DNA of 64,000 nucleotides from Callorhinchus milii (Eukaryota). Below are positions 1-64,000 of the stretch, in pieces; the stretch's first letter is position 1; the number at the start of each line of letters is the position of its first letter. The stretch covers positions 98,706,001 to 98,770,000 of the forward strand of contig NW_024704742.1 in NCBI RefSeq assembly GCF_018977255.1. The letters run 5' to 3'. The notes beneath the pieces are model-generated. The model had not been told where the DNA came from, searched no databases, and saw only the letters and a list, made by a program, of their open reading frames with translations. A program made the translations under genes and the position numbers.

Positions 1-74
1 ATTGATCACAATAAACATGAAATTAGGAAATGTCAATTTTAACAAAATGATAAAATAATGTTTCCAATTCTGGA

Positions 75-595
75 TTCCTAAGAGTATGAAAGCTTAGTTT
101 GACCACATTTGGAGTACTGTGTCCTATCCTAGTCACCAAACTAGAAGGATATAGCAGTGATGGAAGTGAGTGTAGATTTACTAGGAGGTTACCGAGGCTG
201 GCAAGTTAGTGTTATCAGGGTTGACTGTATAGATTAGGCCTTATTTTGTTAGAAAAGAGACTTTTAAGAGGGGTTTAATAAAAGCATTTAAAATTCTAAA
301 TAGGTTGTTCTCACTTGTTGGGAAGTCTGTAAACAAGGGACACAAGTATAAGTTCGCAATTAGGGAAACTAAAAGAATATTTAGGAGGAACTACTTCACG
401 CACAGGATGAGATCATGGAACTCACTGCCAAAAATGTAGATGCATTTAAGAGGAAGCTAGACATATGGTGGTGAAGGAAATATAATGGTTTGGGAGGGAG
501 TAAGGAATTGGTGGAGACTCATATGGAGTATAAACATCTGATGCACTGGTTGAGCTGGAAGGCCTGTTTCCATGTTGTATAATCTATGTACATCT
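75..595 (+). mobile_element. CR1 LINE 3' fragment, degenerate
   Basis: Decayed LVxPHLEYCV, LEKRxLRG and TRGH-like RT C-terminal motifs plus a CR1-type 3' UTR. Confidence 0.8.
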
Positions 596-1719
596 GTTAA
601 AATACAAAGTGACAAGTCGTGATTCACTTTTTGCCATCTTTCATAAGAATGGTTTTGCATGGATATGTAATCTTTCTAAACTGCTTGAGAAATACATTTC
701 AGGACAAATTATCTATGTAGGAAACCTGAGTCACCAATCTACTAACTACACAGTCACTACACATTAAAGTAAATCTTGTGAAGTGCCTTGAGAAGTCCTC
801 TGGACATGAAAGACACAAGATTAAATCAAATAATTAATTAGTGAATAAATCATTCAAATGGGTATTATTATTTTAAAAAAAGTTGTCCAGGACATTGAAC
901 TGATCTGAATCTCACAATCTATTCTGCATTGAATTATCAACCAAATGTCCAAAATGCATTTTTAATCGAAGTTCATGTTGCCAAGATTGAGCTCTATTTC
1001 ATACCAACAACTCAAATTCATCTAATGTGGCCTTTTCATTTTTTCATCAGTCATCATTTGATCTCTGATGCACTAAATTCTAACTTGCAGTGAACGGAGA
1101 AGTGATAATCAGCTTTTTGGAGGAATGGTTGCAAGATCAGTTCAAGAAATGGCGCTCAATATCTCATTTCAAAATACAAATGCAAGGATCATAACAATAA
1201 CTCTTGCATTTGATATAGTGCCTAATCACATCAAAGCACAGTATCTCACAACACTTTGCAGAATTTTACTGTAAATGCAGTGACTGTATTTGGATACAGC
1301 AAGCTTCGTGCATTTATGATACAAGAATAACATAAATGATTTTGAATAGCTTTACTCTAATACTGTATTAAGGCTTTTCTTTAGCATCATACTGCAGAAG
1401 CTGAGAACATGTAAAACCGGTATAAACCTACTGCCTTAAAAAAAAGTTTAATGATTAGAATGTGCCTACAAATACACAGGGACTATTCTTCACAGTGAAA
1501 TCCTGTGACGTGACATCGACAATGTGGTAATGTTTTCTATCAAATGCAGTGATAATTATAATTAATTATAATTAATTATAATTATCACTGCAGTCCTCTG
1601 TCTCACTGCCAGAAATGTTGTACTTGAACATAAAGGACCCTTGCTTAGGATATTTTCTTCAATTATTATTTATCCTATTTTATTTAATTATTATTATATT
1701 AGCTATATTCAAATTAAAT

Positions 1720-2112
1720 CTGGGGGCTGGGAGTCATCCCACTCAGCTCCTGTTAACCATGCAAGCCAAAGCACTAACAAGTAGGATGGTCCTAGCTGGA
1801 CAAGCAGTGGGAAAGCTTGCCGGACAGCAATACCAAAAGCAACCTATGCGGTTTTAGCTGGTTAGACTCCAGCAGTACCCCAACACACATTTTGGGGTCC
1901 CCAAAACTTGGCTCTTGCCAACCTGCACCTAATACTTTCCGGAATTAGGTAAGCAGGATGCATCCCTACAGGGAGAGAGTGCACATTCCATTCCAAGAAT
2001 CTATCTGAGATTTCCATGTGTAGGTGGGATGTATGGAAATCTCAACTTGGTTTGGTGACTCTCAAGCATGGTGATGGGTTACCATGTGTCAGACGTCCAG
2101 CTGACCAAAAAA
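1720..2112 (+). repeat. Unclassified interspersed repeat, copy 1
   Basis: Similar to 38160-38546, to 41570-42230 and to the reverse complement of 25113-25440; ends in CAGCTGACCAAAA. Confidence 0.75.
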
Positions 2113-4217
2113 CATTAAATCTTATCCTCTAGATAATTAATTGCCTGTTCTAAGATTTGTCCACTTGTTATTAACTTTTATTTGCCTAACATTTGCAAGT
2201 TTACACTGCTGGAAATGTTTCAGTGTTTTCTTAGATGTTCTTTCTGAAGAACTTTGCAAGTAATTTCTGTACATCAAGTTCTGTGAAGATCTTTCGAACC
2301 CTGGTGGAGCCTAAAGACTGCAGGAAGTTAGGCTGAGAATGTAAAATCTTGATAAGGATTTATAACAAAGGATCACGCCCCAGATGAGTGTCATACCCAT
2401 GGCAGTAAGTCTTAGTCACTACACATTGTAAAGTACCTCTGTCAACAAGAGAAATATTAAATGGATGCTGATGTAAGTGTTTGGCAAACATGGAATTTGT
2501 ATTATGTTTGTATTAGATTTAAACTTCTATTTGTATTTATGTATGTTTGTAGCGTATTTGCAATTTTTGTTACAAACTAAGAAGGAGCCCTAAAGGCTGA
2601 AGTGAGACAGGCTGAGAACACAAGATCTTGATATAATGCACAGCGAGATGATCTCACACCAGAATACAGTAGATGCCAGAGATTCACACATTAATCATCT
2701 GTGAGTCACAGAAGGGGGAAAAAATTGTTAGATACAAGGCTCCCAGAAAGACTTTCTTTTTCTTTCTTTCTGCAGCACAACTACTTTAGCAACTCAAAAT
2801 AAGCGTATTACTGAACAATTTATTACAATACAGTGCAGAGTTAGTCAGGAAGAGAATGAGAGATGGAGTGAATTATGAGGCTGAAAGAGCCTTCTGTGTT
2901 TATTCGCCAAATACCTGACTAACTCAAATTGGGGTAAAACAGTATCCTGTAAATAAGCCCAGAAAGGCAGTTTTCTGTGCTCACAAACTGCCTGTGAGGG
3001 CTTGCTAAAATGTTCAGCCGCACCATATAATCAAGAAAAAATGTGATCACCCCTCATACAATGAAATAAAGCCATCAGAACCACACATGCCACAATCCTA
3101 CATAAAAATCATAAGTGTCTAGTTCTAACACCATGAACTCTGGGGTTACATTGTTCATATGCTTTATGTGTAATAGGAGAGCAAACCAAACTTTAATCAG
3201 AAAAGAACCAATTTTTGCAATAAAAATTGTGCCACCAATCATATCTCTCCACACAGGATCTGTTTGACCTCCAGGTAACATTTCACAGGCAGACTGGACT
3301 GTGCTCAGAAAGTGAAGGGCGTTTCCCAGGTGAAGATTATCTCAAGTATCCACCCATCAGAAAAAAAACATAATGATTAGATTTGCGCTCCTACGTGAAA
3401 GGTGTCGGGTATACTGGTTGTTGCAAGTCGTTGTAAATGTTAAAATTAAGAAGTTCCTGTGGACTCTGAGAAATTTAAGACTCGTTAAAATACAAATTGA
3501 AATCGAAAGCTAATTCCATCAAAAAGTTTTTTTTTGTAACTCCATGTTAATACAATTGAATTTACTTTTATGCAACTTTTTTGAGGATGCCTCAAAAGAG
3601 CTGAGTACCCTGTTCTGGATCTTTTTATGGTGGGCAGTAATTTTTGAAGCGGGATAAATGGGGTTTTGAGAATAATCAATATAAAATTCTTCCATGCAAC
3701 CAAATAGTTAACAGAAAAATGCAGCTGATAACTTGCAAAAAAAATGGATTTAATATGAGCCAAAATAACAATTCATTCTGTTTTTTTGTCACACAGAAAT
3801 AGTTTTTGGAACAAACAGGTGTGACTGCTCCTCCTTAAACCCTTGTGCTTTAACTGCCTTTCAGAGATTTAACCCCAAACAACTAATTATCTCAGACATT
3901 TATGCTGAGAGTGAATCAGCTGTGAATAAGTCAAATCAAAAAGCAGTAAAATTCCCAGAATTACAAATAAAATAACCTATTTTTAAAATTCTAGAAGTTA
4001 AAAAAACGCTTTTTTTTAAACTAAAGATTAATTTAGAAACTTACCCTGAAACTAAAACCGTCACAAGACAACAATAGTCTACACATTTCCACCTATTCCA
4101 GATACATCATTAAATAAAAGTTGCACTTTCATAGACAGAAGTGAAGTAACGCAGTATTTTACAAAGTAATTTTAAAAAGTACATTATGAACAAACTGCAG
4201 TTATTAACATAACTTAC

Positions 4218-4330
4218 CAGCTTCTTGTGTAACAACTTAGAATTAGAGGAACTGTGCTTGAGCTTTGGTAAAATAAATACCAGCTGGTAACTAGCTGTTT
4301 ATATAGCCTGCCACACCCAGTGAAGTCATT
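4218..4330 (-). promoter_or_regulatory. TATA promoter plus short non-coding first exon of a gene running off the window start (plausibly annexin A1)
   Basis: TATATAAA at 4305-4298, CACCC box at 4311-4318 and TGAAGTCA at 4321. An exon of about 55 nt ends at a consensus donor CTG|GTAAGT (4218/4217). Identity is inferred only from known CYP1D1-ANXA1 synteny and from ANXA1 having a TATA box and short non-coding exon 1. Confidence 0.5.
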
Positions 4331-4577
4331 CATGGTTTGCCTTCAAATTTATAATCTGCTCAGATATTTGCTCAACAATATTTGGAGCCAGACAAAAGTG
4401 TTAAACTGGTAAAATCTGACACAGAAGCAACCGAAAGATTACACTTCTTCCTCACCACTCACACCTCTGCCAACACTTACGTTTCACAGCACTGACAGAA
4501 TTTCATTGAAGAAAGGGGGTTTGCAAATCAGTTTAGAGTCACCATGCAACACGTTGGAAACAAAAATCAAATGGAAA

Positions 4578-7500
4578 ATGAATCACTGCAGTCTCACTGC
4601 CAGATACGTGGCAGTTGAACCTAAAGCAGCTTTTTTTTTCAGCTGGAAAGGATTATGCTGCTCTTGTGTGCCTAAAGTTTGTAAGTCTACACTGCAAGGA
4701 TTTGATTTGAAAATAACCAAGTGGGTTGATTTCACGAGCATTGTCCCCTTGTCCTTAGAAAAAAATAGCTTCTGGTTTCTGTTTATATTTCCTCTCATTT
4801 TTCAAGGACATTGACTAATGTGAGGATACAGTTGCCTAGAACTTGATCACTTTTGTTTTTTAGGCAACAGGCTGCAGACCTGGTTGGGGCAGCAGTGGGT
4901 GAGTGAGAGCAGCCTTTGTAGATTGTCTCCAAAATACAGTACTGTAGGCTTTTGGGAGACATTTACCCTTCTTAACATCAGTTCAGTGCTTGTCCCTCTC
5001 TTGCAGGGGGTACCTAGGAATTTAGACTACTTACAATGCACTGAGTAACTATAGATAAGAAATAATTATGAACATTAAAACCTATTTTTAGATAGTCATG
5101 AATTAGTTCTTTAAGAGAAAAGGAAAATGCTGTTATCAGACACTAAGAAGTATTTTTTTACACAGAAGGTAACCAGCAGGTGGAATGAGTTACCCGAAAA
5201 AGTGGTAGAGCCAGGACATTGGATTCAGAATCGTAGACTTGTTTAAGAAACCACTTGATTCTGTAACCAGAAAACATTAGGACAGAAATATGGGCTAAAG
5301 AGATGCCATATTTCAGCCATTCTGCTCCCACTGTCTGGAACTCCATCCTGGAGTTCCTTCACTCTGCATTCCCTCCTTCATAACCCTTCTTAAGGTCTAT
5401 GTATCTTAACAATGCTTTTATCACGTTCCCCCTCCTCAGCTCACAATCAGCCATGCATAGCTCTTTGAGAGGTCTTCCTTGATGTAAATTTTAATTGTAT
5501 ATTGGTGATCTTTTAGGTATAAAGTTCTATTTTTGGGGGACTTTGATCATATCAGCCTGGTCCAATTGATAACATTCTGTCTCTGAGTCAGAAGGTTGTG
5601 GATTCAAGCCCCACATCAGGACTTTGAACTCATGTTATCTCGGTTGATATTGCAATCAACTGCTGAGAGTTCGCTGAATTGTTGGAGGTGCTGATGTACC
5701 AGTGTCCTGGGTTGAGGAAGCACTGCATTGTTGGAGGTGCTATGCATTGGATGAGACATTGAATCCAGGTCCCACCTGCTTGGTACATGGATGTTAAAAA
5801 TGCCATGGGACTATTCGGAAAGAGAAGGAAGTTTCTCCCGATGTTCAGGTCAACAATCCCCCAGAATTGAATGACCAAAAATTGATCATTCACAACATGG
5901 CTATTTTTGAGACATTGCTGTGCATAAATTTGTTTCTCACCCTTGTAGGATATAAACATTGAAAAACAAATAATGTTAATAGGAATGATTGGTGTCAGCA
6001 TGGTTCAGTTGGAGGCACTCACCCCTCTGGGTCAAACGATTGTGGATTTGAGCTCCATATTTGGTCTTGGAACTCATTGTCCAGGTTGATGCCCCAGTGT
6101 AGTGCTGGAGAAGTGCTGCATTGTCAGAGATGCTGTCCTTCAGATGAGACACTAAACCAAGGTCCCGTCTACCTGTTCAGGGGGATGTTAAAATGCCATG
6201 ACAAAACTTGAAAACAGAAACAGTTTCAACCAGTGTTCAAGCCATCAATCCCTCAGAATAAATCAATCAGTCACTTTGTGGTTGTTTGTAGGACATTCTG
6301 TCTCAGAAAGCTTCACAGAATGAAACACAAATAGGCAGCCAAATTTGCCTACAGAATACAGTCACTACACTTTACAGTAACTTCTGTGAAGTGGTTTGAG
6401 ATATCCTCCTGATGTGAAATGTGCTATTTCAAATGCTATTATTATTATTATTAAAAGAGTAAGCATATTAAGAATTATTCTTTGAGTTAGTTATTTGATT
6501 CAATGGATTCAACTTATGGCAACAGGCAATGAAATTCAAAGCTCCCCTGCCTTTAAGTGTTTTAAATAAAAAACACTGTTACGTTGCAAAATACAATAAT
6601 GATATGTTGGGAGGGTGAGAATGCCACAGTTGCCTCGCCCAAGTGATCTCTCCCACATTTCCTGTTACAAATCCTTTGAAAATTGTGCAACATTGGTTGA
6701 TTGTTATCAATGAGACAGGCAGTAACATTTCTATTTTCTCTTAGATTGCTGTTTCCAAGCATGAAGTGCTGGTTGTACACCCGGAGCAGGCTGTTTTGGG
6801 GAGGATACACATCCACCCTACCCAGCCCTTGATACACCCTTTAGTATTAAAATCTTAATTCCTTAATGGATATTAGTACATTAACAAGCACATGCTCTTG
6901 TCTTTGCTTCTGCTTGTGCACTTTTTTCAAGAGGTCCGCTCTTTCATTGCTACTCAAGAATATACAAGAATTTTTTTTAACAGAAATGTTCTCATGGGCC
7001 CCTAAGATGAATCGAATGAGGGAAATATGAAACTGGATGTCTGAATATTAGGGGCAAATATGGGGTATGTGATGTGATAAAATCATTTACACTTGCAAGT
7101 AACTGCCCAAAATCAGCGTAAATAATGATAATCCTTGCATTTGATATAATGCCTTATCAAGTCTTCGAGACATCTCAAAGCACTTCACAGAATATACTAT
7201 AAAGTGAATTAACTGTATATTTGTGGGCAAAACGCAGCAGCCAATTGCGCACAGCAGTGTCCCACAAACAGTCGTGGATTGAGTGATCAAATTATTATTA
7301 TTATTTTAATTTTGAAGGGATTATTACCCGCAGAAAAGCGATCCGCCAATCAACTAACAAATGGGTTCTTATTTACTGTTAACTAAACAAAAGCGTATGG
7401 AGTAAGGAAACTTGCTTAACGTTTTGTGCTACCTGGGAATCACGCCCAGGTCCTCTCACTAGCGAGGCAAATGCTCTAAACACTAAGTTACAGGACTCCA

Positions 7501-10500
7501 TTATCCAGTATTATTCTTCTATTTATTTATACTGCGCTGAATTTGCAGGAATTCTGTGGAAAATGTAAACATTGTATAGTGTTTGTAGACATACATTAGG
7601 CCATGTTTGACTATGAAACACACAGTCACTGCACTTTGCAGTAAATCCCGTGAAGCGCTTTGACATGTCCTCTGACGTGTAAGGCACTATATCAAATACA
7701 AGAATTATTATTATATTTATTATAACTACCATAATCTTCTGCATAAGGATACAGCTGAAGTGACAGCCATATAATAGTTAACATAAAATATTTTAACCCC
7801 GTCATGAAGTGATAGACAATGGATTTTGTTGTGCTAAATCTTGTTTATTTATCAAAGTCAAGAATTAAATTGCAGGATAAAATTGCATTAGGAAGCACTT
7901 ATGGGAGAATTAGAAATATTGGGCAATGTAATCCCTATGATGTGTGGATCAAAGAGAGAATGTTAACATTCCGGAAAAGATTTGTGCTGTCATTTGTTTT
8001 ACCAATTTGGTAACATCAATGGCCTGAACCTTTTTGTCAATCCAGGGTGGGGTTGAGCTATAAATCAGGCTCAGATATCCAAGGTGCTTCCAACACCACC
8101 AATTTGCGTAGACCATCATCTGGGATGGGCCAGTGTGAATCATGCTGGAACTCTGCTTCTGACACCAACTACACAAGGTGGCTTCACGAGCAATGAAATG
8201 CAAACCTATTGTAGAAGAAATCAAGCTTTCACTCTACTATACTGCTGGGAAATAAAGTGCCTTCATTTGCAGCAGTATAAACACGTAACGAGTTATTTAC
8301 ATTGTGAGAGAAGTGTGGTAATTGGAGATTGACAACGCAGTGAGCTCAGAGATGGTATCCTTCAGGTGGGACACTAAACCTAGGTCTGCTTGACTGTTCA
8401 AGTGCGCATTAAAGACCCCTTGATACTATTTGAAAAAATAAAGTTTCTCCCAGTTCCCTCACCAACAATTTTCCAGATAAATTGGTCGAGACCTTGCTGG
8501 TGTAAATGATTTGTCTACCAAAACAATCACTTCACACAGTAATTCAATCAATTATTTGGCATAGATTAACATTTTAACTTGACCAGATGTTCTTCGAATG
8601 CAGGCACATTTTTTGATAACATTGAATAAGGTCTGTTGAAAATAATGTTGGGAGAATTCTCTGTGATTTGGCTACTTTAAAAGCTCCTGCAATCTGCTCA
8701 CCTGAGCACTGAAGTGACTGATGTTGCTCCTGGTGCATGGACTGAGCAATACGCTCTTGCTTCCCATTTCCTTATCTTATTGAATTTATATTCCCACAAA
8801 TAGTGGATAGTTTGTTAGTCATCCAAACTTTATTTGTGTGTCCTTACTGTGTTTGCCTGCAAGAACAGTCACTACAGTTGACTATAATAATAACCAATGC
8901 ATTTGATATACTGCCTTTCATGTCAGGAGGATACAACACCACCAACAATTTGCATTTATATAGTCCCCTTCACACATGGTAGCATCGCGGAGCACTTAAC
9001 AGCTGATTCTGAGCCAGGGAATGGGGGAGATGACTGTAGCTCAGTCGAAGAAGAATGCCTTCAGGTGTGATCTGAAAAAGGACAAGGTGGAGAGATTAAG
9101 ACAGAGAGTTCCATAGTTTCAAGGGGTAGTGGCTGAAAGCATAGCTGCCAATGGTGGAGCAGAGGAGATGAGAGATATGCAGGAGGCCAAGCCAGCCACG
9201 CAAAGGGAATGGGTAGAAGAGTAGGGTGTAAGCAGATTGGAGAAGCAGGGAGGTGCCAGGGTAGGAATTGATTTGAGTGTGAGGAATGTGCGATCGATAC
9301 GTTCAATATGTTCTGAAATAGGAGTCAGTGGACCTTGGCAAGTATTGGGGTGATTGGGGTACAGAGTTTAGCATTGGCAGATTACAGGCAGCAGAGTTTT
9401 AAAATAATTGGATTTTATGAATGGTGGAGCTTGAGGCACAAGCGAGAAGTGCACCTTGGGATCTTTAGCATCCACCTGAATAGGTAGACGAGGTCTTGGT
9501 TTAATGTCTCATCCAAAGTACAGCACCTCTGACAATGAGTTCTCAATTGGGCCTTGGACAGAATCTTGGGTTTGCTGCAAGTGGCTCAGTGGGGGCGGGA
9601 GAAAAAAACATTTGCAGAGACATAGTAAAACCAGTGGGTCAAATCGGATTCAAACCTGGAGAGTGTGGTCCACTGTGTAAATGGAGGAGAGGCAGTGGAG
9701 GTGGATGGCATGATCAACTATGTTGAAAGCAACAAAGAAGTCAAGGAGTCCTGGTCACAGAGATAGAGGACATCGTTTGTGACTTTGATGAACACTGCTG
9801 TGGACATGGCGAAAACCAGACTTGAGGGGCTCAAGTCAGCACCGGAGAGAAGGAGGGAGAAGTTATGCATTAGAAATGAAGGGCGAGTCTGAAGTGGGCC
9901 AGTGTTTGCAAAGTTAAAAGGATCAGGAACATGCAAAATAATGTTGATATAGTTAATCTTATAATATGCAATTTATGCATAAGGTAAGTAAACTTTTTTT
10001 TATTATGAATGTTTTATAGTCAGATTCCCTATCTCTTTATATGTTGAAATAGAAGCTCGGTTCGTGAACTCTTATTACATCTCCTGGGGAATTAATATTA
10101 CATGATACAAACAAAGAGTCTGGAGCTCACTGCTGCATTTTAACTGCAGCATGGATTAAGGATTGTTTCAGAGCTCCTGAGAACCTTCAGTTGATGTTTC
10201 CTTTAAGATGTTGCTCATCCTCTGAAAAAACAACCAGTGTAAGTATAACATATAAAGCTAGTGATAGTATGGATTTACTCTGAGGTAAATTTGATCACAG
10301 AACTCAAGAAAGGTTTGGGTGAAAAAGGTCCTTGGACCCATTTGTTCTTGTACTTCCAGGATACCAACTCTATGGTCTTCCCCTTACAGCTCTGCGCTGT
10401 TTTAGCCAGGGCAGACCAACAAATCCTTTGTCATAATGTAGTTTGCTGCCTAATATTCAAAACACTGTGCCCTGTATACTTTTGTAAATATGTTGGTTCC

Positions 10501-13500
10501 CAAAAATCACATAGGTCCAAGTACTTTTGCAGCATTCCTTCCGATGAGATTGTTGAAGAAATAGACATTTTTTCGGGATTTTTTAAAAAAAAATCCTTAC
10601 CTTTGATATGGTGCCTTGTCACATCGTCAAAATGCCTCAAAGCACTCCATGGGATTTTATTGTAAAATGTCCTGACTGTGTAATTGTTGGCGAACACAGC
10701 AGTCAATTTGCACTAAGCAATGTCCCATAAACAGCAATGAAGTGAGTGACCATTTATTTGGGGTAGTTGGCCCGGACACCGGGAGAAACACCATTCTCTT
10801 TTTAAATAGTGTGATGGCATCTTTAACATCCACTTGAACAGGCAGAAGGGAATTTGTTGGGGTTTCATTAATGAAATATTTTCTCAAAAATATTAATTTG
10901 TATCAATAAATTATTAATACTGTATTGATATTTTATTTAATATTAATACATTACTATTGTATTACTTTATTTTCACAAGTGGTAATGACAAAGATATGTA
11001 AAGTGAATATAATAATACTATTTGAAAAAAGGAGGAATCAAAGCCTTTTTCACCCAAACTTTTCTTGTGTTTTGTGATCAAGCACCTCAGAGTAAATCAA
11101 CTTTGGAATCCAATCATCTTTGGATAAGACACTAACCTGAGGTCTCACCTGCCATGACACAAACTAATGAGCCATTTTCTTTCTCTATTTTAGCAGCAGC
11201 TCAATGGTGGTGACAGCAATAGCTCTACAGGAAGGAATTAAAACATGGAAAAGATTGCAACCAACAGTGACAGTAAGGCTAACATTACACTTGCTGTTCA
11301 GCATCAATTGAACTAACTTCATTTCTCCTAGTGATCAAATTGCTAGTGAAGAATTGCATCTCTACAGAATACTCACTAAAGCTCTTGTGCTGCGCTTATA
11401 ACAATATTATCAAAATGGGCTGACCTTTGTACAGCGCCTTTCACGTCGGGAGGATGTGAAAATGGAAATTTGATGGCAAATAGCTATGGGTTTGGCAGGA
11501 ATTCTTCACTATATGTAATGAACAAACAGAGGTTAACCATTCTGAATAAGAGCGGAGTCTTACTTCTCGCGCTACCCAGAGGAGGTGGCTTTAAGCTTAG
11601 TGGCATTCATACAGTTGAATAAAGAAGGTGAGTGTGAATTGCACTGAGCTCACTCCCTTACAGTTTCTCTTAGCAGTTCAAACATTGTAAGGAGGTCTGA
11701 CAGCTGAATGAAAATCCAATGTGTGAATTATGTAAATGAGTTAATTTTTAGCCTCATTGTTCTATCATATTTTTAAACATAGAATAATAGTTTGTACAAA
11801 TTGCTATTTGTTGCCACAGAAATATCTGAATTAATCTGAGTTATTATTTGTCTCGTAAATGGTGAAATTCAATGGAGATTTGACTTCTTTGCTAAACATC
11901 ATTCCTATCACAGTCCTGGATGCAATTCCATTCAAACCATAACAGTATAAGACACTTGGCTATTTTATTGAATCAAATTATAATACAGAACACAAAAACA
12001 GAAGTCGCTGGGAACACTCAGCAGGTCAGGCAGCATCTATGGAGAAAGGAAAGTGCATCAACAATTCAGGTCCACGACCCTTCATCAGAACTGGTCGTGG
12101 ACCCGAAAAGTTGTCTTACTTTCCTTTCTTTCAACAGAAGCAACATTATTTATGTCAATACAATTTATATAAACAGTATATTCAATTAAAGGAAAAATGA
12201 AATGGGGAAACAGTATAAATAATCCAGTCAATCAAATCTGCAATATTCAACAGACCTTGTGCAATTTTAACAAAAAAACGTGTACGTTTATAGAATCTTA
12301 GAACATGTTATCACATCAAAATGTTTCACAGATGATTACTATCAAGTGAAGTGACTTTCTGTAGGCAAGCACTGCAGTCAATTTGCACTAGGAAAGTCCT
12401 ACAAACAATTATAAGACAAATTATCAATTTATCTGGAAGATTACTGGCCAAGCACTAGAGAAAAAAATCCTTCTCTTTCTGAATAGTGTTATGGTATATT
12501 TAATGGTTACTTGAACAGATAAGTGGAACTTCATTTTAGAGTCTCATCCAAAGACAACATCTCCAACAATACAGGACACTCCCGGTACTTAATTGGAGGG
12601 GCAGTTTAGATGCCAACTGTGGGACTTGAACACACACCTTTCTGATCCAGATGGGGAAGTGCTATCAATTGTACAAAACTAGTTTTCAATGCTGTCACTA
12701 ACATACCCGAGAGGTACATAGGTACAGATAATTATTCTACAAGATAGAAATCTGAAACTACCTGAGCCTAAAACTTGCTCAAGAGAAATTCCATTTTGAG
12801 CTTCAGGTTGAGCCTAATAAAAATCTGCAAGAGCTACCCAACATTCAGGCTTGTCTAGTTGCATTCCACAGACTATATTTTCATTGCAGTTGCAATAATT
12901 CCAAAGCGTTTTCCAGAACAGTTTGTTATCAATGTGTTGTTTAAACTCATTAGTCTCCGATTGTATTCGTAATCTCGTGATTTTGTTTGAGTAGGTAAAA
13001 TGACAAAGTGGTGTTTGTCAATTCACATATCTGCTGGTTTAAGACAAAACATTTCTTTCATACTCTGGTTTCACTTGAGTGGGAGTTATTGCTGTTGTCA
13101 GTCAGGCAGCCAGCCAATTTGATTATTATGCATCAACAGCCAATACTCAAAACAAGAGAAATCTCAGACACACCTCGCACTTTGATCATTCTCAAACTTG
13201 TAATTCTTCAATTTTCCCCAAACCAACCCATCCCCAAAAGGATAGTGATGTTTAGAAAGAAAGAGATATTCAGAAAGAAAACATTTTAGAAATAAAAAGT
13301 TGGAAATGGAGACATTTAGAAAGGTTGCAAGAATTGCAGAAACCATGGTGGGAAGGCAGAGGTGAATTTAATGCCAAGCAAAACAGCTTTGGAATCCAAA
13401 CAAACTTTATAATAATGTCTGAGCCAGTTTTACCTGAGAACATTTTTGCATTTGAGCCACCCTTTCACTGCAATTGCTAACATTGAATTTAATTGTGATA

Positions 13501-16500
13501 TTGATGATAAGTGCCATAGGGTCAATTAATGATTAACAAACACAGCTGTCCATCCATCCCTTGGTATTGGCTCTGTAGCCAAGCATTTGTCACAACTGAG
13601 TGCTGGATGCATTTTCATTCTTTTTAAACAACAGTATTATAAAGTTATTTAATCCTGAAATATTCCATTTTAAATTCATGTCAAGGTTGACTTCTAACTT
13701 GCCTGTTAGAGTTCTACATAATGTAATAATATTATCTATGCATTTGATATTAGAGCTTTCACGACAAATAGTTTACAGGATATACTCCTGTAAGGGTAGT
13801 GACTGTGTATTTTTTAGTGGAATATTCTGTATAGATGGACAAACCAGGCATTATGAATCTTATGCAGCACCTGTGAATTAAACTTCTCTTTAATACTTAT
13901 ATTTCATCTACAGATATTTACCCCAGTACATCTTCTGGTGAAAATATATCCCTACCTTTGAAATACTGGACTTGGAAGAAAACCCCTGTGTCTCCTACTT
14001 CTGGAATTCCTGCTCAATCATGTAAGAGATGCTCATAAAACAGAAAGCCTGAAATTCCCCCTTTGTGAAATTCTATTTGTGTGCAATCATTTTATTTTAA
14101 TTTGTTTTATTTGATTTGTTTTATTTCTTAAAATGTGAAAAATTCTTAAATGCAATCTTAATTTTGGAAGGCAGTTTTTCTGGTGTTCTTAAAAACAATT
14201 TAAAATGGAATATTTCAGGATTAAATATCTTTATTATGCTGCTGTTTAAAGAAAGTGAGACTGCATCAAAATTAAGGTTGAGTTTAATTTTTTTTCAGAA
14301 TTCCATGCAATCTTAAATTTTAAGGCAAAATGGTGTCATCCTGTTTGTTAATCTGTTACTTATTTTGCTTCTGTCATGCTGGTTTCATATATAATCTTGT
14401 TCTTTGGAATCCTTGGATTTATTATGGCACCAATAATACAAAACAATACAAAATTACATTTGTTTAGCACCTTTCACATCGGCAGGATGTCCCAAGGCCC
14501 TGTCGAAGTATGGTGACTGTATTTGTAGGCAAACACAGCAGTGATTTGTGCATAGCGATGTCCCACAGACAGCCATGAAGTGAATGACCACTGGAAGAAA
14601 GTGGCAATTTTGCTCACTGTTCATGGGACATGGTCACCACACACTGAGGAGAGTTTCAACAAAGTTACTGAAACCAGTACAGGTAACCTACTCAAAATTA
14701 CTGCTTGGTGTAATACATTTACGCTATAGGATCTGTGGTAGCTAAGATTCTTGCAGACATTTTATCATACAGCAATAAGAACATTAGAAATGCTCGACGA
14801 AAAAAGACCAAGGTCCATCTAGTTCACCTTCCACCTCCCTGGTAGTCGCATGCACATATGTCCTAAACTACCTATGTACTATATCCCATAATGTTATTTC
14901 CTAATAGAAAGCTATCTAATCTGTGTTTGGAAGAATCAACACTTTCTGCTTCAACCGTCTCCCTAGGGAGCCTGTTTCACAGGTTCACTATTTGCTCACT
15001 GAAATAGTGTTCAGCACATTGGGACTTCCTCCCGTCGTGAAAGGTGCTATTACAAATGTAATTTTGTTGTGTTGTTGTAATGTTTGTGTAGCTTCATTCT
15101 GAATTTACGCCCCTTCAATCTCAGGCCATGTCCTCTGGTTCTACTACTCTGGACAAGTTGAAACAGCCTGACATGATCTATATTGTTTAGCCCCTTTAGA
15201 ATCTTAAAGACAACAATCATGTCACCTCTCAATCTTCTCTTTTCCAGCGTGATCCCTAATATAATATAATACATTACAATGTTAGGTTTTCTGTGGCTCA
15301 TTTTCATTATTATTGTTGATTATCCCGATTAGGTCATAGCCTTAAGCTTCAATGTGTGGGCCTTTTCAGTAGACGTTTGTTGCAGACACCTACAGTACTT
15401 CTTTTGGGATCCCATGGCATTTTCCGAGAACATCTTGTGGGCTATTTGTACTCATGAAAGTGTTTTTATTTGCAGATGGCTGGGAGAGAAACACTTCAGC
15501 ACCAGGTTGTCTGGGAAATGAGCATGTTTCCAGATGTAGAAATATTCCTGAATTTGAAGGCCAAATGACTACTTGCATTGACTTGCCTGGGAGCATACCT
15601 GACCTGAAGGAAGGAACTGATCATTACCCATCATGTGCTCTTAGAAATACTGATATTGATGACATGTCAGGTCAGAGTAAGTTACTATTCCACTGTACCA
15701 CACTTGTGAAGAGAATGTCAAAGTGAAGGATGAGGTATGCCATTGGCACTGGGGCTTCAACAGAATAACAGCTACATTCTGATATAATTAGCTACTATGA
15801 GATGGTAACCAGCAGTCCAACGTGGGCTGGTTTAGGGACAGAGTTCTGGCAAAATTATGGGAGAGGGAGGGTGCGATTACACCCATAGGTTAGTCAGTGC
15901 TTTTAAGATTCTGACTGACCATGTCAGATGTATTTTTCAACCATGTGATAATTATTAGTGACTTAATTATTACCAGTGTCAGCCAACCCATCATGTGCTG
16001 CAATTCTCATCTCAATCTTTATATTGATACATCTCCCCGCCCTCACCAATTTTCTCTTGGCTTCTACCTGGATTATGGTTTGATGGGCAGTAGACGCCAT
16101 CTAGTACCTTATCTAAGTGGTCATTCCTCACACCCAAGCCCAGACTTTAAGATTACCCAAGTTATTCACCACGAATGGCATCATAGCCAACACGGAACCT
16201 ATCCTCACCCAATAGTCATACATCTTGCACTAGATTTTCTTTAAGATCAAATACATGAGGTTTCAGTAACACAAATATATTTAAGGGAGATTCTCTAAAA
16301 AGGACAACTTGGAATAACGCTTGTGTAAAATCCACTTTTATCTTAGTTACACAAGTAACTCCTCCTAAACAATCCTTCATGGAGAGACTCAGCGAAAGCA
16401 TAAAAAAGATTTCACCCTTCAAACAACTAACTGCACAAGACAGGAACATCACTGCTTCAGATGGAGGTATGTAAATAGAGGACATTCTCTTCACATAGTT

Positions 16501-19500
16501 TGAAACTGTTGAAGTGTTTCAGCTGTCAATCATAAAGGAGAATTGGGCAGCGGCTTATATACAAGATTGGTTTGAATGAAGAAGGCCCTTTGGCCCTCCT
16601 GATTTTATCTTTCCAGAAAGCCTTCCCGACTGTTGTAGCATCAAGCTGCTTTTTAAATGATTCCAGTGTCCTGGCTTCGTCTACGCGCTCTGCCAAACTG
16701 TTCCAGTTAGTTGCCTTCTGAGTAAAGAAAAACTTCCTGATATCTGTCCTGAAATTGCCTTTTGGAACTATTGGAAAGTATTGTTCTGGGTTTACATTTT
16801 CAATCTCTTTTAAAATGTTATAAACTCTATGAAGTCCCCTCTGAGTCGTCTTCTCTCAAGACTGAATAGCCCCACCCAGATTATCTAATCGTTGTTCATA
16901 GCTCATTCATCTAACACTGGGGATCATATGGTCATTTTTTTTATATAGTCACAGTGAAACCTTTCCCTCTTACTTGTCCTGACATATTAAATAGTTCTCT
17001 GCTTAGCACACTTTCCAGTCTAGATTTTCTCCATGGTACAATGAAACCACTTTAGCTTTAAATGATTCATTCAGGCGTACGTAAAATATTTATAAAACAT
17101 TTCAAGTGTGTGCATGAATGTTTCAAATTACCTTTGTACCTTTTAGTTTTAATGATACATTTAATTCCGAAATAATCACTACGATCAAGACATAAAAGGG
17201 ACATAAATTCTCTGTCTGTTGGTAAATTCACTGACTTTGTTGGTGTGCACTTACAATGGGAAAATGCTACATTATTCGCATCAGAAAAAGATCTGTTCTT
17301 TTGTTGTCACTGTAAACCTCACTATCAAAAACTTGCATTTACCATGTAAACGCCTCTTTTTAGAACACTGTTAACTTTAGTGTTAATAGTAAAACACCGC
17401 AACGAAAACGCCAAATGGAATATACAGCGGAGCAATACTAGATCAGGCATATTTATAGGTTGATAGGTGTCACAGCTCAGTAAACTTTCAAAGTCGAGCT
17501 AAGTATTCCCCAAACCAACACTCAGTATGCTGGGATCTGCACAGAGGCAAGATCAAAGGTGCAGTTGTCCCTCTGAATGGCTACCCCAACCTGCTTTGGG
17601 TGAAACTATTTGAAAAAGAAGACTGGAGTTGTTCCTCTTGTGGCAGCCATTGACTGGGATACCTTCAGGAATATCACAGCACATATGGCATTTTCACTCC
17701 CCCAAGTCTTCCAAAGTCTAAATAATAGGTAATACATTGGATATTGCCACATCCTGTAACATATACAAATGGTGCTTCCTGTACTCATTGTATTCATGTG
17801 ACCTTTGTGTCCAATCTTGTTTCATTTTTTACACACCAAAGTCATCATCAATCAGCGGTGTCCATTGAGGAAGGTTCAGAGATGTCCTGGGGGGACTTTG
17901 GACGATGAGGCACAGATTTACATCCCATATGAATGCGCCAGATTTTACATCGCTAAGGTAACTGAAGATTGGAAATCCTCAATTATTTTTGCTCTGTTCT
18001 ATTTCTCATTATTAAGTGCTCATTGTTTTTAAAGTAAAATCTCAATAGATTTCTAAAGTTGCAAATGGTCCTAACTGAAGAAACATTTTTGCTTGGAACC
18101 TCAGTTTTCAAAAGGCTGATTTTCCAGCCCATTGAAAGATCCAGATGTAGATTATTGACAAACTCCTATCAAAGCAGAGAGAGAATGTCTATATTAATCA
18201 GTGGCCTTACCTTGCAGTCTCACAGCACCTGAACTTGTCCACATCTGTGAAAGGGTTAAATTATTGCCAGTGAGAAATTCAAATACTTAATTCAAGATCT
18301 TAATTCAAGACTAAAATACAATATTGGCAGGGATGGTGTGGTTTTTTTGCAGGTAAAGACAAATGTCGTCAGTCACCTAATGGAATCAGACAGCTTTAAA
18401 AGCAGATAGCAACTGACTCGGATGGAACAAAGGTATATATAGACTGAGAAAAAATAGTAATGCAAGAAGTTCCAGATTACTGCAGACTTGTTTCAAACTA
18501 GTTGTACCTGTTGCAGCTTCGCTTGCAACCAAGGATCCAACATGGAATGTAGATTTCAATGATACCACTCACAAACCATTTCAAATGCCATAAACACTAT
18601 GTGTGCACCTTAAGCAAAACTGCTATACATGTGTGATGAGCTTGTTTGGATCATAGCTCATGAACGATAGAATATTTTATCAAAGCTACGCTAACCGAAG
18701 GGGTTTATTGTGTGATCCAGCAGGTTCTCGAGTTATTGCAATGCAGCCGTGCTGTTCTTTATTCTTCAGTTTCATTTAATCGGCCTTCTTTCTATTGTCT
18801 GGCATTTTTATCTGTACGTGAAAGGCTTGATGTTTGCTTTGGCATCTTTATCTTGTTCCCACCTCTTGGCTTCGTCTGAGTGCATGTATGCTGCATGTGT
18901 GTATACGTACGTGCTCTGTGGCGCATGATGCCGCAGCACCACTGGAAGTTGGTGCGGCCTCTGGGTGTAACTGTGTCGTAAAACGGAAACTACCATATAT
19001 GTATGATGAGCTTGTTTAGGTCATAAATCATCAATGATAAGAGATCGCCGAAGAACAATATGCCCATAACACTCCCAAATGCAAGACCTTTCCGGTGAGG
19101 TATAAATCGTGTCTCTATGTCAATCGGTTATTGAGAACTTGGCTGACACATTGTCATTTTATTAGTTTAGATAGATACAAGAAGATAGAAGATAGTATAG
19201 AAGAAGACAGGTGGATCGAGTGGTGGCAGACTGCATGCCCAGCAGTGAGAAAAATCAAAGAAGTAATGACCAGAATTGAAATGCCAAGGGTAGTGGTACT
19301 CGATAATGGTTCAGTTCAGAAAAGTTTGAAACATTCAAAAAAGGGCATTTGTTTCAGACACATGTCATCCCCAAATTATCCACAGGGGAATGGATGTATG
19401 ATAATAATAATCCTTGCATTTAATATACAACAACAACAACAACAAGATTCCATTTATAAAGCGCCTTTCACGTCAGGAGGACGTCCCAAGGCGCTGCACA

Positions 19501-22500
19501 GTTGGGTCATGACCCGAGCAGGGGGGAAATGGTCAGGGGAGGGGAGGGAGCGAGGAGGGGGAAATGGTCAGGGTGAGGGGAGGGAAGGGAGGGAGCGAGG
19601 AGGGGGAAGAGAGTCAAGAGGGGAGCTGAAGGCTCGGTCAAAGAGAAAGGTTTTGAGACCGGCCTTGAAGGAGGAAAGGGAGGAAGCAAGGCGAAGGCAC
19701 TGGGGGATGGAGTTCCAGAGCCTGGGGGCTGAGAGGCTGAAGGCCCGACCACCGATGGTAGGGCGGTTGGGGCGGGGGACGTGGAGCAGACCGGAGCCAG
19801 AGGAACGGAGGGTACGGGCAGGTAGGTAGGGGGATAGTAGGTTGGAGAGGTAGGAGGGAGCAAGGCCGTGAATGGCCTTGTAGGTGAGGATGAGGATCTT
19901 GAAATCAATCCTCTGGGAATGGGGAGCCAGTGGAGGCGAGCGAGGGTTGGAGTGATGTGGTCCCGAAGCCTGGTGCGGGACAGTACACGAGCTGCAGAGT
20001 TCTGAATGACCTGCAGCTTGTGGAGGGAGGTGGCGGGAAGGCCGGCGAGGAGAGAGTTCCCATAGTCCTTATAGTGCCTTATCATGTCTTCAAAGCAATT
20101 CACAGAATGTATTGTACAGTGCATTAACTGTATATTTTTGTGGGCAAAACTCTGCATTCAATTGTGCACAACAATATCCCACAAACAGTCGTGGATGAAT
20201 GACCAAATTATTATTTATTTTTGAAGGAATTATTACCACTGGAAAGCCAATCCGCCAAGTGACTAACAACCGGGTTCCTATTTATTGCTAGGTAAACAGA
20301 TGCATGAGGAGTAAGGAAACTTGCCCAATGTTTCACGCTGCCCAGGAATTGAACCCAGGTCTCTCATTTGCGAAGCGAGTGCTCTAAGCACTACACTACA
20401 GGACTCCATACTGTAGCATGGGGGAGCGAGTATCAGCACATGAATGGCAAAGACAGCCAATGATGAAAGAAACAAAGGAAGATGGAGAAGAGCTCCAAAT
20501 TGTGGGGCATTGCTGTGCACAATGGGTTGCTGTGGTTTGCCCACAAAATATACAATTTACTTTACGGTATAGTGCAAAACGTGCAAATGCCCTTGAACCG
20601 ATCCTTGGCGTCAAGGCAACTCACACAACCCCATTCTAATTCCAGGCCTCAAAGCACCAAAAGGCAATGCAGTATCTGTTTCTTCGCGGCTTCATGATCA
20701 GTCCATTGGATCAACGTCTGAATCAAGTCCATACTTGATCTCAATTAATCTTAGACAAAAGGTTGAGAAACATTCTGTGTGGCTTGGTGCAAAGCCCTTA
20801 CTCATCAGGCCATCAAGGGAACTTCCTACATCTAACAAGCTAAACAGTGTATGAAGATCAATGTTCATATTTTAATTATAGTGATTAGTAATCTTGTTAT
20901 ACAATACAATTTACATCGACAATGGCACCTCTCATGTTAGGAAGATGACACAAAGTGCTTGACGATGTTGGATCAACACTGAGCTGGGAGTGGTTATAAC
21001 AGCAGTGCTGTTCCATTCCTCTACATTGGAAGTAAATGGAGCCATTTGTGTCTAACACAAATACTCCACCTCCCGTAGGTATGGAGAATCAATCAGTGGC
21101 TCCATTATTAGGAACCTCGTGGTGGTCTGCCCTCCAGTGTGGCCCCTTCATGGCTTTTTGACTTTGCATCGGGATCGTAATTCAGATCCTCATTCTCACC
21201 TACAAGGCCATTCACGGCCTTGCTCCCTCCTACCTCTCCGACCTACTATCCCCCTACCTACCCGCCTGTACCCTCCGTTCCTCTGGCTCCGGTCTGCTCC
21301 ACATCCCCCGCCCCAACTGCCCTACCATCGGTGGCCGGGCCTTCAGCCTCTCAGCCCCTAGGCTCTGGAACTTTATCCCTCAGTGCCCTCGCCTTGCCTT
21401 CTCCCTTTCCTCCTTCAAGGCCGGTCTCAAGACCTTTCTCTTTGACCGTGCCTTCAGCTCCCCTCTCGACTCTCTACCCCCTCCTCACTCCCTCCCTTCC
21501 CTCCCCTCACCCTGACCATTTCCCCCCTGCTCGGGTCCTGACCCAACTGTCCAGCGCCTTGGGACGTCCTCCCGACATGAAAGGCGCTCTATAAATAGAA
21601 TCTTGTTGTTGTTGTTGTGTCATGTGTTGTGTGTGGCACAGGAACATGTGGTCGCTCGTCGTGCAGTGTGACTGAGTAGATGGCTTGGAGATTCTCCACT
21701 AGTGCGCATTATCTAAAGCACTGCGCTGGTTAATCTTGTGAGATAGAGCGTAAAAGTGAGATTTATTCCCACTGGTTGGTGAATCAACAACAAGTGCGCA
21801 TAAATTCAAGGTTATTATTAGAATGAAAAAAGGACAGGTGGAAGATTTTGGATTAGTTATTAAAATGTGGAGCACATTACCATAGTACTTAAGACTATTG
21901 TGACTTAAAAGGAAATTGGATAAGCATTTGAAAAATAAAGATATGTCCAGGATGAGGAAAAGGACAATGAATTGGAGTTAATGGCTTCAATGTGGAGCTA
22001 GTATATACAGGATTAATGCATTGGAAAGAGCTCCTTCTGAGCTTCTTACAGAACAATGATTTTTTTTACTACAAATGTTACTTCTGTTATAATAATAATC
22101 CTTGCATTTGATATAGCCCCTTCATGTCTTCAGGATGTCTCAAAGCGCTTCACAGAATATACTATAAAGTGAATTGACTGTATATTTTGTGGGCAATATA
22201 ATATTCTGTGTGCTGCTATTGTGTTAGGAGTGCACACATATTTTCATGAATTATTGTGTGCTTTTTCCCAGGTAGCGGTGGATATGCAGCAGATGAAAGA
22301 GAAACAAGATAAAATGATCTGTGACATTGAAAAACATTTACAGAGCTCAGGAAAGGAAAATGAGGTACTCGGATACAGAAAAAGTACAGCGAATAGAAAC
22401 AGTTCATTATTCCACCTGGAGCACCCAGAAATGGCAAATTCTTAAATACAGCCATAATTTTGAAGCTGTTTCTCTGTAAATTATTTTCAAGAATTAATTG

Positions 22501-25500
22501 TTGAATTTGACAATTTGCCCAAATCTGGTGGTTCTAAAATACTGTTAATAGAATAAAAAACACAAAATTACATTTGTATAGTGCTGTTCACATTGGGAGG
22601 ATGTCCCAATGCACAAATAGATCATATCTAAATCCAGGTGTGATTTTTAGTAGTAATCATCTACACCTTAACAACAGCATGCACTTACATTGTGCCCTTC
22701 AAACAGGGATGTGTCTCGGAGCACTAAGGCCGTGATTGTGTTATGCAATTTGCAACAAGTTTATTCTTGCTTTCGCCGATACTATTGATGTCTTCATTGG
22801 GATAGTGCTGCAACCATTTGCCTTACAAGTGAGACACCTGGGTTCAATTCCAGGCAGGGCGAAACCTTGGGCAAGTTTCCTTACTCCACACGCCTAATAA
22901 TAATCATTCCAAAACAAAACAATAATAAATTGATCATTTTCAATCCACGACTGTTTGTGGGACACTACTGTGCACAATTGGTTGCTGCGTTTTGCCCACA
23001 AATATACAGTCAATTCACTTTACAGCATATTCTGTGAAGAGCTTTGAGACATCTAGAAGATGCGAAAAGCGCTATATCAAATGCAAGGATTATTATTATT
23101 ATAATACCTATTCTGTAATATGTACAGATACCATAGAATATAATTCACATTTATATTTCATGCTTGGAGATGTAAAATAGTCAAAATACATGTAGAAGTT
23201 GAAGAAATTACAGGCAAATGGGACGTCCTCCCGATTATATTTCATGCTTGGAGATGTAAAATAGTCGAAATACATGTAGAAGTTGAAGAAATTACAGGCA
23301 AATGGGACGTCCTCCCGACGTGAACGGCGCTATACAAATGTAATTGTTGTTGTTTGTTGAATGACTTTTACAAAATATTTTACTTTAGCTGGCTGTTCAG
23401 GAAGTAAAGGTAAAAAGTTTGAAGAAGCAACACAGTGACAAACTGAATAGTTTGAAAGATGCATTGAAAGCATATCAGGCACATATAAAGAAGAACAACA
23501 CCTACTGGGAAGAAATGATAGAGGTAAGAGGAATTCGGTTTTATGTCCTATTTAATCTCTCAATTGCAGCAATAGTTAAGGTACCACAATCAGAGTCAGC
23601 ACCCCCAGGTTAGGGAGGAGTAAATCAGCCAAGATTCCCATTATGATCCCTATTAAAAGGTGTCATATGTGGACTTTGGCGAGGACAGGATTAGGCTTGT
23701 TCAACATTTGTATCAAGATCTCTTCAGTGTTTTCAGTTACTTTTTTTTGGATATTTATGTTAATTTCTGCAAAGGTTAAGATAAGAGCAATGTTATTGCA
23801 TCCATTTGTAACTATTTTATATTATAATATAATATGAATAATATTATAAATTATAATAGAATGTTATTGCACCTATTTGTAACTCAATCCATGACCTGTG
23901 GGACACTGCTATGTGCAATTGGCTGCATGTAAATGAAATTTTACCTTCTCTTTCTCCCACTTTTCATATTTATTTTTATTTTGGATGAGGAGAGCAGTTT
24001 TCTCACAAAATAATAATAATCCTTGCATTTGACATAGCACCTTATCATGTCTTCGAGACGTCTTTTTATAAAAATCACAATCACTACACTTTACAGTATA
24101 TTCTGTGAAGCTCTTTGAGACGTCTCAAAGATGTTATAAGGCGCTGTATCAAATGCAAGGGTTATTATTATTATTATTATAATATGTACCTTGTTGACTG
24201 CACTTTTGATCATCTTTACTTTTAGTCTTCTTTCCCTCTGGCTTCCACCCCCAGCTCAGGTGCCCAGCCAGCAGCGTCAAACATTTTGAGATGTCTTCCC
24301 AATGTAAAAGGCAGTGTGTGAATGTAAATTGTATTGTACAGATGGGTAACAAGTGGCTTTAAATTATTCCTGTATTAATGTTTTTTTCTGATCAATAATT
24401 ATAGCATTTAAAGAAGGAAAATAACCAGCTGATCCAAGAGAAAACTGCTCTCCTCACCCAAAATAAAAATGAATATGAGCAGTGGGAGAAAGAGAAGGTA
24501 AAATTTCATTTACATGTAATTGCCAGAAAATGTATATCTGTTTGAATCCCAAAATATCATTGCAAATAAGTCCTTAAACATGCATAAGCATTTAAATGTA
24601 AAGTAAAAATCAAAACAAACTGCTTCTCCATTATCTAAGCAGAGTGTTCCAACCTTTTGGCTGCTGAGGGCTGGCTGCCCTATTTGTGAAATGTCACAGA
24701 CCGCATATTCTCGTGTTTCCCTCCCAGAAACATAAAATAACATGTACGGGTTATGGAGTGAGCGGTGGGCCAGGTGGAATGGAGAGGAGGAGGGAGGTGG
24801 AATTGGCTTGTGACCCACAAGTTGGACCACCCTGATCTAAATTAATATTTATTTAGAAATGTTCTTCAAGACAAGAAATATCAGTTCTGGGAAACGCAGT
24901 AGTTTTTTATTTAATCAGCTAGAAATAGGAGTGGAGTAGGAGTGAGGCCTCTGATGCCACATTGTCTTATATGAAGAAGTACTAAAGCCACAGAAGGCAA
25001 TATAACTGATAGTTATGGAAAGTTGACCATTCTGCTGAAGCCAGTTGATAATTGCCAACCGATTTGATCGTAATTTTGGTGACGTGATTAATAATAATTA
25101 ATCTTCATTTCCTTTTGGTCAGCTGGGTATCTGACACATATGGAATCCCATCACCTTCAATAATAGTATCTAAACCAGACTGAGAGGTCCACATATGCCA
25201 CCTCCACCTGGTCTGGAATGGAACACACTCTCTCACTGAAGGGTGACAACCTGTTTACCTAATCCCTGAGAGCATTAGGCACAGGTTGGCAAGAGCCAAG
25301 GCTTGGGGACTCGAGAGTGTGCATTGAAAAAACTGTCTAGCAAGTTTCCTGCTGATTGACCAGCTAGGACCATCATTAGGGCTTTGATTTGTTACCAGGA
25401 GCTTAGTAGGAAGAATCCCTTCTCAGTCTGCCCCTCCAACTCCTGCCAATGAGCCAGGCTGTCTAATCTGTCATCAGCTGTGCCATGGAGTACCACAGGC

Positions 25501-28500
25501 TTGCCTGGCTCAGAAATAGGACTCCCGAGTTAGAGGATGGACTCAATGCTGACATTCCGTTGCTAAGCATGTCCCTTTGGAGTCAGCTCAGCTCCAAGGG
25601 AACCTCACTTACCTTGCCCCCAAGGTTAGTCAGTAGTTGGTCATTCGTCATTCAACAAGCACAGGTTTGAGCCCTCATATGTTACATTTTTCACCACATT
25701 GAATCACAACTGTAATGGAAATTGGTTTAGTTAGTGTTTTTGTCATTGTGCAGCAATACGTTTTATGCCTGAAGTTAATTCAAAGTGGGCAGTAATCCAG
25801 TAATCAGACAAGAATAACCTTGTACCAAAATAGTGATACTGATATATCAATACAGCAAAGAGAATGCTTTCACCTGATGATACATGATACCTTTGGTTAA
25901 TTTTACAGACTGAAAACCTGGAAGCATTTTCCCAAAACCTAGACCTACTGCACACTTTAGGTAAGTACCGATTGCTAGGAAAGCACACAAATAGACAATA
26001 TTTTTTTTGTGGCCCCACAAAAAAAGTCACCATACTTGACAATAATTATTATCAATACTAATTATTATTATTATTGTAAAGCGTCTTGATGAATAAGGTG
26101 GTAAAATCTTCTATACTGACTATGTCCCATTCCTTTACCACTCCTCTGCTCACACCCTGTCTTTTTACCTTTCTCCTTTTCTCAACCGGTTCAGGCCTTC
26201 TGCATGTCCCCCGACCTCTCAGCTCCACCATCGGTGACTGTGCCTTCAGCCACTACACCCCAAACCTATGGAATTTCCTGATGCGATTCCTCCGCCAGGC
26301 TCCCTTTTTACTTCCCTCTCTCCCCGGCTCGACATCAAACTCTGCCTCTGTTCAGCGCTCCAAAACACAAGACTGCAGGAGGAGCACTCTATAAATGCAA
26401 CAACAACAACTTGCACTTATATAGCGCCCTCCATGCAGGGTAGCATCTCAGAGCACTTCGATGCAAGTTGCTGTTGTTGACTACATTCTAAGTTTTATAT
26501 TGTAAAAACTGATCAGTGACTATTCCAAGAAAATTAGTGTGTTTACTGTATCTGACAAATTTCTATTGATACAGATTCTGGGTGAAAAACAAAACTATCA
26601 TTTTGTATTTCAAAATGCTTTTTTTTATAAATCCTACTTATAGACGTAACAATTTTATACACTACGGGGAGTTTGAGGTTATCTGTAACTGGGAATAGGT
26701 GAGGAATAGGTTTCAGCACCTTGGGACGTCCTTTCGACATGAAAGGTGCAATATAAATGTAATTTGCTATTGTTATTGGAATCAGGAAAGAAACCTATAA
26801 GATCTAGAATATGGCCCAGAAGCAGCTATGCATCTCACTGACCCCTCTGTATATTCCTTAGGACTCACTTTTGTTAATTTATTATGATAATTTTACTTAA
26901 AAATAATATGGTCCTTGCATATTATTGCCCTAGCCCTTAATGAGCTACAAATGCTGAGAGCAGAGTTGGAAAGAGTACAGGATATGCTAAAACCCCAACG
27001 AGATATTACCATAGACAGCCAAGAGAAGAACATTCTACAAGTGGCCTCAGGAACCAAACTATTGGATGCTCCAGATACAGAGGAGCAGCAGATCTGTTCC
27101 CAGGAGGTAAAAGAACAGGAAGAAAGCACAAAGGTAAATCAAACTAATACTTCTTCCGTTAGTTAATTCATGGAGGAATCATGGGGTGCAAAACTATGAT
27201 GAATAAATCTCATTTCATCTCAGTTGCTGATCTAATGCCTAAAGCACAGTCCCATGTGCATTCCCTGTAATCGAAAAATGAAATTTAAAATATCATCTGC
27301 TCCTGTTAAGATATAAATAAGTGAAAGAGGTGCATCACTATAGCTGCATTCCATAAAAATCCTGTCAAAAAAACAATGCAGCATGTGAACATTTTCACTT
27401 TCATAATAATAAACCTTGGAATTGATACAGTGTCTATAATGTTGAAACATTTCAGTGTTTCACAGGGAATTGTTATAAGGTACAGAACTGTATGTTTGTA
27501 GGAGAACGCAGCAGCAAATTTGCACACGTCCCTTAAAGTTTTTCTTTTGCTCAGAGAGTAATTAATGACTGGAACAGGTGCCAGGAAGCAGCTTAATGCT
27601 GTGATGGGGAAGGGCAACGGAGTGGGTGTTCTGGAAGGATGAGATCGGATGGGCCGAAGGGCCTTCTTCATCCAAACCAATCTTGCAATCTTGTGAAGTG
27701 AATGGACAATTGTTTTGGGAGGATTGTCGACCCAATGGAGTGGAATATTAGATACATCACATCACCACCAATTACAATACAATTATATAGAGTCTTTCAC
27801 ATCAGGAAGATGTCTCAAAACACTTGAACATGCTGGAAGAGAACCCGAAGTAGGGGTGGGAACTGAGAAAGGTGGGAGGGGAAATTGACTGAAAAGAGCT
27901 ATGTCTTGAATGATAGGAGGGAAGAAGGGAAGGATTGAGTAGGAGAGACTCTGGGATGGTGTTCAAGAGAACGGTGCCCAAAATGGCTGAAAGCCCACAC
28001 ACTGATGGTGGGGAGGATCAGATGGGGGCCATAAAGTAGACCAGTGTTTGCTGAAATACAGTCACTACATTTCACAGTAAAACTGCTGTGAAGTACTTTG
28101 ATACATTTTGTTCACATGATAAGCCACTATATCAAATCAAAGGATTATTATTATCATTGTTTTTAATTCCATAATTTGAATATTAATCAATGATTTATTA
28201 CTCGTCACAAGGAAACAAACTGATCTTCAGATTGAAGAGCCATTAATTACAGAGTTGTTAGAAATTTTAAACCCAAGTGAGTTTCAGAACCATTAAATAT
28301 GCTTCCTGTAAATTAATAATGCATTTTTCTTCCATTCCCTCCCTTTCTCTTCAATTGTTTTTCTTTGTACAAGAGACTTTTCAACATGTGGTACGTTGTC
28401 AACACATCATTTATGCTGCTACATCACTACTTTCAAACAATTCCTCTACCCTCAAGCCATTACTTTGCCCTAATTCTTCTTCACCTCATCTGATTATTTC

Positions 28501-31500
28501 TAGCACTATTGCAGAGTCCTGTAGTGTAGTGGTTTGAACACTTGCCTCGCAAGCAAGAGTGCCTGGGTTTGATTCCCAGGCAGGGCAAAACATAAGGCAA
28601 GTTTCCTTACTCCACATGCCATTATTTACCAAACAAAAGTAGGAACCAGGTTGTTATTGATTGGCAGATCACTTTTCTAGGGGTAATAAAAAAATTAAAA
28701 ATAAATGTAAAAATATATTAATTTGGACATCAATCCACAATTGTTTGTGGACCACTGTTGTGCACAATTGGCTGCCATGTTTCACCCACAAATATACAGT
28801 CAATTCACTTTAGTGTGTTCTGTGAAGCGCTTTGGGACGTCCTCCCGACGTGAAAAGCGCTATATCAAATGCAAAGATTGTTATTATTATTATTCTGTGA
28901 AGCGCTTTGAGACATCTCAAAGACGTGATAAAGCGCTGTTCCAAATGCAAGGATTATTATTATTATCCTAAGAGTCTCTCACTGACATTTCCCATTATTC
29001 TGATGGTTTAATCTTCAAAGTGTTATGTCACCATGTCATTCAGGCTGAACAGGCAGAAGCTCAGAAGAGTTTTATGATGTCCCTCAGTCAAAAGACGCAT
29101 GTAACAGGAAATCCAGTGCTTGTGACCAAGGAGACAAATAGAGAAGAAGCCCAGGGCAGGCTGGAAAAGTTGAAAAGGAAACTGAGTAAAAAGGAAGAAG
29201 AAATTATTGCGCTTTTAAAGAATAAAAAGAAACTAGAAAATGGAGCTGAAGGATGGACAAAGCAACAAATTGTCCATGCTGACAACATGGTTTTGCTGAA
29301 GAAACTTTTAGAGAAGGTGAACATCTTAAAACTCTATAATTCAGCATCTTTAATGCTTGAGTGGAGATGTGTGCTCATTCGATTATTTTCACAGGACTAT
29401 CTGGGGAATATCAGAATGATGATTTATACATTGATATTTCATAGGTCGGATTTTTAATTCTCATTTCCTGGCTGCCACTTCCGTAAAAAATGAAAAATAA
29501 TAAAGTAGGTCAACCAGTAGGGAGATTTTTGTATGTAATATAATTTAGACAAACATTATTTGGGCGTAATTAATTAATCTAAGTCTTAATAAAGAATCTG
29601 AGTAGTGCAAATAGAGATTCCTGTGTTAGCCACTCCACCCCAACACAAGTGGAGTCCTGTAGCTCAGTGGTTAGAGCACTCGCTTTGCAATTCAATTCCA
29701 GGCAGGGTGAAACCTTAGGCAAGTTTCCTTACTCCACACGCCTAATAATAATCCCTCCAAAACCCAGAACAATAATAAATTGGCCATTTTCAATCTTCAG
29801 TCTGTGGGACATTGCTGTGCGCAATTGGCTGCCGTGTTCGCCCACAAATATACAGTCAATTCACTTTACAGTGTGTTCTGTGAAGCGCTTTGGGACATCC
29901 TCCCGACGTGAAAAGCGCTATATCAAGTGCAAGGATTTTAAAAAAATCTTATCCCTACAGGTAGATTGGAAATCTAACAGGAGTAATCCTTATTGAGGAA
30001 TGCCAATGAATGCCAATACTGCAAATTGGATCCATTTTACAAATTGTAGACATGAAATGGTCACCTTTCAAGATTTTTGAAATGCTGCTTCAATGAAAGG
30101 TGTTTGCACTGTATATCATTATAATTATATATGTTAAACATACAGGTCTTCTGAATGTAAAGTGAAGTGAACTACTTTATTTTGAACTAAGCAAGGAATT
30201 TATCAAGTACGTGGACTCTTAGATGAAAGGTAGCTGTATATTTCGTACATCAAGAGTAGATGGGCATATTGATGGCATCTCAGTTTGTGCCTGAGACATC
30301 TGCCAAAAAAATAGTATGTGAACTTATTCTTATTGGGAATTGCTGACACGTTGACTGATACAACAACGGGTACAATTTATACAATTCATTGGAATGCTCC
30401 AGTATCATGCTCCAAGTCTGGTTGGTTTTGTTCACGTTCACTCCCTAGACTGACTGACAGATGATGAACGGTCACTTGGACAAAGTATCCAATATATCAG
30501 CATGAGCCTTCAGAGAAAGAACCAAACGGGGAAATGAAAAATTGACTTTGTCTATTTTATTCCAGCTCCATTCTATGTACAGTGAGGTTCCAGAGGCACA
30601 GCAATTTGTTGACTATCTCTTAGAAGAAAGTCATGGGAAAGTGATGGCAGCCAAAGTAATTTTGAATGATGTGATAAACAGCGAAACAGAAACCAATGGG
30701 AAAACACCTACAAATTCTAGCAGGTACAAAATAACAATCTCTCAAAAGAAACAGTTTTTTTCCTTATTCTGTCTAGGGAATCTCTTATTACACATACAGC
30801 ATTAGGTAAAAGATCCAATTTATCTCCTTAATTTCTTGGCTCAATAGCTGGAAATACTGACATCTCCTGGCACTAATTAGAACTACAACAATGTCAGATG
30901 CCGTCAGCGCATAAGTCATTTGTATACACACCCACTTAACAGAGAGGATAACTTCAGTACTCTCAACATAATATATTAATATTTTATTATAATACCTAAA
31001 TACAATAATAATTATATTCAATATTAGGTATATGTTTTATATCTGCAATAAACATGTTAGTATTTAATGTATCTTATACCTAATATTGTATTCTCCTGTA
31101 AAGATTTCTTTACAGTCATTGAAATGCAGAATACAACAACAACAAAATTACATTTGTATAAAGTCTTTCACATTGGAAGGATGTTCCAAGGTGCTGGATA
31201 ATCAGTTGGGGTCGGGATTGGGCGGGGGGGAAGGAGAGTGATCGAAGGCACGTTTGAAGAGGAGGCTTGAGACTGTTCTCGAAGGAGGTAAGGGAGGGGG
31301 CGAGGTGGAGGAACTGCGGGATGGAGTTCAGAGGGTGGGGGCATAGTGGCTGAAAGCCCACCCGCCAATGGTGGGGCGGGCGAGGCTGGGGATGTGACCA
31401 GGCCGGAAACCACTAAGAGGAGGGAGCGGGCAGGTTGGTGGGGGTAAGGAAGTCACAGAGGTATGGGGAAGCGAGGCCATGGAGGGCTTTGAAGGTGAGG

Positions 31501-34500
31501 ACCAGGATCTTGAACAAATTCTTGAACAGTTCCTCTGTGTGATGGGAAGTCAGTGGAGTCGGGCGAGGATGGTGGTGATAGGATCACAGAGCCTGGTGAA
31601 GGAAAGGACACCGACTGCAGAGTTCTGGATGATCTGCAGCATATGGGGGGAGAAATTGGGGAGACTGGCAAGCAGGGAGTTTGCGTAGTCGAGCCTGGAT
31701 GTTATGAATACGTGTATGAGGGGCTTGGCGGCCTGCGGTGTGAGATAGTGGCGGAGCCGAGCAATATTGCGGAGGTGGGGAAAGGTGGAGCGAGTCATGG
31801 CACAGATGTGGGGTATGAAGAACAGTTGAGGGTCGAACAGAACACCGAGGATCCGTATTGGCTCCGTGAGATGTCGAGTGCATCCATGGAAGGAGATGTT
31901 GTCAGTTCCCAAATAGCATCCTTTAAAATGTTTATCACACAGTACAATACAATTGTATATAACACCTTTCATATTGGGTGTACATCCCAAACTGGATGGT
32001 AAATCCTAAGGTGCTTTTAGTTAAATAGAGAACTAATGTTTCATTTTTTTAGAAAGTTGGAAAGTTTGAGCTTCAAATTAGGATACAATTTGTACTTAAA
32101 CTAGCACCAAACACTTTCACAGAAGAGAATTCCTGTGCAAACTGTTTCCCATCAATCAAATTCCCCAGGTATTTTTGCAAGGCTATTCTAACAGCCCCAT
32201 TCCTGTCAATCACCATTCTTGCCAAAAAATTAATAATAATAGTAATAATTTGGTCACTCAATCCATGATTGTTTGTGGGACTGCTGGGCGCAATTGGGTG
32301 CCATTGTTTCGCCCACAAAATTTACAGTCAATTGACCTAAAGTATATTCTATGAAGCGCTTTGAGATGACTCGAAGACATGGTAAGGTGGTATATCAAAT
32401 GCAATAATAATTATTCTTATAATCTTTCACTTCGCTGCTGTCGGTACTTCAGTGACGGAATTGGCTGAACTGTTTTGCAGGGATCGGATTCCAGCGGATC
32501 TTTACAAAAGTCTGGAAGAGGCTAAGACAGATCTTTGGGAAGCAGAAAGAATTCTCAAGACTCTTGGCAACATTAGGTCTGGGTGTAACCGTCAGACACT
32601 TGGCATTGATCACCTACATCCTAGGAGCACAGGTCAGTCAGGGAGGTGCATTGAGATGCCACAATATGATAAAGCTTATTTCAAAGCCTTTATGCAAATT
32701 TTCTTTAAATAATTGTTTTTTAGTAATGCCTTCCCTCCTATTATTTACAGACTTTTAAAACCTAAGCATGGCATCACCTAATCACTTCTTACTTATCTCA
32801 TTTTCTTTGCTACTCTTTGATGGTGTCTGGTATTATGGGCCTTGGCCCCATACCTAGGACTTGCATTGTTTTTTGGAAATGTTCTCTATTATAATCCCCC
32901 CCATCCTCTTCAGCTCCTCACACCCAGCTTGTGTGCCTAGACAGCTGCGTAAAGTGCTTTGAAAAGTCCTTGTGTAGTGAAACTATTACTACTACTGCAC
33001 ATGATCGGTGTGGGTCACTGCACAACAACCGATCACGAACAGTGTCCCAGCGTCCTGAGGCTCAAGGCCTAAGTTGTTCCTGAATTGTCTCACTGGAGTA
33101 TATCATGGATGTCCACGATACCAGCTCCGGGTATAGTCTCAAGCCATGTTACGTCTGAACAGCAAGTCTGTGAGCCCAGTGCGCAGGTGACTATCTGTCC
33201 ATGTGACGGACATGTCTGAAGAGTAAATGAAGTCTCCATGTCATGTTGCTGTACACATCTGATAAACTGGCCTGAGATGACACTGCGTTGTCATAACATG
33301 ATTGTCAGTTGAACCAATGTATTCCAAGAATCCGGCACAGGCACTGTATGTGGAATGTTTGAAGCATGTCCGAGACTCTATTAAGCAGCGATCGTGTATC
33401 CGAGACGTATAGTCACACCGGCATCACGTCAACCCTGTAAATGCACAGCTTTGTAACCAGGGACAGGCTTTGCTGCCTCCAGACCCTATCTAGTGTGTAA
33501 AGTGCTATATAAATAAATGTATATTGTATTGTTCTCACAAGATCACAAATGAGACTCAGGTGAAGAAGTGTCCTTTAGCCCATTCAATCTCACTTTCCAG
33601 ATTACCAATCCTAAATTTCAAAATTCCATTTCACTTAGTCTTACTCTGTGAAACCATTTCACCTTCAAATTTCAGTTTGCACTGGAAAAATCTTAAATTC
33701 TGATCTTAATTTTAAAAACTTTGGACGACTGGCATCTAAATTAAGTTTGATTTGAAGAATTTTCTACAATGTTGCTCAATCTTACATTTCAATACAAGAA
33801 TAGCTAAGACTGAATGAATTTTCAGAACTTGACTGACTTCAATCATTGTAGTAGAAAAATAAATCTTAAATTTGTTTTAATTGATCTTAAAAGTTCCAAA
33901 TCCGCGTCCTCGCCTTCAAGGCTCTCAACGACTTTGCTCCTTCATATCTCTGTGACCTGCTAACCCCATATCAAGCTGCCCGCTCCCTCTACTCAGCAGG
34001 CTCCAGCTTCCTCCACATTCCCTGCCCGGCCCTCCCCACCATTGGCGGCCTAGCCTTCAGCCTCTCTGGCCCCACCCTTTGGAACTCCATCCCACAGTCC
34101 CTTCACCTTGCTCCCTCCCTCGCCTCTTTCAAGGTACATCTCAAGTCCCTCCCAACCCTGCCCTCCCTGCCCTCCACCCCTCCTGATCCCGACTCCCGCT
34201 CAGATCCACATCTCTGACTGTCCAGCACCTTGGGACATCCTCCCAACATGAAAGCCACAATACAAATGTCATTTGTTGTGCTAAAAGTAGCTGAAAATAC
34301 TTTTGTTTTATTATTCCTGTTAACTCAACAAGAACCCAGGAACCTCATTGTCGCTAAAAGATTTGAATCTGTCCTTATGACAGGTTTAAGCAAAACCCAG
34401 GAGGCAGAAATGAAGTTTAATCCGGGACGGGAGGAAATGATTCAATCCTTTATTGTTCCTACCAGCAACACAAATGGACAGGTTAGAAACTCCTATTGTG

Positions 34501-37500
34501 TATTTATCGTAATTGAATTACAGTTAATGGATTGCAACACAGAAAACTTTCATTTAATCAATGCTGGTAATAGCTCCTCCAATGGAGCTATAGAGACTTC
34601 TATGAATTTCTTGCACTTTTACCATTCCCTCTTACATTGCTTCTCTTGAAATGCTGCCTTTAAATATTTTTATGGACTTCAGTAGCAATTTGAATCAAAA
34701 CATTCAATTGCACTCTGCAGATCCATCTAGAGCTTTTAAAAATTGAGGGGTTTGTTCTGGGTGCAGCTTTAATGCACAACCTTCTGACCCAGAGATAGTT
34801 GTGCCACCATATGAGTCAAGCTGACATTATAAATAATCGAAGATTAAGAGGGGTCAGTCATAGATACATTCAGGTCAATCACTTTTTATACATAAAGTAG
34901 GAGGTGAGGTCCACAAATCAGTCAATTCATCAAGGACCTCCTCACCACACACACACACATCTGACAATATCTGACAGAGTCAGGATGTCACTGAGCATCT
35001 TTGCAATAATAATGAATCTAGAGATGAATGAGTGTTGTTTGTTTGTGTTTGTAAAAGGAAAATGAAACGTTACGTGATACTGAAAAGAAGAATGAAAGCA
35101 CAGTCCGTGTCTTGCAGCAAGAACTTGATGCCTTGAAGAAAGAACATAATGTAAGGACAGGAGCTGGAGGTGCAGTGTAACACTTGTCACATTGGACCAG
35201 TGATCAAATTGCGATTTGCTTCTTCTTTACTCCATCATTAGTCTTTCCCACTCTTCTGATATGTAACTGTCATAAGCACCATAATTCTAATGGGATTCTT
35301 TCCTGAGGTATCTTTCAGATAAACGTATCTAATGATGGGATTGGTGATGAGATAATGCAATTGAATCAGCAACACGTTAACAACTTCAGGCGGGATCAGA
35401 TACTCAAATCATCTGATGCATCCCATTTCCCACAAGTTTCCCTTCAATGTATCTGTCTCTGTTTACCTAGCAGTATGTAGGAACCCAGTTATTAGTCAAT
35501 TGGCGTTTTTTCCGTGGGTAATAATCCCTTCAAAATAAATGAAAAGTAAAATAATAATAATTTAGTCACTCAATCCACGACTGTTTGTGGGACACTGCTG
35601 TGTGCAATTGGCTGCGGCGTTTCGCCCATAAAATATACAGTCAATTCAATTTACAGTATATTCTGTGAGGTGCTTTGAAGTGTCTCAAAGACATGATAAG
35701 GCACTATATCAAATGTAAGGATTATTATTATAATACCCACCTTCCCGTCTTGGTGCAACCTAAATTATTGCTCTGGGTTTACTAAAATTCCCTGCAGGCG
35801 GCCCTTTTCTTTTATGAGGCATCTTTTACAGTACGGTTTTCCCAACAAGAACTTTTTCCACCTCAGAGAGATTAAGAGAGCTATCATTAAATCCCTCCAT
35901 GGTCTTGTTCCACCTGACTTCTGCAACCTTCTCAAACCTTACAAGCCCAACTGCTCTGTCCGCTGACGGGCACCAGCCTGCTTCACGTGCCCGGCCAAAG
36001 CGGTCCCACCCTGGAGGTCAGGCTTTCAGCCTACCTGTCCCCACTCTCTGAAACTCCATCCCAAGGTCCCTAAAAATTGCAGCTTCCCTCATCTCCAAGG
36101 TCCACCTCCAGATCTTTCTCTTTGATCTCTTGTTTAAATATATGTTTTAAAAAAATGTTTAGTTCAGCAGCACTTTGTGAAGAATTTTCTTTGAAATCAT
36201 AATTTCTCTTTTTCGCTGGAATTAGAGACTGAAGGAGGCGTTAACTAAAAGTGACCCAGAGCTCCAGAAGGTGAGATTAGCTTCACCAGCACAGAGAAGT
36301 GCTGCTGACAAACTCCTGGCATTGCAGACTGAGGTAGGTACATATATTCTCAGTTGCTCTGCGACAATGAATGAAACCACACTGAACAGTAATAATAATC
36401 CTTACGTTCAATATAGCATTTTTCTTGCCAAGAGGACATCTCAAAGTGCTTCACATGATTTACTGTAAAATGCATTTAAACGTATTTTATAGAATCATAG
36501 AATCTTACAGCATTGAAGGAGGCCATTCGGTGCATCATACCTGTGGCGAATCTTTTAAAGAGCTTCCAACTAGTTCTACTCCCAAATTCCTTCCCCATAG
36601 ACTTGCAATTTTTTTTCAAGTAAATATCCACTGTGTATTTTGTAGGTGAATAGTGATCAGTAATAATAATAGTCTTAGCATTTGACATAGAGATTTTCAC
36701 ATTGGAAGGACGACTCAAAACGCTTCACAAGATTTTACTGTGCATTATCCTTTGAATTCACAGTACACTACATCCAACGGATTACACAGTCACCTCCTTT
36801 GTTGCGGTTCCATCCTGATGTGATAAAGCAAGAGATTTTTGAAAATATTAACTGTGTGTGTCGGGAGGGGGAGGCTTTGAAATTGCATCATTCGCAATTG
36901 CATCTGCAGAAACTCCACTTTCAGCAATCTCCTTTTGAGCATGTTGGAGCTCACTTTCTGAGGGTTAGAGTAATTGAATTACAGGCAAGATTCAATATTT
37001 ATTATCTTTTTGCCTTAGTTTAATTCTCTCAAAGCATAGCAAGGAGAAGTATGACTGGAAATATCTTTGTGAAGTGGCTCAGTGTTTTATGCTACACGAA
37101 TGGTGTGGAGATTCCTCCTCAGATATACATTCCACTTGCACCTTGTGGTATCTTCCACTCCTCACACCCACTGTCCAAACTCTCTTCTGAGGACCAAGCA
37201 GTGAAGGGTGAAGGGCACTCTGGTCCTGCTCGTCTCTCTTCAAGGACAGCAAGTTACCAATGCAGATCAAGCTTGTGCTTATAAGACCTGCATTCAAACA
37301 GTCCTCCTTTGTTGATAAATTTATTGCCAATTGGCTACCGCATTTCACTCACAAAATACACTGTCGATTCAATGTACAGCAAATCCTGTGAAGCGCTTTG
37401 AGACATTTTGAAAACATAAGGCATTATATCAAATACAAGGATTATGCTTTATTATTATTGATGGATCTGAGCTGTCGGGGGTACAAATGAAAGCTTCCTC

Positions 37501-40500
37501 CAGCCCATTTGCAAAGTCCAGGATCAAGCAGTGGATTTGTGGCAAACACAGGAAGCATCTGCAGGGAGGGAGGGCTCCTGTTGCTAAGCACCCTGGAGGC
37601 AGAGGCGGCTTCACAGTGTGCATGTCTATTGCCAAAGCCCCTCGTATGAGGACCTGGATTAAGCAGGTGGTGCTGAGTAAGCCTGGTAAATGGGATTGGA
37701 CTTGGACCTTGAGAACATCAAGGTGGCTGGCATGTTGCAAGCTGTCCCGTTAAAGTGCCCCCACCAGGTTCAAGGCAGATGTGTGTCAGATAGCTGATGA
37801 GCAAACTCTGAAGCTTGTGGTGACAGCTGCTGGAAGGCGTTACCCAGATTCCAGGCAATGATGGCAATGCTCTCACGCAGTTCATGCTGAGCTGTGCTGC
37901 TCCTCAGGAAGCTCAAATGGAGTTCCTGTTATCTACCATCCACCTACTGAGGACTCAAACACATACTTGTTGGATGTTAAATGATCAATTAATGAGTAGC
38001 TCCCTGGGGGAGAGGTAAGCAGGTCTCCTTGGGGCTGAACTACCAATGGAATATCAGAATCGAGACAGCCCTCTGTGGATAATCCAGTTTCTGGGCTAAG
38101 TGGGTCCGCAGTACGCCAGGGCAATGCTGATGATAACCCAGTTAGCCTGCCTGATCAGCAGGATTGGGGAGGACAGACTAGTCACTCGAGCAAGGATACT
38201 TCCTATTAACCCTGTAAGCCAAAGCTGTAGCTGAACAAGCAGCGGGAATGCTTGCTAGACAGTGCTCTCAATGGTAAGCTATGCGGTTTTAGCTGGTTTG
38301 ACTCCAGCAGTATCCCAATGGACATTCTGGGGTCTCCAAGCCTTGGCTATTGCCAACCTGAGTCTAATAATCTCTGGAATAAGGTAAAAAGAATGCATTC
38401 TTCCAGCCAGTGAGTGTATATTCCATTCCAATAAATATCTCTGGAATTTCCATTAGGAAGGGTGAGATACATGGAACTCTCAATTTGTTTGTTATCCTCT
38501 TAAGCATTGGTTTCCACAATTGTCAGATACCCAGCTGACCGAAAAAGAAGCATGATGAATGTTTCAGCTCTCTGACTATGGAGTTTATGATATAAGTTGG
38601 ATCTAGTCACTGAGAAGCCGATGAGAAATCCATGAAGATATAATGATGATGATAATAATAACCTTTGCATGTGATATAGTGCCTTATCACATCTCCGAAA
38701 TCACCGGAAATACTGTAAAGTGATGTGAATGTGTGTATTTTGTGGGTGAATATACATATTTAAAGCAAGGTTGGATCAATATCACCATCATACAGTATCT
38801 CCTGTATCTCCAGGAGGAAACCAATATAAGGATAGCAACCCAAATTAGGTTTGAAAAGCACACAAGCACAGTATGTTTCCTACTCACAGTCTCTGAGAAA
38901 AGACATTTTAAAAATGTATCACAGAAGAAAAGCAATTTTAACACAGGAAAAAGACCTCAAACATGTCTTTTCCCTCCCCCGTCACTATCACTCCCCATCG
39001 CTATTAGTATATTAAATTAATCATCACACTTTAACTTGTTTTAAGTAAGTAAAACATATTTGAAGCGCTACCCCGTGTGAAGAGCATTATATAAATGCAA
39101 GTTGTTTTTGTTGAACTTTATTTTTTCCCTGAGAAGCTGAAGCAGCTGAAAATGGAAAACAAGAATCTGGTGGAGAACTTCAATTCAGAGAGGACACTGA
39201 GAAAAAAATATTACAATATGGTGGAGGAGTTGAAAGGTAGGAATCCACAGAGAATAGGATTTAAAGAAGGAATCCCATTCTGAGTTAGGAACGAAAAGTT
39301 TGTTAGCAATGGTGAACAACTTGTTTTAGACCCAGACAGGAAATATTGGGCATGTTTACTTTGAAGAACTGCAACCTCATTAAATCACAGAATCAAGAAA
39401 TTGCAGTATAGTATAGACATGAAGCCTAAGGTCTATTTGCAATGGCCTGCTCTTTGCCTTCCATACCGTTCCACTTAAAATATTTATTCAATTGCCTTTT
39501 AAATATTATTGTGTAGTTTAGTGTTTAGAGCACTTGCCTCGCAAGTAAAAGGACCTGGGTTCGATTCGCAGGCAGGGCAAAATGTTGGGCAAGTTTCTTT
39601 ACTCCATATGCCTCTGTTTACCTAGCAGTGAGTAGGAACCGGGTTGTTAGTCGATTGGTGGATTGCTTTTCCAGGAATAAGAGTCTCTTCAAAAATAAAT
39701 AAATAAATAATAATAATAATTTGGTCACTCAATCCATGACTGTTTGTGGGGCACTGCTGTGTGCAATTGACTGCTGCATTTCATCCACAAAATACAGTCA
39801 ATTCACTTTATATTATATTCTATGAAGAGCTTTGAGATGTCTCGAAGATGTGATAAGGCACTATATCGAATGCAAGGATTATTATTATTATCTTCATGTC
39901 GCGCCGGAAAGTCCTTTCTCTTCGACCATGTTTACGGTTCCTCCCCACTCCCACCAACTCGGTATCGCGCCCCACCATTGTCAAGCACTCTAGGATGCTA
40001 CCTGAGTGAAAGGCATTGTACAAGTGCATGTTGTTGTTGACAAAACATTCCACCTTCTAACAACCCCCGTACGTGAAAATGATCCTTCTAACCTCCCCTT
40101 TAATTCTTCTAGTGGACATGAATTCATGCCTCGTTGTTACCAATTTATCAATAGTCTTGAAATTTTCTCGAAACCTTCTCGAAATTTTTAAGAATTTGAA
40201 AACCATAATCAGATCCACACATTGCTAAGCAAATGCTTTAGAATCATGGAAATATAGAGAGCCCACTTTTCAAGTTTTCACTACCATTTTATGCAAATGT
40301 CACAAGGGAACATTTGCACAAAACACGTTTGCAATTAAGGAAAGGACAAAAACTGTGCTTAATTGTGCTGAAAATATTTCTCATTCTTTACTGTGCAGGA
40401 AAAATCCGTGTTTTCTGTCGAATACGACCTTTGAGTAAATCCGAGATAGCCCGGGGAAGCCAGTGTGTGGTCCACTCACCTGACGAATACACTGTGGCCA

Positions 40501-43500
40501 TTGAAGGTAATCGTGGTGTAAAGGCGTTGCAGTTTGATCAAGTTTTCAACAGCTCGGCATCACAAGAAGAAATCTTCAGTGATACAAGCAGGTACAGTGG
40601 GAGCAACACAGAGAACTAGACTTGCATTTGTATAAACCTGGTAATAGAAAGATGTGGGTTGAATGAGACAAACAGATTTCTGTAACATTCACCTGGAGTT
40701 TTTTCACTCCAAACTTTCTTAAAAGTTTTGTTGTAGCTATAAAACCACAAGCTTGTGGCCACATAGCAGTCTGTAGATAGAGTGATATAGTTAAGGATAT
40801 CCACTCAGGCAGTTCTGACTCTCTCCACAAGCTGCTTACTGTGTAGAGCTCTCACTGCTTTCTCATTTCTATTACTGCAATAGAGGACCTTTTTTAAAAA
40901 AAGCTCATCTCAGTTGTGAATGATGTGAATATTATTCAAGCTTGTTTGTGATTGTTACGTTTTTTTTTGCTGAGGATACTGTCAGAATGTTCAAAACCAC
41001 ATGGCAGAGGTAAGTTCCACATGGGTCTAGGTTTACTCTAAACTGTTTTCTATATTATTTTAAGAATGACAGAAAATTGCCATCAAAGTCATGACTGAAT
41101 TTGACAATTTTCTAAATTCTTGATGCTCTAAAATCCTAACATAAACAGAGTAAATCGTGACCCAGGTAAAAATGTTATCCCATACAACTACAGACCGCTC
41201 ATCTGGTTATGAAAAATATAAGCTGAAATGGATTTGTCAGGAAAATATTCATTGAAATGTATTGCCTTTTTAGCTGTCTAAATCGACAGCGTTTTTGATA
41301 TTGGTGAACTGAGCACTTCTGGGTCACTGCACATTATCTCATGTTCTGAAATTACATTTCCCGAGGATCACTTTTATCAAGCCGCAATCACAATGTGAAG
41401 GAAATAAAAGGATTTAAGGATACACTTCATTATTTGTAAACTATGCTCTTATTATTATTTGAAATGCTTCCTTCACTAATTGAAGTCATTATTACAAATA
41501 TGCAAATGCTACTCAGGAATCGTGCCATATGTTTGTCATGGTTCAGCATTGTTCTTTCGTTTACAGGGGGGCAGGGATTTTTTCTCACTCAGTTTCTGTT
41601 AAACCTGCAAGCGAAAGCCCTAAGAGGTAGGATGGTTCTAGCTGGATAAGCAGCAGGAAGCTTACCAGGCAGTGTTGGCATTTGAAAATTGCAAGTATCA
41701 GTTGGTTAAATTCCACAAGTAACTTTAATGCCCATGATGGGATCCCAAAGCTTTGGTTCTTGCCATCTCGTACATCCCTACCAACCTGCCCACTCCCTCC
41801 GCTCATCGGGCTCCGGCCTGCTCCATGTCTCCCGCCCGACCCGCCCTACCATCGGTGGTCGGGCTTTCAGCCTCTCTGCCCCCACACTCTGGAACTCCAT
41901 CCCACGGTCCCTTTGCCTCGCTTCCTCCCTTGCCTCCTTCAAGGCCGGTTTCAAGACCCTTCTCTTTGACCGTGCCTTTGGTCTCCCTCCCACCTCTCTG
42001 CCTTCCCTCACCCTTACACCACCCCTCCCCCATGCTCGGGTCGCGACATCTAACTGTTTAGCGCTTTGGGACATCCTCCCGACGTGAGAGGCGCTCTATA
42101 AATGTAATTTTGTTGTTGTTGTTGTAATACTTTCTCGGATTAGGTGAGCAAAGTGCATACCCCTGCGAAGAGAGTGTCCACTCCATTCTAGACCAACAGA
42201 AATGTCCTATGCATATGTGGAACTCTCAAGAATTTGAAGCATCATTGCACTCTGAAGTATCCCCCCAAATAATGAAACTAATATAGCACAATTGTGATCT
42301 TCCCACAGGCTAATACAATCAGCCATGGATGGTTACAATGTGTGCATCTTTGCATATGGTCAAACAGGCTCGGGAAAAACATTCACAATGATTGGAAGCA
42401 AGGAACAGCCCAACCATGGAATAACACCAAGAGCATTTAAAAGAGTATTTGAAATTATAGAAGAGAATCAAACAAAATTCACTTTTAAGGTAAGTTGATA
42501 AAACTATCAGTGGGTCACAATTTAAAATATTACTGTCCAATCTGCGTAATTATCATATGTAAAATGCCGCAAAAAATTCTGAACGTAAACATGTATTGAA
42601 AAATTGTGGTTTCTATCTGTTAGTGTGCAATATATTTCCCCTTCTCCCATTCTGTTTGACTGGAAATTGTTTTGGTTAGTAACTTGTTAAACAGTGATAG
42701 TTTGAACACCTCCTACAGTTTAATCAACTCAAAAGGGAGATCAGGTCTAGAGCATTCCATCTTGTCTGGAACAAGTATTTTGTTGTGAATTCGAGGCACT
42801 TTATCTAAGCATTTGATGACAATGCCCTTTGTTTTCTCTAGGTTTCAGTCTATATGTTGGAGCTATATAATGAACGGCTTTTGGATCTTTTTATAAATCC
42901 CAGTGAAGGTCCCACAGCAAAACTTGAAATAAAGAAAGACAGAAAGGGGTTTGTACATGTCCAGGGGGCAGAAATAATGGATGTCACTAGTGCTGAAATG
43001 CTCTGTGCATTATTTGAGCAATGCTCTGCGAATCGTCACACTGCAGCAACAAGTAAGATCTTCATCATAGAAACACTTCATTCATTATCAACCTGACTCA
43101 GTAGGTAGCACTCTCACCTCTGAGTCAGAAGGATTTTGAGTTCAAGCCTCATGTCGGGATTTTGAACTCAAATCGTCTTGGTTGTCACTCCAGTGCTGGG
43201 GGATGTTACACTGTTTTGTCAGATGAGACTTTAAACTCAGGTCACACCTACTTTTTCAAGTGGATGTTAAAGATCGTATTGTTCTACTTGAAAAGAGAAT
43301 GGAGTTTCTCCTGGTGCAGTGGCCAACAATCCCCCGGATAAAATTGGTCATTCACTTCATGGCTGTTTGTGGAACATTGCCGTGTGCAAATTGGCTATTG
43401 TGTTCACTTACAAAATACAGTCACTACATTTTACAGTAAAAGCCTTTAAAAGTGTTTTAAAATGCTCCCCCAGACGAGAAAGGCACTGCACTAAATGCAA

Positions 43501-46500
43501 GTAGAATTTGTATTATTATAAATTCCACCTATTTTTCGAAGTAATGAAACTAAATTGCACGTAATGCATTTGTGCCTTCCTAATGGCCTGCACGCTATGG
43601 ATAAAGCATTTTAAATATCTCCTGTTCTATGCTTGTTCTGTTTCATTACTCGTGTTGTTGGCATGTGTGCATCTCCAGTAAATTTGGTGTCCAGCCAGCA
43701 GAGTAAAGCTCTTTGAGGCGTCCTCCCAACGTAAAGGTACTATGTACAGGAATATGAAGATTCCACAGTGTGGTGCCTATTAATTGACAAAAGTGTTTTC
43801 TATTTGTGTGTGCCTGTTGCTAGCAGGTAACAGTCTAATTTTCTTCCCTACACCCCATCCACACGTGGATATATAAATGCTACAATTTTACATTAAAAAA
43901 AATGACTGCATTAAAAGTCGAAAACATAATGGTGGTCAGAAAGTTGGGAACCAGTGCTTAGGAAGGGAGTGCTACCACTAATGGCCATTTAGTGTATTAC
44001 ATTATATTTAGTGTGAATCTTCTGTTCAGTTCACACTAAACATCACAAAGCATTTATTTCCTCTACTGGATGTATCTTGAATATTCTGGAAGGCTGAAAT
44101 AAATTGGCTGAAATCAGAATTATGTATTAACATTTTTTTTAAAATAAATAAATAGTAATAATTTGGTCGTGTAACAATCCGTGATCGTTTGTGGGACACT
44201 GCTGTGCGCAATTGGTTGCCGCGTTTGGCTCACAAAGTATACATTCAATTCACTCCACTGTATATTCTGTGAAGAGCTTTGAGACATCTCGAAGACATGA
44301 TAAAGCGCTATATCAAATGCAAGAATTATTAGTATTATATCAATCTTCTGTGATCTTGATATTCATTCAGACAACAACAATTGAAGCTGCATGGTTCAGC
44401 AAGCACATAACATCAATTCATTCCTGTAAGACTGTCATCCTTTTTTTTTCAGAAATGAACACCGAAAGTTCCCGTTCTCACTTAATCATTGGCGTGATTA
44501 TTGAGAGCACAAATCTCACCAATGGATCTGTAACTCATGGGAAACTCAGCCTGGTTGATTTAGCAGGAAGTGAGAGAGCATCGAAAACAGGGGCGGAGGA
44601 TGGGCAACTGAAGGTCATTCTTATTTGCAGTTTAGTTCTTTGCAAATTGGTATTTGTCCTGTTTTGAAACACAGCGAATTCTCAGTTCTCACTCTGATCT
44701 GTAAAAAGGGGCAATTTTGTAAAATTACTGTATGGTTCAGTGCTAGTTAATGTGTTTCTTTCTGATTCTATGTGGCTTTATATGTAGCCACCCTGCAGGC
44801 TTTAAACCAGGCTATTTCTATCTAATAAAGTTCACAATCCTTGAATCCCAAATAGAACAGGATTTATTTAATGGTATGTGTATGTGGGTGGGTGTTGAGA
44901 CAGGAATGCATATTTATATTGTTTATATCTACTACCAGTTACTAATGTGACTTATTTTATGTACAGGGTGAATCTGAAGTCCTTACTCAGAGTTTTCAAT
45001 TATTAATCATATATTGTAAAAGACAACATTGGTAGAGAGTGTGCAACTAATCCAGGAGATGTCTTTCATCGCATTCGTGAAAGTTTTTGTGACTGAGTTG
45101 ATGTCTACATGGCATGCATTTTAACATCTAACATCTCATATTGATCTAGGAGTAAAGACTTTGGTTTCACAATGTACAAACAGTACTGCAGACGCAATGT
45201 GACATCTGCTGGAAAGTGGATTTACATTTGCTGCTCCAAATTGCAGGCGCGGGGAGCTGAGCAGAGCTTAGAAACTGTTGCAGTGATAAGAACAACCCAT
45301 CCACTGCTATTAGTAAAGAAAAATGTTACTCCATGAAATGGTTGCAACCTTATCCTCAAGTCATGTATGTTCATTCATAATATTCTTATAAATTATTTGG
45401 GGAGGACAAGTTTGCAGGGCTATGGGGAGAGAGCGAGGGAGTGGGATTGATTTGGATAGCTCTTTTCAAAGAGCCGGCACAGACACGATGAGCCGAATGG
45501 CCTCCTGTATAATTCTATGATTCTATGATTCATCTAACTCTGCTATTCTGGGAAGTGGGCACTTCTTCACCTCCACGATCCAAATCACTACAGTGTGGCT
45601 GGTGTGGAAAATGGAATATAATGCATTCAGTAAAAAGGTGCTCTTCCAAAGTTTGGACAGGGTACAAGGAGCTTTACTTTGCATCTCGTCATTGCTTTAA
45701 CAGACCTGGGATTGCTTGATTCCAACATTGATTGGCAATTCCCACCTTGCCTTTAATGATTGCAAAGGATGGATGTTACTATTGATTTTGTTTCAGTGGA
45801 ACTAAGGAAAAAAATGCAGGGTTCTTTGAGGAATATTTACCTGAATCCTTTTATCTTCGGAGAATCACAGGAAGCTAATTGCATCAACAAATCCCTGTGT
45901 TGCCTGGGCGACGTCATCTCAGCTCTGTCGGCGGAACAGTCCTTTATTCCTTACCGGAACAACAAGCTGACACTGCTGATGCAGGATTCCTTGGGTGGAA
46001 ATTCCAAAACGCTCATGTTCGTGAACATTTCCCCAGCAGATTACAATGCTGAGGAAAGCACCAGCTCACTGATGTAAGTTCCTAACTTAAAACTTGATTG
46101 CAAGATAACGTTTTACAAGAGGGTAAAAATTACAACCACTTTATCACAATGATTCAACCTGAAACTGCCTTGCATTAGACTGCTGGTTGGGAAAATATTG
46201 GTTATTTTATAATAAATATAAGATAAAAAAGTGTTCATGTCTTTAACAATATACACATATAATTTACAGCTATGCATCACGTGTTAAATCAATAACAAAT
46301 AATGCACAGAAAAATTCAGAGACTAAGGAGATAGCCCGACTCAAGCAGGTAATGGAGACCTTTTGTTTACTTTAGACAGTTTAGAAATAAAATTGATCAT
46401 TCACTTCATGACTGTTTGTGGGACATTTCTGTGCACAAATTGGCTACTGTGAATGGCACAAAATTCACAGTATATCATGTGGATTACTTTTGAGACAACC

Positions 46501-49302
46501 AGTTGATGTGAAAGGCACTACAATAAACCCCTGGCTTACCAGACTCCGAGTATCTAGAATTCGTACCTAGACGGGTCAGGACTGAAACTAAAATATTAAA
46601 AAAGCAATGTAGACTCCCAGCAGCCACTCTTAGCTTATTTGCTATGTTCTGCTCATGGGATTCAAACAATTACAATACAGATGCCAGCATTTACCAGAAT
46701 TTTTTGGCACTGAAAAAGCCAGAGTTGAAAAAAGTCGGTAAACGCCAGTACTGGCATTGTAATGATACTTAGCTGGAAACTCCAGTTTATCAGACTGATC
46801 TCCCGCCCACTATACCAGACAGCCAAGATTTTAGTGTATATCAAATACAAGGTTTTTTGAAAACTGTTCTCAAGAGACACAGGACAGAACATTCTCATTT
46901 TGTGCTTGTATTGAAGCTGAGGGTTTGAGGGTCAATCAGGACTGAGACAAACGGAGAACATGCTTAGACTGTAAGTCCTGTATCTTACAGTTCTGTAGCT
47001 CAGTGGTTAGAGCACTTGCCTTGCAAACGAGAGACCTGGGTTTGATTCCTGGCAGGGCAAAACCCTGGGCAAGTTTCCTTACTACACACACCTGATAATA
47101 ATCCCTCAAGAAAAAAACCCAATAATAAATTGGTCACTTCAATCCACGATTGTTTGTGGGACACTGCTGTCCACAATTTGCTGCCGTGTTTCACTCACAA
47201 ATATACAGTCAATTCACTTTATAATATATCCTGTGAAGCGCTTTGAGATGGCTAGAAGACATGAAAAGCACAATATCGAATGCAAGGATTATTATTTTTA
47301 TAACATTCATTCACATTTATGCCACTAGGTGGCATTTCTGACATAATAACTAATGTACTTGCATTTACTATGGCTCTTTACACAGTATGCTACTTTAACT
47401 GTTATGACTGTTGCTATGTGGGCAAACCTGTGCCCACAAACAACAAAGAAAAAAATGCCCAAATAATCTAGTTTTTTAAATGAATTTGGAAAAAGGTGTA
47501 ATATTTGCCAAGATACCCAAAATCATCCCTGCATAACTTCAGTGTCCACCAGAGTCACCAAAACAAGCAAAGGGGACATTAGTTTTAGTAGCAATTAGAA
47601 AAATGAAAATCTAATCTTATTAAAATAATCAAAGTTGTTTCCTTTCCCTTCTGAAAGTGTCACCTTTCGCTAATATTTGCATGATAACCTTCTAGTACAT
47701 CACGCAAATGACCATTCTTCATGTCTGAGCCTAGACATTCAGCATTGACAAGCTATTCAAATGTGGGAGACATCGCAGATGAGTCCCATCCTGTCCTCAT
47801 CCAATGCCTACACATCCGGATTTTCCAGGAGGAATCATCCACATTCACGGTTCTGTCATTGCCTGGTTTCATTCGTACCTATCCCAGTGTCTCCATTTCA
47901 TATCGGCCAATGGCTTCTCCTCACTCCCCGCAGCGTCCGTGCGGTATTCCTCAGTGTTTTATCTTTGGTCCTCTCCTCTTTCATATCTACAAGCTCGCTC
48001 TCGGCGATGTCATCCACAGGCATGAAGTTAAATTCCACATGTATGCAGATGACACCCAACTCTATGCCTCCACCCTCGATTCCAGGACCATTGCTATTCT
48101 GACTGATTACCCGTCAGACATCAAGTCCTAGATGAGAGCCAACTTTCAGCAAGACATGTCAAGAAGGTCAGGAAGGCAGAGGCTCTCCTGCTTGGCTTCC
48201 ATTACTGCCTTCTGCCTTCTCACCTCAGGTGCTGATAAAATCACCATCCATGGATGCACTCTACATCTCACTGAGCTAGTGCAGAACAATGGTGTTTTGT
48301 TCGATTCTCAATTGTCCTTACAACCCACATACATGCCTTAACCTACTCAGCTTTTCCCCATCTCTTAATTCGTACCAAAACTCCTGCTTCGTCAGCTCGG
48401 CAGACACTGGCCTGCTTCACGTTTCCCACTTTGCGCTCCCCATCATTGTGGTCGGGCCTTCAGCCTTTTTACTTCCACTCACTGGAACGCCATTCCAGAG
48501 TCCCTTCGCTTTGCCCATTCCTTTACTTACTTCAAAGTCCACCTCAAGATCTTCCTCTTTGACCATATCTTCAGTCATCTTTCTGCCCCCAATCCCTCCG
48601 GAAACCAATCTCCAAGTCGGGTGCAAACCCTCGACTGTCCAGCTCTTTGGGACCGCCTCTTGACATGAAAGGCATTATATAAGTGCAATCTGTTGTTGTT
48701 GGATAGTAATCAGATGAAGAAATCTTGGATGATTTGTTTGTTTTACAGTAACACACTGTATATTGAGTTTAGATGATAGTATGGACAATGAAATAGATTA
48801 GCATACAGGATAAATAGAGATGAAGATCTACATGTAAGAAATTAATAGTAATATTGTCTCTTAGGCCCAATTGAATGTTTAATAATATTAATGCTGCATT
48901 GGATGTAGCATTTTATAATGTAGATGCAAAGTCTCAAGGCATTTCACAGGATTTACTGTAAAGTGCTGGGAATGTGTATGTGTAGGCAAATATCTTGAGG
49001 TATTACCTGAGAAGAATGGGTGTTTGGTAAAATACAGTCATAAGGAAATCAGCAACAAACAAACCTCTTCTGCATTATTCACCAGATGGCTAGCAAACAT
49101 CTGTTTATTATTGGCTTGACATTGCAGGTCTCAAATTCACAACCACAAAGCTTGCCGATCTGTCTAACTGAACAATTGTGTGTTTTGAAGTTTTATTTTT
49201 TACAGGTGTGGACTTCATTCATGTTTTCTTTTGCAGATTATTTTGAAACTTAAATCTGGAGAACCAGTAGAGGAGATAACAGGACTGCTGCCCCAATTTT
49301 GA
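4578..49302 (+). CDS. Kinesin-14 gene of the KCBP (kinesin-like calmodulin-binding protein) / kinesin-C type: coiled-coil stalk, C-terminal motor, putative calmodulin-binding tail; about 33 exons, with the 5' exons apparently degenerate
   Basis: Motor motifs [20 protein letters not shown] (P-loop), NTESSRSH (switch I), LVDLAGSE (switch II) and [24 protein letters not shown]. The neck [17 protein letters not shown] and the post-motor [39 protein letters not shown] follow the KCBP layout. GT-AG exons are phase-consistent from 13256 to TGA 49300-49302. The first in-frame ATG after the lesions is at 15565. Confidence 0.85.
5550..6452 (+). mobile_element. Two tandem Deu-domain SINEs (SacSINE1/AmnSINE1-like)
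   Basis: GTGCTGCATTGTC-GGATGAGAC-TTAAACC-GATGTTAAA-CCATGG Deu-domain blocks with a tRNA-like head and L2-type tail. Confidence 0.7.
7121..7499 (-). mobile_element. tRNA-derived SINE, long variant
   Basis: GGAGTCCTGTA head and TATCAAATGCAAGGATTATTATT tail on the - strand. Confidence 0.85.
8938..9930 (-). mobile_element. L2 LINE 3' fragments, degenerate, with a DeuSINE piece inside
   Basis: Similar to the L2 ends at 19432 and 31134; RT-region remnants at 9600-9900. Confidence 0.65.
11993..12130. mobile_element. Penelope-like element terminal fragment with inverted partial copy
   Basis: ACTCAGCAGGTCAGGCAGCATCT...GACCCTTCATCAGAACTG motif, which I recall as typical of chondrichthyan Penelope-like repeats. 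Confidence 0.55.
12300..12680 (-). mobile_element. Deu-domain SINE, degenerate
   Basis: Reverse-complement Deu blocks (GTCTCATCC, GGGACTTGAAC). Confidence 0.6.
13256..13361 (+). CDS. Kinesin gene exon segment ([35 protein letters not shown])
   Basis: Open frame after TAG 13253-13255; phase-1 donor G|gtgaat matches the next exon. May now be untranslated. Confidence 0.5.
13914..14021 (+). CDS. Kinesin gene exon, 108 nt, phase 1-1
   Basis: ctacag| (D)[35 protein letters not shown] |gtaaga. Confidence 0.55.
14775..15250 (-). mobile_element. CR1 LINE 3' fragment with a short L2/SINE tail inserted at ~15010-15078
   Basis: ORF 15050-15307 reads [20 protein letters not shown]...[10 protein letters not shown]. 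Confidence 0.85.
15476..15670 (+). CDS. Kinesin gene exon, 195 nt, phase 1-1
   Basis: tttatttgcag| [10 protein letters not shown]...DIDDMS |gtcaga; lies within ORF 15454-15726. Confidence 0.6.
16347..16466 (+). CDS. Kinesin gene exon, 120 nt, phase 1-1
   Basis: ttttatcttag| [39 protein letters not shown] |gtatgt. Confidence 0.65.
16560..16925 (-). mobile_element. CR1 LINE 3' fragment
   Basis: Reverse complement gives [17 protein letters not shown] and [13 protein letters not shown] motifs. Confidence 0.75.
17842..17957 (+). CDS. Kinesin gene exon
   Basis: ccaaag| [11 protein letters not shown]...[14 protein letters not shown] |gtaact; phase 1-0. Confidence 0.65.
19200..19396 (+). mobile_element. 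Ty3/Gypsy integrase core relic
   Basis: [10 protein letters not shown]...[14 protein letters not shown] resembles the integrase motif PxxxxSDNG...TSSPxYPQSNG. Confidence 0.7.
19428..20064 (-). mobile_element. Young L2 LINE 3' end
   Basis: [11 protein letters not shown]...[12 protein letters not shown]...[13 protein letters not shown] with a (TTG)n tail. Confidence 0.9.
20070..20407 (-). mobile_element. tRNA-derived SINE, long variant; its tail is split by the L2 insertion (remainder at 19401-19427)
   Basis: Head GGAGTCCTGTAG at 20407; body matches the other copies. Confidence 0.85.
21186..21618 (+). mobile_element. Young L2 LINE 3' end
   Basis: Near-identical to the reverse complement of 19428-19900; (TTG)n tail. 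Confidence 0.9.
22272..22364 (+). CDS. Kinesin gene exon (start of coiled coil)
   Basis: ttttcccag| [31 protein letters not shown] |gtactc. Confidence 0.75.
22803..23103 (+). mobile_element. tRNA-derived SINE, short variant
   Basis: B-box GGTTCAATTCC, family body and (TTA)n tail. Confidence 0.85.
23151..23318 (+). repeat. Tandem duplication, 2 x 84 bp, 1 mismatch
   Basis: 23151-23234 versus 23235-23318. Confidence 0.95.
23389..23523 (+). CDS. Kinesin gene exon (coiled coil)
   Basis: actttag| [30 protein letters not shown]...WEEMIE |gtaaga. Confidence 0.8.
24405..24497 (+). CDS. Kinesin gene exon (coiled coil), 93 nt, phase 0-0
   Basis: ttatag| [31 protein letters not shown] |gtaaaa. Confidence 0.75.
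24640..24834. mobile_element. hAT/Charlie-like MITE
   Basis: Terminal inverted repeats CAGAGTGTTCCAAC...GTTGGACCACCCTG; ATCTAA on both flanks. Confidence 0.6.
25113..25650 (-). repeat. Unclassified interspersed repeat, copy 2
   Basis: Reverse complement aligns by eye to 37980-38546. Confidence 0.7.
25909..25960 (+). CDS. Kinesin gene exon
   Basis: ttttacag| [18 protein letters not shown]|gtaagt; phase 0-1. Confidence 0.75.
26934..27133 (+). CDS. Kinesin gene exon
   Basis: ccctag| (A)[18 protein letters not shown]...QEESTK |gtaaat; phase 1-0. Confidence 0.75.
28231..28276 (+). CDS. Probable small kinesin gene exon
   Basis: cttcag| [16 protein letters not shown]|gtgagt; phase 0-1 fits the acceptor at 29020. 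Confidence 0.5.
28513..28967 (+). mobile_element. tRNA-derived SINE, long variant with duplicated tail
   Basis: Two successive TTCTGTGAAGCGCTTTG...CAAATGCAA.GATT tails. Confidence 0.85.
29021..29316 (+). CDS. Kinesin gene exon (coiled coil); alternative acceptor at 29043
   Basis: ...[26 protein letters not shown]...LLKKLLEK |gtgaac. Confidence 0.75.
29650..29938 (+). mobile_element. Young tRNA-derived SINE
   Basis: Near-identical to 49771-50092 apart from a head deletion. Confidence 0.9.
30566..30723 (+). CDS. Kinesin gene exon
   Basis: ttattccag| [22 protein letters not shown]...TNSS AG|gtacaa; phase 0-2. Confidence 0.75.
31134..31905 (-). mobile_element. L2 LINE 3' fragment
   Basis: [10 protein letters not shown]...HLRNIARLR...[17 protein letters not shown]. 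Confidence 0.9.
32481..32632 (+). CDS. Kinesin gene exon
   Basis: ttttgcag| [26 protein letters not shown]...PRST G|gtcagt; phase 2-1. Confidence 0.7.
32984..33490 (-). mobile_element. RTE-clade LINE 3' fragment inserted in an L2-type tail
   Basis: The - strand reads [28 protein letters not shown]...[14 protein letters not shown], like RTE TKLRIY..VLLYGSETW..FH.RCLRRILGI.W; (AGT)n tail. Confidence 0.8.
33895..34280 (+). mobile_element. L2 LINE 3' end
   Basis: GCCTTCAGCCTCTC...TGGAACTCCATCCC block and tail stem-loop. Confidence 0.85.
34384..34481 (+). CDS. Kinesin gene exon
   Basis: atgacag| (G)[20 protein letters not shown]...NGQ |gttaga; phase 1-0. Confidence 0.6.
35058..35150 (+). CDS. 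Kinesin gene exon (coiled coil)
   Basis: gtaaaag| [31 protein letters not shown] |gtaagg. Confidence 0.7.
35455..35731 (+). mobile_element. 5'-truncated SINE, long variant
   Basis: Body and tail match 39512-39890. Confidence 0.8.
36226..36333 (+). CDS. Kinesin gene exon
   Basis: aattag| [36 protein letters not shown] |gtaggt. Confidence 0.7.
37470..38546 (+). repeat. Unclassified interspersed repeat, longest copy
   Basis: 3' half shared with three other copies; GC-richer 5' extension. Confidence 0.65.
39134..39236 (+). CDS. Kinesin-14 neck exon
   Basis: (K)[34 protein letters not shown]|gtagga; tandem GAG/AAG acceptor, so the exon starts at 39134 or 39137. Confidence 0.9.
39512..39891 (+). 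mobile_element. tRNA-derived SINE, long variant
   Basis: A/B boxes, central TGTTTACCTAGCAG block, tail. Confidence 0.85.
40399..40591 (+). CDS. Kinesin motor exon (beta1)
   Basis: gtgcag| [16 protein letters not shown]...[21 protein letters not shown]|gtacag. Confidence 0.95.
41770..42125 (+). mobile_element. L2 3' end nested in unclassified repeat copy 4 (41570-41765 plus 42126-42230)
   Basis: L2 block with (TTG)n tail; the host repeat resumes at TAATACTTTCTCGGATTAGG. Confidence 0.85.
42309..42489 (+). CDS. Kinesin motor exon (P-loop)
   Basis: ccacag| [29 protein letters not shown]...GITPRAF...FTFK |gtaagt; not in the ORF track. Confidence 0.95.
42842..43052 (+). CDS. Kinesin motor exon
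   Basis: ctctag| [17 protein letters not shown]...[16 protein letters not shown]...NRHTAAT A|gtaaga. Confidence 0.95.
43095..43505 (+). mobile_element. Deu-domain SINE, near full length
   Basis: tRNA-like head, Deu blocks, L2-type tail. Confidence 0.75.
44453..44613 (+). CDS. Kinesin motor exon (switch I/II)
   Basis: ttttcag| [12 protein letters not shown]...[25 protein letters not shown] |gtcatt. Confidence 0.95.
44964..45174. mobile_element. Tc1/mariner-type MITE
   Basis: TA|CAGGGTGAATCTGAAGTCCTTACTC ... GAGTAAAGACTTTGGTTTCACAATG|TA; imperfect TIRs with a TA target duplication. Confidence 0.6.
45871..46073 (+). CDS. Kinesin motor exon (alpha4-beta8)
   Basis: tcacag| [19 protein letters not shown]...[30 protein letters not shown]...SSL AT|gtaagt. 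Confidence 0.95.
46270..46348 (+). CDS. Kinesin alpha6, neck mimic and start of the CaM-binding-like helix
   Basis: ttacag| [26 protein letters not shown] |gtaatg. Confidence 0.9.
46993..47297 (+). mobile_element. tRNA-derived SINE, short variant
   Basis: TAGCTCAGTGG A-box, family body and tail. Confidence 0.9.
47730..48700 (+). mobile_element. L2 LINE fragment including the RT active-site region
   Basis: [13 protein letters not shown]...[11 protein letters not shown], with internal deletions and a 3' tail. Confidence 0.85.
49237..49302 (+). CDS. Kinesin terminal coding exon
   Basis: ttttgcag| [21 protein letters not shown] completes the basic amphipathic helix followed by an acidic patch. 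Confidence 0.8.
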   Translation: MILKLKSGEPVEEITGLLPQF

Positions 49303-49770
49303 ATGAACTGTAAGCAACATTGCTAATCCTAGCAAACACTAAGTAATTCATCCTTACATCGGATATAGTATCTTTTGTGTCAGGAGGATACAATACAATG
49401 CATTACAAATTTATATTTATATAGCGTCTTTCATGTCCGGAGGACATTCCAAGGTGCTTGACAGTCTTGGCTTGGCATCCGAGCTGAAGGTGGAAGTTGA
49501 AGGATGTGGGGAAAAATGACCGAAGGCATGGTTGAAAAGGAGGGTCTAAACACAGACCTTGAAATAGGTGAAGTAGGGGATGAATCAGATGGACTCCAGG
49601 AAAGAGTTCTAAATAGAGGAGGCAGATAGGCTGAAAGCCCAATGGTGGGGCGAGTAGATGGAGGATGAAGCAGGTTAATGCTCGCTGAGGATATCTCAAG
49701 GAGATTCACAGGATATGTTGCAAAGTTTCGTGACTGTATATTCTAGGCGAATGTAGCAATCAATTTACAT

Positions 49771-50092
49771 GGAGTCCTGTAGCTCAGTGGTTAGAGCACT
49801 CGCTTTGCAAGCGAGAGACCTGAGTTCAATTCCAGGCAGGGCGAAACCTTGGTCAAGTTTCCTTACTCCACACGCCTAATAATAATCCCTCCAAAAGCAA
49901 AAACAATAATAAATTGGTCAATTTCAATCTACGACTGTTTGTGGGACATTGCTGTGCGCAATTGGCTGCTGCGTTCGCCCACAAATATACAGTCAATTCA
50001 CTTTACAGTGTGTTCTGTGAAGCGCTTTGGGACGTCCTCCTGACATGAAAAGCGCTACATCAAATGCAAGGATTATTATTATTATTATTATT
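49771..50092 (+). mobile_element. Young full-length tRNA-derived SINE
   Basis: GGAGTCCTGTAGCTCAGTGGTTAGAGCACTCGCTTTGCAAGCGAG head (tRNA-Ala-like TGC loop), L2-type tail, (TTA)n. Confidence 0.92.
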
Positions 50093-52127
50093 ATACAGCA
50101 ATACCCCTTAAACAACCACTAAGTGAATGACCAATTCTTAGTTGGGGGTCTATTGGCCAGGAGAAACTCACTTCTCTTGTTGAATAGTGCCATGGGATCT
50201 TTAACGTCCATTTAAACAGGCAGACAAGACTTTAGTTTAATGTCTCATTCGAAGAACGGCACCTCCTGCAAAGCAGCACACTCCAAACACTGCCACTGGA
50301 GTGTCATAAAATGATAATAATAATAAAATCCTTATATTTGCTATAGTGCCTTTCACAACAGGAGGACGTCTGAAGAAGCTTCACAGGATATACTGTACAG
50401 TGGAGTGACTGTACATCTTGTGGGCACATATTCTAGACTATATGAGTTCAAGGTACAGGTGTGAGGTTTGAAACCTACAAATTTCTAACTGAGAGGCAAG
50501 AGTGCTAACAACTGAACAGTGGAGTTTTTATTGTGTCGGTGCTCCATTCAATAATTTGAGCACAACTTGATACTTGTCTGTATATCTATTTGAAGGGGCT
50601 TTACCTTACCTGTGTTCGAGAATGAACTACACTCAGCATCTGCCTAGTTTATTTCCCTTTGCTGCATGCAGAAGTCTCTTTCTGAACTGTATACATGTGA
50701 CTGTACTTATATATGGGGCTTTGAATAGCTATAATAATAGCATTCAGCATCTGAAGGAAATTTATCAGTTTTCGCCAGAGCAGATATTTCTTTTTCGTTC
50801 AACTGAACAACGTCCTGTGAAACATTTTTGCTTTAGGTGTCAGTTTGGCTCATTTGGTAGCATTCTCATGTCTGGGTCAAAAGGTTGTGTTCAAGTCCCA
50901 TGAGCTCACAGTCCAGGTTGGCACTCTATTATAGCACTCCTCCCTCTATCGTTGTGCAATCCTGTTGTGGATAAAACATCAAAAATCAAGGTCCTTTAAA
51001 GATGCCATGACACTATTTGAAGAGCTTGCCTTGGCTATCAATGCTCCAGGTGAATTGCTTGTTCATCTCATAGTTGTTGGTGGAACATGTTTGTTGCAGT
51101 TGCCTGCAATGTACAGTCATTGCAATGGATAGTAATTACCTTTGAAGTACTTTGAGAATTTGCAATATAATAATGCGTTGTTAATAAAATTGATAATAAA
51201 AACATCACTTTTTTTTCAAGAAACTTGTGAGGCATTTGGCAGTTTGCCCTTTGGCTCCCTGTCAGTTTTGTTTCTGACAAAACAATACACTTGTTCTCAT
51301 GCGTGAGAATTACAAAATTGCGTGCGTACACACGAGGTTACCAAGGATTCAATATCACGCACACAGTGGGTCAATCAGATCCTTGTAACACAACTAGGAA
51401 CAGGGACAAGGCACAAGAATGCAATTTCACAATTCTAGTATTTTATGATTGATTATACCGTATTGCACTGAAAATAGAGCAAGTTCCCACCCCCCCCACC
51501 ATTACATTTCACTAAGCTTATATTTGGGACTAACCAAAACCTGCAGGATGTGTGGGCATATCAAGCCCTTAATAACCTCACGTGCATGAATGCAATTTTA
51601 CATTCCCGTACTTGCGTGCAACTGGATTGTTTTGCCAGTAGCAAAAGGTAGGTGTTAACAGAGAGAGAGTCATAGAGAACCAGAGAGAAAAAGAGAGTCA
51701 AAGATTCGGGCAAAGATTTAGAAAGTTGTGGAGAGGGGGAAAGTAGACTTAGAGCGAAAGAAAGGAAAATAAAGATGTGAGAAAGGGTTAGAGAGAAAGA
51801 AAGTCAGGGAAAGAGAAGGGCTGGCAAAGTGTGATTTCTTGAGAACTTTGGAGAATACTCCAAATTGTCAGTGTTTTTTAAATATGGAAAACCTGTTATT
51901 GCTGTTGTTAGGGTTATTATAATGTGCTGTAATATTGTTCTAAAATTATATAAAGTATGTGTTGATTATCTGCACTATAATTACCACATTACATATCTTA
52001 GTTAATATCCTCTACTGTAACTATAACAATTGGAGATGGGATTTGCCTTTTAATTAAAATTGCCTCATATTCAGAACAATATGGCAAATGGACTTGTTTA
52101 CATCTAATTGCATTAAACATAAAAATA

Positions 52128-52417
52128 ATAATAATCATAATCCTTGCATTTTCATGTCTTCTAGACGTCTCAAAGCACTTCACAGAATATAAAGTGAATT
52201 GATTGTATATTTTTGGGCAAAAAGCGGGAGCCAATTACGCACAGTAGTGTCCCACAAACAGTCAGGAATTGAAGTGACCAATTTATTATTGGGTTTTTTT
52301 CTTGAGGGATTATTATTAGGCGTGTAGAGTAAGGAAACCTGCCAAAGGTTTTGCCCTGCCGGGAATTGAACCCAGGTCTCTCGCTTGCGAAGCAAGTGCT
52401 CTGAACACTGAACTACA
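52128..52417 (-). mobile_element. tRNA-derived SINE, short variant
   Basis: Reverse complement of the family consensus. Confidence 0.85.
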
Positions 52418-53524
52418 GTACTGCAACTATGTGCAATATAGATACAGTACGGTGGTGAAAACCCAGAATCAGTTGCTCCAGTAAACATGCACAAAACAGG
52501 AGAAAACAGAACAAAGTTCAAAAAGTCAATGTTAATGGGGAAATTGTGAAGCTTCCCAGAGGCATTCCCATTATAACCAGATCTTTACTTTTGATAATTA
52601 TATAGCAATGTGCTGGCTTGATTCTATTGAAGTTTATGAGCCATCCAAGCTGCCAAAAGAGAACCTGAACTGCCAATTTATATAAATTCACTTTGAATAT
52701 GGAATCCACAGACATGTCTTGAAGCTTTATGTCACTTTTCGTGACAATACTTCACACAGATTTACTACCTGTGTGTTTACCCACACAGTCTGATGCTGAC
52801 ATTCTTCTGGTGTTAGTTTTAGGACTATTGTTTTAAACTATCCCGGAAAGTTGCTAAAAATGGTTTCCAAATTAAGCAACTTAATTTGGAAACCATTTTT
52901 TTCCCTTTTTCTTTTCAAGAATTAATTGTGTCGGACTGGCACTGTTGGATGCACACTTGCCTCTGAGGTGGAATTTTTATGTAATTAAAATGCGAAGCAT
53001 AGACAACGTCCATAATTGTATTTATTCATTGCTACATTGCAATGAAGCTTAAACAACCATTCATTTCACAAAGCGAAATTCAGAAAACAGTTGCATGAAT
53101 TTGTATTAAAATAGGCAAATTTCATGTATAAATTATTTGCATAAAAAGTTGTACAATAATATTTGCTACAAACGTCTGCTCACATCGTTGGATAGCATTG
53201 TCTTTTCTATATTATTTATAATAAAATAATTACGGTAATTTTTTTGTATTAACAAATTATATGAAACTGCAAAAAGGTAAGTTTGAATGCAAAATCTGCA
53301 ATAGTATTTTATTTAATCCTACATCCCATGATTCCATAATAAAATACAATACATGTTACCAGTGTATAAAGTCGTTTAAGTATTGTTGCAATTAACATGA
53401 GTTTTATGTTCATGCCACAAAGCATAATAAATCAAATCACAAATGCCAAGGTTGATGATTATAATACCAACACAAGAATATCATAATTGTATCCTTTGAT
53501 AAGCATCTGCCACTAACCAGGCAG

Positions 53525-53915
53525 TTTCCTCACCTTCAAAGCCCTCCATGGCCTTGCTCCTTCTACCTCTGCGACTTTCTAACCCCCTACCATCCTGCCC
53601 GATACCTCCGCTCAGCGGGCTCCGGCCTGCTTCACGTCCCCTGCCTCGCCCGCCTTGCCATTCTGTCCCTATCCTCTGGAACTCCATCCCACAGTCCCTC
53701 CACTTCGCCCCCTCCCTTGCCACCTTCAAGACCCATCTCAAGACCCTCATCTTCAACCGTGCTTTCAATCTCCCTGCTTACCCCCCCACTGCCCTCCACC
53801 CTCCCCAATCCCGCCCCCAGCTCAGGTCCAAAACATTGTCTGTCCAGCGCCTTGGGTCATCCTCCCGAAATGAAAGGCACTTTACAAATGGAATTTCATT
53901 GTTGTTATTGTTGTT
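53525..53915 (+). mobile_element. L2 LINE 3' end
   Basis: [21 protein letters not shown] block and tail. Confidence 0.85.
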
Positions 53916-54047
53916 TCCTATACTACAAGACAGCTGACCTTTGGGTTATTAGGTCACTTGCTGCATGTTGCATACAAGCACGCTATAAGCAGGAATCACC
54001 ATTAGCGTCCACTCCTGCATGATACACATGGGCAGCTTTGCGCTTAT

Positions 54048-54640
54048 AATAATAATAATAATTGCATTTGATATAGCCCCATAGCACATAGTTGAGACAT
54101 CTCAAAGTGTTTCACATATATATTGTGGATTGACTGTGTAATTTGTGGGCAAAATATGGCAGCCAATTGCGCACAGCAGTGTCACACAAACAAGTCATGG
54201 TTTGAGTGACAATTTTTTTTGTTAAAACAACAATTTACACTATTGATATTTATATTGTGACTAACAATCTCATTGACAAAACTAATCTTAGAACTATCTC
54301 TAACAGAGTGACAACATTGTTCCACAACATTGTTGTATCTCTGTGAAATAATTGTTTCTCACAGAAAAGATAATAGTAATGATAATAATCCTTGCATTTG
54401 ATATAACTCTTTTCATGTCTTCTAAACATCTCAAAGCGCCACAGAATATACTGTAAAGTGAATTGACTGTATATTTGTGGGCAAAACACGGCAGCCAATT
54501 GCACACAGCAGTGTCTCACAAACAGTTGTGGATTGAGTGACCAAATTATTATTATTATTTTTTTTCTTGAGGGATTATTATCAGGCATGTGGAGTAAGGA
54601 AACTTGCGCGGCTAGTGCTCTAACTGAGCTACAGGACTCC
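54048..54640 (-). mobile_element. Two SINE copies (54048-54210 and 54375-54640)
   Basis: Family tail and body on the - strand, in the probable CYP1D1 3' region. Confidence 0.8.
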
Positions 54641-54754
54641 CGAGTTTAAAGATAGAGTTTAATTGCAACTTCTGGTTAGATTGGAAATCAAACCAGTGAC
54701 CTTCTGATTTCTGTGATGTGCTTACTGATTAAGGCATCAGAGGAATGTCCCAGT

Positions 54755-54760
54755 TTTATT
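54755..54760 (-). terminator. Candidate proximal polyadenylation signal of CYP1D1
   Basis: AATAAA on the - strand about 135 nt after the stop; other AATAAA hexamers occur further downstream. Confidence 0.35.
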
Positions 54761-54892
54761 TTAAAAAATATACAGTTTTAAATGAAAGGAATACAAACTC
54801 CTGTTTTAAATTATCTGGATGGCATTATTAGTGACACATCTTGGTATAAGTAGTAATCTGCAAGTATGGCTAAAGTGATATATCAGGTCCCA

Positions 54893-55175
54893 CTATATGC
54901 GTGGAGACACAATAATCTTGTAAGATTTGGGTTTCATTGTGAGTCCATAATTTGGAGTCAGATCAAGTTTCTGGTCAGGCAGGTTCTCAATCTTCAGCTG
55001 GTGCAACAAACTAGTTAAAAAGATAAACATCTCTAAGCGTGCAATGTTCTCACCAAGACATCTCCTCATACCCATCCCAAACATCATGACTTTCTCAGTC
55101 ACATCCTTATTGAGCCCTCCTCTTTCATCCAGAAACCTTTGAGGAATGAATGATCCTGCATCCTGCCACAGTGTC
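54893..55175 (-). CDS. CYP1D1: CYP1D1 terminal exon (heme-binding)
   Basis: ttttag| [15 protein letters not shown]...[22 protein letters not shown]...SPRI*. Confidence 0.92.
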
Positions 55176-58100
55176 CTAAAAAAGACAAAGAGCTTCACTA
55201 TCAAAATGCAATGAGTTATAAGAGAGAAAGAAATAATCAGGATCCCGCTCAATATTTATTGATCCATGTTTGAAAATGTGCCTTAGTGGTGTTAGATGAG
55301 AACGAGATTGGGTTTGTCTGTAATGGTGTCCATGGCTAAATAACCTGCCAACATTCAATAATAATATACTAATCAATAATAATCCTTGCATTTGGTATCG
55401 CAAGATCTTAGAACCATAGAAATGCATAGCACAGAAGAAGGGCATTTGATCCATTGTCTCTGTGCCTGCTCATTCAAGAGCAATCCTTTCAGTCCCACTT
55501 ACCTACCCTTTCCCCATTACCCTGTAGCTGACTCTTTTTAAGGTATTTAGCTAGTTCCCTCTTGAAGGCCAATATGGATTCTGCCTCAACCATTGCTCCT
55601 GGTAGGCCATTCCATATCCTAACTGATCTTGCGTGAAAATACTCTTAAGCTCCCATTTGCCCATTTACTATGTTAAATTGGGATGTCCTCCTGACGTGAA
55701 AGGTGCTTTACAAATGTAATTTTGTTGTTGTTAAATTGATGCCCTCAAATTACTGACTCATCGACCAGTGGAAATACTTTCTCTCTATTTATTCTATCAA
55801 AACTCCTCATAATTTTAAAGATCTCTATCAGGTCTTTCAGCTCAACTATCTTTGTTCTAGCACAAAAAAGCCTTGTTCCTCCAGTATCCATCTCAAAGCC
55901 CTTCACAGGGTATACTGTAAAGTGGTGTGGCTGTTTGTTTTGTGGGCAAACTCAATATTTAGATTGATACATGAGGAATAGTTACTTTAGAAGGTACCAG
56001 AGGGTCAGAATCTGTGGAACTGTACCTCATCGAGAGTCAGCAACTTCAGGAAAGGAGAAAAGTAACGCAAGACTTGCCTCCCTTTCCTCCCAAAACAAGT
56101 AAACTACATGATGAATAGCAATCTTCAACTTGGAGAATTGCCAACAGAAAATGTCATTATAATACCAATAACAATGTTAGTGCCAAAAGTCTAAGTTGTA
56201 AGATAACCTCAACAATTTATCATTTGTTTTACCAATTTTCCGCCAGTTGTACAGAAAGTATAATGATATAATTCCATTGCAGTTATTATATCATACTCTT
56301 CTTGTTTGTTTTGCGTTTTGTTACTGTTCTTTCAAATTGCAATAGTTGTCTAGCATATTGATAAAATCATAGAAATTTACAGCACAGAAGGAGACCGTTC
56401 AGCCCATCGAGTCTGCACTGGCTCTCAGAGCAAGATGTTCATTCAATCACTCTGCTCTGCCTTATCCCCATAACCCTTTAAGTCTCTTTCTATATCTGTC
56501 AGCTACCCTCCTGAAACTCAAAATGGGCTCTGCCTTTACCACCTTACTCAACAGGACATTCCACATCCCCAAATCTCTGAGTGAAACAAATTCTCCTAAA
56601 CTCTCCTTTTGCTCTTCTCTTGACTATTTTATAGCTATGGCCCTTTAGTCACTGTCTTTCCAATTAGCGGAGTTATGCAATTGTATATTCTCCATAACAT
56701 TTCATGCAAAGAAGTTTTATATGTAATTATGTNAAAAACAGAATAACAATAACTTGCCAATAAAAAGACAGAGTTTGTTTTTAATCTCTCATAATACACA
56801 AAATACTCACTCATCATGATTAACCTGATATTGGTTTATGAAGACACAAGTATCCTTGGGGATAAAATAGCCATTAAGCGTTGTGCTGGCTGTTGTGCTG
56901 TAAGATAAATCAATACAATTATATTGCATGTATTTTCCAGAACAACTGAAAAGAGATTAACCATAAGACTATTGTCCCCTAAGTGCTAACTGGAGCACAA
57001 CATCATAAATCTGGCATGTATTATACTTTTTTAAAATTTGTCCCATACTTTCATTGCCTAAAAGGATGTGGACAAAAAATGGCTACAGAAGTTAAATGAC
57101 TTAAACTTGATGAAATTTCCTCATTGTGCTTCTTTCTTCAGGGGAAGTACATTGCCCTTATGGTCAGAGATATCACGGGTAGCGCAACTTAGATTGCCAA
57201 CTCAATTACTCTGTTTTGAACTGTTATTCTGCTCATAGCAGAATACATCTTGTTTCCAGAGATATAATCACAGAATCTTTACACCGCAAAAGGATCACAT
57301 TGAGGGTTCAGTTGCCAAGTAACATGACAGTGAAGTTCTAGTGGTTTATCATATCAACTACATCTTTCCACTGAATTACTGCATTGCAATCTCATTGCCA
57401 GTCATGTGTGCATTTCTCACTTATCTAACTCCAAACATAAAAATAAAGGAGGATCCTATTAAATAACAAAGGGGGCTGAGTTAACCCTTCCTTGAAACTT
57501 ACCAATGAGGAATTGTGAATGGCATATAAGTCGTGTGTCTGAACACTTCATTGATGAAGGCTTCAGTGAAAGGCAACAATGTTCTGTCCTCAAACCTCGG
57601 CAATCTACTTTGTCCAACTTTTTCATCTGCAAATATATATTTACTTATATCCTGACTTACAAATGAATGTGCATACAAAATTCAGACTGTAACATTTCAA
57701 GCTGCAATTTTCTACATGATCCCAGAAACAATAAAAATAAACAAAAGGAGAGAAAATGTGGCAATTTGTAAGAGATCCAAAATAATTATCATATTGAATC
57801 TTTTAAAAATGGTAACATTTCAATCAGTAATTATTGACTGGCTTCAGATCTGAATACCCTCACGATTGTGACACAATAATTTGTTCCATAGAAGCTTTTG
57901 AAATTGACTGATTGCCATCTTGGATCAGCGTGTCGTGAGAGTGGATTGACTGTATATTTTGTGGGCGAAATGACAACCCCTGTATGCTATTCCTCTAACA
58001 TGCAGCATAGAGAACAGGTTATTTTTGTTACAGTATTGCTGTAGGTTTGTGTGCTCGCCGCATTTTTGGCAAGAAAAGAAAATAGATTAACAATGCCGGC

Positions 58101-59700
58101 TGATGACATTGTACATGATGTTTAATTATGAAAATTATTGCAATTTTGATCAGCTAATAGCCTATATATTAGTGTTTTAGATGTATTGCTACAACATTAA
58201 TTGTCAGCAACTAGGAGTTTGAGCTCACAATCTAGTTTAGCAACCCAGGAGCTGGGTAGCGCTGAAATGTCAAAGGTGCTATCCCTCGGTTGAGATGTTG
58301 ATTTGGAGTCCTTCTACCTGTTCAGATGGGTGTTAAAGATACCATGGCATGACTCAAAAAGAGTTTCCTTAATAATAATAATAATCCTTGCATTTGTTAT
58401 AGCGCTTTTCACGTCGGGAGGATGTCCCAAAGCGCTTCACAGAACACACTGTAAAGTGAATTGACTGTATATTTGTGGGCGAACGCGGCAGCCAATTGCA
58501 CACAGCAATGTCCCACAAACAGTCGTAGATTGAAAATGACCAATTTATTATTGTTTTTGGTTTTGGAGGGATTATTATTAGGCTCTGTGTGGAGTAAGGA
58601 AACTTGCCCAAGGTTTCGCCCCTACCTGGAATTGAACTCAGGTCTCTCGCTTGCAAAGCGAGTGCTCTAACCACTGAGCTACAGGACTCCACTTGGTGTC
58701 CTGATCAACAATATTCCAGATAAAACTGGTCATTCACTTCATGGCTGGTTAAGGTACATTGCTGCGTGCCAATTGGCTGTCACATTCGCCTACAAAATAC
58801 ACAGCTACAATACAGTAAAATCCTGTGAAGCCCCTTAATATGCTTCAACTATGTGATAAGGCACTGTATCAAATGCAAGGATTATTATAACTAAGATCAT
58901 ATGTGCATAGGCATTCCAGAACTAAAACACTACAATCTATCTAATTTTCTTCAACCACACATTTTTTACTAAACCTCACTGTATAACTAATAAACTTAGT
59001 TTTATTATTTCTTGAAGACATTTTGCTATACTGCAAGGTTCCATACTCTACACTTTTGTGTGTGTTTGTGTTTCTGACAGTGAGCGATTATTTGATAAAC
59101 TGTCACTATGCGTGTCAAATTTGCCTACAAACACGCAATCACTACATGTAACAGTAAGAATCCCATGAAGCACTTTGAAATGTTTCAACAGCATGATAGT
59201 GCACTATATCAAATGCAAGGATGGTGATTATTATTATAAATTCTGGTTACCTTTATGCACTGGTCCCAATTCTAACAGCAAGTTAAAAGCTATGCGCAAT
59301 TGGCTGCTACATTTCGCCCACATAATATACAGCCAATTCACTTTCCAATATATTCTGTGAACCACTTTGAGATGTCTCAAGGGCATGATAAGGTACTATA
59401 TCAAATGTAAGGCATATTATTATTGAATAAACTCAGAATGTCTAGATATCTTATGTTGGGCATGGTCTAAATATTTTATGTGTGTTAGGTACAGGAAATT
59501 TTTATTCTGTCATCTGGATTGGATTTGAATGCTGGCCCCAAATTTACAGCATCCAATCCCCCTGCAGTTCCACAGAATCATTTTCTGTCTCACTCTGTTA
59601 TTGTCTTTACCTATTTCTTGTTGGATTCTTGTTTGGAATTCAGGATACTGTATAAGGTAAAGCAAGCACCACTGCAAACCAGTTATGATTGTATCAAAGC
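54893..59700 (-). CDS. CYP1D1: Cytochrome P450 1D1, 3' four exons; the 5' exons lie beyond the window end
   Basis: Exons 59611-59700 (90 nt), 57503-57626 (124), 56811-56897 (87) and 54893-55175 match the 90/124/87 pattern of CYP1A/1D genes. Motifs: I-helix [21 protein letters not shown] (ExxR), PFTIPH, PQRF and heme motif [20 protein letters not shown] and TEKVM.FGMG.RRCLG are CYP1D-like rather than CYP1A-like. Confidence 0.85.
55410..55885 (-). mobile_element. CR1 LINE 3' fragment; another copy at 56365-56630
   Basis: CATAGAA...ACAGCACAGAAG.AG.CCATT CR1 3' end and a DLIEIFKI motif. Confidence 0.75.
56811..56897 (-). CDS. CYP1D1: CYP1D1 exon
   Basis: ttacag| [30 protein letters not shown]|gtgagt. 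Confidence 0.9.
57503..57626 (-). CDS. CYP1D1: CYP1D1 exon (K-helix)
   Basis: ttgcag| [42 protein letters not shown]|gtaagt. Confidence 0.9.
58369..58690 (-). mobile_element. Young full-length SINE nested in an older DeuSINE (~58200-58890, + strand)
   Basis: Near-identical to 49771-50092; the host reads GAGTTTCCT|GGTGTCCTG across the insertion. Confidence 0.9.
59611..59700 (-). CDS. CYP1D1: CYP1D1 exon (I-helix)
   Basis: ttgcag| (G)[30 protein letters not shown]|gtaaag. Confidence 0.9.
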
Positions 59701-61819
59701 CTGCAAATGAAAGAAAGATAAATTAATATCATAGAATATGTGTGTATTAAATGACATTTTGTTTCAAAAACAATTACGTCTCCTTGAAAACACCCACTTT
59801 TGTCTGCCCTTGGTGTAAATCAGAATCAGAATTGAATAGTCATTATTATTATTATGATACATTGTGAGGTGCACAAAACTTGAATTCTGGGAAGGAGGCT
59901 TTTATGTTTAGGAACAATGTAATCTGAAGAATAGTTTGCTGCAAGGTTAGCCAATGGGATTGAAAAGGTAAACCCAAATCAATACTTCAGGATGCAGTGG
60001 AACAAGTGGACATTGGTTTAGAGTTGTAATGGGTAATTTTAGGTCAGTTACCAGGACGATTTCTTTACTCAGAGGGCAATTAGTGACTGGAACAAGTTGT
60101 CAGGAAGGCAGTTGAGGTCAGGACACTGGACTCATTTATAAAGCAGGTTGGTGCTGTGATGGGGGGATAAGGTAGGTATACTGGAAGGATAAGGTCGGAT
60201 CATGGGTTGTCTTTATCCAAACCAATCTTGTGATCTTTCAATGTATGTAAAAGAATGAGAATTGTAGGAATTTGCCACCTCTGATGCTATACTGATAAAA
60301 TCATATCTCTTGTCTTATGAAGAATAAGAGTGGAGAACATTTACCTTACACTGCAGCATGAAAAGGCATCATATGCTTTATAAGTCTGTTTTGTCTTAAA
60401 ATATAAGGTTATGCAGAATAGTGAATTATTCTTAAATTCAGTCTTAATTTGAAAGCCAAGGTCATGGATTTCTTGCTATGATTGTGCTGAATTTGCTGCT
60501 GGGATTATGTGGAGCAGGGTACAAATACTATAAGAAAAGACAATAGACGATAACAACAAAAAACATAAACCATTGCAACAGTGCTTTCACTTGATCTTTG
60601 TTTTGTTTGATTCAGTGCTATCAAATTGTAATAATAATAATCCTTGCATTTGATATAGCACTTTTTATGTCATCTAGACATCTCAAAGCGCTTCACAGAA
60701 TATATTGTAAAGTGAATTGGCTGTATGTTTGTGGGCAACCAATTGCGCACAGCAGTGTTCTTCATTAGTTTAACTTCCCTTATTTAAGGGGAAGTGTAAT
60801 GTCAATACAAGCAATGCTAACTGCAAACATAAATTGTGTTTAGTTACTTCCCTCCCTTCCAATCTGACCCCTGTTATAAACATAATGCTCTGGGTCTATC
60901 AGCTCAGACCCCTAAGTTAAAACAATTTTTTTTTTAAAAATGACTGAAATGCGAGTTGTCAGATCACCTCTGATGCAATATACAGTAAGTGACATCAGGG
61001 GCAACCTGATGACCTTGAAGGTTGCCTTTTATTATTGTGAGAAGTCAATTAATCAGTGCTGTAATTCAGGTGTACTGCACTTCCTGTATAGCGCCACAGT
61101 ACATCGGTCCTCTCAGCAGACCTTGGTATTCCAGTGAGGCCACCTGGTATTTTTGTTAAAATCTATGTTGACCAGTGGTGGCCATCTATGGGCCGTGGGC
61201 CAGAAGTGCCCTGCGGGGCGGTCAAGAAGCAGCCCCCAAACATTCGCACAAGTCTAGGTAAGACCATGTTCAATCAGTTGGGTTTTAATTTTCTTGATTT
61301 ATGGCAAACATCAAAACAAAATTCAATCAAGAAAATGTATTTTGTTGGCCGACCGAAAAGGTTATTTAGCAAATTTAGTGAGTAGAGATTAATAACAAGG
61401 AAAAAGTTAATAAAAACACTCTTCCCGAGCCAGCAACCAGAACTACATTATTGGTTGGATTTAAATGTTGCTGTTGAAGAGGTTGGGCTAGTGATATAAG
61501 TACTTAATTATTGCTCAAAATGCGAAAACATGTCCTAGCTAGTACTGAGACTTTGGCTTGTGTTACCAAGATCAATGTTAAGGAACAAATCAGTGGCAAA
61601 ACCTATTCATCTGAACAGCAATTGGCTGGAGGGAGATGGCTGGATCTCTTATCTTAGCTGCTTTCAGACTTGAGGAAATATGAATACCTTCCCTCAGAAA
61701 AGACTTCCAAAAAGCATTTGGCAAAGGATCACATAAGAGACTTTCTTGCAAGCTGATATCACTCAGTATGAAGGGGAAAGACTTAAACATCCATTTGAAA
61801 TTGAATGAAGGGAGGTGGC

Positions 61820-62590
61820 AGAAGGTAGTTGTTACAGGAGGTAGTTAAAATGTGGGAGGTATTAAATGCCTCAGGGGTTTATATTGGGATCTCTCCTATT
61901 TGTGATATACGTAAAAACAAACTGGATTCACAGATTCAGTGTAAGGTAGTTACATTAACAGATGACACAAGTCAGGGTGAACTGTGGAATCGGAGGAGGC
62001 AGCTAAGATCTGACAAAGAGAGCTGACAGGATGTGCACGGACAGATGAGTTCAATACAGGCTACTGCATATACAAAGTAAAATTAGGAGGTACACATGCT
62101 CCATGGATAGGATGGAATGAGCCAAGAGAGGAGGCTGAAAGAGACTCAACTGAAAGAGGATCTACTGTTAGTAGATTCATCAATCACCATGTCAAAACAG
62201 TGTGAGGCAGCAATAAACAAGGCAAACAAATGAGGACTCTTTAGTCTTGAAATGAGGCAACTCAGTGGAGACCTTATGAAGGTAAATAACATTATAAAAG
62301 AGATTGTAAGTAAACCTACGAATACCAGGATGCACCAAGGCAGTAGAACAAGAGGACTCAGGTTGAGGGTTGCAAAGATCAATTTCAGGATAGGCACCAG
62401 GAAGGATTTCTTTCCCCAGAGGATAATTAATAGGTGGAATAGGTTGTGAGGAAGGCTGGTTGAAGCCGGAACACTGGAATCATTTAATAAACAGGCTGTG
62501 ATGTGATGGGAAAATGTAGGGTGAGTGTTCTGTAAGGATGAGATCAATTGGGTGAAGCGCCTTCTTCATCCAAACCAATCTTGTGATCTT
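61820..62590 (+). mobile_element. CR1 LINE fragments; related 3' ends at 59980-60235 and 27570-27695
   Basis: ADDT-like motif, SRTRGLRL, FFPQRIINRWNRL, and a tail CATCCAAACCAATCTTGTGATCTT. Confidence 0.8.
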
Positions 62591-63084
62591 ATACATGAGA
62601 CAATACATTTTGGAAGGACAAGCATAAATAAGATTTGGAGGAAAGAGGAACAATTGTTCAACAGGAGGTTATGGGAGGATTTCATCAATGAGAAGCATTG
62701 GTCTTTCTTGTTGCATTTAATGCCATCATGATATGGCGACAAGTAGAACTATCAGAAAGCTAATATTGCTTATTGCAAGAGTCCCCCACATTAATCATGA
62801 AGTACATGGGTGAAATGGGCTGTATTATGTGCCGATCATGGAAAATTGTTATTTGTTAACAATATGATTTTCTGTTCTGAACAAGTAATTCAAAGATCTA
62901 GTTCTACACTAACTGCCTTTGATACTCCATATTGTTTTTGTTCCAATAGTGATAAAAAGTGATCAGTAAAATCAATCTCCGAATTAATTTAATAAAAGAT
63001 CCACAAATCGTGCCATGTTACTTTGATAGTACCTTGAGGTGTCCTCCTGCTGTGAACGGTGTTATATAAATGTAAAATGAGGTG

Positions 63085-63490
63085 TATCAGTCAGGCTCAG
63101 TTGGTAAGACCCATATCTGGACATGGAACCATAGGGTGATATTGCAATGTAATGCTGGGGGAGTGCTGCATTATTGGATGTGCAGTCCTTTGGATGAGAC
63201 ATTAAATTGAGGACCCATCTGCCAGTCCAGGTGAACGTTAAAGATCCCATGTCGTTATTCAAAAAGACAATAGAGTTACTCATGGTGTCCTGGCCAACAA
63301 ATAAAATTGAATAAAATTTGGCATTCATTCCGTGACCTTTTGTGGGACATTTTGTTGCACAAGTTGGCGATTTCATTCGCTCGTAAAATGCACATAATCA
63401 CAACACTTTATTGTATAGTCTGTGAAACACTTCGAGCCATCTCTACGAATTGATAAGGCACTATATAAAATGCAAGAATTATTATTATGA
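63085..63490 (+). mobile_element. Deu-domain SINE, near full length
   Basis: GAGTGCTGCATT-GGATGAGACATTAAA-AAAGATCCCATG-GGTGTCCTGGCCAA blocks. Confidence 0.75.
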
Positions 63491-64000
63491 ATTGTATTGC
63501 ATAAATTGTATTGTGTTGTGATTAAAAATGAAGCTATATCACTATCCTACTTCTGAGAATCTCTTTATTTGACTACATTTATTTGGCCAGAAATGGCACT
63601 GATTCAATTTCCAGTTTCAATTATGATTAAGTTAAAAGCTGAAAACAAAACATCTGCAAATAATTTTAAATTTAGTGAAACAAAAGAGGTATTCATGGAA
63701 CAGTAATGTATGCCAAAGATAAATTGCTGACTGAATTTTTAACTCTTTGAAACTAAAAAGATAAACCATTTAAACCTAGACAGAAAGGGGTGTAATTTGC
63801 AAGATTTGCAAAATATATTTGCAATTACTGAATCCTTCAGGTATCTGGATGTCTGAAAATGTTTCTTTGGAACCTCAGAAGCCGATCTTAATTCTGACAC
63901 TTGGAAAGCCAGATTTTAGCCAGTGCGGCTTAAGGCACCCAACAGTAGATCAGAGTCAGAACAGAGTTCTGGAGGATTAGCCTCAGACACATTGCTGAGC

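Follow-up and report, generated by a model that had tools for sequence, protein, structure and literature searches.

A kinesin-14 gene of the KCBP and kinesin-C lineage with a calmodulin-binding-like tail in Callorhinchus milii

Calcium-switched kinesins have been described mainly from plants and the sea urchin. In plant KCBP, the regulatory domain consists of a neck mimic, a helix bound by Ca2+/calmodulin or by KIC, and a negatively charged coil, and binding of Ca2+/calmodulin or KIC detaches the motor from microtubules (described in PMC3689661). The same source reports that the helix also mediates self-dimerisation and that the long acidic coil is needed for dimers of the KCBP tail (PMC3689661). 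Sea-urchin kinesin-C was identified as calmodulin-binding in the title of Rogers 1999, as it stands in the reference list of a 2000 paper (PMC2175202); passages of that paper propose kinesin-C as a Ca2+-released brake on spindle poles, and state that its function had not been tested (PMC2175202). According to an excerpt of a 2015 paper, a calmodulin-binding tail occurs, besides KCBP, only in sea-urchin kinesin-C (PMC4574192).

The main text of Wickstead 2010 carries no mention of KCBP. No study of a vertebrate member was found in the open-access literature, and the gene name si:dkey-96l17.6 returned 0 open-access papers, though gene lists in supplements may carry it. We know of no mammalian kinesin-14 that has such a tail. 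Some non-plant members, such as that of Ciona, were reportedly listed already by Abdel-Ghany in 2005. Here, we describe a gene of this type in a 64,000-nucleotide stretch of Callorhinchus milii DNA (contig NW_024704742.1, positions 98,706,001 to 98,770,000), referred to as the window; all coordinates below are positions within it.

Gene model and neighbouring genes

A sequence-only reading of the window had placed a kinesin-14 at 39134..49302 from four groups of protein motifs. All four were located on the plus strand at the claimed places: the neck motif at 39197, crossing a splice; the loop motif at 42920; the beta-strand and switch II stretch at 44479 and 44539; and the tail motif at 46298-46348 and 49237-49275, split by a splice. 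The last eight exons (39137-49302, plus strand) form one open frame across their AG acceptors and GT donors, free of internal stops, and give neck, motor and tail. The first acceptor of the interval is more likely to be 39137 than 39134, since the former uses an AAG rather than a GAG acceptor and orthologs align from that codon. The interval proved to be the 3′ part of a longer gene rather than the whole of it, holding the last eight of at least 23 exons, with the rest at 13914-36333.

The upstream exons were found by tblastn with five database orthologs, combined with a splice-site scan and phase. The resulting 23-exon model starts at 13914 and has 1075 open codons, one terminal stop and GT-AG borders at 22 of 22 introns. 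Single exons matched shark proteins at E about 1e-25, so the coding match is not due to chance. The gene extends upstream to at least 13914, and the true start codon lies further 5′. At 11194-11273, a polypyrimidine acceptor, two ATGs and a strong donor were observed, and one frame has the phase to join the exon at 13914; this segment is a candidate first coding exon.

All modelled exons lie on the plus strand. Exon 1 (13914..14021), the most upstream coding exon of the model, is bounded by AG/GT and fits the phase of the next exon, and teleost orthologs align from model residue 2. Exon 2 (15476..15670), a low-complexity head region, is in frame and was matched by the sturgeon protein P0010 (tblastn, E 0.002); a same-phase alternative donor lies at 15676. 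Candidate exon 3 (16347..16466) was placed by splice-site scan and phase only, without tblastn support. A conserved unnamed N-terminal domain starts in exon 4 (17842..17957; tblastn with P0010 and P0014) with a Tyr-Ile-Pro motif, where the invertebrate and protist profile matches also begin. Between exons 4 and 5, a candidate exon at 18353-18432 was rejected, as both usable frames contain stops. The domain continues through exon 5 (22272..22364), which is helical and supported by tblastn, frame and profile matches, exon 6 (23401..23523; domain or coiled coil; tblastn with sawfish P0007, E 4e-8) and the coiled coil of exon 7 (24405..24497; tblastn E 1e-4), and ends in exon 8 (25909..25960; splice sites, tblastn and frame).

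Exon 9 (26934..27133; tblastn E 2e-10) encodes coiled coil and then an acidic linker. The stalk follows, with coiled coil in exon 10 (29044..29316; tblastn E 4e-13), then exon 11 (30566..30723; tblastn E 1e-10), exon 12 (32481..32632; tblastn E 3e-8 up to 32586) and exon 13 (34333..34481; weak tblastn, in frame). The junction 32632/34333 between exons 12 and 13 is uncertain on both sides, and an alternative donor lies after 32582. Candidate exon 14 (35058..35150), a coiled coil, was placed by open frame and phase only, with no meaningful ortholog match, and exon 15 (36226..36333; splice sites, tblastn and frame) encodes the stalk before the neck coiled coil.

Many introns carry dense copies of a tRNA-like SINE family (e.g. 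28510-28900, 29640-29940, 39510-39890, 47000-47290 and 49770-50080). This family reached very high summed depth in all four sequencing runs (of 12; three presumed to be RNA and one other) that were mapped to 29600-49599. The mapping was swamped by these repeats and was uninformative on expression; the same applies to the lack of an exon-exon joint among the 15 joints listed (3833 further). At 49276-49302, exon 23 adds a few residues after the position at which the compared animal orthologs terminate, and a contig from another sequencing run that covers this region showed no difference there.

The neighbours had been named as ANXA1 and CYP1D1. A cytochrome P450 gene was indeed found on the minus strand, convergent with the kinesin gene, with three exons at 54896-59722 by Pfam scores and a likely fourth at 56945-56811; we take this to be the gene labelled CYP1D1. 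ANXA1 was not borne out, with no annexin-like coding exon found in 1-4400. At 4310-4045 on the minus strand, a TATA-like box precedes a short exon that looks non-coding; a strong donor sits near 4218 and another donor near 4045. A divergent neighbour, ANXA1 for example, could begin with this exon.

Motor domain and regulatory tail

The motor core spans model residues 712-1034 of 1075, and a crude heptad scan gave coiled coil up to the neck. The protein has the kinesin-14 architecture, with a C-terminal motor after coiled coils, and orthologs score with PF16796 and PF00225. The P-loop, switch I and switch II are intact at model residues 793, 909 and 942. Over the 323-residue core, identity was 82% to three sharks, 67% to teleosts, 68.7% to Strongylocentrotus purpuratus kinesin-C (P0118), 65% to Ciona and 54.3% to pecan KCBP.

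In a PDB search by exon, KCBP came first for six of the seven window exons searched, ahead of KIFC1 and KIFC3. Exon 16 (39137..39236), encoding the dimerising neck coiled coil and the kinesin-14 neck, is 70-75% identical to shark and ray proteins and matched no kinesin in the PDB; its sole match, a PadR protein at E 0.16, was rejected as chance. The motor starts in exon 17 (40399..40591), for which potato KCBP was top with 38.3 bits, only 0.3 bit over kinesin-1 at 38.0. The separation was wider for exon 18 (42309..42489), which holds the P-loop (KCBP 70 bits vs KIFC1 55.5 and KIFC3 54.7), and for exon 21 (45871..46073), which encodes helices 4-6 and the microtubule-binding face (KCBP 84.1 and 81.8 bits vs KIFC3 67.6 and KIFC1 66.9). 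Exon 19 (42842..43052), the loop 8 region with a KCBP-type loop, is 73-77% identical to sharks and matched KCBP with 40.1 and 37.7 bits, with no KIFC chain in 22 matches. KCBP also supplied the top two matches of exon 20 (44453..44613), which carries switch I and switch II. When the teleost ortholog P0013 was searched against the PDB, KCBP scored 374.7 and 372.7 bits and KIFC3 261.8, the KIFC3 alignment ending before the tail; KIFC1 lay outside the best 60 of 136 matches.

A tree was built from 47 rows, the window protein and 46 database rows hand-picked from 293 proteins. Two Chara models (P0016 and P0017) at the top of a C-terminal search owed their scores to repeated motor fragments and were left out. 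The window protein was sister to three sharks (support 100/97), a position that points to a cartilaginous fish and possibly a chimaera. This group is nested in a clade of 12 vertebrates (99/95), itself part of a clade of 31 holozoan rows with kinesin-C and Monosiga among them (96/94). Green-plant KCBP was sister to the holozoan clade with weak support (93/75). The vertebrate part of the tree follows species order, and the window branch is short (0.14 vs a median of 0.22). A motor phylogeny with KCBP, kinesin-C, the KIFC proteins and KIF25 had been proposed as a check on the family call. The grouping with kinesin-C was obtained; exclusion of the KIFC group comes from the scores and not from the tree, since the tree has no KIFC1, KIFC3 or KIF25 rows and its outgroups are long branches from other families.

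By sequence, the motor appears to resemble KCBP and kinesin-C more closely than KIFC1, KIFC3, Ncd or Kar3, in agreement with the original family call, which scores and grouping of motor and tail both upheld. On these grounds, the gene is orthologous to sea-urchin kinesin-C and zebrafish si:dkey-96l17.6 and represents an ancient kinesin-14 in the KCBP lineage.

The tail follows in the order neck mimic, amphipathic basic helix and short acidic end. Exon 22 (46270..46348) encodes the end of helix 6, the neck mimic and the first half of the regulatory helix, and matched two KCBP sequences only in the PDB at E up to 10. The second half of the helix, the short acidic coil and the stop lie in exon 23 (49237..49302; tblastn 81% to basking shark P0002). 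Over 39 tail residues, identities numbered 36 to basking shark, 31 to Hydra, 27 to kinesin-C and 17 to pecan KCBP, and the 17-residue helix was identical to that of kinesin-C at 13 of 17 positions. The helix has a net charge of +2, and its hydrophobic moment of 0.29 falls between the extremes of eight homologs (0.22-0.40). At the position of the Trp of plant KCBP it carries Leu, and the acidic coil is far shorter than in the plant protein. The tail was reached by 95 of 102 fish proteins, and the whole helix pattern was kept in 85 of these 95; in the remaining 10, the sequence diverges or stops beyond the exon 22 boundary, a pattern that mis-predicted last exons would produce. In the AlphaFold model of P0013, an ortholog and not the window protein (pLDDT 90), a helix follows the core at 342-355, and in a Foldseek search with this model the top 7 matches were all KCBP chains.

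Conservation of the helix has a second possible cause, since the KCBP helix also self-dimerises. The gene could be a kinesin-C ortholog whose vertebrate tail helix serves self-dimerisation, core docking or another EF-hand partner, as KIC in plants, with calmodulin not the physiological switch. We regard this as unlikely, though it is the alternative that survives best. A helix after a neck-linker-like segment is also typical of plus-end kinesin necks, which we counted in its favour, together with the double use of the KCBP helix as dimer interface and as binding site for KIC besides calmodulin. Most teleosts have Gln/His and Glu at two helix positions, lowering the net charge to +1, and the plant Trp is absent. 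However, kinesin-C also has no Trp, yet was identified as calmodulin-binding, and its helix is the one largely shared with the window protein. Moreover, the tail exon matches KCBP alone in the PDB, and the long coil required for KCBP tail dimers is short here. Prediction of a complex between calmodulin, the basking-shark tail and four Ca2+ scored 0.02 in both runs, made without alignments and by a method uncalibrated for peptides; the calmodulin came from a metagenome and matches a PDB calmodulin chain at all of 149 residues. A calmodulin-responsive tail of the kinesin-C type is the reading preferred here.

Orthologs and the N-terminal domain

A search of longer proteins with one motor exon gave 15 matches among 25 candidates: seven sharks and rays, three sturgeon entries, bowfin and four teleosts, named mostly si:dkey-96l17.6, LOC110439812 homolog or KIN-14I. 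A second, length-filtered search used the C-terminal 137 residues of a teleost ortholog. The best 120 of its 7139 matches comprised 89 named fish proteins, one unnamed fish-like protein, the two Chara models and 28 others, which were mostly invertebrates with some stramenopiles and unnamed entries, and included Ciona, amphioxus, cnidarians, molluscs and oomycetes. An S. purpuratus protein annotated as calmodulin-binding carboxy-terminal kinesin was also among the best 120. No tetrapod, lungfish, coelacanth or cyclostome was found among the best 120 of 7139, and gar and bichir were likewise absent. Because these are the best 120 of a length-filtered search in which gar and bichir are also missing, the absence of tetrapods is only a hint of loss.

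The gene had been described as retained in this lineage. It is present, but it is not lineage-specific, with orthologs in sharks, a ray, sturgeons, bowfin and teleosts. [quoted passage not shown]

Many shark database models are truncated at one end, and four of the seven elasmobranch proteins are without the last motor exons. In two of the seven, from Hemiscyllium (P0004) and Pristis (P0007), Gln stands in place of the switch I Arg and the P-loop is altered. Given these changes and the missing exons, relaxed selection in some sharks and rays is possible, as is independent decay in some elasmobranchs such as those two, judged from the protein models. The window copy has none of these signs. In 10 of 102 fish proteins, His replaces Gln just before the P-loop core.

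These elasmobranch proteins, the few extra residues of the window tail and the lack of a tetrapod among the best 120 of 7139 matches would also fit a gene that is decaying or dispensable in cartilaginous fishes, with the tail a relic. This is quite improbable: the window copy has a frame open over 1075 codons, canonical splice sites, intact catalytic motifs and a short branch, while switch II is kept in 102 of 102 fish proteins.

The N-terminal exons had been said to lack MyTH4 and FERM domains. This held: 14 of 15 upstream exons and four fish orthologs were negative for both, a 17-codon exon being too short to scan, and a pecan KCBP control was positive for both. The protein is thus not a KCBP in the strict plant sense, which takes an N-terminal MyTH4-FERM tandem. 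Yet the region is not featureless, as it holds the conserved unnamed domain. An alignment with kinesin-C (E 2e-14) covers model residues about 165-320. A profile of 70 vertebrate rows matched 51 of 191 non-fish proteins at E<0.001, a set that includes near-duplicates and fragments, and 0 of 191 when reversed. All but one of the matches (50/51) start within the first eight profile positions, at the Tyr-Ile-Pro motif. Named carriers include cnidarians, molluscs, tunicates, Rhodelphis, Phytophthora and Aphanomyces, to which a broader 89-row profile added Goniomonas, Spironema, Willaertia and Pinguiococcus; most of the named carriers are, we presume, flagellated lineages.

The profile had no match in pecan KCBP, three other green-clade rows, crayfish or tick. 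The arthropod members (crayfish P0137 and tick P0147) keep motor and tail, and the reduced orthonectid Intoshia (P0138) keeps a weak match to the domain. No family for the domain was found in Pfam. An ESM Atlas search likewise gave no family, only leads under 0.9 and with TM under 0.5 by query, and among 153 candidates in a weak search for short remnants of the domain without a motor, none reached E<=0.01. We infer that N-terminal domain, motor and tail may form the old architecture, with MyTH4-FERM a green-lineage replacement, the root of the tree being insecure for this order.

A KIFC1-, KIFC3- or KIF25-type paralog with a convergent tail, or a lateral gain from an alga or protist, is highly improbable in a comparison that covered KIFC1 and KIFC3 by scores: the bit-score gaps to these two proteins, the N-terminal domain in common with kinesin-C and the species order among vertebrates all weigh against it.

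Proposed mechanism and comparison with known systems

The overall explanation we favour, with a probability of roughly 0.7, is that this gene codes for a kinesin-C ortholog acting as a Ca2+-off minus-end motor, its switching and motility being modelled on KCBP and homologs. As in plant KCBP, the stalk would dimerise the motor. The dimer would move slowly toward microtubule minus ends, and may slide or bundle microtubules or drag cargo held by the N-terminal domain. On a rise in Ca2+, Ca2+/calmodulin would clamp the tail helix; the neck mimic could then no longer dock, and the motor would release the microtubule. Minus-end motility is suggested by the architecture and by KCBP as described in PMC3689661, and Ca2+-dependent calmodulin binding that releases the motor from microtubules is suggested by tail homology.

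The cellular role is a matter of speculation. A role at the basal body, in the cilium or in sperm has close to an even chance; in Chlamydomonas, KCBP accumulates at basal bodies and in ciliary fractions (review PMC2213603; also PMC4947347). A role in the spindle or early cleavage, in line with the proposal for kinesin-C, is on the unlikely side, and other transport is a little less likely still.

A broader account, doubtful as a whole, would join these points. Fishes would have retained an additional kinesin-14 that the catalogue based on mammals does not contain and that represents an ancestral eukaryotic Ca2+/calmodulin-switched motor, with an N-terminal cargo domain in common with oomycetes, Rhodelphis, a cryptist, a hemimastigote and a heterolobosean. 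Green plants would later have swapped this domain for MyTH4-FERM, making KCBP the derived form, and the protein, a retrograde motor turned off by Ca2+, would act at basal bodies, cilia or sperm and have been lost toward mammals. The shared domain does suggest an ancestral cargo module that preceded the gain of MyTH4-FERM in plants. Cartilaginous and ray-finned fishes, among them medaka and carp relatives of zebrafish, carry this motor type in intact form. This places a microtubule motor, probably switchable directly by Ca2+, in genetically tractable vertebrates, where the function of kinesin-C could be tested by knockout, and its function in animals in zebrafish.

Among known systems, kinesin-C (P0118) is alike in core (68.7%), tail (27/39) and unnamed N-terminal domain, in its place in the holozoan clade, and in having no MyTH4-FERM. 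It differs in length, with 1610 residues against about 1075 modelled in the window, where the stalk is shorter, and in its acidic end, which carries a charge of -5 against -2 in the window protein, the latter then having a few extra residues. The zebrafish si:dkey-96l17.6 and LOC110439812 homologs are direct orthologs with the same N-terminal region and tail; many shark models are incomplete, whereas the window gives a near-complete one. Plant KCBP, or ZWICHEL (PDB 1SDM, 3H4S and 4FRZ; pecan P0160), provides the nearest solved structures and has the same order of neck mimic, regulatory helix and acidic coil (PMC3689661). Its core is 54% identical to that of the window protein, and the helix Trp and long negative coil occur in plants only. 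KCBP has MyTH4-FERM, which the window protein does not, whereas the N-terminal domain of the window protein was not found in KCBP. Human KIFC3 and KIFC1 (PDB 5WDE and 5WDH) are likewise kinesin-14 proteins with a C-terminal head, but scored much lower.
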